IMG/VR virus record: IMGVR_UViG_3300024054_000549
Length of the DNA: 43,934 nt
Source: a virus
Lineage: Duplodnaviria; Heunggongvirae; Uroviricota; Caudoviricetes
Strand: one strand, 5' to 3'
Shown here: positions 1 to 43,934 of the stretch, piece after piece
Numbering within the stretch: the stretch's first letter is position 1
Layout of the letters: each line of letters begins with the position of its first letter
The notes under the pieces: generated by a model
Database searches by the model: none
What the model was told of the DNA's origin: nothing
The model's input: only the letters and a program-made list of their open reading frames with translations
Translations under genes and position numbers: made by a program

Positions 1-357
1 ACCAAAGAGCAATGCGACGAATACCTGGTGCGCATTCAAGACTTCTTGCGCGATGAGCTGCATCTGGAGCTGTCCAAATACACCATCGCGCCCACCACCA
101 AAGGCGTGAATTTTGTGGGCTACCGTACATGGGGCTCCAAGCGATTCATCCGCAAACACAGCCTTTTTAAGTTCACCAAGGCGGTCAAGGCTGGCCGCCT
201 GGATTCCGCCGTCTCCATCCTGGGGCACGCCCGCAGGACATGGAGCCTCAGTCACCTTGTCTCAACAATAAAGGAAATTAATCATGACATCTATCTTCTC
301 TTACCGCAAGCATATCGACGCAATCACCACCCGCGAACTGCGTCTGCCAGAGGGTGA
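1..357 (+). CDS. Reverse transcriptase, C-terminal fragment (5'-truncated by window edge), DGR-like
   Basis: Frame is open from base 1 (TKEQCDEYLVRIQDFLRDELHLEL...GVNFVGYRTW). GVNFVGYR matches RT motif 7 (GxxFLGY), followed by a basic thumb region. The YxDD motif would lie just upstream, outside the window. DGR subtype is pattern recognition only. Confidence 0.75.
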   Translation, partial: TKEQCDEYLVRIQDFLRDELHLELSKYTIAPTTKGVNFVGYRTWGSKRFIRKHSLFKFTKAVKAGRLDSAVSILGHARRTWSLSHLVSTIKEINHDIYLLLPQAYRRNHHPRTASARG

Positions 358-700
358 AAACCATCAGAAAATCGGCACAGAGCTGGCCACCATTAATGGC
401 GTTACTTATATCAGCCTGCCAGATGGCGCCACACTCCCAGCCGAACAACCCGCAGAGATTGCAGCCAGCATCGCGGATGTGATGCTGACACCGGAACTGC
501 GTGCCGCCATTTCTGATGCCAGCCCGCATGTGCGGCTGATCCGCCAGCGGGTGCAGGATCGGATCGCCGAGCGTTACTCGATGGCCGATGAGATCAAGCT
601 GCTGCGCACCCAACCATCGGCCGAGTTTGAGGTCTATAACGCCTATGCCGAGGATTGCCGCGCATGGGGTCGCGCAGAACGCGCCAAACTGGGTCTCTAA
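284..700 (+). CDS. Hypothetical phage protein (138 aa) downstream of the RT
   Basis: ATG with an AAGGA RBS embedded in the RT 3' end; overlaps the RT by 74 nt; same GC-rich composition as the RT. Confidence 0.7.
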   Translation: MTSIFSYRKHIDAITTRELRLPEGENHQKIGTELATINGVTYISLPDGATLPAEQPAEIAASIADVMLTPELRAAISDASPHVRLIRQRVQDRIAERYSMADEIKLLRTQPSAEFEVYNAYAEDCRAWGRAERAKLGL

Positions 701-780
701 CACATTGTATGCAAAGATGCATTTGTTAAAATGCTCAATACCTCATTAGAAATGAAAATTGAAACTGTTAAGGACTAATT

Positions 781-1020
781 ATGATTCCTCTGGATAAACA
801 GGCTCACTTTTTCTCCGGAGGAACTATTGCTGCTATGGCTCTCCCGTTTGGGTTAGCTGTAGCCGTAGTTGTTCTTGGAGTGGCTGCTTTCGGTAAAGAA
901 GTGTATGACAAGTTCCATCCTGAAAATCACACTGCTGATATTTGGGATGCTATAGCAACTCTGGCTGGAGGAGCATTGATAATTATTTGGCAATCTTTTG
1001 TGCCTGGATTATTAGTATAA
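781..1020 (+). CDS. Small membrane protein (79 aa), VanZ/YfiM-like
   Basis: AAGGA RBS. DKQAHF start, hydrophobic helices and KEVYD...D..AT..GG pattern are typical of this small membrane family. Confidence 0.6.
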   Translation: MIPLDKQAHFFSGGTIAAMALPFGLAVAVVVLGVAAFGKEVYDKFHPENHTADIWDAIATLAGGALIIIWQSFVPGLLV

Positions 1021-1113
1021 AAATGTAAGAATGAATCGAAATCAGATCAATTCTGATTTAATGATTTAGATTTAATGTTTTAATAATCTAATGATTTAAT
1101 AATCTAAAAATCT

Positions 1114-1140
1114 AAAAAGGAGCTTTATGCTCCTTTTTTT
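1114..1140. terminator. Bidirectional intrinsic terminator
   Basis: AAAAAGGAGC-tttat-GCTCCTTTTT hairpin with A and T tracts, between convergent gene blocks. Confidence 0.85.
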
Positions 1141-1411
1141 TAACGCTAAAGAAATTTAATTCAGACTGATGCAAGTTTTCGTGACTGGAGTTATTCTTTA
1201 GATCAGAATGAATAGAAGTTCTTGAAATGAAATGCTCAATCTGATCTGAGAATCATGATTCGAATCAAAGAATTCAGAAGAAAATTGAGAATTTCATTTC
1301 ATCGCATTATGTTATTATATAAAGAAGTTTTCTTTTCACTCTGATTTGATCAGAATATGAAAAAATGGTCAGATGATCTGAAGTTCTTTAACAGAATTTT
1401 TAATTCAGGTG

Positions 1412-2143
1412 TTATCCAGATGTTTTCATTCTATAAAGATAATCACTTATCGATTCATCTTGATCAGGGATAACTTCTGATTTTGAATAATAATCTTCCG
1501 GGACTTCATCATCTGGAATATTTTCTGGAATTTCTATCGATTGTATAATACCCTTAGGAAATACCTCTGGTTCGATAATATTTCTGGAATCAGTATTTAA
1601 TTCCGCTCGAAGTTCTATTTCCTTAGAATTTAGTTCAGATTCTCTTGTATTCAATGCTGATTCTCTTGCTGAAATATTCGATTCTCGAAAGTTCAATTCA
1701 GCTTCCTTCTGCACCAAAAAATCATTAAGTTCAAACGATGCATTTGATGCATTTAATGCATTTGATTCTGAACTGGATTCTTTGGCATTCAATTCAGATT
1801 CTCGGGTATTCAACGCTGATTCTTTGGCATTCAATTCAGATTCTCTTACTGAAATATTGGTTTCTTTGGTATTCAGTTCAGATTCTCTTGTATTCAATTC
1901 AGATTCTCTTACCGAGATATCAGATTCTTTGGCATTTAACGAATTAATCAAATTATTGAACTCTTCTGCTCGCCCAATTTGACCAATTTGTTCAATTTGA
2001 GCAACCTGCTCAATCTTAACAACATCAGAATTGCTTTCACGAGCATTTTTATACTGCATCGTTCGTTTATTCTGTCTATCTGGAACAGAGTGTTTCCTAG
2101 AATCTATACTGATTTCTATATTCTCAATTTTTCCTGTGATCAT
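1412..2143 (-). CDS. Heptad-repeat coiled-coil protein (243 aa)
   Basis: Repeated (L/I)(N/S)xx(E)(S/T)x heptads such as LNTRESE, LNAKESA, ISVRESE; acidic, proline-rich C-terminus. Confidence 0.75.
   Translation of the reverse strand: MITGKIENIEISIDSRKHSVPDRQNKRTMQYKNARESNSDVVKIEQVAQIEQIGQIGRAEEFNNLINSLNAKESDISVRESELNTRESELNTKETNISVRESELNAKESALNTRESELNAKESSSESNALNASNASFELNDFLVQKEAELNFRESNISARESALNTRESELNSKEIELRAELNTDSRNIIEPEVFPKGIIQSIEIPENIPDDEVPEDYYSKSEVIPDQDESISDYLYRMKTSG
1620..1935 (-). repeat. Imperfect 21-bp coding tandem repeat
   Basis: Units such as tattcaattcagattctcttg recur with 21-nt period and encode the heptads; interrupted once in the middle. Confidence 0.8.
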
Positions 2144-2182
2144 TTTTTTCTTTCTTTTAGTTCAAAGACTAATTCATCAAAT

Positions 2183-4459
2183 CTAGTCCCAATCATCCAA
2201 TGTTGATTTTTTGATGTTATTACTAATTATAGTTATTTTTTTACCTGAATTTTCAAATTTTCTCTTAAGATAATTCAAATCATCATTTAAATCTAGTTGG
2301 ACGAATAGAATACATTCGTTAGCATATTCGCACATTTGGTCATATATCTTTTTGTAAGCATTCTTTCCAAATAGTACTTCATCTGGTACGAATTCTTTAT
2401 TCTTTAGTTTATTGTTAAGAGCATAATTAGCTCCCATCAAATCTACACTGTAGTTAACGGAATTGATGATTTCTTTAGCTCCAGAAATTTCAATTCTTTT
2501 ATTCATTTCTTTTTCAAACAATTCTTCATTTGAAAAATCTTCTGAACCGTGAACTAAAATGGTGTACTCATTATGATCTTTAACAATGTTTTCGTTCCGA
2601 GATGTTAACTTAGCTTTGAATTTCTTAGATTTATCATTCTTAACTTCACCAAGCACTCGTTTATCGAAATGTGTAACAGGCACAGTTAAATCATCGTTTT
2701 TATTGATGTATTTATTAAGAATCCATGCTCTTGAATCTTTATTCAGTTCATGATCTTCTTGAGTAATATCAATTCTTTGAATTCCATAATCAAAAAATTC
2801 AATGTTCTCTTTTAGAAGATATTTATTCCGTTCCATTTCTTCAGAAATTCTGATGATTTTATCTTCAGGTAAATATGAAAGATATGTTCTCCAATCGATA
2901 GCCTTCGTTAGCATATTTTGATCGGATTCACCTAATTTCAGCAAATCTTTCATTACTTTATTATCAATTGTATCAGGAATTTCATTTCCCCAGATATAAT
3001 CGTAGTAATTACAGTTAAGTAACTTTGGCGCTGTTAGAATCTTAATGATCCTTGAATTATCCTTTGTGTACCTGTAGAATTTAAGAACATCAATAACTTC
3101 AGTTCGTTTAGGTTCACTTATATTATTTAGAATATTCCATTTTTTCAGGGTATTGAAATCAATACTTTGAATTTCTTTTATGATTTCCTGATCGTTTTTA
3201 TCTGAATCATTTAAAATTGGTGCTTTCATCATATCGATAATTGTTTCACCAATTGTTCGATCTTTATATTTGTCGAAGATATCATAATTTGTTATGTGAT
3301 GCCACCGTTGGAATCTCCATGATACAGAAGTAATATCTGGATGATTATGCATCAGCATATTTGATTTAGGCAATGTTCCTTCTTCGGCATAGAATGCTTC
3401 AGTATTTCCACCAGCCATCGTTTGCGTTCCCATTTTTCTAGATAAGAACGCATCGAATTGAATTGTACTATATCCTTCTTTTAAGGATCTGATACAAATA
3501 TCTACATCTTCGTTGTACCTTCCAGCCCATCTAAAATCGAGATCGTTCCTAATCAATAACCCAGAATAGATTTTTGTATTCGGGACATAAGGACGATCTT
3601 TCATTCCTGGAACTGCGAACATAGCATAATTTAAGCCAGCGATTCCTATGTTCTCATATCTATTAATGAAATCTTCGGCTGCTGCAAAAATTGTCCCATC
3701 AACAGCCTTGATACGCTGATCATCATTATAATACATGAAACCAAGAATGTTATCATCAAATATCCAATGAAATTTGGATTTTAGAACATTTTTAGAATGA
3801 TGCCAGACGAAGTTCCTAGCTGGTCCAGAACCCTTCGATCGTGATTCATCGAAATTCTCGATATATGTATCATATTCTTTCTTGAAATTCATATCTAATT
3901 TCAGAAGAATATCTTCACCATAAATCTTGGCGTAATCATTCCATTCTTGTTCCTCAATAACAATACGGAATGGAACTTCCATCTTAATTAGATGATCAGC
4001 TGTTATACATGTGCCAGAACGACCCTTACTTATGATGTAAATTGGGTACTGAGGTTTGGTCCTAGTTCCAAGTATTCGCGTTCTAACTGAACTCGTAAAA
4101 ATGTTCTCTTTATAATTAATAGAATTAGTTCGCGATGTTATATTCTGCTCAAGTAATTCACTTAGTTTTTCTGTACTGAATGAATTATCGAAATAGAATA
4201 GAATTTTAGCGAACTTTTCATTATCATTACTCTCAAATGGAGTAAGATTGATCCAATGTTTTTGCCATTCTTTCAGTTCACTCGGTTTTTCTTTCAAAGA
4301 ACGTTTAAATGTGAAGTCAATCGAATTCGCTCTGAGAAAAACTTCCTTCATATTAGGAAGGAGCTTATAATCATCTTTCCCATGAAATAGTTTATTCGAT
4401 AGATTGTTCAGACTTTCTTCGGACTTGAAATGAAGTAGTATTTTTCTCAGATTTTCCAT
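2183..4459 (-). CDS. TAGT/GREB1-like (GT-A) glycosyltransferase fused to a C-terminal YspA-type SLOG-like domain
   Basis: PIYIISKGR, GSGPARNF, HWIFDDN and RYNED match the TET-associated GT family. C-terminal ILVHGSEDF...DLMGANYA...FGKNAY...QMCEYA resembles YspA/DUF2493 SLOG. Start moved from TTG 4498 to ATG 4459, 17 nt after the ugd stop. Confidence 0.75.
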   Translation of the reverse strand: MENLRKILLHFKSEESLNNLSNKLFHGKDDYKLLPNMKEVFLRANSIDFTFKRSLKEKPSELKEWQKHWINLTPFESNDNEKFAKILFYFDNSFSTEKLSELLEQNITSRTNSINYKENIFTSSVRTRILGTRTKPQYPIYIISKGRSGTCITADHLIKMEVPFRIVIEEQEWNDYAKIYGEDILLKLDMNFKKEYDTYIENFDESRSKGSGPARNFVWHHSKNVLKSKFHWIFDDNILGFMYYNDDQRIKAVDGTIFAAAEDFINRYENIGIAGLNYAMFAVPGMKDRPYVPNTKIYSGLLIRNDLDFRWAGRYNEDVDICIRSLKEGYSTIQFDAFLSRKMGTQTMAGGNTEAFYAEEGTLPKSNMLMHNHPDITSVSWRFQRWHHITNYDIFDKYKDRTIGETIIDMMKAPILNDSDKNDQEIIKEIQSIDFNTLKKWNILNNISEPKRTEVIDVLKFYRYTKDNSRIIKILTAPKLLNCNYYDYIWGNEIPDTIDNKVMKDLLKLGESDQNMLTKAIDWRTYLSYLPEDKIIRISEEMERNKYLLKENIEFFDYGIQRIDITQEDHELNKDSRAWILNKYINKNDDLTVPVTHFDKRVLGEVKNDKSKKFKAKLTSRNENIVKDHNEYTILVHGSEDFSNEELFEKEMNKRIEISGAKEIINSVNYSVDLMGANYALNNKLKNKEFVPDEVLFGKNAYKKIYDQMCEYANECILFVQLDLNDDLNYLKRKFENSGKKITIISNNIKKSTLDDWD

Positions 4460-4476
4460 AATTTTAACAAAATGAT

Positions 4477-5646
4477 TTAGGCGTCGGAATTGAAACAATC
4501 ACGAGTATAACATTTAGAAAGGTAAGGCGTTAATTCTTGCTCAATTCGATTAGCAATAATAATATCAGACATTTCATTAAAATCTTCAATATTGTTAATC
4601 ACAGGAATTCCATTGAAATTTGTATCTTTATGAGCTGGCTCATAAATAATCACATCAATGTTTGATTTTCTGATCTCTGAAATGATATCGAAGATCGCTG
4701 ATTCCCTGAAATTATCAGATCCTGCTTTCATAATTAGTCTAAAGATTCCAACTGTTTTGGGATTCTTAGATAGAATTTGATTTGAAATAAAATTCTTCCT
4801 GATTGAATTAGATTGTACGATAGCTGAGATAATTGAATTAGGCGTGTCCTTAAAGTTAGCTAGTAACTGTTTTGTATCTTTAGGGAAACAATAACCGCCA
4901 TACCCAAATGATGGATTGTTATAATGTGTTCCTATACGATGGTCTAGCGATACACCTTTGATAATATCTGATGCATTCAATCCATTTAATTCAGCGTATG
5001 AATCTAATTCATTAAAGAATGACACGCGCATCGCTAAATATGAATTGGCAAATAGTTTAACTGCTTCAGCCTCGGTTGGTTCAGTCAATAGAACCTCAAT
5101 ATTATCTTTTCTAGCTCCTTCTTTAAGAAGATTAGCAAAAATCTTAGCTCGTTCAGATTTTTCTCCAACAATGATTCGATCAGGATAAAGATTATCTTTT
5201 AGAGCCGTTCCTTCTCGAAGGAATTCTGGACTGAAAATAACATTTGATACATTAAGTTTCTTCCGGGTTTCAAGAACATATCCAACAGGAATTGTGCTCT
5301 TAATAACAATTGTGCATGAAGGTGAGTACTTATTAGCATCCTTAATAACATGTTCGATCAAAGATGTATTAAAGTACTTCGTTTCGGGATTATAATCTGT
5401 TGGTACTGCAACCACAACATAATCAGCACCCGTGTATGCTTCTTCTTTGTTCAAAGTACTCTTTAGATTAAGTTCTCCAGATGCTAAAAATTCAGAGATT
5501 AATTCGTCCTCAATCGGAGAAATTCCAGAGTTGATTTTGTTCACCTTCTCTTGATTCACATCTAGCATTACAACTTTATTTTTCTGAGCTAATAGAACAG
5601 CAACAGAACTTCCAACATACCCACTTCCAACAACAGCGATTTTCAT
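4477..5646 (-). CDS. ugd: UDP-glucose 6-dehydrogenase
   Basis: GSGYVG Rossmann motif, KSTIP, SPEFLREG, catalytic GYGGYCFPKD, SDNFRES; 389 aa like bacterial Ugd. Confidence 0.95.
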   Translation of the reverse strand: MKIAVVGSGYVGSSVAVLLAQKNKVVMLDVNQEKVNKINSGISPIEDELISEFLASGELNLKSTLNKEEAYTGADYVVVAVPTDYNPETKYFNTSLIEHVIKDANKYSPSCTIVIKSTIPVGYVLETRKKLNVSNVIFSPEFLREGTALKDNLYPDRIIVGEKSERAKIFANLLKEGARKDNIEVLLTEPTEAEAVKLFANSYLAMRVSFFNELDSYAELNGLNASDIIKGVSLDHRIGTHYNNPSFGYGGYCFPKDTKQLLANFKDTPNSIISAIVQSNSIRKNFISNQILSKNPKTVGIFRLIMKAGSDNFRESAIFDIISEIRKSNIDVIIYEPAHKDTNFNGIPVINNIEDFNEMSDIIIANRIEQELTPYLSKCYTRDCFNSDA

Positions 5647-6497
5647 TTCATTTCCTTTTTCAAATTTTCAATATAATCTTTTAAATTGTATTCAGCGCAC
5701 CAACCGAGTCGTTTAGTTCTCTCAGTAATAACGGGAGCTGACATTCTATTGCCCTTCCGTTCTGGTAACATTTCATAATCAGAACCGAACATTTCAGCTA
5801 TTTCAATTATAGAATATGATTTATCGTCACCTATGCCATATTCATCTCCATCTCCGTGCTCACCAATAAGAACAAGAGCATTAACCGTATCATTAACATG
5901 TGTAAAATTCCTTCTTTGTGTGCCTGGTGAAACTACTCCAAATTTTTCTGATTTTCTTAATTTCTCTGCAAATAAAGCAATAAGGGTGCTGTACGGCCCA
6001 GTTTTTATTTCATTCTTGCCGTAAACATTATAAAAATACGCTATTGCATATTTTAAGTTGAACCATTTCCCATAATTCTTTACTAATTCGGTATTGGATG
6101 ATTTTGACCAAGCATATGGTGATTCTGAAGCATTCGTTCCTGAATCACCAAATTTCGTACTGCTCCCTGCATAGATCAATTTAGAATCATTTACCCTGGC
6201 GAACTCAAGAACCTTAGAAGTTCCATTTTTATTGAACTCTAAAACTTGTTCAATATCTAAAAAACTTTGCTCAACCCTTGAGTACTCACCTAAATGGTAA
6301 ATAAGATCAGGTTTAAAATGAACCTTTTGAAAAATATCTACAGTTGACCCATAAATGTATTGAACTCCGGGAACATGATTATCTCTCGACCCAGTGAAAT
6401 AATTATCAAGCGAAACAACATCATGCCCAAGTTCATTTAATCTTTCACACAAATTAGACCCAATGAAGCCAGCACCACCAGTAACTAAAATTTTCAT
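5643..6497 (-). CDS. NAD-dependent nucleotide-sugar epimerase/dehydratase (extended SDR)
   Basis: TGGAGFIGS, YAWSK (YxxxK), YNVYG, RNFTHVND; 4-nt overlap with ugd. Confidence 0.9.
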   Translation of the reverse strand: MKILVTGGAGFIGSNLCERLNELGHDVVSLDNYFTGSRDNHVPGVQYIYGSTVDIFQKVHFKPDLIYHLGEYSRVEQSFLDIEQVLEFNKNGTSKVLEFARVNDSKLIYAGSSTKFGDSGTNASESPYAWSKSSNTELVKNYGKWFNLKYAIAYFYNVYGKNEIKTGPYSTLIALFAEKLRKSEKFGVVSPGTQRRNFTHVNDTVNALVLIGEHGDGDEYGIGDDKSYSIIEIAEMFGSDYEMLPERKGNRMSAPVITERTKRLGWCAEYNLKDYIENLKKEMK

Positions 6498-6540
6498 ATA
6501 TTTCCTTTGTGAAATATTCTATATCTAGATTATTTAAAAA

Positions 6541-7686
6541 TTACCAATCTAACGATTGAATTTTACTACGGTTGTTGAATTTTGTTATTGCGTTGTTCAG
6601 AATTGTTGAAATTCTTGATTTATATTTTTCTTTGCCCATTTGGGTCTCAGCAGCATTTGCTAATTCCTGACGTTCTGATAATGTCATATTCTTAAATACT
6701 GATACAGCATTTAAGAAATCTGATTTTGTTTTGATGAGTTTTAAGTACTTATGGTACTCTTTTGGAAGCATTTCGAGAGCTGGATGACCATTTTTATCTT
6801 TAAGTATTAAAGGTACACCTCTACTTAGAGATTCTAAAGATGTTATTGTAAATGTATCTGGATAATTACCAACAAACGTTACTTCTGATTTACCAATATT
6901 ATCCATAATCTCAGAATGATTAACATCTAATTCAATATCCTTCGAGTACTTATTTAATGCGTTAAGAACGTACTCATCTTGCTGATCTTTACTTTGATGT
7001 CCAAGAGTACTATAAGTTTTGACATTTCTTCCAGATCCTTCAAGATATATATTAATTAGAAATGTATCTTTTCCCTTAGATGCCGCTGAAACGTGTCTTA
7101 TGAATCCATCTGATTCTTGAACGGTAGTTTTTTCACAGTATTGAGGATAAAAAATTTCATCTGGAACGATACCGTCGAAATTCCATTCTGATCTTTTAGT
7201 ACTGTAGTATTTTATTATTCCAGCTTTATGGTATTCTGAAACAGCACAAAATGTACATCCATGTGTACTCACCATTTCATTAAGAAGATTAGCATTCAAA
7301 AAATCAGTCCAAAACCCAGGCATTGAATGAAGAACATAAACAATGGGAATATTCAGGTTTAATAATTCTTTATAGAATTTACTGAACTCATAATTGCTTA
7401 TGATAACATCTGGTTTAAATTTATGAATGTCGTTAATTATTTTCTTTTCAATGCTGCTCTTATGAGTTCTTGAAAATGATTTGATATCTTTTACATTATG
7501 ATTCACATAATAATCGATACCTGAGAAATCTTGATCAAGATCTGTGAATGCTGAGAACATTCTTACATCATGACCCATTTCTTTTAAGATATTGAATTGA
7601 GTTAATGCCGCAACATCGATCCCAGATACTCTTTTTTCCCTAGAAAAAAATGTTTTCCTGGAATAAGTTAAAATATATATTTTCAT
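6541..7686 (-). CDS. GT-B fold glycosyltransferase (GT4-like)
   Basis: N-terminal SG...LKEMGHDV and C-terminal DTFTITSLESLSRGVPLI, a variant of the ExFGxxxxEAxxxGxP donor-binding motif. Confidence 0.8.
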   Translation of the reverse strand: MKIYILTYSRKTFFSREKRVSGIDVAALTQFNILKEMGHDVRMFSAFTDLDQDFSGIDYYVNHNVKDIKSFSRTHKSSIEKKIINDIHKFKPDVIISNYEFSKFYKELLNLNIPIVYVLHSMPGFWTDFLNANLLNEMVSTHGCTFCAVSEYHKAGIIKYYSTKRSEWNFDGIVPDEIFYPQYCEKTTVQESDGFIRHVSAASKGKDTFLINIYLEGSGRNVKTYSTLGHQSKDQQDEYVLNALNKYSKDIELDVNHSEIMDNIGKSEVTFVGNYPDTFTITSLESLSRGVPLILKDKNGHPALEMLPKEYHKYLKLIKTKSDFLNAVSVFKNMTLSERQELANAAETQMGKEKYKSRISTILNNAITKFNNRSKIQSLDW

Positions 7687-7722
7687 GTTTGTATTTTAAT
7701 ATACAATGAATTAAATTCTGTA

Positions 7723-7881
7723 CTATTTTTGGTCTTTACATTCTTTACAATCAATCACATTATGTTTTTTGCATGGCTTTGGTCGTTTAACTAAATCTAA
7801 TTTAGTTGTAACTGTGGCTATATCACCAGATGTTGTTTCTTCTGACAATTCTTTCAGGAAATTTTTGAAATTTTTAATCAT
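7723..7881 (-). CDS. Small Cys/His-rich protein (52 aa), not in the ORF track
   Basis: Hand translation: MIKNFKNFLKELSEETTSGDIATVTTKLDLVKRPKPCKKHNVIDCKECKDQK. ATGA overlap with the upstream stop; C-x2-H-x4-C-x2-C pattern. Confidence 0.65.
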   Translation of the reverse strand: MIKNFKNFLKELSEETTSGDIATVTTKLDLVKRPKPCKKHNVIDCKECKDQK

Positions 7882-8876
7882 TTTTCTATATCAATCCATT
7901 GTTTAATTTTTCTTGATCCAATGGGCATAATTCCAAACCTAGCACCATTTATTCCAAAATCTTTGCGGGAGCCTCCTTTATAAACAACTGATAAAATTGG
8001 CTCATAATTCCCAGTTAGTTTATCACCATTTTGATGAATATGATACGCAGATAATTCATAGTGCTGCCCCTTTTTGATTAGTTTAACCTCACCCTGAAGT
8101 AAAATACTGACATTTTGTTCACCTAATCTACGAGATTTGAAATCCTTCCCGTAAACTGCCATGTTCTTTAAATCTTTCGAATAAATTTCTGAAGCTGCTG
8201 TTACAGCAGGACTAAGTTTTTCACCATACATAGATTTAATTTTATCGACGAATTTCTGAACATTATCTGGTGTTGTTGGGTATTCTTTCTTTGAAACACC
8301 TCCCCAATTCTGAAAATCAGTTGGTGACCTCCCATCTTTATGTGATATCCATATACAGGCATCACCATTTTTATCTAAGAGATGAAAATCGGATTTTGGT
8401 GTTCCTCTCGTGGATTCTGCTCCAATTATATCATATTTTTTGTTATTACACTTCACAGTTATAAAAGATGAATTTGATTCTAGAATTGCATTCTTTATTT
8501 GAACTTGAAGGCTTTTTAATTGAGCATCTTCCTTAGCTGTTGAAGCCCCAGCACCCTTCCCACCTAGTTCTGAATCTTTGAACAATTCCGTTATCTTATA
8601 GAATGATTTACTTCCGGTTCTCGAATCGATAAGTTCAATTAATAATGGATCAGAGATTATTCTATTCTCAAGAAAATTGTTTATGTCCTCTGAAGATATT
8701 TTATTTTTGGAATTGAATTCTCTTTTGACTTTATTTATTGAAAATAAAGCTTTCCCAGTACAATTAAATAGTTCTGAGTTTTCCTTAATCAAAAATGATC
8801 CATCTGAATTTATTCTCTTAGTAATAATTTCTATGTTATTTCGTTTTGTTATATCTTTATACGTTATTTGTGACAT
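7878..8876 (-). CDS. Putative PD-(D/E)xK-fold nuclease-like protein (332 aa)
   Basis: E...PKSD...ISHK arrangement resembles the variant restriction-endonuclease active site seen in T4-like phage proteins. The ORF is solid; the function is tentative. Confidence 0.5.
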   Translation of the reverse strand: MSQITYKDITKRNNIEIITKRINSDGSFLIKENSELFNCTGKALFSINKVKREFNSKNKISSEDINNFLENRIISDPLLIELIDSRTGSKSFYKITELFKDSELGGKGAGASTAKEDAQLKSLQVQIKNAILESNSSFITVKCNNKKYDIIGAESTRGTPKSDFHLLDKNGDACIWISHKDGRSPTDFQNWGGVSKKEYPTTPDNVQKFVDKIKSMYGEKLSPAVTAASEIYSKDLKNMAVYGKDFKSRRLGEQNVSILLQGEVKLIKKGQHYELSAYHIHQNGDKLTGNYEPILSVVYKGGSRKDFGINGARFGIMPIGSRKIKQWIDIEK

Positions 8877-10371
8877 AGTAGTTCAATGCTTTTCTATACA
8901 TATCATGTATTTCTTTTGGTGTATTCTTTAAAAAGAATTCTTTATCATTAATGTTAGATATAATCTTACTTGCTGATATACCTGATTCATTTCTTTGTAA
9001 TTCTCTAACTGATATTCCAACGTTATTTCTAATTTGTTCCATATAAGATTGTACTCTATCAGAACCTGCGTAAATTATATTTATGTTAATATCAATTTTA
9101 TTTAGAATCGATAGAATATTTCCATTATTAGAATGAACTATTTGAACGTTAGGAAAACACTTCTTAACCATTTCCTCACGGAAATCTTTAGTTTCAATTG
9201 TATCGGATCCAGTTACTATACACACAACGACATTATCGTAAAGTGTTAATGCTCGTTTAATTAATTTATAGTGACCTTCTTTTGTGAATATTCTGAATTT
9301 ACCAATTACTAATACGTTATTGTTCCCTTTCATTTTTTTAATGAGAAGAGTTTTTGCATTCAGTTGAATATCATCTTTTATATTAGTTTCAGTTTTAACG
9401 GCATGAGAAAATGTTAATTTCATTCGTTTCAGTGCTAATGAAAGTTCAGCAAGAACATCATCTAATTTTTTTGATGGCTGTACAGAATTAACTAACTCTA
9501 GAGAAACTCGTTTAACATTATCCCAATACTTTGCTTCTTCAGCTGGATTATTGTCCTTGTATTTAAGTTTATTAATCAATCTTGCTTCTTGATCGAGTTG
9601 ATATTTTTGTTGGAACTTTAAGATTTTATCCTTGAACTTAATTACTATTCCTTCTTCATTTCCACCGTATTTTGATTCTATACTTAGAAATAAATCCTTG
9701 ATATCATTTAATACATCTATGGAATCCCACCGTATTACATTCTTTCTTTTATCAAATTCAGCCCGAAGATTTTTGTTAATAATACCAGATTCGAATGATA
9801 TTTGAGATCCAAGAATCCCCTTAAAAAGTAATTGTGGTACATCTATTTTCAGTTCTTTTGCGTACTCATTTCGTTTTTCAGTAAAGAATCCAGATGGAGA
9901 TGTTATTAATTTTCCAAAATTCTCTTTAAAAGTAGAAGCACTGTATCCTATCAGAACCATTTTGTGTTTAGTACTATAGTTACTTGAAATAGTTGGTTTG
10001 GACATTAGAAATTCTATAAATAATTCTGTCCCAACGGGAATACTATTTTTACTTAAACTATCAAAATGTTCAAATACTAATTTGAATTGACTCGAACCAA
10101 TTGATTCTTTCTTTATTTTTGATGTTGGTTGAAAATTATATTCTGTACTATATAGAATATTTCCCTTATAAGCAAAAATATAATCTTTAAGATTACCATT
10201 ATTAGCTTGTTTAATAACAGTAAGCTTCACACCATCCGTTTTATGTTCAACAGAAACTTCTGAGAATAAAAAATCTTTTATTTTAGAATCAGTTGTTAAA
10301 TACTTTTCGGCAGCTTGAATCGAAATATCAAGTTGCTGTTTTGATTCACTTATATATTCATAAAAATTCAT
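8857..10371 (-). CDS. Fusion of an ATP-dependent ligase-like adenylation domain and a HIGH-superfamily (cytidyltransferase/NMNAT-like) domain
   Basis: N-terminal half has EHKTDG (KxDG motif I), EGIVIK (motif IV) and KILKFQ (motif V). C-terminal half has GKFRIFTKEGH, AGSDR and ISASK. Confidence 0.7.
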   Translation of the reverse strand: MNFYEYISESKQQLDISIQAAEKYLTTDSKIKDFLFSEVSVEHKTDGVKLTVIKQANNGNLKDYIFAYKGNILYSTEYNFQPTSKIKKESIGSSQFKLVFEHFDSLSKNSIPVGTELFIEFLMSKPTISSNYSTKHKMVLIGYSASTFKENFGKLITSPSGFFTEKRNEYAKELKIDVPQLLFKGILGSQISFESGIINKNLRAEFDKRKNVIRWDSIDVLNDIKDLFLSIESKYGGNEEGIVIKFKDKILKFQQKYQLDQEARLINKLKYKDNNPAEEAKYWDNVKRVSLELVNSVQPSKKLDDVLAELSLALKRMKLTFSHAVKTETNIKDDIQLNAKTLLIKKMKGNNNVLVIGKFRIFTKEGHYKLIKRALTLYDNVVVCIVTGSDTIETKDFREEMVKKCFPNVQIVHSNNGNILSILNKIDININIIYAGSDRVQSYMEQIRNNVGISVRELQRNESGISASKIISNINDKEFFLKNTPKEIHDMYRKALNYYVTNNV

Positions 10372-11573
10372 AGCGATCTAAGATAATCCCTGAATGATTC
10401 GTGTATTTTTCCTCTTTGACCATAATCTTTATAGTACTCTTCGGCAAGTTTTACTGATTCATCTTTCATACCGAACTCTTTGATGAATTTTTGATATCCA
10501 CTGAATTTAATCTGAAAATCAAGTTCAGCATTGTTAAATTCTAATTCTTGAGCTCTTTGAGGTTTTAGACCCCAAATTAGTTCAACATATCTGATGTATG
10601 TATTTTTTATCTCATTCTTAGATAAGAACTTTTTCATAAGTTCTATAACACCAATGAAAGATCCGAATAGTTTAACATCTGATTCTCGGCTATTTAATTG
10701 CTTAAATGACAGTTTATAAATTTCAGCAACAATTGTCTCGTAAGTACTGTTCTTAGTTGGAATTTCTTTATAAACTTGCTTTCCGTCTAATACTATGACC
10801 TTTCCAGTTTTTGGGTCGATTAAAGGTTCATAGGCTATTCTGATTCCCTTTCCTACTGAAAATTTAAGCATTTTAGGAATCAAATGCGTTTTATTTGCAC
10901 TTAAAGTTATATTTTCCGGTGTACTACTCTGTGTTGCTATGACTATATCTTCACGAATTGAAGCAGCTCCTATTAATGCTCTGATCAAATATTTGTGATG
11001 AACAGCTTTTACATTAATTTTAGCATCATCAAAAGAAGAACTATGTGAAAATTTAGCCCATTCGGTTGGTTTATTATTCTCGAACTCAAGGAATTCAAAA
11101 TCAACTTGAGCATAAGCTTTTTGACCGTTTGGGAAATCAACCATAATAACTGAGTTAATCTGCTCACCTATCGAGGAAATAGTCAGCTTATTTGACCCCA
11201 TATAACGAGCACCATTGATTATCTCTTTCCCCTCTATTGAGTCAAGATATTTCCAAAGATCTTCTTTTAATTCTTCTGGAACAGTAATATCAATATCACC
11301 AGCACTTGGTTTGTACTTCATAACTTCTTCATCACTTAATGACTGATCCATTATAAATGAAGTACTTCCATTGAAAACAAATCCAGTTATTAAATGTGTT
11401 TCATCAATCCAAATTGGCTTTTTGAACTTTGACTTGAAATCCTTATTCATGAACTTAAAAATTTCTATAAATTTCTTCATGAATTCTTGTCTACCGATTT
11501 CCTTGATCGGTATTTTTTGAGCTTTCGTTTCCTCTCCGCTGGATTTAATTACTGCTGTTACATTTCCACCCAT
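10368..11573 (-). CDS. Pol-beta-superfamily nucleotidyltransferase-like protein (401 aa)
   Basis: NGST...SAGDIDIT (GS + DxD) and a third acidic residue in QVDF; GGNV start seen in phage NTase-like proteins. Confidence 0.65.
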   Translation of the reverse strand: MGGNVTAVIKSSGEETKAQKIPIKEIGRQEFMKKFIEIFKFMNKDFKSKFKKPIWIDETHLITGFVFNGSTSFIMDQSLSDEEVMKYKPSAGDIDITVPEELKEDLWKYLDSIEGKEIINGARYMGSNKLTISSIGEQINSVIMVDFPNGQKAYAQVDFEFLEFENNKPTEWAKFSHSSSFDDAKINVKAVHHKYLIRALIGAASIREDIVIATQSSTPENITLSANKTHLIPKMLKFSVGKGIRIAYEPLIDPKTGKVIVLDGKQVYKEIPTKNSTYETIVAEIYKLSFKQLNSRESDVKLFGSFIGVIELMKKFLSKNEIKNTYIRYVELIWGLKPQRAQELEFNNAELDFQIKFSGYQKFIKEFGMKDESVKLAEEYYKDYGQRGKIHESFRDYLRSL

Positions 11574-11580
11574 AGAACAC

Positions 11581-12606
11581 CTATGCTAAAGTATTCTTTA
11601 ATTCTTCTTCATTAATAAAATCTTTGAATGATTGAGACTCAAATAATGCTGATCTATATGGTAAAATTACTAAATGTGTTCGATATTTTGAACTAATTAA
11701 ATTATGAGGATTTTTTATATCGAACGAGCATTCAATAGGTTTAACTATCATAGTACCTGATGGATCTGTTTGAATAATAGATGTTGAAAATATTTTTACA
11801 TCTGAACCTTCAATTGGAGGAACTTCATCCTTTAATCTTACTGGTCTAAAGAATGGATTTTTATCAATTTCTTCCCTACCAAGTTTAGATAATGTAGTAA
11901 TAAGATCCAAAGGCTCAAAAGCATTTTCTTCTAGAGCTTTCATGGCGTATTCTCTGCGTTTAATTGAAGATTTATGTCCATCGCCATCTTTTGGTTGGTA
12001 CCCAAATTTCGTTTCAAGAACACCAGAATTGGTTCTTACAATTAAATAATCTTCTTTAATTTCTAGAACTTCTGTAGCATATTCCTCTGGTTGAACAACA
12101 TCTTCAAATCTCTGACCATCCTTGAGTGTACCTCTGTATTTTGCTGCAATTTCTTCGGGAATTGAGGTCTCAATTATGAATAATTGATCGCCGTTAGTAA
12201 TTAAAGTACACCCATCGAACTTATTTTCCTGAATCAATTTAACTGAATCTTTGATATTATTTTGCTTTAGAGCTTTCCGAATAACCCTTCCATTGCTAGA
12301 AATTGGCATATCATTAACATCGTTCTTTGCTTTTCCATCCTTTTTGTCAGAATGATTATTCAGAGCAGAATTAACCATACTAATATATGTGCCATCTTTG
12401 AGAACAGAAACGCCCTCGGTCCAATCGGTATCATTGTCTATTAAGAATAATTGTGATGCACCATGCTCAGATACTGTGTACCGTCTGATTTTATAGTCAG
12501 CATTGTAAACGCGATCTCTAATCTTAGCTAAACGCCATTTTGCATCTTTAGTTGGTTTCCCAGTCTTTTTATCTCTGGGTAATTTCATTGCTACAGCAAC
12601 ACACAT
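11581..12606 (-). CDS. N-terminal nucleophile (Ntn) hydrolase-like protein (341 aa)
   Basis: Cys2 start (MCVAVAMK), KIRDR, WTEGV, MVNSAL and RTN match the Ntn fold pattern; GGAG RBS. Confidence 0.65.
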   Translation of the reverse strand: MCVAVAMKLPRDKKTGKPTKDAKWRLAKIRDRVYNADYKIRRYTVSEHGASQLFLIDNDTDWTEGVSVLKDGTYISMVNSALNNHSDKKDGKAKNDVNDMPISSNGRVIRKALKQNNIKDSVKLIQENKFDGCTLITNGDQLFIIETSIPEEIAAKYRGTLKDGQRFEDVVQPEEYATEVLEIKEDYLIVRTNSGVLETKFGYQPKDGDGHKSSIKRREYAMKALEENAFEPLDLITTLSKLGREEIDKNPFFRPVRLKDEVPPIEGSDVKIFSTSIIQTDPSGTMIVKPIECSFDIKNPHNLISSKYRTHLVILPYRSALFESQSFKDFINEEELKNTLA

Positions 12607-12632
12607 AGTTAGTCTCCATGAATGATTTTAAT

Positions 12633-12640
12633 TATTTATA
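12633..12640 (-). promoter_or_regulatory. T4-type late promoter TATAAATA
   Basis: Exact consensus in the intergenic space, about 27 nt upstream of the Ntn hydrolase ATG and just downstream of a terminator. Confidence 0.75.
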
Positions 12641-12654
12641 TTTGAAGGCGATGT

Positions 12655-12682
12655 AAAAAAATCCACCATTTGCAGGTGGATT
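12655..12682 (-). terminator. Intrinsic terminator after the VWA gene
   Basis: AATCCACC-7 nt-GGTGGATT hairpin followed by a T run on the minus strand. Confidence 0.8.
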
Positions 12683-12704
12683 ATTTATGATAACAGAAAT
12701 TATC

Positions 12705-14981
12705 TCATTCCAAAATAGTCATCCATTTATGTGCACCATAAGTTTTTGACATTAAATCATATGAAGATTTATCAGTAATGAACAACGCTACTGAATTCTT
12801 ACGAACTTTAGCTAATTTAAAGAACTTAAATGTTTCTTTATCATGAACCAAATCAGCATCTGTGAACATAATAATATTCATATTATTTTCATGGAAATAT
12901 TCAATTATCTTGTGCATCTGTGGTATATATTTTGTACCAGAAGCATAACCTACACTTAATAATTTTTGAAGTTGTTGTTTCTGACCGTACTTAATATCTT
13001 TAGGTTTAGTAAGTAAAACATCATGATTAATCAACTTTTCAGATTCCATCGCGTTAATATTAACCTTATGAACTTCAAAATCTGTACTGAACTTAATAAC
13101 GAACATATTGCTAAGTTCTTTTTTATTGTCTTTAAGAAGTTTAAGAATTTCTTTATTGAAATTTCCTACAACATTCATAACAGAACCAGAAGTATCAATT
13201 ACAAATACTAAACCTTTTTTATTACTGTCAAATACAACTTCACCGGGTGTAATTCTTCCAGCACCAGTTTGAGATGCTGTAACCATTGAAGATGTAGCTT
13301 GTCTGGACATTTTTGAATATGTATCCTCAGCTTCACCGTTTCCGGTTGGAATCATTTTTTTGAGAATTTTTTTCCAATTGATAGTTACTTTTGTATCATC
13401 AAATTCAATTTTTGCTGTACCAGAACTATTAATATTACTCTTGACAGATGTATTATCGGAATCTTTTTTCTCTAATGCTGTTTTAGCATCATCATTACCG
13501 TCGTCTCTTTTACTGATGTTTTCTCTATTCTTTTTCATTGCTTCATCAATACTTTTTGCTATTTTATCGGCTGGATGAGCATCATTATTTCCTTGCCCTG
13601 ATTGTCCTGGCTGACCTGATTGTCCTTGACCTTGACCTTGTTGTCCTTGATCTTGCCCAGGCTGACCTGATTGTCCTTGACCTTGACCTTGTTGTCCTTG
13701 ATCTTGCCCAGACTGATCTTGTTGTCCTTGACCTTGACCTTGTTGACCTTGATCTTGCCCAGACTGATCTTGTTGACCTTGATCTTGCCCAGACTGATCT
13801 TGTTGACCTTGCTGTCCTTGACCTTGCTGTCCTTGACCTTGTCCCTGATCTTGTCCCTGATCTTGTCCAGGCTGATCTTGTTGATCTTGTCCTTGACCTT
13901 GTTGTCCTTTACCTTGTTGACCTTGACCCTGTTGTCCTTGTTGATCACCAGATTGAGAATCCTTTCCTCCTTGTGATGGTGTATCATCAGAATTATCCAT
14001 ATGATCATCCATACCGGATTCCATGGATTGCTTCATTTTTTCTGTATCTTCTGGACTCTGATTGAAAAATTCTTCAATAACAGCTTCAATCATATCTTCG
14101 TATGTTTCAAATTTGTCATAGTTTATTTCTGAACTGAACAACCCAACTGGAAGCTGTTCATATCCAGACTTAACAAGCTCCCAGTTATTGATAAAATCAC
14201 CAACATAATTAAGTACAGAATTAGCGTTAGAACCAATTTTTGGATGTTTTTTCAATATTTTATCAACCATTTTTTTAGTATAGAAATGATCTCCACTTGA
14301 AAAATGCATCAATTCATGCAAAATAACAAACTCAAGATAACAGTAGTGATCTGGTATTGGGCCACCATTACTTTTGTATTTCTTAGATTTTGGTTTAACA
14401 TTGTTTATTAATGCAGAAATCGCTAATGTTTCAGAGAATTTTCTATTAAATACCATCTCGGCATTAGGTGTACAAAATGCTGTTTTGCAATTATTCCGTG
14501 CGTTTTCTCTTAATTTTTTATCATTAATTAATGGAAGATGATCTGGAGTAATAAAGAAAAATGGCTTAACAGCTTTTGTTTCAAATGGATTTCTTAATGG
14601 AAAGAATCTAGCGTTCTCACCAAGAACATATTGAGTTAAATCAAAAAAGTAATCTCTATCTAACAAATCTTCTCGATCTTTAACACCAAGAGGCTCTAAA
14701 TTAATATCGTCTGGATTTAACTCAGAAATAAGAGAGAATGCTATAGATTCAGCAGCGTTATTAACGGCATCTTTGTTCATTTTAGATGAACCAAGCTGTG
14801 AAATATGCTTATGGTATTGTTCGTTAAAATATTCCTGAGCTTCAGATAAATCTATGCCTTTTGTTTTGGCATAGACTTCAATAGACTTCTTGATATTTGA
14901 ATCATTAGGTGAACTCTTTTTTAATTCAAGATTAATCTTTAATGATTCCAAACGTTCATTTATAAAATTCAAAAAACTCAT
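12705..14981 (-). CDS. Zincin-like metallopeptidase + Q/G-rich linker + VWA domain protein (DUF2201-like architecture)
   Basis: TAFCT, HELMH (HExxH), long QG linker, DTSGS MIDAS and FTD. Start moved from TTG 14996 to ATG 14981. Confidence 0.85.
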   Translation of the reverse strand: MSFLNFINERLESLKINLELKKSSPNDSNIKKSIEVYAKTKGIDLSEAQEYFNEQYHKHISQLGSSKMNKDAVNNAAESIAFSLISELNPDDINLEPLGVKDREDLLDRDYFFDLTQYVLGENARFFPLRNPFETKAVKPFFFITPDHLPLINDKKLRENARNNCKTAFCTPNAEMVFNRKFSETLAISALINNVKPKSKKYKSNGGPIPDHYCYLEFVILHELMHFSSGDHFYTKKMVDKILKKHPKIGSNANSVLNYVGDFINNWELVKSGYEQLPVGLFSSEINYDKFETYEDMIEAVIEEFFNQSPEDTEKMKQSMESGMDDHMDNSDDTPSQGGKDSQSGDQQGQQGQGQQGKGQQGQGQDQQDQPGQDQGQDQGQGQGQQGQGQQGQQDQSGQDQGQQDQSGQDQGQQGQGQGQQDQSGQDQGQQGQGQGQSGQPGQDQGQQGQGQGQSGQPGQSGQGNNDAHPADKIAKSIDEAMKKNRENISKRDDGNDDAKTALEKKDSDNTSVKSNINSSGTAKIEFDDTKVTINWKKILKKMIPTGNGEAEDTYSKMSRQATSSMVTASQTGAGRITPGEVVFDSNKKGLVFVIDTSGSVMNVVGNFNKEILKLLKDNKKELSNMFVIKFSTDFEVHKVNINAMESEKLINHDVLLTKPKDIKYGQKQQLQKLLSVGYASGTKYIPQMHKIIEYFHENNMNIIMFTDADLVHDKETFKFFKLAKVRKNSVALFITDKSSYDLMSKTYGAHKWMTILE
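13585..13975 (-). repeat. Low-complexity coding repeat encoding a Gln/Gly/Asp linker
   Basis: Repeated ccttga, ccttgttgt and gatcttgcccagact units encode QGQGQ and QDQSGQDQG blocks. Confidence 0.85.
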
Positions 14982-14999
14982 TTTTCTATAATCCAAAAA

Positions 15000-17864
15000 T
15001 TAAAAACTCTTTAATTTTTTCATAGTTTCTTCATTTTGAAGAACATCAAGAATATCAATCTTATTAGAACTTAATAATGCTACGATTCTCGAACCTATTG
15101 CTTTCTTGAGTTGATCAGCATAGTTATTTGAAGCATTAAGCTTTTCAAGAGATTTAGCAATTTGGTCGTAAAGTTTTAATGTCTTATCTAGTATCTCTGC
15201 ACCAGAAGTAGAATTAAAGTATTCATCTACTATAGTTGCAACATCTTGTAGCATTTCTGTTGAGCTGAAATCCTTAATGTACGAGCCAATAACACCCTTA
15301 TCTAAGAATGTAACATCTCCATCAGCATTCTTAAGAATCTGAACTAAACTGAGAGTATTAACTGATTTTTTCGTTCTAATTGTTTCAAAAGATTTTTTGA
15401 ATTTTTCATTTCCAACAATTTTCTTTCCTAAAGTATTTGTAAAACCTTCTATTTCTTGTTTCAAGGTTATCATTTTGAATGTTGTTACAAATGATTTAGC
15501 AGTTACATTGATAGCTTCATCAATGAACTTCTTGTACTCTTCATCAGAATAACTTCCATTTAAATCCCAACCCATATCATCAAATGAATCTTCAATTTGA
15601 GTCATAGTATTTGAGATGCACTCTGTCATTTCTCTTGGAGACACATAGAACGAATCTACACCATCACTCCACCAGAATGGTTGAATATCAATATCTTCAA
15701 TATCGTTCCCATCGGAATCCTTAGCACTCTTGAACTCTAATGCTAACTGATACATTATATTTGAGACAGATTCTGTGAGATCAAATCCCATACGTTCGGA
15801 TAGTTTAGTTAAGTTTTCTTTCGTTTTGATGTAGTTAAATGTCTCAGTGAAATTTCCAGATGAAGGAATAATATCGAGAACGTCTCTAGTATGAGTTGTG
15901 AACTCTATAGCACCAATATCATTAGGGTTAATTGCTCCGGTAATGATAATGTCATCTGGCAATTTAACATGTTCGAACTCTTTTTCGAGAAGAATCTTAC
16001 GAATAGAATTGAATACAGGAACAGAAGCTCTATTCAGTTCATCGAATAGAAGAATGATGTTATATTTTCTTCCTTCTTGTCTATAATCATTTATCTGTTC
16101 ATTATATTCCTTCATTATAGTTATATAAAGATTAGATTCTGAAAAATTAGTGGTTATATTGTCTTGGCCTTTTGACATATCAGCAATAGGCATGCCTGTA
16201 ATATCTTCTGGCGTTAAATTAGATACATCGATATGAATGTATCCCATTTTCATATCTTCAGATAATTTAACCATTTGTGTTGTTTTGCCGATACCAGGCT
16301 GACCTGAGACTACAGGAACATATTTTCTGCTATCTCCAAGTTTAATTTTAAGTTCTAGTTCAGTTTTTAACTGATCACGCCACTGAGATTTTTTAACTGG
16401 TGTTCTTAATATATTCTCAATATTAATTTGAACACCTTCTGGAGTTGTTTCTTTAATAAGATCTGTGGCTATTTTTGTAAATTTATCAAGAAGTGGAATA
16501 GATGATTTTTCATCTACATAATTACTTAAGTTATTTTTTATGAATCCTAGTAATTCTCTAGCAGAATCTTCAGAATTAACTGGAATTAATGAATCTATAC
16601 AGATAAGCATTTGCTCCAATCGTCTTGGAGATAATCTAACATTAGCTGATTCATCATTAAACCCAAGTTCTTTGTCTGTTAATTCATTCATGAATTTATT
16701 CCAAACTTCAGGCTTAATTGAAATCCCAGTTGGTGTTCCTACTTCATAGGTTCCATCATCTTTTGGAATTTCATTTTTATCTTCGGGGTTATTAACATAT
16801 TTCCCGTACATATAAGACATGAAATCCTCTTTTGAAGAAACATCATAGTCCATTAAATGGAAATCTTGATTCAGAGGAATATCTTCAACACCTTCATCGT
16901 TAATGTTCGTGGCCATGATGATATAAACTCCTTTCGGAATTTTATCATTGCCTATTTTTCCATTAAGAATGTTCCGAAGAACGTTTCTAATTTTAATTGA
17001 TGCTGTTCTATAGAATTCATCTAAGAATAAAATAGCATTGTATGATTCTGCAACCTTTTCAATTCTCTTCTGGAGAATAGGATAAATATCTCTAAGAATT
17101 TTATTCTTATTGATCTCCGTTTTTATTTGATCTGGTGTTCTTTTTGTTTTAGACTTTAATTGCGTAACTAGATTTGATTCAGCTTGAACAACCTTCATCT
17201 GTTGAACGGAATCGTCAACTGTAAGATTACCTTGACGAGTTTTTGGTCCATCAATAACTAAAAAAGGAATGTTAATAAGATGTTCTTGAGTAATATGTGG
17301 TGCTTCAATAACAACTAAAGGAATACCAGTTAAAGTACTTAACGATCTGATAAAAGATGTTTTACCAGTACCTGGATCACCACCTAGCATATATGTAGTT
17401 TTAACAGTCCCCTCAGCAAATGCCTTCATATGCGAAAGGATTGTTTTCATCTGATCGACATATTTCGAACTAGAACTCATTTTTGGAACTAAGAACTTCT
17501 TTTCAATTAGCTTAGATATATCTTTAACACCGACAGCTAAATCTGAATCTTGTTCAGTTCCAGAATCTTTATTATTTTTTGAAAGCCATTCCAGACCAAG
17601 TTCTGTGATTTTATAATCACCAGTTTTCCCATTTTCTCTTGCTATCATTTTTAATTTTAGCAATACACCGCGCATTGGATGCCCATCTTCTGGAAATTCT
17701 GCTCTGATTTTTTTATCAGCTGTTGGCTTCCAAGTGTCGGTGCCAAATAAATCATGCATTTTTCTTAGCATTTCTCCGGGTGTTTTGCCGGATTCATCCT
17801 CAGAATTCATGTCTAAAGTTTTAGCTTCACCTAGATGCTGTTTAATAAATTCGTTAAATTCCAT
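15000..17864 (-). CDS. Tandem AAA+ ATPase (MoxR-like, two modules) with a possible N-terminal winged helix
   Basis: Walker A GDPGTGKT and GQPGIGKT; Walker B LFLDEF and LLFDEL; ATN and AIN sensor-1. Start moved from TTG 17876 to ATG 17864. Confidence 0.85.
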   Translation of the reverse strand: MEFNEFIKQHLGEAKTLDMNSEDESGKTPGEMLRKMHDLFGTDTWKPTADKKIRAEFPEDGHPMRGVLLKLKMIARENGKTGDYKITELGLEWLSKNNKDSGTEQDSDLAVGVKDISKLIEKKFLVPKMSSSSKYVDQMKTILSHMKAFAEGTVKTTYMLGGDPGTGKTSFIRSLSTLTGIPLVVIEAPHITQEHLINIPFLVIDGPKTRQGNLTVDDSVQQMKVVQAESNLVTQLKSKTKRTPDQIKTEINKNKILRDIYPILQKRIEKVAESYNAILFLDEFYRTASIKIRNVLRNILNGKIGNDKIPKGVYIIMATNINDEGVEDIPLNQDFHLMDYDVSSKEDFMSYMYGKYVNNPEDKNEIPKDDGTYEVGTPTGISIKPEVWNKFMNELTDKELGFNDESANVRLSPRRLEQMLICIDSLIPVNSEDSARELLGFIKNNLSNYVDEKSSIPLLDKFTKIATDLIKETTPEGVQINIENILRTPVKKSQWRDQLKTELELKIKLGDSRKYVPVVSGQPGIGKTTQMVKLSEDMKMGYIHIDVSNLTPEDITGMPIADMSKGQDNITTNFSESNLYITIMKEYNEQINDYRQEGRKYNIILLFDELNRASVPVFNSIRKILLEKEFEHVKLPDDIIITGAINPNDIGAIEFTTHTRDVLDIIPSSGNFTETFNYIKTKENLTKLSERMGFDLTESVSNIMYQLALEFKSAKDSDGNDIEDIDIQPFWWSDGVDSFYVSPREMTECISNTMTQIEDSFDDMGWDLNGSYSDEEYKKFIDEAINVTAKSFVTTFKMITLKQEIEGFTNTLGKKIVGNEKFKKSFETIRTKKSVNTLSLVQILKNADGDVTFLDKGVIGSYIKDFSSTEMLQDVATIVDEYFNSTSGAEILDKTLKLYDQIAKSLEKLNASNNYADQLKKAIGSRIVALLSSNKIDILDVLQNEETMKKLKSF

Positions 17865-17866
17865 AT

Positions 17867-18127
17867 TTATGACCAATTTAAAATTTTGTTAAAAGTTTCT
17901 GGGGATCTCTCTTTAAGTTTCATATAATAAACGTACTTAAAATAATAATCACCATCTGTTTGAGATAACAAAGGAATGTCATATTTTAAACCAGTGTCTG
18001 GATTTATCATATTGAAATATTTTGCATCTTCAGATATATTTGTTTCAGTTGGAATTTCTTTATTCTGAATCGGTTTAACAACTATCAATTCATTTACATA
18101 ATCTGTAATAAAGGTTCTAAATTTCAT
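17867..18127 (-). CDS. Hypothetical protein (86 aa)
   Basis: AAGGA RBS and an upstream late promoter; stop lies 2 nt before the AAA gene ATG. Confidence 0.7.
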   Translation of the reverse strand: MKFRTFITDYVNELIVVKPIQNKEIPTETNISEDAKYFNMINPDTGLKYDIPLLSQTDGDYYFKYVYYMKLKERSPETFNKILNWS

Positions 18128-18152
18128 AATCTTTTCCTTTTTTCATATTCAT

Positions 18153-18160
18153 TATTTATA
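18153..18160 (-). promoter_or_regulatory. T4-type late promoter TATAAATA
   Basis: Exact consensus, intergenic, upstream of the 86-aa/AAA/VWA unit. Confidence 0.75.
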
Positions 18161-18202
18161 TTCGAGTGACTGTAAAAACTGCATAATCTTTAATATAATT
18201 TA

Positions 18203-19510
18203 TTATATACCATAATTTTCTAAGAATTTTTTAAAAATAATAAAATCTTTTAATGAACTACCGTACAAATTATTTTTCATAATTACATTTACTAATAATT
18301 CATTATTTATTTTAGTTCTTTTAGCTAAATATTTGATTTGAGACATATCCAAGCGATATATATTATTCTTAAATATAATTTCAAAGTCTGAAAGATTTGG
18401 ATCGTAATGATATCTCGATCCCCATATCTTGTTTAATTTTCTGAATTCTTCCTCAGATATATACACCATTGCAGAATCTTTTACGTATTTAGGATCAAAG
18501 AACTCTGGATTCTGAATTATTTCTTCTTCCGTAAAAAATCTTTCGTTAGTAAAATCGATGGTTTCTGAATCTTTTAATTTTAATTCTTTAATTTCTTTAA
18601 GACTTATTTTTGTATTTTTAACCATTAAGCTAGGTGATAAGAAATCTTTGAACTTTATTATTTGCTCACGCGTGAGAAATTTTATTACATAATGTGGAAA
18701 ATTTCCATCGGGTGTATTGAATTTCCTTTGAAGATATTCATCTGGTAAAATAAGGTTTGGGTGTTCTTCAACGTATTTAAATAAATCTGTAAATTCAACA
18801 TTGTGAGAAGTATTTATCAAGAACTCTAAGAATCTAGATTCAGGAAAATCTTTAATTAGAACATAAACACCTTGAAAAGATTTTTTAGCATAATCTATTA
18901 CTTCTTCATCAGATTTAATGAATTTATGAACAAATTCACTTAAATTTTCTATCAAAATATTATGTCTAACTTGTTCATTTATTTTTAAGATTGTATCTAA
19001 GAACTTTTTTCCTTCTTCTTGACTTAATACGGTACTGTCAAGTTCACCAATTTTTACATTAGAACTCAAAGTTTTTAGAATACCTATAATTTTTTCTATA
19101 TTATTAGGTTTTAAGAACAATTCAAAGATTTTTTTATTAGCTACTGCCGTACTGATAAGTAAGAATATATTGACATCGTTTATACGAGTATAAAACATCT
19201 TAGATATTTCATAAATACTAATAAGAAAATCCTCCCATTGAGTCTCATTTGGTTTTGAGCTTGCTGAGCTTGATTTAATAACATTTTTAAGCACATTATT
19301 AAAAATGTTATCTTTGAAAATGTTTACACCGTATTTTCCTTTATAGATTTCAAAAATAGTTCCATAATTATTCATTATAAAATCTAGAATAAAATCAAAT
19401 TCAAAAGAATAATTAGATTTATCAGTACTGAAATCAAGTAAGATATCAGTCTGTAATAAACCTTTCCAGTCTTTTTTATTGATCAGATCTTGTTTTTCTT
19501 GTGTGTACAT
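18203..19510 (-). CDS. Paralogue array member 4 (435 aa, most divergent), unknown function
   Basis: Shares MxTQEKQDLIxKKDW and RFFTEEEIIQNPEFFDP with the three neighbouring genes. Confidence 0.85.
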   Translation of the reverse strand: MYTQEKQDLINKKDWKGLLQTDILLDFSTDKSNYSFEFDFILDFIMNNYGTIFEIYKGKYGVNIFKDNIFNNVLKNVIKSSSASSKPNETQWEDFLISIYEISKMFYTRINDVNIFLLISTAVANKKIFELFLKPNNIEKIIGILKTLSSNVKIGELDSTVLSQEEGKKFLDTILKINEQVRHNILIENLSEFVHKFIKSDEEVIDYAKKSFQGVYVLIKDFPESRFLEFLINTSHNVEFTDLFKYVEEHPNLILPDEYLQRKFNTPDGNFPHYVIKFLTREQIIKFKDFLSPSLMVKNTKISLKEIKELKLKDSETIDFTNERFFTEEEIIQNPEFFDPKYVKDSAMVYISEEEFRKLNKIWGSRYHYDPNLSDFEIIFKNNIYRLDMSQIKYLAKRTKINNELLVNVIMKNNLYGSSLKDFIIFKKFLENYGI

Positions 19511-19523
19511 GCAATTTCCTATA

Positions 19524-20816
19524 TTAATAGCTATTTATGAATTCTTTAATGAAATTAAAATTTTCTAATTTTGGATTTAAGTAACTACTAGATATTGCAT
19601 TAACTAACTCTGTATTGTTTATTCCTGTTTTCCTAATCAAATATCTTAAAATATCTATAGAAAAATATTGTAAACTTGCTAAACTTTCAAACAATGATGA
19701 AAATTTAGATAAATTATTGTCGTATTTCTGTTTTTTGCCCCAAGTTTTATTTAACAGTGCAAATGTACTCTCTGAAATATATAGATGACCAACATTTTTA
19801 ACAGATTCTGGATCAAAGAACGCTGGATTCTGAATTATTTCTTCTTCGGTAAAGAATCTAATTTTAGATACATCAAAGAATTCGACAGATTTGAATTCTT
19901 TAACCTTATCTAATGGGATTCTTTTATTAAACACCATTCCGTATATATCTATTTGATTCTTATATTTTTCAGTTTGTTCTAAAGTTAGAATAGAAGCAAA
20001 ATTATTTAGTTTATTTTCTTCAAATATAGTTTTAACTAAATCATCAGGAAGAATCATATCTCTGTGAGATTTTACATAAAGAAGTACATCAGTAGATTCA
20101 ATAATTTTTAGATTTTTTCTAATAAAACTAATAAATCTATCTTCTGAAAATGTTTTGATAGCATTCTCCAAAGGAATATTTCCTTTGTTAAAGAATGAAA
20201 CAAGTTCATCATCTGTTTTAAACTCTTTTAGCAGTCTATTAATAGTTTTATCATCAAAATAAAATTCAATCGTGTGAAAGCTTCTATTATTCTTATAGAT
20301 AGTTTCGAATGCATCAAAAAGAGCTATAAAATCGTTAACAGATGAGCCTTCAGAATTAAAAGAATTAAAAGTTATAGATCTTTTCACTACCTGAAATAAT
20401 TCATAGAATTCAGGATTTTTACAATTAATTATGAACTTAATATACTCGGAATTTTTATTTTCATTATCAAGGAATGTATTAATATCTAAAGAAGATATAT
20501 CATTTGCTTTATTCTTTTTAATTTTAAAAAATTCATTAACGATTAATCCCCATTGATTGGCAGTTATATTAAGATTTAATTCTTTAGCTCTGAAGAACAT
20601 ATTTTTAGATATATACCGAAAACTCACCGTTTTATTAGTTGTAGATTTAATTTCATTAAATCTTTTTAGAACGAATTCATATATAAAATCAAAATCAAAA
20701 ACGTATTTTCTGAATTCTGAATTGTTATGATCGTTTAATTCGTCTAAGATATCCGTTCGTAATAAACTCTTCCAGTCTTTTTTATTGATCAGATCTTGTT
20801 TTTCTTGTGTGAACAT
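19524..20816 (-). CDS. Paralogue array member 3 (430 aa), unknown function
   Basis: Same N- and C-terminal signature blocks; AGGA RBS. Confidence 0.85.
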   Translation of the reverse strand: MFTQEKQDLINKKDWKSLLRTDILDELNDHNNSEFRKYVFDFDFIYEFVLKRFNEIKSTTNKTVSFRYISKNMFFRAKELNLNITANQWGLIVNEFFKIKKNKANDISSLDINTFLDNENKNSEYIKFIINCKNPEFYELFQVVKRSITFNSFNSEGSSVNDFIALFDAFETIYKNNRSFHTIEFYFDDKTINRLLKEFKTDDELVSFFNKGNIPLENAIKTFSEDRFISFIRKNLKIIESTDVLLYVKSHRDMILPDDLVKTIFEENKLNNFASILTLEQTEKYKNQIDIYGMVFNKRIPLDKVKEFKSVEFFDVSKIRFFTEEEIIQNPAFFDPESVKNVGHLYISESTFALLNKTWGKKQKYDNNLSKFSSLFESLASLQYFSIDILRYLIRKTGINNTELVNAISSSYLNPKLENFNFIKEFINSY

Positions 20817-20829
20817 GTGTTTTCCTATA

Positions 20830-22116
20830 TTAATAGCTATTTATGAATTCTTTAATGAAATTAAAATCTTCATGATTTTTACTAGTGGGTCTGATTCGTC
20901 TACTTATTATTTCTTTAACTACCCTATCATTACTAGCACCTGTTTTTTTAACGATGTATCTTAAATCGTCGAATAAAAAGTATTTCAATCTTACAAGATT
21001 ATTACATAATGTTGTGAAATCTGACAAATCATTTTCATATTTCTGTTTTTTGCTCCAAGTTTTATTTAACAGTTTAAATGTACTCTCTGAAACATATAGA
21101 TAACCAACCTTTTTAACAGATTCTGGATCAAAAAATTCTGGATTCTGAATTATTTCTTCTTCTGTGAAAAATCTAATTTTAGATGCATCAAAAAATTCAA
21201 CAGATTTGAATTCTTTAACCTTATCTAATGGAATTCTTTTATTAAATAACATAGCCTCCAATGACAGTAAATCTTTATATCTTTCAATTTGTTCTAAAGT
21301 TAGAACAGTAGCAAAATAATATAATTTTCCAGTGTCAACTATAGTTTTAACTAAATCATCGGGAAGAATCATATCGCTATGAATTTTTATGTACTGATTT
21401 ATATTGTTTATGTTAATTATATCTAGGTTTTTTCTAATAAAACTAATGAATCTATTTTCTGAGAATAAATTAATTGCATTATGTAAAGGTACATTTATTT
21501 TTTCAAAGAACGAAATGAGATCATCGTCTGTTTTAATTTCATTTATTAATTTTTCAATAGTTTCATCATCAAAACCAAAATTAACTAAGTAATAGCTTTC
21601 ATTTTTGTAAATCTTATTGAATTTATCTGCAAGTTCTATGATATCATTAGCAGATAAATCATTTACATTAGAAGAATCAATAATTATAGTTGATTGATAT
21701 TCACGGTATAATTTGTCAAGTTCAGGATTATCATAATTAATTAGGAACTTAATAAATTCAGAATTCTTATTGCCTGTATCAAGAAATACGCCGTTATTTA
21801 TCAAAAAACTGTTATTATTGTTCTTTTTGATTTCAATGAACTCATTGATGATTAATTCCCATTGATTAGCAGTTATGTTAAGTTTTAATTCTTTAGCTCT
21901 GACGAACATATTTCTGAATAGACTATCAATATTTATTTTGTAATTTGCTGTAATTGCATTTTCATGAAATCTTTTTAGAACGAATTCATACATAAAATCA
22001 AAATTAAAAACGTATCTTCCTGTATCATTAATTTCAAAGTCAGGTAAGATATCAGTTTGTAATAAACCATCCCAGTCTTTTTTGTCGATCAGATCTTGTT
22101 TTTCTTGAGTGAACAT
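20830..22116 (-). CDS. Paralogue array member 2 (428 aa), unknown function
   Basis: Same signature blocks; AGGGA RBS. Confidence 0.85.
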   Translation of the reverse strand: MFTQEKQDLIDKKDWDGLLQTDILPDFEINDTGRYVFNFDFMYEFVLKRFHENAITANYKINIDSLFRNMFVRAKELKLNITANQWELIINEFIEIKKNNNNSFLINNGVFLDTGNKNSEFIKFLINYDNPELDKLYREYQSTIIIDSSNVNDLSANDIIELADKFNKIYKNESYYLVNFGFDDETIEKLINEIKTDDDLISFFEKINVPLHNAINLFSENRFISFIRKNLDIININNINQYIKIHSDMILPDDLVKTIVDTGKLYYFATVLTLEQIERYKDLLSLEAMLFNKRIPLDKVKEFKSVEFFDASKIRFFTEEEIIQNPEFFDPESVKKVGYLYVSESTFKLLNKTWSKKQKYENDLSDFTTLCNNLVRLKYFLFDDLRYIVKKTGASNDRVVKEIISRRIRPTSKNHEDFNFIKEFINSY

Positions 22117-22125
22117 TGGGTTTCC

Positions 22126-23418
22126 CTATATTGTGTAACTATTTATGAATTCTTTAATGAAACCAAAATTTTCATAATCTTTGTTAGTAAACTTAGTATA
22201 AGAGTTAATTATTTCTTTAACTACTATATCATTACTAGCACCCGTTTTCTTAACTATGTATCTTAAACTGTCTATTGAAAAATATTTTATGATTGAAAGA
22301 TTATTGTATAACGATAAAAAATCAGTTAATTTAGTTTCATATTTCTGTCTTTTGCCCCAAGTTTTATTTAATAGTTTAAATGTACTCTCTGAAACGTATA
22401 GATAACCAACCTTTTTAACAGATTCTGGATCAAAGAATTCTGGATTCTGAATTATTTCTTCTTCGGTAAAGAATCTAATTTTAGATGCATCAAATTGTTT
22501 AATAGATTTTAATTCTTTAACCTTATCTAATGGTATTTTTTTATTAAATATCATCAAATCTGTTGGTATTCGATCTTTATGTTTTTCAATTTGTTCTAAA
22601 GTTAGAACAGGAGCAAAATAATATAATTTTCCTGTTTCAACTATATCTTTAACTAAGTCATCTGGAAAAATCATATCTTTATGAGTTTTAACATAATGTG
22701 ATACATTAGATAAGGTAATTTTATCTAAATTATTTCTAATAAAACTAATGAATCTATCTTCTGAAAATAATTTAAATACACTATATAAAGGAGTATTTGA
22801 TTTCTTAAAGAATGAAATTATCTCTTCATCTGTTTTAATTTCATTCAATAGTTTTTCAATAATTTCATCATTAAAACTAAATTTAACTTTGAAATAATTT
22901 TCAGTTTTGTAAATGTTATCGAATTTATCTACAAGTTTTACAATATCATTAACAGATATGCCATCTATATTAAAAGAATTAAGAGTAATATCTGATTGAT
23001 ATCCACGGTATAGTTTATTAAGTTCAGGATTATCACAATTAATTAGGAACTTAATAAACCCAGAATTCTTATCTTTTGTGTTAAGAAATACACCATTACT
23101 TATTGAAAAATTTAACGTATCGTTCTTTTTAATCTCAATGAACTCAACGATGATTAATTCCCATTGATCAGCAGTTATATTAAGATTTAATTCTTTAGCT
23201 CTTACAAAAGTATTTACGAATAACATGTTAACATTTATTTTGTAATGTAATTTAACTATATTTTCATTAAATCTTTTTAGAACGAATTCATATATAAAAT
23301 CAAAATCAAAAACGTATTTTTTCGTGTCATTAATTTCAAAGTCAGATAAGATATCAGTCTTTATTAAACTGTCCCAGTCTTTGTTGTTGATCAGATTTTG
23401 TTTTTCTTGTGTGAACAT
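22126..23418 (-). CDS. Paralogue array member 1 (430 aa), unknown function
   Basis: Same signature blocks; first gene after a late promoter. Confidence 0.85.
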   Translation of the reverse strand: MFTQEKQNLINNKDWDSLIKTDILSDFEINDTKKYVFDFDFIYEFVLKRFNENIVKLHYKINVNMLFVNTFVRAKELNLNITADQWELIIVEFIEIKKNDTLNFSISNGVFLNTKDKNSGFIKFLINCDNPELNKLYRGYQSDITLNSFNIDGISVNDIVKLVDKFDNIYKTENYFKVKFSFNDEIIEKLLNEIKTDEEIISFFKKSNTPLYSVFKLFSEDRFISFIRNNLDKITLSNVSHYVKTHKDMIFPDDLVKDIVETGKLYYFAPVLTLEQIEKHKDRIPTDLMIFNKKIPLDKVKELKSIKQFDASKIRFFTEEEIIQNPEFFDPESVKKVGYLYVSESTFKLLNKTWGKRQKYETKLTDFLSLYNNLSIIKYFSIDSLRYIVKKTGASNDIVVKEIINSYTKFTNKDYENFGFIKEFINSYTI

Positions 23419-23439
23419 GTGATTCCTAAAATTTTTAAC

Positions 23440-23447
23440 TATTTATA
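23440..23447 (-). promoter_or_regulatory. T4-type late promoter TATAAATA
   Basis: Exact consensus about 22 nt upstream of the first paralogue ATG. Confidence 0.75.
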
Positions 23448-23499
23448 TTGATCTAGAGAGAAAATACACGATTTTAGTTAAGCAACAGATACTATAAAC

Positions 23500-23530
23500 A
23501 AAAAAATGATAGCCTTTTAAGGGGCTATCA
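23500..23530 (-). terminator. Intrinsic terminator after Hsp20
   Basis: TGATAGCC-8 nt-GGCTATCA hairpin followed by a T run on the minus strand. Confidence 0.8.
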
Positions 23531-23570
23531 AATTCTAGTGAATTCTAGTAAATTCTAATGAATTCTAGTG
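23531..23570. repeat. Four tandem 10-bp repeats (AATTCTAGTG consensus)
   Basis: aattctagtg aattctagta aattctaatg aattctagtg read directly from the sequence. Confidence 0.85.
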
Positions 23571-23572
23571 AA

Positions 23573-23962
23573 TTACTGAATAGATATTAACTTTTTAAGT
23601 TGTTCTTTTGGCTGAACTGTAATGCTCAGAATTCCATCAGTCATCGATGCATTAACATCTCCGCCAACAAAATTCTCCTGCATAGCGATTATCCGCTCGA
23701 ATGTATTTGAGCTTATATGCCTTTGCATCCATTCAATATCAGATTCTTGAACATCTTTTACCTTATTTCCTCTAATATGTAACTGATTACCCTTCATCTC
23801 TAATTCGATATCATCTTTACTAAATCCCGCAACCGCGATTGCAACATGCAGAACACCGTTTTTGTCGATGCCTAAATCAGTTAAAGGATATCGAGTAATC
23901 TTATGCTCAAAGTTTGGTTTTAGGAACCATTCTAAATCTCTTAGTGCTAGTGAGTTTAACAT
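23573..23962 (-). CDS. Small heat-shock protein (Hsp20/alpha-crystallin)
   Basis: YPLTD, IAVAGFSKDDI, RHISSNTFER and MTDGILSI. Start moved to ATG 23962, which has a strong AGGAGA RBS. Confidence 0.92.
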   Translation of the reverse strand: MLNSLALRDLEWFLKPNFEHKITRYPLTDLGIDKNGVLHVAIAVAGFSKDDIELEMKGNQLHIRGNKVKDVQESDIEWMQRHISSNTFERIIAMQENFVGGDVNASMTDGILSITVQPKEQLKKLISIQ

Positions 23963-24020
23963 TTTTTCTCCTTGGTCATCTCGACCTAAATAATGATGCA
24001 CACCTTGTACACCATAAAAT

Positions 24021-24028
24021 TATTTATA
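24021..24028 (-). promoter_or_regulatory. T4-type late promoter TATAAATA for Hsp20; a divergent one-mismatch copy AATAAATA at 24043-24050 (+) may drive terminase
   Basis: Exact consensus in the divergent intergenic region. Confidence 0.65.
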
Positions 24029-24080
24029 TCGGTTAACTCGATAATAAATAGTTCTTGTACAGATATGCGAATTAACTAAC

Positions 24081-25934
24081 ATGCAAAAAACTTTAGATAT
24101 ACGAACAATTTTCACAGATAAGATAATTCAAGATCTTAGAATGAATAAAAGCAAAATTTCATCTGATCTTTTGACAGCTCTAAGATCTCATGATAAAGAA
24201 GGTAAACAGATAGCTCTTGATATACTTGATCTAAATAAGGATCACGAGCAGTACTATTTAGATGCATTCAATAATAGAATTTCTTTCAATGGAAATAGAA
24301 GATTAAAGAAAGCTTACACTAAGTTAGAACTTTCAGAAATTCATAAAGAAGAAATATTCAAATGTGCTTCTGATATTCATTATTTCAAAGATAATTATGT
24401 CAAGATAAAAACAAAGGAAGGCATAAATTTCCCAGATTTAAGACCTTATCAAGATGATTTTATTAACAGAATAATCCCAGACAAATTCGAGGATAATATT
24501 GGTTTGATGCCACGACAATCCGGAAAAAGTATAAGTACAGCGATATATTTAGCTCATTGTTTTATATTCAAAAAAGATATTAACATAGGCATTGTCGGGA
24601 ATAAAGGTAAACAAGCTATCGAATTTCTTAATAATACTAAGAACATTCTAATTGAGTTACCAATATGGCTACAGATGGGCGTTTCAGTCTGGAATAAAGG
24701 TTCAATTGAAGGTGAGAATTCCATGAGAATTCTAACAGATGTTCCAACATCTGATGCTTTTAGAGGATTTACAATAGCTATTTTGATAATTGATGAATGT
24801 GCATTCATTAAACCAACAATTTGGGAAGAATTTTCAGATTCTATTTTTCCATCACAATCAGGTTTATCTTGGAAGAAAAATATCATTCTTAGTACTGCAA
24901 ATGGCATGAATCATTTTTATAAAATGGTTAAGGATGCTAAGGATGGGCTAAATGGAGCAAATCTCATAGAGGTGGACTGGAAAGATGTTCCAAGATATAG
25001 AGCAGATGGAACATTAATTTCACCAGAAGATTTTATGAATTCTGTTATCAGAAAACACGGTTCTGTTTATTTCAGTCAGAACTATGGGAATAATTTTATA
25101 GGATCTTCACATACACTAGTTAGTGCTGAAAAACTTTCTGAACTTTCTGAAGCGAAAAGGTCAGAGATTCAGCACATAAGGGATGGAAAACTAAAAATCT
25201 ATATAGAACCAGAAAAAAATCACAAATATATCATAGCTGTAGACCCAGCTAAAGATGGAAGAGATGCTTTTGCCGTTCAGATAGTTGATATAACTTCTTT
25301 TACCTTCGTTCAAGTTGCTTCGGCAGAACTTCAAATCGACTATTTGCTCATGCCAGAATTTATAGATGATTGGGGTAAGTACTATAATAATGCTTATCTA
25401 ATTATTGAAAATAATGAGGGTGCTGGTCAATCTATTGCTGATCAAATGTATCAGATATATGAATACGAGAATCTTCATTTTGATTCTAAAATTGATTCAA
25501 ATTCTAAAAATACTGTAAAATCTAGAAAAACTTATCCTGGATTTAGGACTACATCAAAAACCCGAAAACAAATTATTCAAACTATGAAACTATTCGTGGA
25601 GAATAATAGATTAGTTATTTATGATGAACGAACAATTAGTCAGCTCGAACGATTTATTTTGATAGATAATAAGTACCAAGCAGATAACGGTGCAAAGGAT
25701 GATATGGTTCTAGCATTAGCTATAATTTTTGTGCCATTCATCAATATCAAGAACTTCGAAGATATGAGATCTCTGGTTAAGGAATTGTACAAAAATGAAC
25801 CTCAAGAAGAAGAATTAAAATTCTCCGATATGCTATTACTTGGAAACTTCGATGACTTTACAGATGAAGAATACAATATTCCTAAACGAGAATATGAAGA
25901 ATCATTTGGAATTTATTACAACGATTTTGAGTAA
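24081..25934 (+). CDS. Terminase large subunit (T4 gp17-like)
   Basis: Walker A PRQSGKS, Walker B IIDECAFI, STANG, nuclease VDPAKDG and DDMVLAL; 617 aa. Confidence 0.95.
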   Translation: MQKTLDIRTIFTDKIIQDLRMNKSKISSDLLTALRSHDKEGKQIALDILDLNKDHEQYYLDAFNNRISFNGNRRLKKAYTKLELSEIHKEEIFKCASDIHYFKDNYVKIKTKEGINFPDLRPYQDDFINRIIPDKFEDNIGLMPRQSGKSISTAIYLAHCFIFKKDINIGIVGNKGKQAIEFLNNTKNILIELPIWLQMGVSVWNKGSIEGENSMRILTDVPTSDAFRGFTIAILIIDECAFIKPTIWEEFSDSIFPSQSGLSWKKNIILSTANGMNHFYKMVKDAKDGLNGANLIEVDWKDVPRYRADGTLISPEDFMNSVIRKHGSVYFSQNYGNNFIGSSHTLVSAEKLSELSEAKRSEIQHIRDGKLKIYIEPEKNHKYIIAVDPAKDGRDAFAVQIVDITSFTFVQVASAELQIDYLLMPEFIDDWGKYYNNAYLIIENNEGAGQSIADQMYQIYEYENLHFDSKIDSNSKNTVKSRKTYPGFRTTSKTRKQIIQTMKLFVENNRLVIYDERTISQLERFILIDNKYQADNGAKDDMVLALAIIFVPFINIKNFEDMRSLVKELYKNEPQEEELKFSDMLLLGNFDDFTDEEYNIPKREYEESFGIYYNDFE

Positions 25935-26149
25935 AAAAATTCCTTAATATACTTCAAATAATAGAAATTGATAACAAGAATACTGAGATATTCATCTTCT
26001 AATAATTTAATATCTTCGTTTTTTAATCTATATGAATCAATTATTTTCCAACCAACCCATTTGGGATATTCTTTTCTAGAAATTCCAAGATAGTTGTTAA
26101 ATAACTTATCTCTATTAGCTATGTTTTCTTCGTAGTAATTATAGAACAA
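25916..26149 (-). CDS. Possible small hypothetical protein (77 aa)
   Basis: Fills the gap between the terminase and the next gene. TTG start, no clear RBS, and overlaps the terminase 3' end. Confidence 0.4.
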   Translation of the reverse strand: MFYNYYEENIANRDKLFNNYLGISRKEYPKWVGWKIIDSYRLKNEDIKLLEDEYLSILVINFYYLKYIKEFFYSKSL

Positions 26150-26166
26150 ATTGAATCTTTCTTGAA

Positions 26167-26703
26167 TTAACCAGTTTGACGGCGCTTTTTAACGAAGTGC
26201 TTACCTGATTTTATTGCTTCTCTTCTAGATTTTTGATAAGCTGATATTTTTTGCTTGTTAGCTCTATAATATCTTTTTCTAGCTTGTCTAGTTTGTCTAT
26301 TTTTTCTTTTTCTAGCTGCTGCTGTGCGACGCATTGTAGCTCTAGAATTAGACATGAACTTACGCCGTTTTCGATTTCTGTTAGCAGATAGCATCCGTCT
26401 ATTAACACCTTCTTGAACCTCATACTCAGATTCATCTTCAGGTGTTTCTGGATCATCTTGCTCTTCTTGAAGTAATTCTAAGATTATTTCAAGAGTTTCA
26501 GGATCAAGAGCTGATAACATTTCTTGAACATCTGATAGTGCAAATACTTCAAATTCATCTGGATTTTCTTCCTCGGTATCGAAGAATTCATAATAGATAA
26601 CATATCCGAACTCATCAATTTCATCATCTGACAATTCGGAAAGTAAAGCATTTATCGAAGCAAGAATATCATCTTCGAAAAGAAAATCTTTAAAAGAAAT
26701 CAT
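26167..26703 (-). CDS. Putative prohead core/internal head protein with acidic N-half and basic C-half
   Basis: Very D/E-rich first ~98 aa, then an R/K-rich tail. GGAG RBS, upstream late promoter and MISFKDFLFE start. Confidence 0.6.
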   Translation of the reverse strand: MISFKDFLFEDDILASINALLSELSDDEIDEFGYVIYYEFFDTEEENPDEFEVFALSDVQEMLSALDPETLEIILELLQEEQDDPETPEDESEYEVQEGVNRRMLSANRNRKRRKFMSNSRATMRRTAAARKRKNRQTRQARKRYYRANKQKISAYQKSRREAIKSGKHFVKKRRQTG

Positions 26704-26726
26704 TTTTAAACTCCAGTTATAAAAAT

Positions 26727-26734
26727 TATTTATA
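26727..26734 (-). promoter_or_regulatory. T4-type late promoter TATAAATA
   Basis: Exact consensus about 24 nt upstream of the ATG at 26703. Confidence 0.75.
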
Positions 26735-26785
26735 TAGATTAGAATTTTTAGATGAGAAAAAATCGAACTGAGATTATAGGTTAGA

Positions 26786-26885
26786 TCAAATTGTGTTGAA
26801 ATTGTGATCTGAAATTATTATTGTTCAAATTGTGTTGAAATTGTGATTTGAAATTACTATGGTTGAAATCGTGATTCAAATCAAA
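26786..26885. repeat. Intergenic direct repeats: two 39-bp units (36/39 identical) built of T(G/C)AAAT-core 10-mers
   Basis: Units at 26786-26824 and 26825-26863; core copies start at 26786, 26797, 26810, 26825, 26836, 26849, 26864 and 26876. Confidence 0.85.
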
Positions 26886-26965
26886 ATAAACAAAAATGCT
26901 GATCTTTGTATATAAAAACAGGGCATTTTACGTTTAAGCTGAAAAAATCATTTTGAGAATCTTAA

Positions 26966-26994
26966 CGAAAAAAAACACCCAGAATTGGGTGTTT
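26966..26994 (-). terminator. Intrinsic terminator ending the nrd unit
   Basis: AAACACCCA-gaat-TGGGTGTTT 9-bp stem with a T run on the minus strand. Confidence 0.85.
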
Positions 26995-27016
26995 GTTCAG
27001 TTCGATTGAATAAAAT

Positions 27017-27283
27017 CTATTCTTCAGATTCTTGCTGAGAATCCCTGAAACTTTGAACAGCTTTTGATAAAAGTTCATTACACAGTTCGGTAGCTTCAGC
27101 TTCTGACATCTCATTATCATCGTACTCAGCATCGTAAAGAATTTTTGAATCCTCAGAAACGATGTTAAAGATTTTAACTTTTCCGTTAATGAGATATGTA
27201 TCATTCCCAAGATTTTCAACTGTTTCAATTAAAGAACTTTCAACATTCTCAGTATTCTCAGTATTTTCAATAACTTCTTCCAT
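27017..27283 (-). CDS. Small acidic hypothetical protein (88 aa)
   Basis: Start moved to ATG 27283, which has an AGGAGA RBS; short ENT repeats. Confidence 0.7.
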   Translation of the reverse strand: MEEVIENTENTENVESSLIETVENLGNDTYLINGKVKIFNIVSEDSKILYDAEYDDNEMSEAEATELCNELLSKAVQSFRDSQQESEE

Positions 27284-27303
27284 ATTTTTTCTCCTTTTTA
27301 AAA

Positions 27304-29673
27304 TCATGTACAAGATTCACAAACATATTCTTCATCGGATTTTTGTTGTTTGCAATAATAAAATGTTTTCATCCCATAATAAAACCCATAAATGTGTAAT
27401 TTCAGCATTTCAAATAAACTATCTGGTGTTTTGATGTACACATTGACCGATTGAGCTTGATCAATCCATTTCTGCCTAACAGCCGCATTTTTCAATAAAG
27501 CGTACTGATCACATTCAAACGATCTTTTATAATACGAATTATTCTTTCTGAAGTTAGCAACAACTGTTGGTATAGTCATAGTTCCTTCTTCCTTATAGAA
27601 TAAATCATGCACAGGTTCAATTGATTCAATAGCGTTAATAGCCCGTCCACTAGTTGCCGTTGGTGCTATAGCCATTAACTGAGCATTTCTTATTCCAAAT
27701 ATTTTTACTCTTTCAGCTAAATCGTCCCATTTTTTCTTATCGTATGAATATTCAGTTAATGAGAATGCTTTCTTATTAGCTTTATGAATTGGAAGAATTC
27801 CTTTAGACCATTCAGTTTCATGGAATTTTGGGAACTTTCCTTTTTCGATAGATAATTCAACTGACGAACTGATAATTTTATATGAAAGATCATCAAATAA
27901 TTCATCAGTTTTTTCTGCTGCTTCTTGAGTATCTATAACTATTTTATTCAAAGCTAAATAGTTAGTATAGTTCATTACACCTATACCCAAATACCTGTAC
28001 ATTATATTTGAGTTCTTTCCTTCCTTTACAGGATAGTGAGCAACATCAATTGTATTGTCTAATGATCTCGTTATGATTCTTACAAGTTCCATACGTTCGG
28101 AATCACTTAAATAGAACCATTTTTCTAAATTAATTGAACTTAAATTGCACAATGCTATCTCACCGGCTTTGTACCGTTTGATGATTCTTTTATCTTCATC
28201 TTCCATCGTTACTAATTCTTCATTAATAGCCTCCGATGCCCTTGAAGGAATAACAATTTCAGAACATAAATTACTAGATCCGATATACCGATTGAGCATT
28301 GATTGCTCATTAACATTTTCTTCGTGAAATAAGTAAATGTTACCTGTTTCTGAACGCTCTTTGAAAATTTTCTCAGCTAAATCACGAGCTTTAATTTTCT
28401 TTCTTCTGACATTAGATTTATTACAGAAAATCGTATAAAGATCATTAAATTCTTGACCGTATTTAGATATTAACTCATTTACATCTTTTGGATCGAACAA
28501 AAAGACATCATCATCGTTTATTACAGCATTAATGAAAAATTCATTAAGTTTAATAGCGTATTTTAATCCTCTTGCACGATTTTCATCAGTACCGCCATTA
28601 GATTTCAAACTAAGAATATCTAGAACATCAAGATGCCACCATGGGAAATAAATTGCACAAGATCCAGCACGCTTCCCACCCTGATTCCATGCTTTCATTA
28701 TGCTTTCGAACAGCTTAATGAATGGTACGGGGCCGGAAGAATATCCTTGTGTGCCTTCAATATAACCACCCTTAGCTCTTATTGAAGAAATATCTAGAGC
28801 TGTACCACCTTTATGTTTAGAATAAATTCCAAGATTCTTACCTGTATCAAGAATTGAATGAGAATCATCTGAAACTGTATTAAGAACACATGAACTAAGT
28901 TGCTGATTAACTGTTAAAGCATTCAACATGATAGGTGTAGCAACGGTGTACAGATGTTTTGATAGAGCATTGTAAACATCAATAACTCGTTTAACTCGAT
29001 CGGTTTCATTAACCATCAGAGCTAATGCTACTCTTACATAAGCATGTTGAGGAAGTTCTAATTTTTTCGTTTTACTATAATTCAAACAGTACTTATCAAA
29101 GAAGGTAACTAATCCTTTATAGTTAAAAAGAAAATCTCGTTCTGGGTCAATGGCAGAATTAATTTCTTCTAATTCTTTTTCTGAATACTTTTGAATTGTT
29201 TTCTTATCATATATTTTATGTTCGATTCCCTTTAAAAGAACTTCTTTAATATGGGGATAATCAATAGTTTTACCAATATTAAAAGTTTCTTTATAATAAG
29301 ACATTAACTGTAATTTAGCACTGATATCCTCCCATTGTGGATACAATAACGAAATTTTATTAACTGCTGTTACAATTAACTGTTGATAAACATCTTTAAT
29401 ACTAATCTCTTTGTGTAATTTAATAGATGTATCTCTGATAAGTTCATCAGCTAAGAACTCATTGTCTGAGCATGCCCATAGACAAACTGCCTTCATTTTA
29501 TGTGGCATGAACGGTTCTTTTCGTCCATCTCGTTTGATTACTGTGATTTTCGAGCCTTGAAGTTCAACTTGATTAGATATTTCAATGCTAGTGTCAGATT
29601 CGACAGCGTTAGATAATTCATCTAACTGTAAGGTATTATATCTGATTGCTTTATTTTTTCTAATGTCGTTCAA
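27304..29673 (-). CDS. nrdA: Ribonucleotide reductase class Ia alpha subunit with ATP cone
   Basis: VIKRDG ATP cone, SSC, NLCSEI, APTATS and C-terminal CESC; TTG start with an AAGGA RBS. Confidence 0.95.
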   Translation of the reverse strand: MNDIRKNKAIRYNTLQLDELSNAVESDTSIEISNQVELQGSKITVIKRDGRKEPFMPHKMKAVCLWACSDNEFLADELIRDTSIKLHKEISIKDVYQQLIVTAVNKISLLYPQWEDISAKLQLMSYYKETFNIGKTIDYPHIKEVLLKGIEHKIYDKKTIQKYSEKELEEINSAIDPERDFLFNYKGLVTFFDKYCLNYSKTKKLELPQHAYVRVALALMVNETDRVKRVIDVYNALSKHLYTVATPIMLNALTVNQQLSSCVLNTVSDDSHSILDTGKNLGIYSKHKGGTALDISSIRAKGGYIEGTQGYSSGPVPFIKLFESIMKAWNQGGKRAGSCAIYFPWWHLDVLDILSLKSNGGTDENRARGLKYAIKLNEFFINAVINDDDVFLFDPKDVNELISKYGQEFNDLYTIFCNKSNVRRKKIKARDLAEKIFKERSETGNIYLFHEENVNEQSMLNRYIGSSNLCSEIVIPSRASEAINEELVTMEDEDKRIIKRYKAGEIALCNLSSINLEKWFYLSDSERMELVRIITRSLDNTIDVAHYPVKEGKNSNIMYRYLGIGVMNYTNYLALNKIVIDTQEAAEKTDELFDDLSYKIISSSVELSIEKGKFPKFHETEWSKGILPIHKANKKAFSLTEYSYDKKKWDDLAERVKIFGIRNAQLMAIAPTATSGRAINAIESIEPVHDLFYKEEGTMTIPTVVANFRKNNSYYKRSFECDQYALLKNAAVRQKWIDQAQSVNVYIKTPDSLFEMLKLHIYGFYYGMKTFYYCKQQKSDEEYVCESCT

Positions 29674-29694
29674 TTTTTGTTCCTTATTTGTTCC

Positions 29695-30792
29695 TTAAGA
29701 ATTAAAATTTAGTTCAATCTTACCCTCTGGTACATCATTCTTCATGATCCCGATTGAATAAACAGCTAGATCAGATTCTTGTAATGCGGCATTATCTTTA
29801 TTCAAATTTTTGTATGTTTCGAACCATTGCACAACATCTGTTTTTTCTTGATTGAAAATTTTTCCCATCCCTAATTGAGTACTGCGGAAATCGATATAGT
29901 ACTTAAGGAATTGCTCAAATACTTCCCTCGTTAGGGTCGGGATATTCCCTATACTAATGAGATATTCAGCCCATTCCAATTCTTCTTTATAACAACTCAT
30001 GAATGAATTTTTCACCATGTCATTGTACCATTCTGTTTCCATTAGTTCTTTGAAACCTTCGGAAGATTCTGTTCGAAGAATATTTATTAACCCCTTACCC
30101 ATTGAAGTATGTAAATCTTCATCGAAATTAATCAGCTTAATAATTCTAGTAGCTCCTTGAATCTTGTTGTTATAAGCATTGTTAATAACATATGTTGTCA
30201 AGAATGAAACATAGAATTTAATTCCCTCTAAAAGAAAAACATTAACTAGTAATTCAAGAACTAATTTTTTCTTGTCCTCTAACGATTCAATTTTTTCAAG
30301 ATTTTTAACCCTAGTGTACAAATCAATTTCTCTATCAATTCGGTGCTGAATTTGAGGAAACTCAGAAATCATATTGAACTTTAGAGTACTATCTGCGAAG
30401 ATTCCCCGGAGAATATGAGAATAACTTAAACTATGAATAAGTTCAAAATAACCCCAAGTCCTGAACATTGCTTCAAATTCTGAATTGGTGCATAGTGTTG
30501 AAAGAATTTCTTCCATGCCTTTATTTTGACCAGAATCCATCAAAGTCTGGAATAACCAAATTCTGATCATGACGTTTTGCATTTCTTCAGGCAATTCATA
30601 GAATTTCTGAGCGTCATTCTGCATTGAAATTTCTTTAGGATTCCAGAAGGCATTTCTTTGTTTTTCTTCCATATCTACGGCAAAACGATAGATAGGATTA
30701 TCGTAACGCTGAAAACCAGAATAATTCCCAAAAAAGATTTTTTCTTCGGATTTTTCAGTAACGAGATTTGAAACGTCGATAATTTTTTTCAT
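29695..30792 (-). CDS. nrdB: Ribonucleotide reductase class I beta subunit
   Basis: FWNPKEI, D84-equivalent MDSGQ, ELIHSLSY, LEGIKFY and DEDLH iron ligands. Confidence 0.95.
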   Translation of the reverse strand: MKKIIDVSNLVTEKSEEKIFFGNYSGFQRYDNPIYRFAVDMEEKQRNAFWNPKEISMQNDAQKFYELPEEMQNVMIRIWLFQTLMDSGQNKGMEEILSTLCTNSEFEAMFRTWGYFELIHSLSYSHILRGIFADSTLKFNMISEFPQIQHRIDREIDLYTRVKNLEKIESLEDKKKLVLELLVNVFLLEGIKFYVSFLTTYVINNAYNNKIQGATRIIKLINFDEDLHTSMGKGLINILRTESSEGFKELMETEWYNDMVKNSFMSCYKEELEWAEYLISIGNIPTLTREVFEQFLKYYIDFRSTQLGMGKIFNQEKTDVVQWFETYKNLNKDNAALQESDLAVYSIGIMKNDVPEGKIELNFNS

Positions 30793-30835
30793 TTTTTGCG
30801 AACCTTATGGATAAATTATTTTAATAAGAATTGAA

Positions 30836-32344
30836 TTAAAAAAGATTGAAGTTAACTTCATTGATTGGGTATTCTTCTGGATTATAGCTTGTTTTCTTTC
30901 TGTGCTGGTACTGTTTATAAAAAATTTCTCCAGGTTTTTTGAATGAAAAATTATCAACTAAATCATAAACAACGAATTCAGTTTTCGATTCATGAAGTCT
31001 CATACCGCGACCTAACGATTGAGTAATAGTAGTATATGATTTTAATGGACTAGCAAAGACAAGATTATGAAGTTTCTTTATATTAGCTCCAGTACTGAGA
31101 AGGGCATAATTCGCAACAAGTAATGCATTATCATGTCCTTCAAGAACTTTTCTTGTTCTTTCTCTAGTTACTGCATCATCTTCACCATTCAAAAAATAAA
31201 CACCGTACTGTTCCTGGAATTCATAAGATTTTTTACCAGTTATATTCTTATTTTCAATCTGAACATCAGGAAAAAGATTATTCATTATGTCAATATAAAG
31301 TGATTTACCGTGTTCTGTATGTTGAAAAAGAATCAGAGAATTGCCCTTATTTCTTAATTTAGAAGAGAGATTAACTATAAAACTATTTCGTTTCTCATGA
31401 TCTTTTACGAACTTTAATTTCTCGGTATAATTCTTTGTTCCTTTAAAAATAGCTTTATCATTATTACTGTAATTGAATATAAGTGTATTTATTCTGATTG
31501 GAGTTCCCAAACCGCGTTGAATCAATTCTGAACTTGTAATATACGTTTTTGGGAATCCGAATAACCCAATCAATTGCATTTTCATTGATAAATTCTCCGG
31601 AAGTGAACCGGTGAATCCCCATTTGTATTTACAATTAACTGTTGAACTAACTATATCTGAAGTTTCTGCTGACGCAAATCGATGACACTCGTCAGTAATA
31701 ACATAATCCAATTCATCTAATTCTGTTCTAAAGTTCAACAACGATTGCCATGTACTGATCGTTAAACTTTTGTCGAAATGTTTTTCTGAGTTTCCACCAC
31801 CAATAACATGTGTGTTCTCGTATAAATCATTCAAATTATAATCCTTAATATCATTTTTGAATTGCACCAAAAGATTGATATTAGGGACAAGCAATAAACC
31901 TTTTTTATTTTTTCTTCTAAAGAACTCGGCAATTAATGAAATAGTTAAACTTTTGCCAGAACCTGTTGCCATTTTGTTCACTTGTTTAACATTAAGAATT
32001 GATTCCCTAAATGCTAATTCCTGAAAATCATGAGGCTTAAATGGCAAAATAGTTCTTACAGAATTCAAGAATTCATCTAATTCTGAACTAGAAAAGTCCG
32101 ATATTTCCGGCTCGTATTTGATTCCGAATTTTCCAGCTAATAATTCTAAGTGTCCGTTAAGAACAATTAATTTCTTATCTTTAGGAACAGAAAAGAAATC
32201 ATAAGGTGATTTAAATCCAGCTTTCACCAGATGTTCAAAATATGCTCCTTCCCTTTGAACCTTAAGATAATTATGAATTTCTTGAAGGATTTTTAAATCA
32301 TCATCTAATTCAGAATACGACTCATTTAATTTTTTTACAATCAA
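30836..32344 (-). CDS. uvsW: UvsW-like SF2 DNA helicase
   Basis: ATGSGKS, DECH, FTGS, STGANIK and QSLGRGMR; about 500 aa like T4 UvsW. Confidence 0.9.
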   Translation of the reverse strand: MIVKKLNESYSELDDDLKILQEIHNYLKVQREGAYFEHLVKAGFKSPYDFFSVPKDKKLIVLNGHLELLAGKFGIKYEPEISDFSSSELDEFLNSVRTILPFKPHDFQELAFRESILNVKQVNKMATGSGKSLTISLIAEFFRRKNKKGLLLVPNINLLVQFKNDIKDYNLNDLYENTHVIGGGNSEKHFDKSLTISTWQSLLNFRTELDELDYVITDECHRFASAETSDIVSSTVNCKYKWGFTGSLPENLSMKMQLIGLFGFPKTYITSSELIQRGLGTPIRINTLIFNYSNNDKAIFKGTKNYTEKLKFVKDHEKRNSFIVNLSSKLRNKGNSLILFQHTEHGKSLYIDIMNNLFPDVQIENKNITGKKSYEFQEQYGVYFLNGEDDAVTRERTRKVLEGHDNALLVANYALLSTGANIKKLHNLVFASPLKSYTTITQSLGRGMRLHESKTEFVVYDLVDNFSFKKPGEIFYKQYQHRKKTSYNPEEYPINEVNFNLF

Positions 32345-32541
32345 TTTTTCAATTTACCCTTATTGGATGAATTAAGGAAGAAAGCACCAAATAACGCGGC
32401 CTTCCAAGCCGGATAATCTATCTTACCATCTGAAAAGAACTTATACAGAAAATAGTACTTAACGAATCTGATTAGCAAACCGAGTGTCGGTAAGATTAAC
32501 AGTGCCATGAATAAAAGAATAGTAAGTTCAACTTCTTGCAT
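32341..32541 (-). CDS. Small membrane protein (66 aa)
   Basis: Hydrophobic N-terminal helix, AGGAGA RBS, and 4-nt overlap with uvsW. Confidence 0.65.
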   Translation of the reverse strand: MQEVELTILLFMALLILPTLGLLIRFVKYYFLYKFFSDGKIDYPAWKAALFGAFFLNSSNKGKLKN

Positions 32542-32576
32542 TTCATTTCTCCTTTTTTTACATTATAATACAAGTT

Positions 32577-35249
32577 TTACTTAATGTAACCATAAAATTC
32601 TTTTACGTTCTTATCAACTCTATATCCTCTGTATCCAACTGTTGTTATTTTAGCTCCGCTTGCATTATCTTCTTTGTACCCGCAATTATCTAAAATGTAT
32701 TTTAATCTCTTATTTCCCATAATATTTTTTTTGCTGTACTCATCAAATATTTCTTTTTGACCATATTCTAGGAGGACATTATAGAAATGCAAATCATCAA
32801 CTTCTGAATTGATAACGGACTTTGAGATCAAATTTCGAATATCTGTATCATCCCATATTAGTTTAGTATAATTAAACGCAGCTTTGTAGTACTTTGATTT
32901 CTTTATGAATCCCCTATCCTTTAGGGCGTACTCAAAAATCTTAGTTTTAATATTTGGTGAACATTCTTTTATATCTTCATCTATATAAGCTAATGCTCTG
33001 AGCGCATAATTCGCATCAAAGTCCATTAGAAGTGAAGTTTTTTCAAAATCTTTAAGCGATAAAAATTGTTCGATATGTGATAATAGAACATTGTGTTTTT
33101 CACTTTTAATTTCATCTATGTACTTATTAAGAACATTCCCCTCAAATGTCGTATTAACTATTCGTGGTTCTTTCATGAAATGATACTTTAACAACCATTT
33201 GAATGCTTCTCTGTGATTAAATTCTAATATATTTTTAAATGTATCAATTTTGATTGCTTTTTTACCAATTTCTGATAATTTACCTTCACCATAGTCATCT
33301 ATATCGAAGAGATAATTCTGTTCAATATTTCTTCCTATATTTCCAATGTACTCATCTCTGATGTCATTATAACTAGTTTTCAAATAGTTGATTCGATCTT
33401 TAATGAACATATGAATTTCTTGCGATCTTCTTGTTCGTTTAATCATCTGAATTGAGCTGATGACATCTGTGCTCATTGAACTGTCATAATGGAAATGATA
33501 ATTGATACTGTTCAAATTAGAAACACCAACGGTTAATGTTGGAGAGAAAATTAGAACGTCCCATTTATCATGGTTATCTTTCTGAAATAAATCATAAATC
33601 AGATTTTTGGTGCTTTCTGGTGTATCAGCTGTTAAAGTTACAACTTTTAATTTTCTCTTTTCTAAAAGCATTCTGAGTGAATGAATAAAGTTCATTGACG
33701 TACTAGAAATAGTTATCTTATGACCCTTATCGGTATGATAAATTAACGATTTAACGAAATAATTGAAATTATCATATAAGTAAAGAGTAGTTGGATCTCT
33801 ATAGATATTATCGATCAGATGAATATTTGTTTCTTTATTCGAGAGCAAAAAGTTCTCATAACCTGTTAAAAATGCATCAGCAATCACCAATTTTTTATTG
33901 AATGACCCAAAGAATTTCGCTATATTGATGTTTGAATTATTCAAGTTCGATCGACTATGCATCATTAATGATACAAATTCATCCATGATTACAATATCGA
34001 AAAATTTGATGTTGTACTTCCATAATGAATCGAATTGACAAATCAACGAATCACCAATTTCGTATTTATCTATATTATAGACCTTGATACCATATTTTTT
34101 ACCAAAATCGTGAGCTACAGAGATTCGATTCGTGATGACCAGAACTTTCATATCTTGATCATGACATTCTTCAATTATGTGATTAATGATTGTGCTTTTT
34201 CCTGTTCCCATTGGAGAACGAATGCTCAGTAATCCATTCTTATTATTCAGAAATTCTTGAACTTTTGAAGAAATTTCTGGTGTTATCTTAAGATATTTTT
34301 CATTAACCGAAATAACGGAAGTATCAGTGTTGAATTGAAGAAATTCAGAGTCATAATTGATCTCTTTTTTCATCAATTCTTTAGCCAGATCTAGTTTTCT
34401 TACAGTATCAAAAATGTTAATTGTTTTAACACTGTTCCAATGGTGCATTGTATAAGGTGAAGAACTAAACCAAAAATAACCCCCTGGTGACTTCTTTTCT
34501 TCGGGATGTTTAAATGAAATTGATCCATTCGGGTTATTCTTAATCGCTTCGAATTGCATTGATTGAAAAACCTTCAAGCATAATTTCTCCATTGAATCGG
34601 CTTCAATGTTCTGAAGTTCTGAAATCGGTATTGCTATACTCTCACCAACATATTCTTTTTTGATTTCGTTAATGTGCTCTATAGCTTCTTTCTTAACGAA
34701 TTTGAATCTAATCCCATCTTCGTTATTTAGGAAGATATTATTCTTCATTATTGGAGCATTAAGTGAAGCCTTTCTAATAACGGCTTCGTCTATAGTACAT
34801 AAATCTTTTAAGTCGTGCTGAATTGATGAAATTGCTATCTTAGAGTCAGCGTATTCGATACATTCTGTAAAAATAATACCCTTCATATTGAAGTTATTAA
34901 TACCGTTGTATGATTTAGACTCACCAAGAATGATTTTGTAGTCCTTGAAGTACTCAAGAATTTTTTGTTTGTTGAATTCTGATTTTACATTGTCAATATC
35001 AAGAATAAAATAGGTTATACATTCATGATAGAATTCGTTAAGATTTTCTTTTCTTCTGAATGTTCTAATTGGTTTTTCTAAATAGTATAAAGGGATATTA
35101 AGTACAAAATGCGATACTAGAACAGAGTACATCTGTAAATTAGATGAGGCAGTATATGTCTCAAAAATGAATGTATTGTCATCGTAAGGTGATATAGGAT
35201 TTTTAGATTGAGTTTTCTTAGCCTGAAAGACTGTAATTTTTTCTTTCAT
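32577..35249 (-). CDS. Putative AEP-like primase fused to an origin-binding-protein-type (UL9-like) SF2 helicase
   Basis: N-terminal ILDIDN (DxD) and SKS; helicase SPMGTGKS, MDE, SPTLTVGVS and QMIKRTR. Confidence 0.65.
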   Translation of the reverse strand: MKEKITVFQAKKTQSKNPISPYDDNTFIFETYTASSNLQMYSVLVSHFVLNIPLYYLEKPIRTFRRKENLNEFYHECITYFILDIDNVKSEFNKQKILEYFKDYKIILGESKSYNGINNFNMKGIIFTECIEYADSKIAISSIQHDLKDLCTIDEAVIRKASLNAPIMKNNIFLNNEDGIRFKFVKKEAIEHINEIKKEYVGESIAIPISELQNIEADSMEKLCLKVFQSMQFEAIKNNPNGSISFKHPEEKKSPGGYFWFSSSPYTMHHWNSVKTINIFDTVRKLDLAKELMKKEINYDSEFLQFNTDTSVISVNEKYLKITPEISSKVQEFLNNKNGLLSIRSPMGTGKSTIINHIIEECHDQDMKVLVITNRISVAHDFGKKYGIKVYNIDKYEIGDSLICQFDSLWKYNIKFFDIVIMDEFVSLMMHSRSNLNNSNINIAKFFGSFNKKLVIADAFLTGYENFLLSNKETNIHLIDNIYRDPTTLYLYDNFNYFVKSLIYHTDKGHKITISSTSMNFIHSLRMLLEKRKLKVVTLTADTPESTKNLIYDLFQKDNHDKWDVLIFSPTLTVGVSNLNSINYHFHYDSSMSTDVISSIQMIKRTRRSQEIHMFIKDRINYLKTSYNDIRDEYIGNIGRNIEQNYLFDIDDYGEGKLSEIGKKAIKIDTFKNILEFNHREAFKWLLKYHFMKEPRIVNTTFEGNVLNKYIDEIKSEKHNVLLSHIEQFLSLKDFEKTSLLMDFDANYALRALAYIDEDIKECSPNIKTKIFEYALKDRGFIKKSKYYKAAFNYTKLIWDDTDIRNLISKSVINSEVDDLHFYNVLLEYGQKEIFDEYSKKNIMGNKRLKYILDNCGYKEDNASGAKITTVGYRGYRVDKNVKEFYGYIK

Positions 35250-35257
35250 AGTTTTCC

Positions 35258-35344
35258 TTAGTTAGTTACACAACTGGTGTCATAATTTTCTTGATCTTCA
35301 GTTATGTGAATCGTATTCGAATGAATTATTTCTATATTTAACAT
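35258..35344 (-). CDS. Possible 28-aa leader ORF, not in the ORF track
   Basis: MLNIEIIHSNTIHITEDQENYDTSCVTN. ATG lies 5 nt after a TATAAT box, and its stop overlaps the TAAGGA RBS of the next gene. Confidence 0.35.
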   Translation of the reverse strand: MLNIEIIHSNTIHITEDQENYDTSCVTN

Positions 35345-35349
35345 AGAAC

Positions 35350-35358
35350 ATTATAACA
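35350..35358 (-). promoter_or_regulatory. Extended -10 promoter (TGnTATAAT)
   Basis: TGTTATAAT on the minus strand upstream of the primase-helicase; no consensus -35. Confidence 0.55.
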
Positions 35359-35521
35359 TCTAAATGTATAATTTTGTATTATCAATTGAGATTTTTTGAT
35401 GCAAATAATAAGCATAACCGATAATAGGTAGTGAACAATTTTAAAAAGTTATTGATTAAAATAATTATTCTCAATAATTTTGAGATAAGTTAGTATTTTT
35501 GAACTTTAATAATAAAGGGGC

Positions 35522-36022
35522 ATGAACTTGAGTAATTATATTACATATGCAATGAATGAATTTCAAGCAGCAGGTTGGGTAGATAGTAATGGCAAATGGT
35601 CTGATAGTACACAGCAAGCAATGTGCGAACATGTTATGGATTTACTACGCGTTTTCGGCGATGAAGGACACAGTGGAACAACCGCACCATATGCAATTAA
35701 CCTATTTTCTAAATTGGCAAAGTTCGAACCAATTACACCATTAACCGGTGATGACAGTGAATGGAATGAAATAAGTGACGAATGCACTGATGAAGTTTCC
35801 GTTTATCAAAATAAGCGTTGTGGCGCAGTATTTAAACAATCTAACCGTTTTGATGGTAAACCATATTACCTTGAAGCAGTTGTATTTTGGGATTGGCACA
35901 CAGATTCTGAAACTGGTAGAAAATTTAAATCGTATTATACATCAGGAGATTCTGCACGAGTAATCGAATTTCCGTACACGCCAACAACAGAATATATTTA
36001 TGCCCCAGATACAACTACATAA
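35522..36022 (+). CDS. Conserved-looking phage hypothetical protein (166 aa), counter-oriented
   Basis: AAAGGGG RBS; FGDEGHSG...PLTG...W...YQNKR pattern recalled from diverse phage hypotheticals; somewhat higher GC than its neighbours. Confidence 0.75.
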   Translation: MNLSNYITYAMNEFQAAGWVDSNGKWSDSTQQAMCEHVMDLLRVFGDEGHSGTTAPYAINLFSKLAKFEPITPLTGDDSEWNEISDECTDEVSVYQNKRCGAVFKQSNRFDGKPYYLEAVVFWDWHTDSETGRKFKSYYTSGDSARVIEFPYTPTTEYIYAPDTTT

Positions 36023-36030
36023 TCTAGTAA

Positions 36031-36318
36031 TTATTCTATGATGAAAATCGATTGATTTTTCATCTTGAAGTTAAAATTACTTAGAACTTTTTTGATTTCT
36101 TCTTCGTCATATTTTCTAGCAAGATCTATTTGAGTTCCAAATGCAGTTGGTGTAATTAACTTAATTTTGAAACCATTTCCTCTAAGTATTCCTTCAGGTG
36201 TTTCCTTCTTTTCGAGAATAACTCGATTGACTCGAATACTTTGATCTTGCTTAGAAGATATTTCAGTACTGCTGATATTAGTTTCCTTAGGAACATCAAA
36301 TAATTTTCGGAATGTCAT
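36031..36318 (-). CDS. Hypothetical protein (95 aa)
   Basis: ATG 3 nt after the stop of the capsid-like gene. Confidence 0.7.
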   Translation of the reverse strand: MTFRKLFDVPKETNISSTEISSKQDQSIRVNRVILEKKETPEGILRGNGFKIKLITPTAFGTQIDLARKYDEEEIKKVLSNFNFKMKNQSIFIIE

Positions 36319-36321
36319 TTA

Positions 36322-37194
36322 TTATTTAGTTACCTTAAACTTGAAAAGCATTTCATCATCAACGGTGTGTAATGGCGATGCTGTAATTGCAAATCTATTG
36401 TAAATATGATAAAAAGCCGCGCCGGTATCTGGATCGATAGAAGTTACAACGTTAGATGCATATGGTGAAAATACTGCTGAACTTTTTGAGGGATTAGAAC
36501 TGTCCTTTAAACCAACAAAAACTTTCGTTGCATTTGGGTCAGGACTCATAAAAAATCTAGTTTTACCAACTTTTGAAATGTATAATTCATCTAGTTCGTG
36601 TTCTTTATCTGTCATGTACTCTTTTAGGGACATAAAAGCTGCGCCAATTGAATATGGTAACACTGCAAAAGCACTATATGTTCTTAAATACTTAGAATTC
36701 ATTCTCAGAATTAACTTGTGAATTTGTTGAGTTATTTCAAATATAATTGTTTCAGCGTTTTCTGGAGCAGATAACTTAAAATTACCACTATCTAAAGAAT
36801 TATTTTCGAGGAATTCTAATGTTCTAGCGTTCTCCTGTTCATTAGCTAAACCTCTTAGTAATAAACCGATGACTTTATTTCCATTTTTTCCGAACTGGGA
36901 CATAACGTCCTGAAAAGCTTCCTGAGTTAGTCCAGTATGAATGGATACACTTGGATAGCATTGGACATCTTTTCTTAATAATTCAAAATCGTTTGATAAC
37001 TTTTTCTTTCGAATGTTAAATAAAGCGCCAGTTGGACCATTTAGAGGAATAACGGAAAATATTTGTCTTCCGAGAGAAGGAAGAGATACCTGTTGAAATA
37101 ATGCATCTGCTGACAGATTATCATCTGTAGATGCAATATTATCTGCATTCGCTCCGACTGTATCCTCTAATAATTTAGTGTTTAATTTTTCCAT
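36322..37194 (-). CDS. gp23/gp24-family capsid protein (head vertex-like, 290 aa)
   Basis: IFSVIPLNGPTGALFNIR matches the gp23/gp24 VQPMxGPTGxxF signature; has its own late promoter. Confidence 0.75.
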   Translation of the reverse strand: MEKLNTKLLEDTVGANADNIASTDDNLSADALFQQVSLPSLGRQIFSVIPLNGPTGALFNIRKKKLSNDFELLRKDVQCYPSVSIHTGLTQEAFQDVMSQFGKNGNKVIGLLLRGLANEQENARTLEFLENNSLDSGNFKLSAPENAETIIFEITQQIHKLILRMNSKYLRTYSAFAVLPYSIGAAFMSLKEYMTDKEHELDELYISKVGKTRFFMSPDPNATKVFVGLKDSSNPSKSSAVFSPYASNVVTSIDPDTGAAFYHIYNRFAITASPLHTVDDEMLFKFKVTK

Positions 37195-37235
37195 AAGAAA
37201 ATAATCCTTTTGCAGTTATGATCGAACAATAAATA

Positions 37236-37243
37236 TATTTATA
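37236..37243 (-). promoter_or_regulatory. T4-type late promoter TATAAATA
   Basis: Exact consensus, intergenic, upstream of the capsid-family gene. Confidence 0.75.
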
Positions 37244-37271
37244 ATTTACTCGTAAAGAGAAATACATATAT

Positions 37272-37949
37272 TCATAAAGAATCATTCATGCAATGATTCT
37301 CAAATTGACAATAAGAACACAATTTACTATTCGATTTGTTGAAAGTACTATCAGATTCGATTTTATTTATTAAATCTAGAAGATTAGATTCTAATTTCTG
37401 CAATTCTGAACGGTCAATAGTTATGCAATTCTCTATGTTATGTTCTATATAAACATACGATATATTTATTTTTGTAATATTAGTATATTTTCTAAAGAAA
37501 TAAATGGCATAAAAAGACAACTGTTCATACGATTGATATGATTTTTCTTTGTATGAACCAGATTTCCAGTCTACGAGATACAATTCATTATCTATAGAAC
37601 AAATAAAATCAACAGAACCTCTGAACAGAATGTCTTTGTCATAATAACTACATGGTACGAACTCTTCTGTTAAACCAAAATCGTATTCCCTTATACTATT
37701 TCTGAACAAATACTTTTTGAATAAATCAGTTTTTGAAAATTCATCAAAAACACTCTTATATTTAGATACTAATACATTAGGACTCTCATTTGGATAATGT
37801 TCTATCATTGAGTGCAATGTAGAACCCTTAAGTAAAGGGGTTAAATCTGTACTCTCGGGTTTTACATTATCAATATATCTGTATTTGAATTTTCTAGGGC
37901 ATTGAACATGAGCACTTATTCGGCTGAAAGAATAAGGACTGTAGTTCAT
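37272..37949 (-). CDS. Cas4-like/RecB-family PD-(D/E)xK exonuclease with Fe-S cysteines
   Basis: SFSRI...CPRKF, GSVD, VDWKSG, QLSFY and CSYCQFENHC (1+3 Cys). Confidence 0.85.
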   Translation of the reverse strand: MNYSPYSFSRISAHVQCPRKFKYRYIDNVKPESTDLTPLLKGSTLHSMIEHYPNESPNVLVSKYKSVFDEFSKTDLFKKYLFRNSIREYDFGLTEEFVPCSYYDKDILFRGSVDFICSIDNELYLVDWKSGSYKEKSYQSYEQLSFYAIYFFRKYTNITKINISYVYIEHNIENCITIDRSELQKLESNLLDLINKIESDSTFNKSNSKLCSYCQFENHCMNDSL

Positions 37950-38233
37950 TTCGCTAGTAATTCACCAATATCATTATCGATGTCAGCGTTAGCTTCTAAC
38001 CATTCTTTAATAGCATTCTCTTCAAAGATTTCAGAATCTGATTTCTTTTTAAGTGATTTGATTAAATTGAGCGTTTTACAAACGACACCCACCGGAACAC
38101 CCTCTTCCTTGAATTCTTCTTTTAGTGCTTTAATATCTTTATCTAAAGACTTTTTTTGCTTAAGAAGTTCAATATATCGTTTAGCAAAAGTTTCAACATT
38201 TGTGCGAGCTTCTTCAGTACTGCGAATTTCCAT
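37946..38233 (-). CDS. T4 DsbA-like dsDNA-binding protein (95 aa)
   Basis: Coiled coil ..LDKDIKALKEEFKEEGV.. pattern and position next to the primase. Start moved to ATG 38233 (GGGAG RBS). Confidence 0.65.
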   Translation of the reverse strand: MEIRSTEEARTNVETFAKRYIELLKQKKSLDKDIKALKEEFKEEGVPVGVVCKTLNLIKSLKKKSDSEIFEENAIKEWLEANADIDNDIGELLAK

Positions 38234-38493
38234 TATAATATCTCCCAATCTGTTCCAAAAATATCATCATTATTTGGTGTCCAAGCACCAATACTTTCAT
38301 CAGCATAAATCATATCTAAATGTTCCCTATATTTAAAATTTCCCTTCAAAAAATCGTGCGAATCTGGTTCAATCATAGAATCTTGAACTAAGAATACAAA
38401 TGTCGATCCTCCGCATTTTCGTCGATCTTTCCAAGACATTCTAGTTAATTTTTTACCATTTTTAAGTTCGTTAAGAGCTGAGCTGAAATTCAT
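38233..38493 (-). CDS. DUF2829/Tad2-like protein (candidate anti-Thoeris signal sponge)
   Basis: MNFSSALNELKNGKKLTRMSW...WTPNNDDIFGTDW matches the DUF2829 N- and C-terminal signatures; 86 aa. Confidence 0.75.
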   Translation of the reverse strand: MNFSSALNELKNGKKLTRMSWKDRRKCGGSTFVFLVQDSMIEPDSHDFLKGNFKYREHLDMIYADESIGAWTPNNDDIFGTDWEIL

Positions 38494-38500
38494 ATTTGTA

Positions 38501-39499
38501 TTAAAGTTTACATTTAATTCTAACTTCGGCCGATATTCCCGTTAGAATATTATTTTGTATCATTAATGGTACATTAAGACCGTTATGATTCATTAGTAAT
38601 TCATTCATATCTTTTTCCTTATATTCGTTCGGCTGAATATAAACGTTAAATCCTCGTTTAGCATATTTTAAACTATTTATCATCCCGGTTTTATCGTTAT
38701 CGAGAACAAATACTGGATTCTTTAGTTCTGATAACCTATCTTCCGGAATCGAAGCGCCCATAAGAGCGATAACATTTTTTAGTGAACTAGAGATTGCATC
38801 AAAAATACCCTCAAAGATATAAACAGGTTTATCATTATCTACATTGAACCAATTCCATATTTTATACCCAATGTTGTTAGAATTCATATAAGTACAGAAT
38901 TGTTTATTATCAATTTTTCTCGAATAGAATCCATACATTTCATTTTTGAAATACAGGGGAATAATTATTGAATCTGATAATTTGTAAAGAACGTCACCAA
39001 TTTTTAAATCTTGATGACCGTAATACCATTTACCATATTCTTTTGTGTATGTTATATTCCTTCGATTCAAATAATCTAGAGCCTTCTGTGAATCAGAAAT
39101 ATCTGTAAAGTACTCAGAAAAATCTTGAGTAAGAACTGGTTTGATTTGTTCTTCAGTACTCTGAGAATCATTAGATTTTATGAACTGCTTAAAGACATCA
39201 CCAGATGATAGTTTCTCAAGAGTATCTCCGAAAGTTTCTTTTTTGTACTGTGCAAAAATACTAGGAAAGAAATCTCTCAGAAATGAATGAACGGTTTTGT
39301 TCTGAACAGCACACCCACCATTGAAACAGTTAACATTGGTTACTGAACCTTTATTATACAAATGTAATCTTTTATTTCTTTTATTATTCCCATCACCACA
39401 GACAGGACATCTTGCTGAAATATCAGAATCGGATTCAGTACCAATGTTAGCCGAGCCAACAGCTAGTTTAAAGTACTTAATATCTATTTTTTCTAGCAT
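38501..39499 (-). CDS. DNA primase (T4 gp61-like, zinc finger + TOPRIM)
   Basis: CPVCGD...CFNGGC zinc finger, FEGIFD, LDND and KDMNE. Confidence 0.9.
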   Translation of the reverse strand: MLEKIDIKYFKLAVGSANIGTESDSDISARCPVCGDGNNKRNKRLHLYNKGSVTNVNCFNGGCAVQNKTVHSFLRDFFPSIFAQYKKETFGDTLEKLSSGDVFKQFIKSNDSQSTEEQIKPVLTQDFSEYFTDISDSQKALDYLNRRNITYTKEYGKWYYGHQDLKIGDVLYKLSDSIIIPLYFKNEMYGFYSRKIDNKQFCTYMNSNNIGYKIWNWFNVDNDKPVYIFEGIFDAISSSLKNVIALMGASIPEDRLSELKNPVFVLDNDKTGMINSLKYAKRGFNVYIQPNEYKEKDMNELLMNHNGLNVPLMIQNNILTGISAEVRIKCKL

Positions 39500-39525
39500 T
39501 TTGGATAAGTAACAAAATCGTTAAA

Positions 39526-40629
39526 CTACCAACCAAAATCTTCCGATGTTAATTCCCTATCAATTTTGAAAATGCTCGAAAGATCCATGATAATTGATTT
39601 TAAACTATTCTCATTTAAGTACTGAATAAATTCTTTTTCATTGTACGAAGAATTAGATTCCTTGTATTCTAGAATTATCTCATTCCAAATGTTCGAAGGT
39701 ATCCCTTCCTCCATAATCAAAGAAACATTTCGATTGTAATGTTCTCTATATAATGGATTAGAATCTAGCCAGTTCTCAAGAGATCCAAATTCCTTTATTT
39801 TCTTTTGAAGCGAAACTGGTCCGAATTTTATATCTTTATAGATATCTTTCACGCCAGTTGATTCTCCATCTCGATTTGTTTTATAGAAATTGAACTCTTC
39901 TAAAATGGTTCGTTTTTCATCAATTGGCATTCCTGAGTTCTTGAATTCAAATGGTGTTCTAAAGTTTACTTTTTTACTTTCTAGATATTCAATAAACCTA
40001 TCACTGAATTCAGTCCCATCAATTACCTTAGGAATATCATCAGCACCATCACCCAAAATAACATGCTCAAGAATCCAATGATCCATGTGATCATGTTTAT
40101 TTTCAGGAACAATCCATTTTTTAGTTAATGAACTATACTGGAATACATTTTCAGTATCTCTTTGAGCTTGAATCATGTCCTTATCCGGACTGTGAATCAA
40201 AATCTTTTCGTACTTATTGTATTCTCGCGATAGTACTAGCATAATATCATCGGCTTCAGCTGTATTAACTTCAACAACCCTCCATGGAAGATTATTTCTG
40301 ATTTGATATATCAAACCATCAATTTCTTTGAAAACTTCACCGAAATTTATGTTCGATTCTTCTCTAGCTTTTTTCCGCCCTGATTTATACCCTGGATAAA
40401 TAGATTTTCTCCAGTACCCATCGGATGATTTATCAAGACATATAACTAATTCACCAAAATTATTCTTATGTTCGCGAGAAATGTTAAATAAATCCTGGAA
40501 AATATAGTATTTAGTTAAGCCAATGAATTCAGAAGTAACGTATTTTTTATTCTGAATCTTTGGCTTAACATTAGCTATTGAAGTATGAATCATTCTGTGT
40601 ATAATACTTGAAAAATCAATGAGAATCAC
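39526..40629 (-). CDS. rnh: T4 RNase H-like 5'-3' exonuclease (FEN family)
   Basis: ILIDFS, YKSGR, AEADD, SPDKDMIQ and GDGADDIP; GTG start. Confidence 0.9.
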   Translation of the reverse strand: MILIDFSSIIHRMIHTSIANVKPKIQNKKYVTSEFIGLTKYYIFQDLFNISREHKNNFGELVICLDKSSDGYWRKSIYPGYKSGRKKAREESNINFGEVFKEIDGLIYQIRNNLPWRVVEVNTAEADDIMLVLSREYNKYEKILIHSPDKDMIQAQRDTENVFQYSSLTKKWIVPENKHDHMDHWILEHVILGDGADDIPKVIDGTEFSDRFIEYLESKKVNFRTPFEFKNSGMPIDEKRTILEEFNFYKTNRDGESTGVKDIYKDIKFGPVSLQKKIKEFGSLENWLDSNPLYREHYNRNVSLIMEEGIPSNIWNEIILEYKESNSSYNEKEFIQYLNENSLKSIIMDLSSIFKIDRELTSEDFGW

Positions 40630-40646
40630 AGAACAATTCCTTCAAA

Positions 40647-41558
40647 TCAAACCAAGCCGGCTAGCAATGAATCTAGCGATTCGGCGCTATTTGGCTGTTT
40701 TTGAACTGGAGCAGGTGACTGAACGGGCGCTTGAACGGGAGCTGGATTTACTTCCGGTGCGTTAACCTGTACTGGAGCAACCTCGGCTACTAAAGTTGGT
40801 TGAACTTCTGTATCTGCGAATGTCACCCATTTCAGCTTATCTTGCAATTGCTGATAAGTCATGAATGATTCAGGCTTCAAAAGATCGCTTAACTTATAAG
40901 TCCGATTCTTGATCTCATCCAAAGCTTCCTCAACGGAAGAATAAATTGATGTAATCTCATTAATCACTTCTGAAGAATCATAATTAATCTGACCATTAGC
41001 ACCCTTTTTAGCTACTAAACGGAAAGAATTACCACGAAGAGGATTAAATATTTCCTTAGGAATAGCACCTAGTGCACGATCTTGATCAGACGGATCAACA
41101 GCGTTTTGAATTTTATCCTTCATTGCTCCTGACATAGAGAATAGAAAAATCTTACCCTCATTTTCTGGATTAGCTGGATCTTTAAGAATCTTGATATTTG
41201 TGACGTACTTAATTCCACGCCCAAATAGTTTAGCACCATCCTTGTCATTGGCATTCCAGAGTTCTTGCCATTTTTCCTGAAATGGACATGGTAACCCAAT
41301 AGAAGAAGGTGAGTACTCTGATACGAAACGCTTCTTATCATTCTTCACAATAGTAGTATTGATGGCGTACAATTTTTGAATCATGCCCCTTTCAGAATCG
41401 GGTAAAAACCGAATCAGGGCAGCGCCGTTACCATTTTTGTCTTTTGAGAGCGTATAGAATCTCTCGTCTTTACCATATTTGTTTACTTCTTGAGCGAATG
41501 GATCCTGCCCAATAGCTTCCTTCATTGCATCAAAATTAAAAACACTTGCGTCAATCAT
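40647..41558 (-). CDS. Single-stranded DNA-binding protein (T4 gp32-like)
   Basis: DERFY, ALIRFLP, CPF, GQINYDSS and an acidic SLDSLLAGL tail; AAGGAG RBS. Confidence 0.9.
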   Translation of the reverse strand: MIDASVFNFDAMKEAIGQDPFAQEVNKYGKDERFYTLSKDKNGNGAALIRFLPDSERGMIQKLYAINTTIVKNDKKRFVSEYSPSSIGLPCPFQEKWQELWNANDKDGAKLFGRGIKYVTNIKILKDPANPENEGKIFLFSMSGAMKDKIQNAVDPSDQDRALGAIPKEIFNPLRGNSFRLVAKKGANGQINYDSSEVINEITSIYSSVEEALDEIKNRTYKLSDLLKPESFMTYQQLQDKLKWVTFADTEVQPTLVAEVAPVQVNAPEVNPAPVQAPVQSPAPVQKQPNSAESLDSLLAGLV

Positions 41559-41590
41559 ATTTTTCTCCTTAAATTACATCGATTTACATT

Positions 41591-41615
41591 CAATAGTTTA
41601 GAGTCATTGCGGACT
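41591..41615 (-). promoter_or_regulatory. Candidate H-type pseudoknot in the gp32 leader
   Basis: AGUC-cg-CAAU-GACU-cuaaacu-AUUG gives S1 AGUC/GACU and S2 CAAU/AUUG; both stems are only 4 bp. Confidence 0.35.
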
Positions 41616-41628
41616 GTTAAAAACTAAG

Positions 41629-41636
41629 TATTTATA
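41629..41636 (-). promoter_or_regulatory. TATAAATA late-promoter consensus overlapping the gp45 stop, upstream of gp32
   Basis: Exact consensus; could be coincidental because it includes the TAA stop. Confidence 0.5.
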
Positions 41637-42336
41637 CCTTAACACTCATAAGAATCTTAAAGCCATCTAATGATTTGTTATCCATCAAGATTCGATAAGA
41701 ATCGCGAGAGCTATTGTACTTCACATTAACAGTATAGTCAGATATAGGGATCATTTTGAAATTATCAACCGGAATCTTAATATCGAATTCCTTAGAAGTA
41801 TTAGCATTTTTTGTCACGCTAAATGTATTAGATTTAGCATTGAATTTATTAGTTGCCCCTAGTGAGATTTTCATGTCTCCGTCTTTAGAGGTGAAAATAA
41901 CCTCAGAAAGATCTTTGAAAACAGCTGTTGCTGCTTTGATTGACTTGATATCATCGTTCATCATATCAAACGAAGCAACTGTTGGAACCTGCTCGGTTTT
42001 ATCAAATTGATCTGGATTTTTATCGTATGCATCCATTAATGCAATGTTATCCATAATATATGATGAACTCATATTATCAGAACTGACATTAATTGAATTG
42101 TTCTCAATATGAACTTTTGGACTTTCAGAGAATAATTTAAAGAGATTCAAGAAATCCGTTAAACTATCTTTAAGACCAATATCTGGAAATTGATCGCTAT
42201 CTAATTTCGAAACATCAAATAGAACCATCATATCCTGTGATTCAGAAACGGCAACAGTTTTCGGATACTTCAAAATAACAGAATTGGTAATACCATTAAT
42301 TTGCGAAAGAACATCAATTACACTATTATTAAACAT
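41632..42336 (-). CDS. Sliding clamp (T4 gp45-like)
   Basis: 234 aa; N-terminal ..IDVLSQINGITNSVIL and ..LTDFLNLFKL resemble gp45; adjacent to gp32. Confidence 0.8.
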   Translation of the reverse strand: MFNNSVIDVLSQINGITNSVILKYPKTVAVSESQDMMVLFDVSKLDSDQFPDIGLKDSLTDFLNLFKLFSESPKVHIENNSINVSSDNMSSSYIMDNIALMDAYDKNPDQFDKTEQVPTVASFDMMNDDIKSIKAATAVFKDLSEVIFTSKDGDMKISLGATNKFNAKSNTFSVTKNANTSKEFDIKIPVDNFKMIPISDYTVNVKYNSSRDSYRILMDNKSLDGFKILMSVKV

Positions 42337-42401
42337 ATTTCACCTTAAAAATAAAAAAATTGCGAACGAACAAATGATTAATTATTCTAATCAAAAATGT
42401 A

Positions 42402-43358
42402 TTAAGATTTCGACAAACCGAAAAGAAAAAATCCAAGACTGTTATAAAACTCATGTTTAGTTCTTGGAACTCTGATAAAACCATCGTCAGTACTCTTAAA
42501 GATTGCTGAACCTCCACCAGATAAACTAATAAAGTCGCATTTATCCAAAATTTTACCGTATTTGGTTTCGATCAATGAGAGCAAATCTTTCAGATAAGAT
42601 TTTTTTACCTCATCAACATATTCCTTAAACGGGTGTTTCTGACCGCGAAGTTTGTAAGTACCGGTATCAATAATCTCTTTAGCCTCATGCAAGGTAATTT
42701 GTCTACCGTGTACTTCCTTAACCTTTTTAGCAACTTGCGTTGCAATTTTCATTACACCTTCTCGTTCGATACCCTCAAATAAATTAGGAGATGTTTTACC
42801 ATCTGTAACCAAGAACATATCAAGTGTATTGAACCCAATGTCACACCCGACGAATGTAGTATTTCCCATGAATTCTTCTTGTTCATTAGGAAAATTATTC
42901 CCGTACTTATCAATCGTCAGTTTAGATCCAGCACCCTGAGGAAGAATATAAACCTCATTGAAGATAAATCGTTCACCATTAACCTCAAAGTCCATTAATC
43001 CTTCTTTGAAGTGACCAGAATTTTCAATCTGAGACTTAGATAATCCAGAGATAATAATATCTGGTTTATATCCAATCATTTTAATTGCATGATAAAGAAA
43101 CAGGGAAGCATAGTACTCGAGATTTTTATAATCTGTAATATCAATCAAATTCTCAGACGGTAAATGCAGAGCATTGTCGCCAACATAATAAAAATGTTCT
43201 TTGAAATCATAAATTCGAGAATCTTGAACGTACTCGTTCCGTTTAGTTATTCCAATTGTACTCGTGAATTTGAATTGTTTTTCAATGTTTCCATCTTGAG
43301 TTCCAACTGTAACCTTCACATCACCATAACCAATATCGATACCTAAAATTTTCTTCAT
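42402..43358 (-). CDS. ParM/StbA-like actin-fold ATPase
   Basis: Phosphate-1 GIDIGYGDVK, connector PQGAG, phosphate-2 CDIGFNTLD and adenosine SGGGS. Confidence 0.88.
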   Translation of the reverse strand: MKKILGIDIGYGDVKVTVGTQDGNIEKQFKFTSTIGITKRNEYVQDSRIYDFKEHFYYVGDNALHLPSENLIDITDYKNLEYYASLFLYHAIKMIGYKPDIIISGLSKSQIENSGHFKEGLMDFEVNGERFIFNEVYILPQGAGSKLTIDKYGNNFPNEQEEFMGNTTFVGCDIGFNTLDMFLVTDGKTSPNLFEGIEREGVMKIATQVAKKVKEVHGRQITLHEAKEIIDTGTYKLRGQKHPFKEYVDEVKKSYLKDLLSLIETKYGKILDKCDFISLSGGGSAIFKSTDDGFIRVPRTKHEFYNSLGFFLFGLSKS

Positions 43359-43382
43359 GTTAACCTCTTTAAATCAAATAAT

Positions 43383-43676
43383 CTAAAAATCTAAATTTTG
43401 CATTTCGCTAGCCACATTAACTGGGCGATTTTTTATTTTAATATCTGGTAATTTAACAACCTCTTGAAAAACAGAATCAAATTCTTCATCTGTATTTAAA
43501 AATTTCTCTTTAGGCTGAGATTTATGAATTTTATTTTGTTCTTTAATCTGTTCGTTAATCTGTTCTTTGTTCGATGAGTCAACCGAACTGACCGTACTAA
43601 CAGTTGAGGATCCGTCAGCAAAGTCGATTTTAAGTTTTGAAATATCTTTCGAGCATTTTATGGATAATTCGAACAT
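43383..43676 (-). CDS. Hypothetical protein (97 aa) ending NRPVNVASEMQNLDF
   Basis: ATG start directly upstream of the ParM-like gene; paralogous to the upstream partial ORF. Confidence 0.75.
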   Translation of the reverse strand: MFELSIKCSKDISKLKIDFADGSSTVSTVSSVDSSNKEQINEQIKEQNKIHKSQPKEKFLNTDEEFDSVFQEVVKLPDIKIKNRPVNVASEMQNLDF

Positions 43677-43683
43677 TTAAATC

Positions 43684-43932
43684 TCAGAATTCAATGTTTG
43701 TCATTTCCGATGGGATCTCACGCTTAGGTCTATTTACATCATCATTTTGTGTTCTTGGAGTCGCGGTGTCTTGAGCACTTTGAGTTCCAACTCTATTTGT
43801 AGTTATTTTTTCGTTTACATCAAATGTATCAGATAATTCGAGTGCTGGCGTTTTTACAATAGGTGATCCGCTATCATCAAATGTTATATCAACATTTATG
43901 TGTTTTATCTTTTGATTCTCTGGTAAGCCTTT
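43684..43932 (-). CDS. 5'-truncated ORF, paralogue of the 97-aa protein; not in the ORF track
   Basis: Hand translation: ..KGLPENQKIKHINVDITFDDSGSPIV...NRPKREIPSEMTNIEF-stop. Confidence 0.7.
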   Translation of the reverse strand, partial: KGLPENQKIKHINVDITFDDSGSPIVKTPALELSDTFDVNEKITTNRVGTQSAQDTATPRTQNDDVNRPKREIPSEMTNIEF

Positions 43933-43934
43933 AA

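Follow-up and report, generated by a model that had tools for sequence, protein, structure and literature searches.

A probable DGR cassette end from a temperate siphophage in the genome of an AT-rich T4-like lake phage

DGRs have long been regarded as a feature of temperate phages. The closest described system belongs to the Bordetella phage BPP-1, a temperate podovirus-like phage with its own complete DGR, which consists of Mtd, Avd, the template repeat (TR), and the reverse transcriptase (RT) Brt. Another described relative is Pseudomonas phage Bise (OR683401), where a four-helix-bundle gene is located upstream of the RT. DGRs on phage contigs of the lytic type have been reported (Cook et al. 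2021, PMC7981956), and DGR transfers between genomes have been inferred at a deep scale (Roux et al., 10.1101/2020.04.01.020958).

The locus considered here lies at the edge of a 43,934-nt stretch of DNA from the IMG/VR record IMGVR_UViG_3300024054_000549 (hereafter, the window), which belongs to a 160,076-bp contig and starts with the first base of that contig. The RT encoded at this edge is of the same clade as that of the BPP-1 DGR. Unlike in BPP-1, only the 3′ end of the RT gene and one downstream gene are seen, and they reside in a T4-like genome of 30% GC; no counterpart of the downstream gene, ORF138, has been described for BPP-1. Positions 1-701 probably represent the right-hand end of a DGR cassette that a T4-like lake phage took from a GC-rich temperate siphophage lineage and that has become resident in its new genome.

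The GC-rich patch and its T4-like surroundings

The backbone of the window is that of a T4-like phage, with a gp17-type large terminase and a T4-type replication set. Its TerL is of the T4 type and is matched by ~2,600 T4-like records, with Vibrio phage pv27 at the top (58.8%), and the SSB (PHROG 224), primase, helicases, RNR, and exonucleases found in the window agree with such a backbone. The source setting is a cold lake, and the T4-like phage DNA is very AT-rich (~30% GC). The GC content is 56.5% in 1-701 and 30.7% in 1101-43934, with the two segments in between listed in Table 1. A sequence-only reading of the same DNA had noticed GC richness (mid-50s %) in 1-700 with an abrupt drop behind it, an intermediate gene at 781-1020, a patch running opposite to the main strand, and a bidirectional terminator closing it, and all these observations are borne out: the three patch ORFs are on the plus strand, nearly every other gene of the window is on the minus strand, and a stem-loop with T-runs on both sides is picked up by the terminator scan (1 found vs 0.5 expected).

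Table 1. Features of the patch and its right flank, with positions in the window
Feature	Position	Strand	Basis
RT C-terminus, 118 residues, 5′-open	1-357	+	PHROG 1423 and tblastn to DGR RTs; IGNLLSQ/YVDD just upstream on L002
ORF138, complete 138-aa gene overlapping the RT 3′ end	284-700	+	Terminal gene conserved in the DGR clade
Recombination joint	698-702		Donor homology through the TAA stop and C (701), gone at 702
AT-rich spacer, 27.8% GC	702-780		Without counterpart in the GC-rich phage
ORF79, 79-aa hydrophobic membrane-type protein, 42.9% GC	781-1020	+	Few relatives
Bidirectional intrinsic-terminator-like stem-loop with A-run and T-run flanks	1114-1138		Between convergent ORF79 and the 243-aa minus-strand gene

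Beyond the patch, GC stays at or below 49% in all 300-nt windows, and the peak at ~13.6 kb corresponds to a collagen-like repeat. The latter is a short-period array at 13590-13956, situated inside a 763-aa minus-strand ORF and built of 15-30 nt units (CCTTGACC-like on the plus strand), which gives the local GC maximum of 44-49%. Several other features of the T4-like part may be mentioned. The 243-aa minus-strand protein (1412-2143) bears ESELNT/AKES coiled-coil repeats and shows weak PHROG matches to tail-fibre proteins; the nearest T4-like relative, L102, is without it. The region 18203-23418 comprises four tandem paralogues of ~430 aa each with only 24% GC, the copies being 65-92% identical at the nucleotide level. 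A 32-58 nt element at 1168-1229 recurs at similar depth on further contigs from these runs and probably serves the phage as a repeated regulatory element. An empty-site comparison by means of L102 revealed no synteny at the patch region, and in a search with the L102 gp15-like protein the 160,076-bp contig was absent among the 120 matches listed.

The closest cultured relative of the RT fragment is the RT of phage Bise (53-60% amino acid identity), and Brt of BPP-1 matches at 31-36% (tblastn). A JGI contig, L002, shows no difference from the window across the 1,150 nt compared; it reaches 641 nt further upstream and yields 331 RT residues in a frame that is open throughout. It carries IGNLLSQ, conforming to DGR motif 4 ([I/L]GxxxSQ), and the catalytic YVDD, both of which lie just upstream of window base 1 and are seen on L002/P0001. 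When the full RT was compared with solved structures, the top match at 190 bits was 8ub7 (a 328-aa RT), which we take to be BPP-1 bRT, in keeping with the tblastn match to brt; a group II RT scored 89 bits and retron-type RTs 64. The group II model TIGR04416 gave 109 bits against a cutoff of 300, and the RT, 341 aa long, is without an extra (maturase) domain. Defence-RT models also remained below their cutoffs (retron St85, 42/235; Drt3a, 57/200; AbiA, 22/250 bits). These comparisons, together with PHROG 1423, place the patch RT in the DGR clade, as originally suggested, and closest to Brt; a grouping with group II introns or retrons, named beforehand as part of the result that would speak against a capture, did not emerge, since those models and structures score far lower.

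Of 165 loci of this RT family, 149 have an ORF138 homologue behind the RT, so that the right breakpoint in the window coincides with the natural right edge of the cassette. In L121, a more distant GC phage, homology to the donor contig L009 also ends near the 3′ end of ORF138. The AF2 model of ORF138 (pLDDT 95.5) consists of a small beta-sheet and a helical bundle; a fold search found no match in the PDB, and the relatives are all uncharacterised and unnamed. Searches of Pfam, PHROG, and NCBIfam with ORF138 and ORF79 returned nothing except one weak PHROG match. ORF138 may be considered a candidate for an undescribed DGR accessory or fibre-assembly factor.

As for ORF79, it has only four detectable relatives, and those that can be placed occur in temperate-type phage contexts. 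In L081, a phage of ~40% GC, the order is avd-TR-RT-ORF138 with a 99-aa ORF79 homologue directly next (2097-2396; 44% identity over 55 aa); other relatives are located beside a GpA-type terminase and after an S74 tail-fibre gene. ORF79 is probably a second imported gene, older or differently sourced, and the foreign block as a whole would thus end at the terminator.

The siphophage donor and the proposed origin of the patch

The counterpart of the patch was found in a phage from the same lake metagenomes. Its contigs (L008, L009, and L088-L097, in a series to L101 drawn from IMG/VR, JGI, ENA, and Logan) are GC-rich throughout, 59-62%. Over 1-701, the window and the donor share 95.6-95.9% nucleotide identity and the same RT-ORF138 overlap, with no match elsewhere in the window, and the donor RT is 98% identical to the patch RT at the protein level. 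The tail part of the donor encodes, in this order, a tail tube, an assembly chaperone, a lambda-type tape measure, a gpJ-like tail protein, and a 139-aa gene; the DGR comprises a 442-aa target, bAvd, TR, RT, and ORF138; and behind it lie a 155-aa gene, an M15 endolysin, a holin, an integrase, pRha, and Cro-like genes. The donor is a temperate siphophage. The earlier suggestion of a GC-rich host lineage as the source was correct as to GC richness but not as to the kind of source, which is a siphophage and not a host chromosome.

Like BPP-1, the donor has a receptor-binding target with a C-terminal variable repeat (VR), bAvd, TR, and RT in the same order, and its mismatches are adenine-specific. 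The repeat is ~118 nt long (TR at 2238-2356 of L089), TR and VR differ at 10-18 positions per contig, 100% of them at TR adenines, and the VRs vary between contigs at exactly these sites; judged by such sequence signatures, the donor DGR is canonical and active. Its bAvd passes the Pfam model PF22296 (60.2 bits, cutoff 40) and scores 71 with NCBIfam DivGenRetAVD (cutoff 80). At least two donor strains can be distinguished (L009 and L091 vs L199, L217, and L218), whose avd-to-ORF138 cassettes differ by ~10% (158/1592) and are followed by the same 155-aa gene. When a metagenome collection lacking the newer lake samples was scanned with the window-type RT, all matches were donor-type contigs or L121. 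L195 (9971-10957) and L182, which are AT-rich, 66-70 kb long, and equipped with their own DNA polymerase, UvsX-like recombinase, and DnaB helicase, contain an AT-rich (26% GC) RT that belongs to the same family, is 62% identical, and is native to them.

The cassette taken up by the T4-like phage would have had the donor order (target, bAvd, TR, RT, ORF138), with only its right end visible in the window. Its acquisition would have occurred by illegitimate recombination that placed the joint one base after the ORF138 stop, at the right edge of the cassette, and the most probable setting would be co-infection, or infection of a lysogen by the T4-like phage, in a shared GC-rich host. The T4-linked copy would then work as a DGR diversifying a receptor-binding protein of a T4-like phage. 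Because two phages recombine only within one cell, a shared GC-rich host is likelier than the wide host jump proposed in the sequence-only reading, which becomes unnecessary if two phages simply met. Such a host is plausible since the genome of a large lytic phage can have a much lower GC content than that of the bacterium it infects: phiKZ has ~37% GC on a host of 66% GC. The searches for the host gave no call, the best match in a prophage-host scan of genomes being Psychrobacter (57%) and the best tblastn matches of the donor tail protein being Roseobacter phages (38%). A Psychrobacter genome contig (L200, L201) contains two RT copies ~35 kb apart that are 57% identical to the donor RT.

The joint at 701/702 and the AT-linked allele

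The joint is real and is not an assembly chimera. It recurs, exact to the base, in five further contigs from four JGI samples and one ENA assembly, among them L002, L003, and L007 (three JGI samples) and L005 (the ENA assembly, with MEGAHIT-style k141 names); it is also found at the ends of L004 and L006, two Logan contigs that bear it in their terminal 30 nt. Junction 31-mers are present in four Logan lake-water runs, released in 2018 and 2025. In these runs, the 30-mer 672-701 is a graph node that the donor-allele contig enters at 108-365x and that has two exits, one into the donor continuation (136-395x) and the other into the AT-rich phage (4-17x); the donor-allele contig is ~9-70 times deeper than the T4-like contig. 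The donor and the T4-like genome share no sequence past 701, and the junction k-mers must therefore derive from real reads. The layout does not vary among the seven ORF79-bearing contigs (7/7), and nothing else leads into 702 in the four Logan runs. In IMG/VR, the junction 38-mer has no match; a window-type 35-mer, also unmatched there, was found only in L002.

The AT-linked allele differs from the donor allele at 55 of 1,345 sites (~4%). Called against the two donor strains, L009-type and L199-type, it has 27 private changes, of which 22 are GC>AT (S>W) and 3 are AT>GC (W>S; p=1.6e-4), whereas the two donor strains together show an S>W:W>S ratio of 65:51 (Fisher p=0.003 vs the AT-linked allele). 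Third codon positions account for 22 of the 25 single-frame private sites (88%, vs 41.7% expected from G/C content; p=3.6e-6), and synonymous changes outnumber non-synonymous ones by 21 to 4. Base 622C, situated 80 nt from the joint, is shared by all AT-linked contigs and absent from both donor strains. Since the private changes are AT-biased and almost all synonymous, they point to residence in an AT-rich genome with RT and ORF138 under purifying selection, part of which may predate the capture. The initial idea of a recent capture by an AT-rich T4-like genome is supported. L005 was considered as a second independent AT-linked allele and rejected: its sequence is pieced together from L009-type, L199-type (0/634 differences), and window-type parts, and it overlaps the donor contig L097 at k=141.

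The import is very probably real and resident in the T4-like phage. A chimeric assembly or a library artefact, raised as the alternative from the very beginning, would mean that DNA of the two phages became fused in silico or in vitro; the same samples do contain both phages, with the GC phage far commoner in the runs examined, the patch is placed at a contig end, and contig ends in these mixed-strain samples are demonstrably strain mosaics (L003, L005). Nevertheless, it is extremely improbable given that JGI and ENA contigs and four Logan runs released in 2018 and 2025 repeat one base-exact joint, that no sequence common across 701/702 exists to mislead a k-mer graph, and that the GC side of the joint represents, in place of the abundant donor allele, a private one with AT-biased synonymous changes and with 622C, seen only in AT-linked contigs. 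The artefact reading fails because a private allele drifts to the recipient composition while two reading frames stay intact. It is likewise very improbable that the joint is confined to minor or transient recombinants, remade at each co-infection and lying outside the stable T4-like genome. T4-type phages are avid recombiners and the alleles are mosaic, which would suit this explanation, but new hybrids are expected to have the allele that the donor carries at present, whereas the observed one is 4% diverged and AT-shifted; moreover, a single layout is found in 7/7 ORF79 contigs, the four runs contain no alternative join at 702, and the joint is unchanged in data released seven years apart.

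Extent of the import and comparison with known systems

Window base 1 falls inside a 190-nt run (-65 to 126) that is identical between the AT-linked and donor alleles. The first 85 nt of L002 represent the donor allele, and the first 141 nt of L005 are the last 141 nt of the donor contig L097 from the same k141 assembly. Contigs stop where the rare allele merges with the far more abundant, near-identical donor, and so the truncation of RT is most likely an assembly break and not a biological end, with the T4-linked copy continuing upstream. Only RT (to codon 11, via L002) and ORF138 are linked to T4-like DNA. A contig search for TR, avd, target, or VR joined to AT-rich DNA found none, as every AT-linked contig ends at or after RT codon 11, and there is no VR-like sequence within the 43.9-kb window of the 160,076-bp contig. 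Thus, of the DGR/tail-fibre cassette proposed in the sequence-only reading, RT and ORF138 are linked, while the tail-fibre target, VR, TR, and avd were not found linked; similarly, the upstream inspection that it recommended revealed YVDD and IGNLLSQ on L002, while avd and a TR/VR pair differing at adenines were found in the donor and not on T4-like DNA.

L002 is the sole contig that extends the T4-linked allele, and its first 301 nt are without private changes (P=0.002 under uniformity); here the assembly graph may have led into the abundant donor allele, or gene conversion by the donor may have taken place recently. Mixed-strain mosaics (L003, L005) make fine-scale linkage unreliable close to the contig ends. 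In the Logan contigs of the four runs, the window-type allele upstream of 672 is not displayed; as contigs drop rare variants, this is uninformative on absence. The bAvd variants P0019 and P0020 were tried as the T4-linked upstream part and set aside, their contigs being donor strain 2.

That the T4-like phage has a complete working DGR is a tentative reading, to which we give a little under an even chance. Its strongest form is rather unlikely: a virulent T4-like phage would run a complete active DGR from a temperate siphophage of the same GC-rich host and hypermutate its receptor-binding protein, with recombination with the prophage refreshing the copy again and again. Refreshing by a resident prophage would leave the RT 5′ end “young” while the rest ameliorates; against a full DGR, a siphophage receptor-binding protein is not obviously compatible with a T4-type baseplate. 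According to the opposite explanation, the joint is real but the import is a fragment, namely RT (perhaps 5′-truncated) and ORF138 without TR, Avd, or VR target, serving as a passenger, a relic, or in some non-DGR role. It would account for AT-rich DNA being linked to nothing upstream of RT codon 11, for a window without VR-like sequence, for the lack of allele-private changes in the first 301 nt of L002, and for a window-type 35-mer occurring in L002 only. A 21:4 excess of synonymous changes with 88% at third positions is, however, not expected of a decaying relic, the RT frame is open over the 331 residues seen, the contigs end where the alleles merge and not at an AT-rich left flank, and the right breakpoint is the natural edge of the cassette; a mere fragment is unlikely. 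If the cassette taken from the siphophage is complete, targeted hypermutation of host recognition would operate in a T4-type lytic phage.

The capture described here lets a DGR module be seen crossing between very different phages, from a temperate siphovirus of 60% GC to a virulent T4-like myovirus of 30% GC, and gives a concrete example for the general claim of DGR movement among genomes. As recombination requires two phages in one cell, it also provides a testable tie of an uncultured T4-like phage to a GC-rich host. In addition, the direction and codon position of allele-private changes offer a simple test for distinguishing a resident import from an assembly chimera.

Compared with known systems, phage Bise and the lake siphophage have the cassette followed by GC-rich lysis genes and an integrase, whereas the window continues from 702 with AT-rich T4-like DNA. 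The best 60 GenBank phage records for this RT type are all ~104 kb long or shorter. The locus resembles the published cases (PMC7981956; 10.1101/2020.04.01.020958) in two respects: a phage that lacks lysogeny genes carries a DGR-type RT, and there is evidence of movement between unrelated genomes. L195 is another AT-rich phage of the lytic type with an RT of this family. DGRs on lytic-type phages are, therefore, already known; the new element is that the capture by a T4-like phage is recent and its donor resolved. Unlike those cases, which are native-looking elements or deep phylogenetic inferences, here both the donor and the recipient are in hand at ~96% identity, and the transfer further differs from the published ones in its base-exact joint and measurable amelioration.

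Follow-up and report, generated by a model that had tools for sequence, protein, structure and literature searches.

Genes of the block and their promoters

The window (the whole stretch of 43,934 nucleotides analysed here, ~31% G+C) carries 37 genes, and the block under study is laid out as two units on the minus strand, the strand of every feature described below. The first unit consists of a gene for an 86-aa protein (17867..18127), followed by that of a 954-aa double AAA+ (MoxR-like) ATPase (15000..17864) and that of a 758-aa protein (12705..14981), in which a zincin-like part (HELMH) is joined by a Q/G-rich linker to a VWA domain with a DTSGS MIDAS. Further along the strand lie the genes of a 341-aa Cys-Ntn-hydrolase-like protein (11581..12606), a 401-aa Pol-beta/PolX-like nucleotidyltransferase (10368..11573), a 504-aa fusion of an Rnl2-like RNA ligase (KTDG) to a PPAT/NMNAT-like adenylyltransferase (TKEGH; 8857..10371), a 332-aa restriction-endonuclease-like protein (7878..8876) and a small basic, Cys-containing protein of 52 aa which resembles an internal protein (7723..7881). 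Outside the block, a 178-aa protein with an acidic N-terminal half and a very basic C-terminal half is encoded at 26167..26703, and a 290-aa gp23/gp24-like head protein at 36322..37194.

Pfam AAA, AAA_3 and AAA_5 matches fall in the two modules of the ATPase, with Walker A sequences at residues 162 (GDPGTGKT) and 521 (GQPGIGKT), and the 758-aa protein matches DUF2201_N. Walker A/B in the ATPase, MIDAS DTSGS and HELMH in its partner, and the neighbouring position of the two genes are the marks of a MoxR-type AAA+/VWA pair; the two genes also adjoin in the related contig L014 and in Ralstonia phage RsoM2USA. The 504-aa protein is predicted to have an Rnl2-like ATP-dependent RNA ligase domain: K44, D46 and G47 of motif I (KxDG) are invariant, and its AF2 model (pLDDT 88) matches T4 Rnl2 (2hvr) and Trl1-LIG with E ~1e-6, at a low TM (~0.23 by query, 0.34 by target). 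No Pfam match was obtained for the 332-, 401- and 341-aa proteins. For the 401-aa protein, the best PDB matches of the AF2 model (pLDDT 88) are all to Pol lambda/beta, and weak (E ~1e-3, TM 0.3-0.45); the family alignment (A2) shows invariant G2 G3 N4, and, at the positions of a G-S ... D-x-D catalytic motif, G69 S70 and D93 D95, and Atlas features point, as a lead only, to NTP_transf_2 and DNA_pol_B_palm. Also a lead only are the Atlas feature matches of the 341-aa protein, made to clusters in which 13-43% of members have AAT/CBAH.

An exact match to the T4-type late promoter box TATAAATA is found at 18153..18160, heading the first unit 26 nt before its ATG (18127), and another at 12633..12640 heads the second, both on the coding strand; the two positions are those given by a reading made from the sequence alone (the sequence-only reading). 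Of five further boxes, each a short way ahead of another gene start, one (26727-26734) precedes the 178-aa gene; 7 of the 7 coding-strand boxes are placed in this way. The boxes at 18153, 12633 and 26727 would be expected to act as promoters and to give late expression of the genes behind them.

The 290-aa head protein, with a TATAAATA box at 37236, has a PHROG major-head-protein match and a faint Pfam Gp23 mark. It starts MEKLNTKLLE, with L-x-E at residue 10; T4 gp24 starts MAKINELLRE. A gp21-type protease (PF03420, Peptidase_S77) was found in the relatives G001, G002 and G003. In Vibrio phage phiKT1024, a 232-aa protein annotated as 'prohead core protein precursor' is encoded next to the scaffold and capsid genes, at the position of gp21, and is likely to be the prohead protease of that phage.

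A recurrent peptide at gene starts

Six of the 37 window genes open with the motif M-x(0-3)-F-x-x-[FY]-[IL]-x(1-5)-E, hereafter the tag. The starts are MIKNFKNFLKE (7881, the 52-aa protein), MNFYEYISE/SK (10371, the ligase fusion), MSFLNFINE (14981, the zincin-VWA protein), MEFNEFIKQHLGE/AK (17864, the AAA+ ATPase), MKFRTFITDYVNE (18127, the 86-aa protein) and MISFKDFLFE (26703, the 178-aa protein), a slash marking the predicted cut here and below. All six N-termini are present as the sequence-only reading had quoted them for five starts of the block and for a prohead-core-like gene at 26703. It had added that replication genes do not start in this way, and indeed the motif is absent from the starts of the other 31 window genes, replication genes among them. 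F-x-x-[FY] occurs in all six tags and is followed directly by [IL]-x-E in four; the remaining two, those of the AAA+ and 86-aa proteins, have L-G-E and V-N-E at residues 11-13. The Glu is thus residue 13 in both of these irregular tags (n=2), and that of the 86-aa protein has an Asp where the canonical Glu is expected.

From the internal frequency of the motif in the window, 0.07 N-terminal matches are expected against the 6 observed, while the stricter F-x-x-[FY]-[IL]-x-E, observed 4 times, has an expectation of 0.02. Shuffling of residues within each N-terminus gave 0.03 motif starts per window. The six tagged proteins are mutually unrelated, and the peptide takes up ~10 residues at their extreme N-terminus. 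An origin of the tags from one copied DNA cassette was ruled out, because both their DNA sequence and their upstream context differ from tag to tag.

The same reading had counted six enzymes as tagged cargo, and this list has to be shortened. Only three of them bear the tag at the N-terminus (504, 758 and 954 aa), and the N-tagged set of the window is therefore made up of the ligase fusion, the zincin-VWA protein, the AAA+ ATPase and three small proteins (86, 52 and 178 aa). The 332-, 401- and 341-aa proteins open MSQITY, MGGNV and MCVAV respectively; the nuclease-like protein is untagged in this phage, and the PolX-like and Ntn-like proteins have tag-like peptides at their C-termini only. The C-terminal KQWIDIEK of the 332-aa protein was considered as a tag and rejected, since SRK-x-x-x-W-[IV] (here SRKIKQWI) is the conserved end of its family.

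In 23 related uncultivated loci (528 ORFs), 33 tagged starts were found, compared to 0.54 expected. Homologues of the ligase fusion carry the tag in 106 of 120 cases, and among these 106, F is found at -6 in 84, Y/F/W at -3 in 92 and L/I at -2 in 104, the remaining positions being variable. Such a distribution indicates purifying selection on the four key residues of the tag. About 20 close AAA+ homologues open M-x-F-x-x-[FYL]-[IL]...[IL]-x-E/A. Homologues of the 758-aa protein open MKF[ST]SFLGE, MKFMEFINE and similar, and its distant homologues have short N-terminal peptides ending in hydrophobic-x-E/A. As for the small proteins, 11 of the 12 members of the 52-aa family are tagged, with the phiKT1024 orthologue starting MSKRGFKKFLEE. 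The orthologue of the 178-aa protein in that phage starts MKFKQFLAE; as in the window, there is a late box, and the terminase gene is close by. The 86-aa protein has a 103-aa orthologue in L014, with the start MEFRDFIT...VNE, which also precedes the AAA+ gene.

Could such peptides result from AT-rich codon usage, or from the demands of translation initiation on the first codons, and have no role at the protein level? A G+C content of ~31% favours F, I, K, N and Y, and N-terminal codons are often AT-rich. However, shuffling the N-terminal residues left 0.35 matches against 30 observed, and the complete relatives G003 and G002 have 0 and 1 motif starts, G003 being equally AT-rich. AT-rich composition does not, then, create the motif, and these two results rule out a compositional artefact. 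Moreover, the amino-acid pattern is conserved while the DNA of the tag differs, and the same peptide is found at C-termini. The by-product explanation is already contradicted by the shuffling, the G003/G002 counts and the conservation among ligase homologues, and we give it almost no credence.

A megablast comparison of the block to cultured phages returned no match, and tagged versions of the large enzymes were not found in any cultured phage of the collection searched. Tagged small proteins do occur in cultured phages, with five to six of them in the Vibrio phages phiKT1024, Va1 and pv27. When viral contigs were searched for related loci with the AAA+ protein alone, none was found. Most tagged proteins of the relatives had no match in Pfam; the tagged families include small basic proteins which resemble T4 internal proteins.

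Likeness to the T4 capsid targeting sequence

The capsid targeting sequence (CTS) of T4 is MKTYQEFIAE (PMC8442874), in which targeting depends on residues 4 and 7 and processing on residues 8 and 10 (PMC9026906). The spacing aromatic/aromatic/[I/L]/E of the tag is that of these four residues, the consensus here being M-[NK]-F-x-x-[FY]-[IL]-x-E. Like the CTS of IPII and IPIII, which is cut by gp21 at L/I-x-E, it is an N-terminal peptide of ~10 residues with an aromatic or hydrophobic residue at 4/7 and I/L and Glu at 8/10; in both cases small basic proteins carry it, in a T4-like phage with late promoters. One relative (L031) even bears MKTYVEFITE/AR. Conversely, the same regular expression, applied to the whole T4 genome (271 ORFs), returned only ipII, ipIII and gp61.1. 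In contrast to IPII and IPIII, the peptide is borne here by large multidomain enzymes (504, 758 and 954 aa, and a kinase in relatives), is also found at C-termini behind a predicted cleavage site, and belongs to enzyme forms conserved over a wide uncultivated clade.

The position of the predicted cut can be compared to the start of untagged proteins. The untagged ligase homologues of Vibrio and Campylobacter phages start MSKQHLDISI and MQKDQIDISI, that is, at +1 of the cut, and members of the PolX-like family start either MGGN... or tag-E/GGN..., GGN being the mature start of the 401-aa protein. This means that the tag is modular, and that the cut site is consistent. In the AF2 model of the ligase fusion, residues 1-16 have a pLDDT <50, leaving the tag outside the fold.

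The T4 CTS-like nature of the tag, which the sequence-only reading had proposed, holds up well: the mapped T4 determinants are matched, the pattern retrieves ipII/ipIII, orthologues conserve the tag and untagged orthologues begin at the predicted cut. That the tag is a T4-type capsid targeting and processing signal is strongly supported by these comparisons. We estimate at roughly three in four the probability that M-x-[FY]-x-x-[FY]-[IL]-x-E is the version of the T4 CTS used in this lineage, with which late cargo would be docked, cut after the Glu and kept in the head.

The peptide might instead be a signal unrelated to the capsid, either a degron, an amphipathic helix binding a membrane or a partner, or a propeptide for another protease, holding the enzymes inactive until late. 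The tag is indeed short and amphipathic. Yet the tag would then have to match by chance the four determinants mapped in the T4 CTS, all of them, as well as the L/I-x-E site of gp21. Chance would also have to account for how nearly MKTYVEFITE is identical to its T4 counterpart, for the retrieval of T4 internal-protein genes by the same pattern and for the presence of the tag on small basic proteins of the internal-protein type. We regard a capsid-unrelated signal as quite improbable.

The C-terminal peptides may be read in the light of T4 Alt, for which C-terminal processing is known, and of T4 gp21, for which it has long been expected. The 341-aa protein ends ...LFE/SQSFKDFINE/EELKNTLA (tag at ~11584-11637), and the 3 members found of its family end [LM]FE, then F-[KR]-[DE]-[FML]-[IL]. 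All 3 also start MC..., and by analogy with Cys-Ntn hydrolases the 341-aa protein would need a free N-terminal Cys. The 401-aa protein ends IHE/SFRDYLRSL; in its model the C-terminal end is of low confidence, and the tag-like peptide is outside the fold. Within the PolX-like family, the C-terminal [ILV]-x-E/SFRxYL is absent only in two members, which have long N-terminal tags. At C-termini in general, the core motif is only ~2-fold enriched, and this is driven by the PolX-like and Ntn-like families, meaning that C-terminal tagging is family-specific rather than general.

Candidate packaged enzymes and known delivery systems

On the observed pattern, its enrichment, conservation and modularity, the following model can be built. 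Genes bearing the tag would be transcribed late, and the amphipathic tag would attach the protein to the scaffolding core inside the prohead. Cleavage after the Glu of [ILV]-x-E, by a prohead protease of the gp21 type, would then leave the mature protein in the head with the DNA. In enzymes with conserved N-termini (Ntn-like and PolX-like), the same peptide would serve at the C-terminus, behind [ILV]-x-E. By analogy with T4, the cargo would be ejected through the tail and be active in the host. We infer from this that the uncultivated T4-like phage probably packs tagged large enzymes in its capsid and delivers them with its DNA. As to function, healing and sealing of nucleic-acid ends and an ATP-driven remodeller are suggested by the enzyme types and by the tagged P-loop kinase gene found beside the ligase fusion in relatives; whether packaged or not, such a set may only conjecturally be called the 'pre-assembled takeover or anti-defence toolkit' of the sequence-only reading.

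The tag could also target the proteins to the core and be cut, with the large enzymes being factors of the assembly phase, degraded or expelled with the scaffold rather than injected; the AAA+/VWA pair, for instance, might be a remodeller or chaperone for the core or for head maturation. The T4 core proteins gp22, gp67 and gp68 are likewise targeted, cleaved and removed, and the AAA+ and VWA proteins have ~10 internal [IL]-x-E sites each, which makes degradation like that of the scaffold possible instead of retention. MoxR/VWA pairs are generally chaperone-like, and in Acidianus two-tailed virus a virion-borne MoxR AAA+ and VWA pair acts in extracellular tail development. However, T4 CTS fusion proteins are retained in the head and delivered to the host, head assembly offers no evident task for RNA ligase, kinase and PolX-like enzymes, and the conserved mature N-termini suggest processed proteins which are meant to be active. 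An assembly role in place of injection therefore seems unlikely to us, though less so than a capsid-unrelated signal.

Within the delivery reading, a wider scheme can be put forward tentatively. In a branch of uncultivated T4-like phages that is widespread, one address peptide, placed at either protein end, would bring into the capsid a variable set of enzymes made beforehand (RNA ligase-adenylyltransferase, P-loop kinase, PolX-like polymerase, Ntn hydrolase, double AAA+/VWA), going to the C-terminus if the native N-terminus is needed, and in both cases the prohead protease would release them. Once injected, the cargo might repair nucleic acids of the phage, or tRNAs of the host, or shield them from defence nucleases, ahead of any phage gene expression. 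Provided that the tags function as they do in T4, the proteins brought into the cell with the DNA of a T4-like phage could be predicted from gene starts alone, and the set delivered here would be unusually rich in large enzymes. The injected repertoire, so far made up of small inhibitors such as IPI and of the enzyme Alt, would gain RNA/DNA repair-type enzymes and an AAA+/VWA machine, which would suggest an enzymatic form of counter-defence in the first minute. Proteins whose N-terminus has to remain native seem to receive the tag at the C-terminus instead; as a design principle this can be put to the test, and it is useful for engineering cargo-loaded T4-type capsids. The logo of the tag, drawn from more than 100 natural variants, is a map of tolerated substitutions.

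Known delivery systems resemble the proposed one in part. T4 Alt, an ADP-ribosyltransferase with N- and C-terminal propeptides cut by gp21, is a large enzyme which enters the head by means of a short propeptide, loses it and is delivered with the DNA, but the enzyme classes differ, several enzymes are concerned here instead of one, and no homology to Alt was found. In phage P1 (Dar) and in phages of the phiKZ/SPN3US type, the head is loaded with large enzymes or with many proteins, whose ejection protects the incoming genome or starts infection. Giant phages of the latter type process after Glu with a gp21-related protease, but at S/A-x-E, and their propeptides mostly exceed 100 residues, whereas loading in P1 relies on DarA/Hdf and not on a 10-residue tag.

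The T4 RNA repair enzymes Pnkp, Rnl1 and Rnl2 compare to the Rnl2-like ligase domain with KxDG and to the adjacent tagged kinase of relatives, but the T4 versions are not fused to a PPAT-like adenylyltransferase, and we know of no head packaging of these three enzymes. With MoxR AAA+/VWA pairs (DUF2201 metallopeptidase-like and VWA), the block shares adjacent genes with Walker A/B, MIDAS and HExxH; it differs from them in that its ATPase has two AAA+ modules preceded by an additional N-terminal domain of ~130 residues, and in that both partners are tagged. The untagged jumbo-phage versions of the ATPase, 856-aa homologues including Ralstonia phage RsoM2USA_86, are without these ~130 residues. 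Both partners would be bulky cargo, which counts against the packaging model, the AAA+ ATPase being of 108 kDa and the VWA protein of 86 kDa.

Distribution of the N-terminal tag

The stretch is a portion of a T4-like myophage genome. Its genes, on a 160-kb contig, include those for a large terminase of T4 type, RNR, gp32, primase, helicases and a head protein resembling gp23/gp24. Among cultured phages the closest are phiKT1024, Va1 and pv27 of Vibrio (52-59% amino-acid identity), together with Campylobacter Firehammervirus phages such as CP220. The six N-termini quoted in the sequence-only reading were all found in the window, and the pattern M-x(0-3)-F-x-x-[FY]-[IL]-x(1-5)-E is present at 6 of its 37 gene starts, where 0.07 would be expected from the internal frequency of the motif, and 0.03 after residue shuffling within each N-terminus. 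The tag is real, well above chance expectation. Since the DNA of the six tags and their upstream sequence differ from tag to tag, it is the peptide that is conserved, and not a DNA cassette. The exact TATAAATA boxes reported ahead of both tagged units (18153 and 12633) were recovered, with a further one at 26727 ahead of the tagged 178-aa gene; all seven coding-strand TATAAATA boxes of the window lie immediately upstream of gene starts.

In a 159-kb ENA contig, a 22-kb segment is 63-70% identical to the window. The orthologues there of the 86-aa, AAA+ and zincin-VWA proteins, of the ligase fusion and of the small basic protein are all tagged, and so is an AAA_33 P-loop kinase encoded immediately upstream of the ligase gene. 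With 21 IMG/VR loci added to the window and this contig (528 ORFs in all), the strict tag is present at 33 starts, versus 0.54 expected. Tagging recurs in the kinase (7/7), small basic protein (11/12) and acid/basic protein families, in one family of 250-264 aa and in several unknown ones. Phage phiKT1024 has five to six small tagged proteins, among them the 52-aa and 178-aa orthologues. Whole-genome scans of three complete relatives gave 7 strict matches in G001, 1 in G002 and 0 in G003, meaning that the motif is specific and lineage-variable; that it might be a compositional by-product is ruled out by the last two counts.

Conservation and placement of the tags

Judging from the alignments, the tag is conserved and under selection. 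In 106 of 120 homologues of the 504-aa ligase fusion, it stands immediately ahead of a conserved LDISI, with F at -6 in 84 of the tagged proteins, Y/F/W at -3 in 92 and L/I at -2 in 104, the remaining positions being variable. Untagged homologues, including those of cultured Vibrio and Campylobacter phages, start with MSKQHLDISI or MQKDQIDISI, i.e. at the point right after MNFYEYISE| in the window protein (the bar marks the predicted cut). Near homologues of the AAA+ protein start with M-x-F-x-x-[FYL]-[IL]...[IL]-N-E|A[RK], and distant 856-aa forms, such as RsoM2USA_86 of a Ralstonia jumbo phage, are without both the tag and the N-terminal ~130 residues. The zincin-VWA homologues follow the same pattern, and even distant members begin with a short peptide ending in hydrophobic-x-E|A.

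Two families carry the tag at the other end. The 341-aa protein starts with MC and ends with LFE|SQSFKDFINE|EELKNTLA, a like end being present in 3 of the 3 members found. In the 401-aa family the GGN start is invariant, as MGGN in most members and behind an N-terminal peptide ending in E|GGN in four, where a cut after Glu would restore an identical GGN N-terminus. Most members have [ILV]-x-E|SFRxYL at the C-terminus; it is absent only from two, the two with long N-terminal tags. These C-terminal tags are consistent with T4, where Alt is processed at the C-terminus and C-terminal processing of gp21 itself has long been expected (PMC9026906). The earlier cargo list stands in part: six proteins, three of them large enzymes and the other three small, have N-terminal tags, two of the listed enzymes have C-terminal tags, and the nuclease-like protein has none.

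Four tandem paralogous genes of ~430 aa each (18203-23418, minus strand, ~24.5% G+C), for which no family match was found, each have their own TATAAATA or CATAAATA box and start with MFTQEKQDLI. Three of the four share an end box, F-x-FIKEFINSY, and two paralogues on the ENA contig end in IIKKFITKF and IVKNFIKKF; these ends look tag-like without having the strict spacing.

Likeness to the T4 capsid targeting sequence and predicted fate

The T4 CTS, MKTYQEFIAE (PMC8442874), has a spacing identical to the window pattern: two aromatic residues with two others between them, I/L directly after the second, and Glu after one more residue. Suppressor analysis assigned residues 4 and 7 mainly to targeting and residues 8 and 10 to processing, gp21 cleaving after L/I-x-E (PMC9026906). 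Both CTS-coding sites, of ipII and ipIII, were verified in the T4 record, and over 271 T4 ORFs the window regex retrieves only these two genes and the 54-aa hypothetical gp61.1, whose N-terminus is CTS-like (MKTFKEFIKE; NC_000866, 18966-19130, minus strand). The gp61.1 gene, the sole match beyond ipII and ipIII, adjoins the primase gene. A relative of the window phage (locus L031) carries MKTYVEFITE|AR, relatives encode a gp21-type protease, and the gp24-like protein of the window starts with MEKLNTKLLE, compared to MAKINELLRE in T4 gp24.

The tag behaves as a detachable address label would and shares its determinants with the T4 CTS; we put at roughly three in four the probability that tagged proteins enter the prohead and are then trimmed after Glu. 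Their retention in mature heads, their ejection and a role as a counter-defence or repair kit are plausible by analogy with Alt, CTS fusions and the internal proteins of T4. The concept of such tags is already known from T4; new here are a tag on large enzymes conserved clade-wide in T4-like phages of ordinary size, an AAA+/VWA pair among the tagged cargo, and the complementary N- versus C-terminal placement.

The enzymes and their surroundings

The 504-aa protein has the motifs KTDG and TKEGH. In its AF2 model (pLDDT 88, <50 for residues 1-16), the N-terminal part resembles T4 Rnl2 and fungal Trl1-LIG (E about 1e-6, with low TM-scores) and the C-terminal part matches PPAT/NMNAT. In the 401-aa PolX-like protein (AF2 pLDDT 88), GS...DxD is invariant and the best PDB matches, all Pol lambda/beta, are weak. 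On the ENA contig this gene (locus L014, 12260-14636) is interrupted by an inserted 336-aa ORF, suspected from its position to be a homing endonuclease, leaving 225-aa and 230-aa parts. The 954-aa protein has two Walker A/B modules, the 341-aa protein, which starts with MC, has a lead to the Cys-Ntn hydrolases, and the only leads for the 332-aa protein, untagged here and tagged in some homologues elsewhere, are restriction-endonuclease-like families. The second unit, headed by the box at 12633, taken with the tagged kinase of relatives, reads as a putative set for end healing and sealing, made up of kinase, polymerase and ligase.

In the 758-aa protein (12705-14981, minus strand), a Q/G-rich linker separates the zincin-like domain, with HELMH, from a VWA domain that contains DTSGS. 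The linker, ~130 Q/G/D-rich low-complexity residues with GQQGQGQ repeats (about 330-460), varies in size between homologues (proteins of 680 to 836 aa).

Immediately downstream of the tagged unit sits a sugar-nucleotide/glycosyltransferase cluster (2183-7686, minus strand). Its products are a 771-aa protein of the TAGT family (PF20691), a UDP-glucose dehydrogenase, an epimerase of the SDR type and a glycosyltransferase of family GT4, and together they may form a pathway for glycosylating DNA bases. At the start of the window (1-1400) G+C is raised, to 41% over the first 2 kb, versus ~31% in the rest. Tad2 and Tad3 are anti-Thoeris protein families; precomputed Pfam marks on identical genes of sister contigs place a Tad2-like gene (PF11195) at 38233-38493 (minus strand) and a Tad3 gene (PF25185) at 35522-36022 (plus strand).

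Follow-up and report, generated by a model that had tools for sequence, protein, structure and literature searches.

C-terminal motifs resembling the T4 capsid targeting sequence on two predicted enzymes of a T4-like phage

Known loading signals and the ends of two adjacent gene products

The capsid targeting sequence (CTS) of phage T4 reads MKTYQEFIAE. Outside viruses, encapsulins take up enzymes into an HK97-fold shell by means of short terminal cargo-loading peptides, mostly at the C-terminus and in some cases at the N-terminus. Among prohead proteases, a C-terminal segment of SPN3US gp245, phiKZ gp175 and T4 gp21 has been proposed or shown to carry the protein into the prohead, after which it is cut off, and the C-terminal tail of the HK97 protease is reportedly of this group. 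Within the T4 CTS, positions 4 and 7 carry the targeting residues and positions 8 and 10 the processing residues (PMC9026906); its function has been shown only at the N-terminus. T4 gp21 cuts after I/LxE (PMC12991175), and at LTE-619 it removes a 63-residue C-terminal propeptide from Alt, the only T4 cargo known to be C-terminally processed (Ali et al. 2017, PMC5694885). A C-terminal targeting role has been proposed for the SPN3US prohead protease gp245 (PMC7411985), and the N-terminal signal of P1 DarB is sufficient to load this large anti-restriction enzyme into a myovirus head (PMC9024508).

We analysed a stretch of 43,934 nucleotides of DNA of an uncultured T4-like tailed phage (the window), in which two adjacent genes carry the following features (slashes in sequences below mark junctions):

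11581..12606, minus strand: gene for a 341-aa protein of Ntn-hydrolase fold (Cys-Ntn), from fold models and 72 metagenomic homologues
12601..12606, minus strand: Met1-Cys2, predicted N-terminal nucleophile after Met removal, from conservation and start-codon context
11638..11646, minus strand: L321-F322-E323, candidate prohead-protease site at the domain/tail junction, from conservation and low pLDDT
11584..11637, minus strand: C-terminal tail of the Ntn protein, 18 residues, from translation and the AF2 model
11608-11631, minus strand: CTS-like tag SFKDFINE, Ntn residues S326-E333, from translation
10368..11573, minus strand: gene for a 401-aa nucleotidyltransferase (NTase) of the Pol-beta superfamily (PolX-like), phrog_19290, from fold, motifs and profile
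11562..11570, minus strand: G2-G3-N4, mature N-terminus of the NTase family, invariant in 69 sequences
10398..10406, minus strand: I390-H391-E392, candidate prohead-protease site before the NTase tail, from conservation and low pLDDT
10371..10397, minus strand: C-terminal tag SFRDYLRSL of the NTase, 9 residues, from translation

Minus-strand translation reproduced exactly the ends quoted in a sequence-only reading of this DNA, namely ALFE(323)/SQSFKDFINE(333)/EELKNTLA in the Ntn protein and KIHE(392)/SFRDYLRSL in the NTase, and the two starts (MCVAVAM.. and MGGNVTA..) lack the motif, as had been stated there. SFKDFINE and SFRDYLRSL place F at CTS position 4 and F/Y at position 7, and across the window the motif keeps F/Y at 4, F/Y at 7, I/L at 8 and E at 10. 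The Ntn protein has two candidate [IL]-x-E sites, LFE323 and INE333, and the NTase has IHE392. We favour, at a probability of roughly 60%, the interpretation that both tails are C-terminal versions of the T4-type CTS.

Like the T4 CTS, the tag spans about 10 residues with aromatics at 4 and 7 (targeting) and I/L at 8 plus E at 10 (gp21 processing), and is borne by unrelated cargo among late genes of a T4-like phage whose lineage has a gp21-type protease. The T4 CTS is strictly N-terminal and its cargo are small basic proteins, whereas here the tag is C-terminal, behind an extra upstream hydrophobic-x-Glu (h-x-E) site, and the cargo are large enzymes. Alt offers a parallel as a packaged, injected enzyme cut at its C-terminus at [IL]-x-E, if packaging and cutting occur here as we infer; however, its 63-residue propeptide has no described CTS-like motif (its sequence holds only a faint VDFASFV), and Alt also possesses an N-terminal propeptide. 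Prohead-protease propeptides are long, family-specific segments of the protease itself and not a short portable motif common to N-tagged cargo. Encapsulin peptides, unlike the phage tag, bind the shell directly, stay uncleaved, differ in sequence and serve a non-viral compartment; the 30-residue DarB signal sits at the N-terminus, has an unrelated sequence and lacks any protease-site logic. As the sequence-only reading had supposed, no description of a C-terminal CTS was found in the literature using that term, the partial precedents being T4 Alt and the SPN3US prohead protease.

Enzyme folds and conservation of the C-terminal tails

The assignment of the 341-aa protein as an Ntn hydrolase with an N-terminal Cys was borne out by structure matches and by the alignment of Cys2. 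The nearest folds to its AF2 model (pLDDT 88) were NAAA, acid ceramidase, CV2077/TANGO2, IAT and BSH/PVA; Foldseek reached E ~1e-5 at probability 1.0, and VIA gave Z 19.5 to the NAAA beta chain (6dxy_B, with 201 aligned residues at rmsd 2.9) and 19.0 to 3gvz_A, with the alpha-beta-beta-alpha sandwich recovered by both programs. A Pfam scan returned no match for the window protein itself, and a homologue in locus L023 scored 23.4 bits with AAT (PF03417), for which the cut-off is 23.2. All 48 sequences compared keep M1 and C2, and model residue 2 aligns with the first residue of the mature NAAA beta chain and with residue 1 or 2 of mature BSH/PVA. A GGAG Shine-Dalgarno sequence 7 nt upstream supports the MC start, and orthologues have either an ATT or TTG start directly before the Cys or a presequence ending h-x-E/C. 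By alignment and model, the mature chain is predicted to begin with the nucleophilic Cys.

The Pol-beta-type assignment of the 401-aa protein is likewise backed by its structure matches, which are weaker than those of the Ntn protein and make the palm (and thumb) fold of Pol X enzymes probable. The protein matched phrog_19290 at 1.6e-85, and its AF2 model (pLDDT 93) matched Pol lambda in Foldseek at E 1e-3. The top eight VIA matches were Pol beta, lambda, mu, TdT or ASFV PolX, at a Z of only 7.2-7.9 that lies inside the tool's grey zone, followed by TUTases and OAS/cGAS; the Pfam scan gave no match for the window NTase. N68-G69-S70, D93-I-D95, D158 and E160 are invariant in 69 sequences, and the protein has the hG[GS] and DxD motifs together with a third acidic residue.

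Both tails, which the sequence-only reading had taken for trimmable packaging signals, are conserved in metagenomic homologues, and lie beyond the folded cores after low-confidence linkers with a near-invariant hydrophobic-x-Glu. In the Ntn family, [MLIV]-[FY]-E plus a tail (median 16 residues) occurs in 69/70 homologues, 56 of these 69 having F-x-x-hydrophobic; E323 is invariant and F322 nearly so, and residues 321-330 have a mean pLDDT of 61. The linker is followed by a predicted helix at 327-340, which may pack on the protein body given its pLDDT of 82-87. Within the Ntn sub-clade nearest the window the tag is degenerate, because I, V or M replaces the position-7 aromatic (SFSGIIQ..). Among NTase homologues the strict pattern [LIVMF]xE[ST]{1,2}F..[FYWLM][LIVM] was found in 65/120, about 15 more matching loosely, and the linker at 382-393 has a pLDDT of 68-75.

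F-x-[DE]-[FY]-[IL] occurs nine times in the 33 window ORFs, five of these being terminal against 0.2 expected. A composite pattern ([ILM]xE, at most four residues, then the motif, inside the last 30 residues) was observed twice against 0.009 expected, a count reached in 0/5000 shuffles, and the N-terminal form five times against 0.07 expected (shuffle maximum 2); these figures are indicative only, since the pattern was drawn up with the data already in view. Independent support for the C-terminal motif comes from its conservation among homologues. We consider it very improbable that the tails are plain terminal helices of the two folds, serving for instance in oligomer contacts like those of BSH/PVA tetramers, and resemble the tag by coincidence in an AT-rich phage with an F/K/E/I-rich proteome. 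Such helices would suit the shortness of the motif and its post hoc definition, the moderate to good confidence of the AF2 helices, the reach of some BSH/PVA and C69 alignments to model residues 325-341, and the lack of any general enrichment of the motif at C-termini in distant relatives. However, no shuffle reached the observed count, and E-[ST]-F-x-x-aromatic-[IL] recurs in two unrelated families, in each at a linker of low confidence. Also, the best structural matches to the Ntn model stop at residues 292-325, some natural homologues end directly after the core, and in tail-less homologues the same peptide stands N-terminally.

N-terminal tags in tail-less homologues and around the locus

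The sequence-only reading had suggested looking for an N-terminal tag in homologues devoid of the C-terminal one, and such tags were found in both families, with E as the last residue ahead of GGN or the catalytic Cys. Tail-less NTase homologues start MRSFKEFLSE/GGN (L155), MLEISFFNYFNIHSKAVLLE/GGN (L144) and MKTFNQHRKQLQE/GGN (L129), and those of Campylobacter phages MKLSELMFILE/GGN. The tail is missing in 5/6 NTase lineages with a long N-terminal presequence versus 16/128 without one (Fisher p = 3e-4, lineage independence being only approximate), and [LI]-x-E directly precedes GGN in 12/13 N-terminally extended homologues, with more in IMG/VR loci. Both tags are missing from sixteen NTase homologues, among them the protein of Vibrio phage SRILMA, the nearest cultured relative, which ends tail-less in ..YGQRKG; several others possess a presequence and a C-tail together. 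The tail-less Ntn homologue of L023 starts MEFKEFLFNE/C, and in Ntn fusions and polyproteins the upstream part ends ..HIEE/C, ..KVDE/C or ..QVSE/C. The tag stands at the extreme N-terminus in the L155 and L023 orthologues and not in the two window enzymes, and N-terminal tags of relatives (MKTFKQYITE, MKTYVEFITE, MKTFNEFLFE) are close to that of T4.

That an N-terminal tag accompanies the absence of a C-tail in both families suggests that the tags are equivalent, and the presence of the same tag at the front in relatives makes the loading signal appear to work from either end. Furthermore, presequences stop with h-x-E precisely where the mature chain starts, an indication of a Glu-specific prohead protease. 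The earlier proposal that the signal had been relocated so as to keep the N-terminus free stands in part: a C-terminal tag does leave it free, but no relocation is needed for this, because cleavage after Glu in N-tagged orthologues gives the same free Cys or Gly. From these comparisons, tag placement would affect the time at which the enzyme matures and not its ability to do so.

The tails could instead be C-terminal propeptides with a regulating or tethering function, removable by the protease, and head targeting would then go through other surfaces. The loss of 63 C-terminal residues from T4 Alt at LTE-619 fits this account, as do the better conservation of the h-x-E junction than of the tag, the degenerate position 7 in part of the Ntn family, and the NTases with both presequence and C-tail. 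We nevertheless regard it as unlikely, in view of the match of the tail to five neighbours' N-terminal tags and to the targeting positions of the T4 CTS, and of the alternation between N-terminal tag and C-tail in both families.

Those five other window genes begin with the same motif, and a late-promoter match precedes the Ntn gene:

10345..10371, minus strand: N-terminal tag MNFYEYISE/ of a 504-aa RNA-ligase-like/cytidylyltransferase protein (8857-10371)
14955..14981, minus strand: N-terminal tag MSFLNFINE/ of a VWA/metallopeptidase-like protein (12705-14981)
17826..17864, minus strand: N-terminal tag MEFNEFIKQHLGE/ of a double-AAA (MoxR-like) protein (15000-17864)
26674..26703, minus strand: N-terminal tag MISFKDFLFE/ of a 178-aa protein (26167-26703)
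7849..7881, minus strand: N-terminal tag MIKNFKNFLKE/ of a 52-aa ORF (7723-7881)
12633..12640, minus strand: TATAAATA, match to the consensus of T4 late promoters, 26 nt ahead of the Ntn start codon

The NTase stop codon overlaps the ATG of the N-tagged 504-aa gene, whose orthologues come after the NTase gene in 27 loci; these mostly start M.F..[YF][IL].E/, the most distant retaining only a short [IL]xE presequence. Orthologues of the 178-aa protein start MGKFKQFLLE (L112), MGSFKTFLQE (L004) and MGTFKTYLKE (L116), and that of the 52-aa ORF in L112 starts MKFKKYLKDLAE. In other phages, domains of these tagged neighbours are fused (NTase with ligase/cytidylyltransferase, Ntn with ligase). The late-promoter consensus is present upstream of the other tagged genes too; 7/8 window matches lie in short gaps between genes, on the coding strand and ahead of a gene, one of these genes being of the gp23 family (36322-37194) with a product that starts MEKLNTKLLE, and the total count in the window is not above chance. 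Peptidase_S77 (gp21) was detected in 4/5 related contigs, and also in L023, where the N-tagged Ntn gene sits between the portal and prohead-protease genes. Among the 38 virion proteins of Campylobacter phage IBB_35 identified by MS/MS is the product of gene 1-56, at 17% coverage (PMC3322345 Tables S1 and S2), which is an N-tagged NTase homologue. A radical-SAM gene, whose product ends KIFESFTEHS, adjoins the NTase homologue in both CP220 and IBB_35.

A shared peptide might also dock the enzymes on a common partner other than the prohead, such as a multi-enzyme complex with the MoxR-AAA and VWA proteins, a tag-recognising modifying enzyme, or a sliding clamp. In T4, the peptides that bind the clamp are C-terminal, short and of acidic-hydrophobic character. 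The existence of such peptides, the adjacency of the tagged genes with their fusions elsewhere, and the radical-SAM gene in the two Campylobacter phages are compatible with docking. This seems quite improbable, however, as every presequence ends h-x-E exactly at the mature N-terminus, an NTase homologue is part of a virion proteome, and the N-tagged Ntn gene of L023 lies inside the head module. Moreover, the DNA polymerase of a 72%-identical relative ends AELDDW and not in the tag, and no radical-SAM family was found among the 18 window proteins scanned against Pfam.

A possible route into the head and its implications

If the tails are C-terminal CTSs, both enzyme genes would be expressed late, alongside the head genes, and the amphipathic tag [ST]-F-x-x-[FY]-[IL] would bind the scaffolding core of the assembling prohead, so that the enzyme is built into the head. 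A gp21-type protease may then cut after the linker hydrophobic-x-Glu, at LFE323 in the Ntn protein and IHE392 in the NTase, which would free the enzyme from the core and leave it in the head to enter the next host with the DNA. The tag would be position-independent, cleavage of an N-terminal tag after Glu yielding the same Cys1 or Gly1 as Met removal does here, and its placement would alter timing.

More tentatively, the CTS may be not only position-independent but placed at a deliberately chosen end, with the tagged proteins forming an injected toolkit. An N-terminal tag would make a precursor whose Cys1 (Ntn) or Gly1 (NTase) is unmasked only in the head by the prohead protease, whereas a C-terminal tag would allow an enzyme mature from synthesis to be packaged still. 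The set would comprise the Ntn hydrolase, the PolX-like NTase, the RNA-ligase/cytidylyltransferase and the MoxR-AAA with VWA proteins, plus a P-loop kinase in relatives, and would act before any phage gene expression; RNA or nucleotide repair against host defences is a plausible job for it.

Loading from either end, through C-terminal use of the tag, appears not to have been described before. To judge by the exact ..E/Cys and ..E/Gly-Gly-Asn junctions of orthologues, prohead proteases may have the further role of activating packaged enzyme precursors, for which no description was found in the literature. If the C-terminal tags function as we propose, the rule that packaged and injected proteins of T4-like phages are recognised by their first 10-20 residues would miss some cargo, including enzymes whose chemistry needs a defined N-terminus, and T4 protein packaging for delivery or vaccines could accept cargo intolerant of N-terminal extension. 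Two uncharacterised, widespread phage enzyme families, one of them with a published virion-proteome member, are thereby singled out as probable injected proteins.

Tag-bearing enzymes of the window

The window is AT-rich (~31% GC) and derives from a T4-like phage whose nearest cultured relatives are Va1-like Vibrio phages (70% identity over a helicase) and Campylobacter Firehammerviruses. Two of its genes encode proteins with a capsid-targeting sequence (CTS)-like peptide, or tag, at the C-terminus, and a blastn search of both against 50,697 phage records returned no match:

11581-12606, minus strand: Ntn gene, encoding a 341-aa Ntn-hydrolase-fold protein (start MCVAVAM)
10368-11573, minus strand: NTase gene, encoding a 401-aa predicted PolX-like nucleotidyltransferase (start MGGNVTA)

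Translation reproduced exactly the C-termini quoted in the sequence-only reading, ..ALFE/SQSFKDFINE/EELKNTLA for Ntn and ..KIHE/SFRDYLRSL for NTase (slashes mark candidate cleavage sites). The same peptide opens five other genes of the window, each time followed by an [IL]-x-E site.

N-terminal tags in the window
MNFYEYISE: 504-aa ligase/cytidylyltransferase
MSFLNFINE: VWA/metallopeptidase-like protein
MEFNEFIKQHLGE: double AAA protein
MISFKDFLFE: 178-aa protein
MIKNFKNFLKE: 52-aa protein

The composite C-terminal pattern was observed twice in the window against 0.009 expected from shuffles, and the N-terminal pattern five times against 0.07; because the pattern was chosen post hoc, the real weight rests on the homologue comparison rather than on these counts. 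The stop codon of the NTase gene and the start codon of the 504-aa gene share ATGA (10368-10371), so that the C-terminal tag of the former and the N-terminal tag of the latter are encoded in direct succession within ~60 nt. These two proteins form a single fused chain in other phages. As part of a wider rival explanation, the shared tag could instead be a sliding-clamp-binding peptide, a reading of low weight given that the true DNA polymerase of a close relative ends without the tag; the 890-aa protein of the window is a helicase, not a DNA polymerase.

Neither Ntn nor NTase matched Pfam, and among PHROGs only NTase found a match, to an unnamed family. The AlphaFold model of Ntn (pLDDT 88; 48 homologues in the alignment) strongly resembles Cys-type Ntn hydrolases, led by the NAAA beta chain (Z 19.5) and CV2077 (Z 19.0) and followed by acid ceramidase, isopenicillin-N acyltransferase, and bile-salt and penicillin-V hydrolases. 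In the superposition, the Cys at model residue 2 falls where the mature chains begin. Neither M1 nor C2 varies among aligned homologues, and a GGAG box lies upstream of the ATG. For the NTase model (pLDDT 93) all matches are Pol-beta-fold nucleotidyltransferases, Pol X enzymes ranking highest at a modest but consistent Z of 7.9, and the invariant G69-S70, D93-x-D95 and D158/E160 of the protein fit the Pol-beta family. Both enzyme assignments made from the sequence alone thus hold, that of NTase less firmly.

When Ntn homologues have nothing ahead of the Cys, it directly follows the start codon, which can even be ATT or TTG. Orthologues in loci L008, L010 (about 9990-10003), L021 and L022 have no ATG or GTG ahead of the catalytic Cys; the abutting codon is ATT in the first two and TTG in the others, with a GAGGA/GGAGG box upstream, and gene callers had placed the start downstream, losing the Cys.

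Structure and conservation of the C-terminal tails

In both models the tail forms a short helix after a low-confidence linker. The Ntn core ends near residue 314, followed by a block at 321-330 with pLDDT 61 and a tail helix at 327-340; in NTase the last core helix (373-381) is followed by a linker of pLDDT 68-75 and a tail helix at 394-400. The fairly high pLDDT of the Ntn tail helix is a point against its being a tag. In 69 of 70 Ntn homologues (36-100% identity), a tail of 5-28 residues comes after [MLIV]-[FY]-E. The Glu itself (E323) is invariant; F-x-x-hydrophobic is found in 56 of the 69 tailed members, with the position-7 aromatic lost in the sub-clade nearest the window. For NTase, [LIVMF]xE-[ST]-F-x-x-[FYWLM]-[LIVM] occurs in 65 of 120 homologues, and ~15 more match it loosely. 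Since the closest cultured NTase homologue, from Vibrio phage SRILMA, ends ..YGQRKG without a tail, and several Ntn homologues terminate just past the core, the tails are predicted to be add-ons and not parts of either fold. That two unrelated families each conserve a Glu (E323 in Ntn, E392 in NTase) within a disordered linker suggests a site at which some enzyme acts in trans.

Motif scans of four related contigs (G001, G002, G003 and G005) and 1252 ORFs of related loci found no general C-terminal enrichment beyond the Ntn and NTase families, indicating that the C-terminal tag is clade- and family-specific and not a general habit. Tag-like C-termini were also seen in a further family of the window:

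18203-23418, minus strand: four tandem paralogues of 428-435 aa, with no Pfam or PHROG family

All four end ..F-I-K-E-F-I-N-S-Y, and the array is preceded by TATAAATA at 23440-23447. C-terminal h-x-[DEK]-F-[ILM]-x-[KR] is kept in 11 more distant homologues (P0199-P0209) and not in the weakest match, P0210. These C-termini may represent a third C-terminal tag or simply a terminal helix, and were not counted as a third case because the homologues retain only h-x-[DEK]-F-[ILM].

Tag position among homologues

The sequence-only reading had asked whether homologues lacking the C-terminal motif bear it N-terminally, and in both families they do, with L155 and L023 among the examples. The NTase of L155 starts MRSFKEFLSE/GGN and ends one residue past the core, and its two neighbours on the downstream side start MISFKQFLLE and MKTFRQFILE; L144, L129, L156 and Campylobacter phages (MKLSELMFILE/GGN) follow the same pattern. 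The tail is missing in 5 of 6 NTase lineages with a long presequence versus 16 of 128 without (Fisher p = 3e-4, lineage independence being only approximate). Furthermore, 12 of 13 N-terminally extended NTases in the protein database possess [LI]-x-E immediately ahead of GGN, and the extension can be as short as MINE or MLNE. Some homologues carry neither tag and some carry both.

The Ntn homologue of L023 starts MEFKEFLFNE/C and lacks the tail. Its gene is flanked by the portal gene on one side and by the prohead-protease, scaffold-position and gp23 genes on the other; neighbouring products begin with MEKFKDYIKLRE and MNFKKWLLE. The portal gene, of T4 type (gp20), at L023 8748-12539 (minus strand) is interrupted by intein/Hint domains and encodes 1263 aa. 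In Ntn fusions and polyproteins the catalytic Cys is preceded by ..HIEE/C, ..KVDE/C or ..QVSE/C. By cutting at such E/C and E/GGN junctions, a Glu-specific prohead protease would free a mature N-terminus of the window type, which Ntn and NTase of the window are predicted to reach by Met removal.

Fused forms of the two enzymes were noted across loci L147-L152, L157, L158 and L162 of IMG/VR, L042-L053, and L038, L039 and L065. NTase is joined to ligase and cytidylyltransferase domains, those of its 504-aa neighbour, in chains of 1000-1700 aa; the Ntn domain occurs fused with ligase-like proteins of ~950 aa or inside polyproteins. In L023 an AAA_33 P-loop kinase bears a tag, and in another contig the gene for such a kinase separates those of NTase and the ligase. 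Taken as a whole, these arrangements suggest one pathway, possibly RNA or nucleotide repair. The giant NTase fusions (L147-L151, L153/L154/L162, L157, L158; not L152) nearly all end ..[ST]E-x-x-D-Y-[LI]-[ED]-E-K, a C-terminal box unlike the tag on proteins also bearing an N-terminal presequence. Elsewhere, window 2183-7686 (minus strand) encodes a TET-associated glycosyltransferase (TAGT, PF20691) whose neighbours, judged from N-terminal sequences only, resemble UDP-glucose dehydrogenase, an SDR epimerase and a further glycosyltransferase; this is likely a DNA base hypermodification cluster.

Virion context and relation to known targeting signals

Tags among relatives (MKTFKQYITE, MKTYVEFITE, MKTFNEFLFE, MKSFNEYLNE) are close to that of T4, MKTYQEFIAE. 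Orthologues of the 504-aa protein sit after the NTase gene in 27 loci; most begin with a T4-CTS-like tag, and the presequence always ends in [IL]-x-E directly ahead of the conserved body. Encapsulin loading peptides and, reportedly, the HK97 protease tail are partial precedents for a C-terminal signal. So are the SPN3US protease, for which a C-terminal targeting signal has been proposed (PMC7411985) and which alone bears a C-terminal propeptide in that phage, all cargo propeptides being N-terminal, and T4 Alt, with a 63-residue C-terminal propeptide and cut sites at ITE-6 and LTE-619 (PMC5694885). This propeptide, located after LTE-619 (alt gene at L084 13455-15503), contains ..VDFASFVSS.., which faintly resembles the CTS core as aromatic-x-x-F-[IV]; it may be the real targeting element of Alt, whose N-terminal propeptide has only 6 residues. 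In T4 IPIII the first 10 residues suffice for encapsidation, positions 4 and 7 serving targeting and 8 and 10 processing (PMC9026906), and gp21 cleaves after I/L-x-E (PMC12991175). The window motif keeps exactly these four positions; the T4 CTS has been tried at the N-terminus only. No C-terminal example was described in the papers examined that use the term 'capsid targeting sequence'; what would be new here is the C-terminal position of a probable CTS-type tag, the N-terminal CTS being already known.

A homologue of NTase, gene 1-56 of Campylobacter phage vB_CcoM-IBB_35 (39251-40417; 44.4 kDa), was detected with 17% coverage as one of 38 proteins when purified particles were analysed by MS/MS (PMC3322345, Tables S1 and S2). 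Directly upstream of the NTase homologue, IBB_35 (gene 1-55) and Campylobacter phage CP220 (gp099, L002 4966-5925) carry a radical-SAM gene whose product ends ..KIFESFTEHS, similar to the [ILM]FE/SF junction of Ntn tails; it was absent from the IBB_35 virion proteome detections. Of 5 related viral contigs, 4 encode Peptidase_S77 (gp21). A match to the T4 late-promoter consensus, TATAAATA, lies 26 nt ahead of the Ntn start, and further matches precede the AAA operon, the 178-aa gene, the paralogue array and a gp23-family gene; 7 of the 8 matches in the window occupy such positions, the total count being at chance level. The gp23-family gene (36322-37194, minus strand; promoter match at 37236-37243) encodes 290 aa, far fewer than is usual in vertex or capsid proteins, and starts MEKLNTKLLE/D, resembling the 10-residue propeptide of T4 gp24.

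Taken together, the most economical reading of these comparisons is that the tails would be C-terminal copies of the capsid-targeting tag, removed at the upstream hydrophobic-x-Glu site. The sequence-only reading had proposed that the tag moved to keep the catalytic N-terminus free. The need for a free N-terminus stands (Cys1 nucleophile, invariant Gly-Gly-Asn), but relocation is not required for it, as N-tagged orthologues obtain one by presumed cleavage. Relocation would therefore affect the timing of enzyme maturation and not the capacity for it.

Follow-up and report, generated by a model that had tools for sequence, protein, structure and literature searches.

Two small unnamed proteins (A and B) and a ParM/Alp-type actin, encoded in the 43,934-nucleotide stretch of phage DNA analysed here (the window), probably constitute one module, in which A and B would be partners that dock in the actin groove and are tied to a cargo. 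This reading draws on computed homology, conservation and co-occurrence, and on a controlled co-fold for B. The literature searched yielded no study on the partners of such phage actins and no paper on this three-gene set, and in T4-like phages of Vibrio and Campylobacter the actin genes carry no annotation beyond 'partition protein' or 'MreB-like ATPase'. Defined here are a conserved three-gene module, two unnamed partner families and a concrete docking model.

Gene order and distribution of the module

On the minus strand, the genes were found to be arranged in the order A, B and the 318-aa actin, followed by those of the gp45 clamp, gp32 and RNase H, with intergenic gaps of 7 to 65 bp. The features of this region are as follows:

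41632..42336, minus strand: gp45-type sliding clamp (PHROG 223, E 1e-19)
42402..43358, minus strand: actin-like ATPase of ParM/Alp type, 318 aa (ALP_N, MreB-like_C, PHROG 691)
43383..43676, minus strand: partner B, 97 aa, with beta module, disordered linker and conserved C-terminal region (ORF, 25-sequence alignment)
43386..43460, minus strand: B residues 73-97, peptide predicted to dock in the actin, with the consensus ..P.I....RPVKVA.ELQNLD[FI] (co-fold interface)
43467..43505, minus strand: B residues 58-70, second short motif [FY]L[DN][TL]D.[DE]F[GS] (conserved in the 25-relative alignment)
43593..43676, minus strand: B residues 1-28, N-terminal beta module, MF.L.I.C[ST]KDI..L.I.F[AS]DG (conservation)
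43684..43934, minus strand: 82 residues of partner A (full length 87 aa), which runs off the end of the window, 5'-open (open ORF at 43684-43932, 23-sequence alignment)
43687..43734, minus strand: C-terminal tail of A, last 16 residues, related to the B tail (hhalign)

The original prediction had placed the actin gene beside gp45 and gp32, with which the matches to PHROG 223 and to the Pfam gp32 family agree. The surroundings are those of a T4-like phage replication cluster (topoisomerase, clamp, gp32, RNase H, primase, terminase and ribonucleotide reductase) and not the low-copy plasmid or plasmid-like prophage setting that is a trait of ParMRC systems. The gp45 gene adjoins that of the actin in most relatives and is a few kb away at most in all loci; in Vibrio phage TDDLMA, eight small genes were found between actin and gp45, with A, B and actin still together. 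On contig L104, inserted genes were observed upstream of gp45, followed by the contig end. The start of B overlaps or abuts the stop of A in many loci, which fits co-translation, and the start of the unit is marked in several relatives by a sigma-70-like -10 box or a terminator hairpin 5' of A. A gene for a 219-aa product precedes A in some relatives only; its identification as T4 gp59 was ruled out, and it falls in PHROGs of unknown function.

The small genes were found to accompany the actin gene almost without exception, as the co-occurrence check proposed with the original prediction had called for. The order A-B-actin was present in 40 of the 43 related phage contigs whose upstream flank spans at least 1.4 kb, and the actin was identified at every one of the 44 loci found through the B profile. 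It lies within about 1.5 kb downstream of B at all of these loci except L086, where it is situated about 3.6 kb upstream of B and the A-B pair follows RNase H rather than preceding the actin. An abundant separate lineage has the identical A-B-actin order. Among cultured Vibrio phages with the actin, B was found in all six, and A, B and actin were read together in TDDLMA; the presence of the module in cultured phages of Vibrio alginolyticus and V. parahaemolyticus makes genetics and imaging feasible. Upstream of the actin gene of Campylobacter phage CP220 no genes resembling A or B were found, and the pair is thus specific to one clade and not shared by all phage actins of this type. A locus search seeded with the clamp returned the same clade only and so was unable to reveal clamp-bearing phages that lack the actin or the pair.

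The actin, its partner proteins and the modelled docking of B

The product of the 318-aa gene is a real actin of the ParM/Alp type, as had been anticipated from the sequence. It scored above the Pfam cut-offs for ALP_N (37.8 bits, cut-off 26.3) and MreB-like_C (44.2, cut-off 27.8) and matched PHROG 691 with an E-value of 4e-38. Its phosphate-1, phosphate-2 and adenosine motifs showed no variation across 26 relatives, the invariant residues being D8/G10, D173/G175/T178 and G281/G282. The AF2 model of the protein (pLDDT 90.8) gave Ta0583, pCBH ParM, pSK41 ParM, CorM and R1 ParM as top matches with Foldseek, with E-values of 1e-18 to 1e-14 for Ta0583 and the ParMs. Identity to solved ParMs was at most 20%, and a sequence search of the PDB identified Alp12 as the best match (E 0.003), with no close solved relative.

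Judged from their sequences, A and B are related, largely disordered sister proteins. Pfam and PHROG searches gave no family match for either of them, leaving both unnamed, and each family comprises about 57 sequence clusters. Full-length A (87 aa) was read on contig L003 (L003:3412-3675), whose actin and B are 100% identical to those of the window. Both proteins consist of an N-terminal beta module of ~28 aa, a variable low-complexity linker and an acidic-hydrophobic C-terminal tail. Across the 23-25 diverse sequences examined per family, the module and the tail were kept and the linker was free to vary in sequence and length, giving totals of 73-114 aa for A and 83-116 aa for B. In the alignment of 25 relatives, residues F2, I17, F19, D21 and G22 of the B module were invariant. 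The AF2 model of B has strands at residues 14-18 and 24-28, a low-confidence linker and a helix at residues 88-94, with a pLDDT of about 80-84 for residues 1-28.

The tail of B ends NRPVNVASEMQNLDF and that of A ends NRPKREIPSEMTNIEF, the consensus for the latter being ..R..K.[IV]P.EM.[DN].EF. Comparison of the two profiles with hhalign aligned the tails over 30 columns with an E-value of 7e-6; given this value and the retention of the tail across 23-25 diverse sequences, the likeness is not due to chance. The proposal of two paralogous small proteins with a common tail was thereby upheld, the ORFs and the segments quoted for it being present. It had also been suggested that the two share beta-rich N-termini and low-complexity linkers; the linkers are as described, and the N-terminal likeness is the weaker one (E 2e-4, 12 columns, probability 47%). 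In a complete relative of 205 kb, a C-terminal end of the form E[ML]..h[DE][FI] was found on A and B only. No fusion of B to another domain turned up when such forms were looked for, which is weak evidence, and look-alikes of B in the ESM Atlas were all below 0.9, with a poor model of B there, and gave no lead. The second short motif of B (residues 58-70) resembles the C-terminal tail of RNase H (..LTA[ED]DFGW) in the same phages.

The actin was co-folded with the last 42 residues of B (residues 56-97), alongside three controls. The co-fold reached an ipSAE of 0.75 (runs 0.75, 0.71 and 0.77), with 0.00 for the best control, and was found to be specific to the phage actin in the control with the actin replaced. 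Of 80 solved complexes, 58 attain the ipSAE mark applied, as do 2 of 110 mismatched pairs; these counts hold only roughly here because our own alignments were used, and the score is a model confidence and not a measurement. At least 83% of contacts were common to the runs, and the pLDDT of the partner was at least 62. On the actin, the contacts comprise residues 111-119, 137-147, 188-191 and 313, which correspond on the AF2 model to a helix of subdomain IA, the strand and helix of the hinge, the hairpin loop of subdomain IIA and the C-terminal helix. Together these parts form the groove between subdomains IA and IIA, in which the terminal helix of B was placed by the model. On the side of B, the interface consists of residues 73-97, with the near-invariant P77, I79, R84 and E91 among the contacts and none listed for the 58-70 motif. 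The original claim that the adaptors grip the actin by a C-terminal peptide thus found support for the B tail (0.75 against 0.00), while its other half, a DNA-binding N-terminus, did not.

The pose may partly reflect learned likeness, since complexes of ParM with the ParR peptide and of crenactin with the arcadin-2 peptide have been solved; PDB entry 4A62 is ParM with the ParR C-terminal peptide. As the phage actin has no close solved relative, the co-fold did not pass simply by reproducing a near-identical complex. Residue K188 of the actin was found to be replaced by T or V in the single lineage where both tails carry K for D/E at the second-to-last position (a counter-example is L075, where K188 is L and the tail is unchanged), and N113 is replaced by Y or F in lineages where A89 of B is D or E. 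These sequence changes are consistent with docking and are no proof of it. In a Mantel-type test, divergence of the B tail correlated equally with that of the actin and that of the clamp (r 0.56 each; partial r 0.17 each, p about 0.06), and the test therefore does not separate the two candidate partners. Conservation of the groove proves nothing about partners either, as it is the filament's own longitudinal contact.

In the mechanism we propose, A, B and actin would be one early-expressed unit in a clade of T4-like phages, the actin being predicted to polymerise as a ParM/Alp-type ATPase. A and B would each bear a C-terminal docking peptide of about 25 residues, with A docking in the manner modelled for B. 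The last eight residues of this peptide would form a short amphipathic helix inserted in the hydrophobic IA/IIA 'barbed-end' groove, and the preceding extended stretch, RPVKVA, would run along a helix of subdomain IA. The flexible linker would tie the N-terminal beta module to filament ends or monomers, and this module would probably join A to B or bind a cargo, so that the N-terminal modules would serve in oligomerisation or cargo binding. The outcome, we infer, would be attachment of cargo through an adaptor and not purely control of polymerisation. The question raised is what an actin moves or organises for a virulent phage in the absence of a centromere.

An improbable elaboration of this mechanism is that B is a bridge with two motifs, of which LDTDxDFG would bind DNA-loaded gp45 and the terminal helix the actin, with A supplying the other arm of an A/B hetero-oligomer. 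Were this the case, replicating or late-transcribing DNA would be attached to actin filaments via clamps with no need for a centromere sequence, which would amount to sequence-independent, clamp-based positioning of DNA in a lytic phage.

Other roles considered for A and B

There is an appreciable, though minor, chance that the tails bind the actin groove and that A and B are regulators of polymerisation, which sequester, cap or depolymerise in the manner of arcadin-2 or thymosin beta-4, their N-terminus serving just for pairing. The docking site coincides with the longitudinal contact of the filament, so that a peptide occupying it competes with polymerisation, and neither a DNA-binding fold nor a conserved centromere was found. 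Against such a role, ParR occupies the same groove and promotes growth at filament ends, and the two conserved, distinct N-terminal modules together with the second motif of B suggest partners besides actin. In favour of regulation, arcadin-2 has the same build as A and B, its conserved C-terminal helix following a linker that is not conserved, and its peptide in the IA/IIA groove depolymerises crenactin (PMC5173319); in addition, one chromosomal ParR is reported to be a depolymerisation factor (PMC12270681).

That the tails are instead gp45 epitopes, with A and B tethered to the clamp as stand-ins for gp33 or regulators of the replisome and the adjacency of the actin incidental to the replication cluster, appears rather unlikely; a clamp-binding tail was the alternative named in the original prediction. 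Evidence for it comes from the LDF core: T4 gp55 ends ..SLDFLYEAND and gp33 ends ..TLDFLL, to which ..NLD[FI] of B and ..[DN][LM]EF of A can be compared, and this core, common to the B tail and the T4 gp33 and gp55 tails, keeps clamp binding under consideration. Set against the full T4 epitope (S/T)LDFL(F/Y/L), the tails of A and B have the core and lack the last hydrophobic pair. The gp45 gene is near in all loci, and a tail of this kind is missing from the 287-aa gp55 homologue of the clade. Two complete relatives gave no hit with T4 gp33 as the query, although gp33 is poorly conserved and the failed search is not proof of its absence; together, the last two results leave room for a gp33-like role. 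In T4, however, the clamp-binding tails of polymerase, gp55 and gp33 are mutually alike and interchangeable (PMC2988020), whereas here those of the polymerase (..ETAELDDW/..ETESLDDW) and RNase H differ from those of A and B. The RNase H tails alter strongly where the clamp diverges (L074, L075, L077 and L084), while the B tails remain ..NL[DE]F. Furthermore, a helical flap-binding domain such as that of gp33 is absent from A and B, the trio is intact in Vibrio phages despite the eight genes that part actin from gp45, and all controls of the passing actin co-fold stood at 0.00. Clamp binding is made less likely by these observations.

It is very improbable that the tails are aimed at a protein of the host, such as MreB, the beta clamp or an SSB-interacting protein, and that A and B are takeover factors merely situated beside the actin. 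Small disordered proteins with short motifs for host hubs are common among early phage gene products, and the tails of A and B are acidic-hydrophobic, as are many such motifs. Against this, the hosts differ widely, with cultured Vibrio and other environmental lineages among them, and the tails nonetheless stay conserved with the phage actin; moreover, linkage of the pair to the phage actin is strict, and the co-fold was actin-specific in the actin-replacement control.

Comparison with known actin systems

One of the closest known parallels to the docking module that we favour is the type II partition system ParMRC (R1 ParM, ParR and parC), with which it shares an actin-fold ATPase of the ParM/Alp group, small partner genes directly upstream and, as predicted here for B, a C-terminal partner peptide in the hydrophobic IA/IIA groove. 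In ParMRC, binding of the ParR C-terminal peptide in the hydrophobic groove of ParM is cited in PMC5173319. The two differ in that the phage module has two paralogous partners and not one, has no conserved centromere array and belongs to a lytic T4-like phage instead of a low-copy plasmid. A ParR-like DNA-binding N-terminus, which had been expected, was not borne out: no ribbon-helix-helix domain was found in A or B in the Pfam and PHROG searches, and the AF2 model of B has no helices before residue 88, its module consisting of two short strands. No conserved centromere-like repeats were found beside the module, and the sole repeat within it lies in the coding linker of B; four 10-bp repeats just upstream of A (L003:3368-3410) occur in this phage only and are absent from 24 relatives. 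Lacking both the ribbon-helix-helix fold and conserved centromere repeats, A-B-actin is not a ParMRC system.

A phage-borne actin with an adaptor, tied to viral DNA replication, is known from AlpC/AlpA/alpS of the Corynebacterium glutamicum prophage CGP3 (PMC4446434, PMC5539076). AlpA binds defined alpS DNA sites, whereas neither such a fold for DNA binding nor a conserved site was found here, and CGP3 is a temperate actinobacterial prophage whose proteins are unrelated to A and B. CorM, which ranks with the closest matches to the phage actin in both structure and sequence, also has a small partner, CorR, but CorM/CorR (Anabaena; PDB 9RMI; PMC12645912) is a cyanobacterial chromosomal cell-shape system. 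With the epitopes of T4 gp43, gp55 and gp33, the partners have in common a short acidic-hydrophobic C-terminal peptide on a flexible linker, the LDF core in B and a gene beside gene 45; the A and B tails differ in stopping two residues earlier and in having a conserved upstream R-P-x-K-V-A / I-P-x-E-M.

Crenactin and arcadin-2 of the Pyrobaculum arcade cluster resemble the phage module in the C-terminal helix after a variable linker (helix 88-94 in B), in the use of the IA/IIA groove (modelled here) and in the clustering of their genes with that of the actin. Arcadin-2 is a depolymeriser of about 200 aa with a folded core and has no sequence relation to A and B, which have only the beta module of ~28 aa, and the resemblance is thus one of mechanism only and not of homology. 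If the docking model is true, the peptide-in-groove principle would reach lytic phages, beyond eukaryotic actin binders, ParR and arcadin-2.

Organization and conservation of the actin module

In this T4-like phage, a ParM/Alp-type actin is preceded by two small paralogous proteins, A and B, and followed by replication genes, all on the same strand:

43684-43932, minus strand: A, first in 5'-to-3' order, an ORF running off the window end
43383-43676, minus strand: B, second, an ORF of 97 aa
42402-43358, minus strand: actin, third, an ORF of 318 aa (Pfam ALP_N and MreB-like_C, PHROG 691)
Downstream of actin, minus strand: ORFs of 234, 303, 367 and 332 aa (gp45-type clamp, gp32, RNase H/FEN-type exonuclease and primase)

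Reading of these ORFs in the window found the N-terminal segments and tails of A and B exactly as quoted in the original prediction. The missing start of A was supplied by a related contig, L003 (actin and B 100% identical to those of the window), giving a full length of 87 aa. The genes further upstream in this contig code for a subunit of topoisomerase II and a protein of 219 aa with no known function. Gaps between genes of the module are 7-65 bp.

The 318-aa protein scored above the Pfam cut-offs for ALP_N and MreB-like_C and matched PHROG 691 'partition protein' (E 4e-38). Its AF2 model, built with an alignment of 26 relatives as input, was confident (pLDDT 90.8, pTM 0.87), with top structural matches to the archaeal actin homologue Ta0583, pCBH ParM, pSK41 ParM, CorM and R1 ParM, the last including the ParM-ParR peptide entry 4A62. 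As identity to the best structural matches is <=20% in all cases, the nearest solved protein by sequence (Alp12) is matched at a marginal E of 0.003 and the nucleotide-binding motifs are invariant, the protein is, judged by sequence and model, a divergent member of the ParM/Alp group that is predicted to polymerise.

Searches seeded with actin and with the B profile identified 45 viral loci and 44 loci (11 of them new), respectively. Actin was present in all 44 loci found through B, at most ~1.5 kb downstream of it in each except L086, where it lies ~3.6 kb upstream. The gene order there (L086:1-6917) is actin, clamp, gp32, RNase H, a 217-aa protein, A, B and helicase, and A and B, along with the 217-aa gene, have therefore been split off from the actin block. 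Gene order was scored with HMMs for A, B and actin on contigs extending >=1.4 kb upstream of actin (n=43), with A, B and actin following one another on one strand in 40. One further contig has a single hybrid protein in place of A and B, while two (L039 and L040) are without A and B and carry a homing-endonuclease-like 458-aa gene upstream of actin. Adjacency of A and B is kept even where other genes separate B from actin, only a 51-aa ORF (L012/L013) and a 133-aa ORF (L029) being found between them, and overlap of the B start with the A stop is frequent among relatives. Genes inserted between B and actin (L006/L007; L022, L024, L025, L044) comprise a 141-aa gene and genes of 230-288 aa, some homing-endonuclease-like.

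Actin and B were also identified in six cultured Vibrio phages (Va1, TDDLMA, SRILMA, pv27, phiTY18 and phiKT1024), with all of A, B and actin read in TDDLMA, in which actin and gp45 are eight small genes apart. An A variant of 79 aa (protein P0088; L126-L129) is indexed in 888 assembly-collection blocks, with contigs of up to 179 kb, which places the module in at least one uncultured phage lineage of very high abundance, where the order is likewise A, B, actin. An IS605 OrfB / Cas12f-like TnpB gene is situated ~3 kb upstream in L126. Campylobacter phages of the CP220 type possess a related actin with no A/B-like pair upstream.

Architecture of the two small proteins

Alignments of sequences from contigs of related phages (25 for B, 23 for A) revealed a common three-part build, consisting of a conserved N-terminal module of ~28 residues (MF.L.I.C[ST]KDI..L.I.F[AS]DG in B, MIIEIKDLP....IK.I..DI.FE in A), a linker varying freely in sequence and length, and a C-terminus (..P.I....RPVKVA.ELQNLD[FI] in B, ..R..K.[IV]P.EM.[DN][LM]EF in A), whole proteins being 73-116 aa. 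By profile-profile comparison the tails align at E 7e-6 and the N-terminal modules weakly (E 2e-4, 12 columns). Loci L031 and L033 encode one protein instead of the pair, A-like at its start and B-like in its middle and tail, which would fit common descent of A and B. B has one more conserved motif, [FY]L[DN][TL]D.[DE]F[GS], ~30 residues before its end. AF2 of B alone gave a beta hairpin (strands 14-18 and 24-28, pLDDT ~80), a low-confidence linker and then a helix at 88-94.

Neither protein matched a family in Pfam or PHROG. Among 5.8 billion proteins each family formed ~57 clusters, bearing no name beyond 'hypothetical protein' and with a precomputed Pfam domain in only one weak A match; longer, fused forms were looked for and not found.

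Predicted binding of the tails

Residues 56-97 of B (25-row alignment) were co-folded with actin (26-row alignment) alongside three controls, in two of which an unrelated partner took the place of the B fragment and in one an unrelated protein that of actin. The ipSAE was 0.75 (runs 0.75, 0.71, 0.77), compared with 0.00 for the best of the three controls; in the calibration of the co-fold mark, which is approximate for custom alignments, 58 of 80 solved complexes and 2 of 110 mismatched pairs attained it. The runs had >=83% of their contacts in common, with a B-fragment pLDDT of at least 62. The tightest contacts were between B V86-A89 and actin 111-119, E91/M92 and 137-140, and L95 and 190, with further actin contacts at 143-147, 188-191 and 313. 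In AF2 secondary structure these correspond to a helix of subdomain IA, the strand and hinge helix bridging IA and IIA, the loop in IIA that follows the phosphate-2 hairpin, and the C-terminal helix, elements that in the model make up a hydrophobic groove between IA and IIA. This groove is a 'hot spot' for gelsolin, WH2 domains, thymosin beta-4, arcadin-2 and the ParR adaptor (PMC5173319). The contact residues of B include its near-invariant P77, I79, R84 and E91, and together with the co-fold this supports the predicted binding of B to actin. The pose may in part be learned likeness, as groove-peptide complexes have been solved for ParM and crenactin. Given the homology of the tails, that of A would be expected at the same site.

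Acidic-hydrophobic C-termini similar to these tails are found on T4 clamp ligands (PMC2988020), and the tails could instead be epitopes binding the gp45 clamp, in a role like that of the late-transcription factor gp33. T4 gp55 ends SLDFLYEAND and gp33 ends TLDFLL, the LDF core being also present in the NLDF of B. The late sigma gp55 homologue of the clade (~287 aa, versus 185 aa in T4) is without the T4-type hydrophobic-acidic C-terminal epitope:

L124:1201-2064, minus strand: gp55 homologue
L123:1192-2052, minus strand: gp55 homologue

As, in addition, a search of two complete relatives with T4 gp33 yielded no homologue, a gp33-like role was kept under consideration. Clamp binding by the tails is nevertheless judged improbable: the clade polymerase (two genes) and RNase H end in ..ETAELDDW and ..LTA[ED]DFGW, unlike A and B, which alone carry an E[ML]..h[DE][FI] end in a complete 205-kb relative. 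Furthermore, in phages with divergent clamps the RNase H tails are markedly changed whereas those of B are not, A, B and actin stay together where gp45 has moved away (TDDLMA), and the helical body of gp33 has no counterpart in A or B. A distance-correlation test did not discriminate between partners of the tails. That the tails bind actin, with A and B as its dedicated partners, is considered reasonably probable.

The conserved end of the 367-aa exonuclease (window 39526-40629, minus strand; ..R[ED]LTA[ED]DFGW in loci L004-L083) and that of the second half of the split polymerase (..ET[AE][ES]LDDW) are themselves candidate clamp-binding tails. The former would be C-terminal as in FEN-1, while the PIP motif of T4 RNase H is N-terminal (PMC3012046). 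A 381-aa protein without a PHROG match (window 6541-7686, minus strand) has a similar acidic-aromatic end (..KIQSLDW).

Comparison with known actin systems

The original prediction likened A and B to ParR adaptors, a reading that was partly supported, by the predicted groove docking of the B tail. Three defining features of ParMRC-type partition are missing. A ribbon-helix-helix adaptor domain is absent from A and B, no conserved centromere array is present at the module (the sole repeat inside it lying in the coding linker of B), and the module has no plasmid context. In this phage alone (0/24 relatives), the gap from the 219-aa gene to the A start (L003:3368-3410), ~40 bases beyond the window end, is filled by a tandem array of four direct repeats of 10 bp (ATTGAGTT[AG]A) that look iteron- or operator-like. 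Elsewhere in the window, iteron-like intergenic arrays occur at 23531-23574 (AATTCTAGTG x4.4) and 26786-26881 (a 39-bp unit x2.4 containing AAATTGTGATTG-type repeats), with late-promoter-like TATAAATA boxes in the vicinity; the original prediction named both arrays as candidate binding sites, and no connection of either to A or B emerged.

A and B would thus partner the phage actin by means of a tethered peptide, the tail filling its barbed-end groove and the linker joining the tail to a small beta module. The outcome could be cargo attachment at filament ends, as with ParR, or control of polymerisation, as with arcadin-2. An adaptor role with additional partners is favoured over that of a regulator, the two not being far apart, because a pair of distinct N-terminal modules is conserved, translational coupling is frequent and B has an extra motif. 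Actins with a partner that docks in the groove by a C-terminal helix are of a kind already known. Within the literature searched, what is new is the existence of two partner families and their duplication, partners without a DNA-binding fold in a module without a centromere, and the location of such a module inside the replication cluster of lytic T4-like phages.
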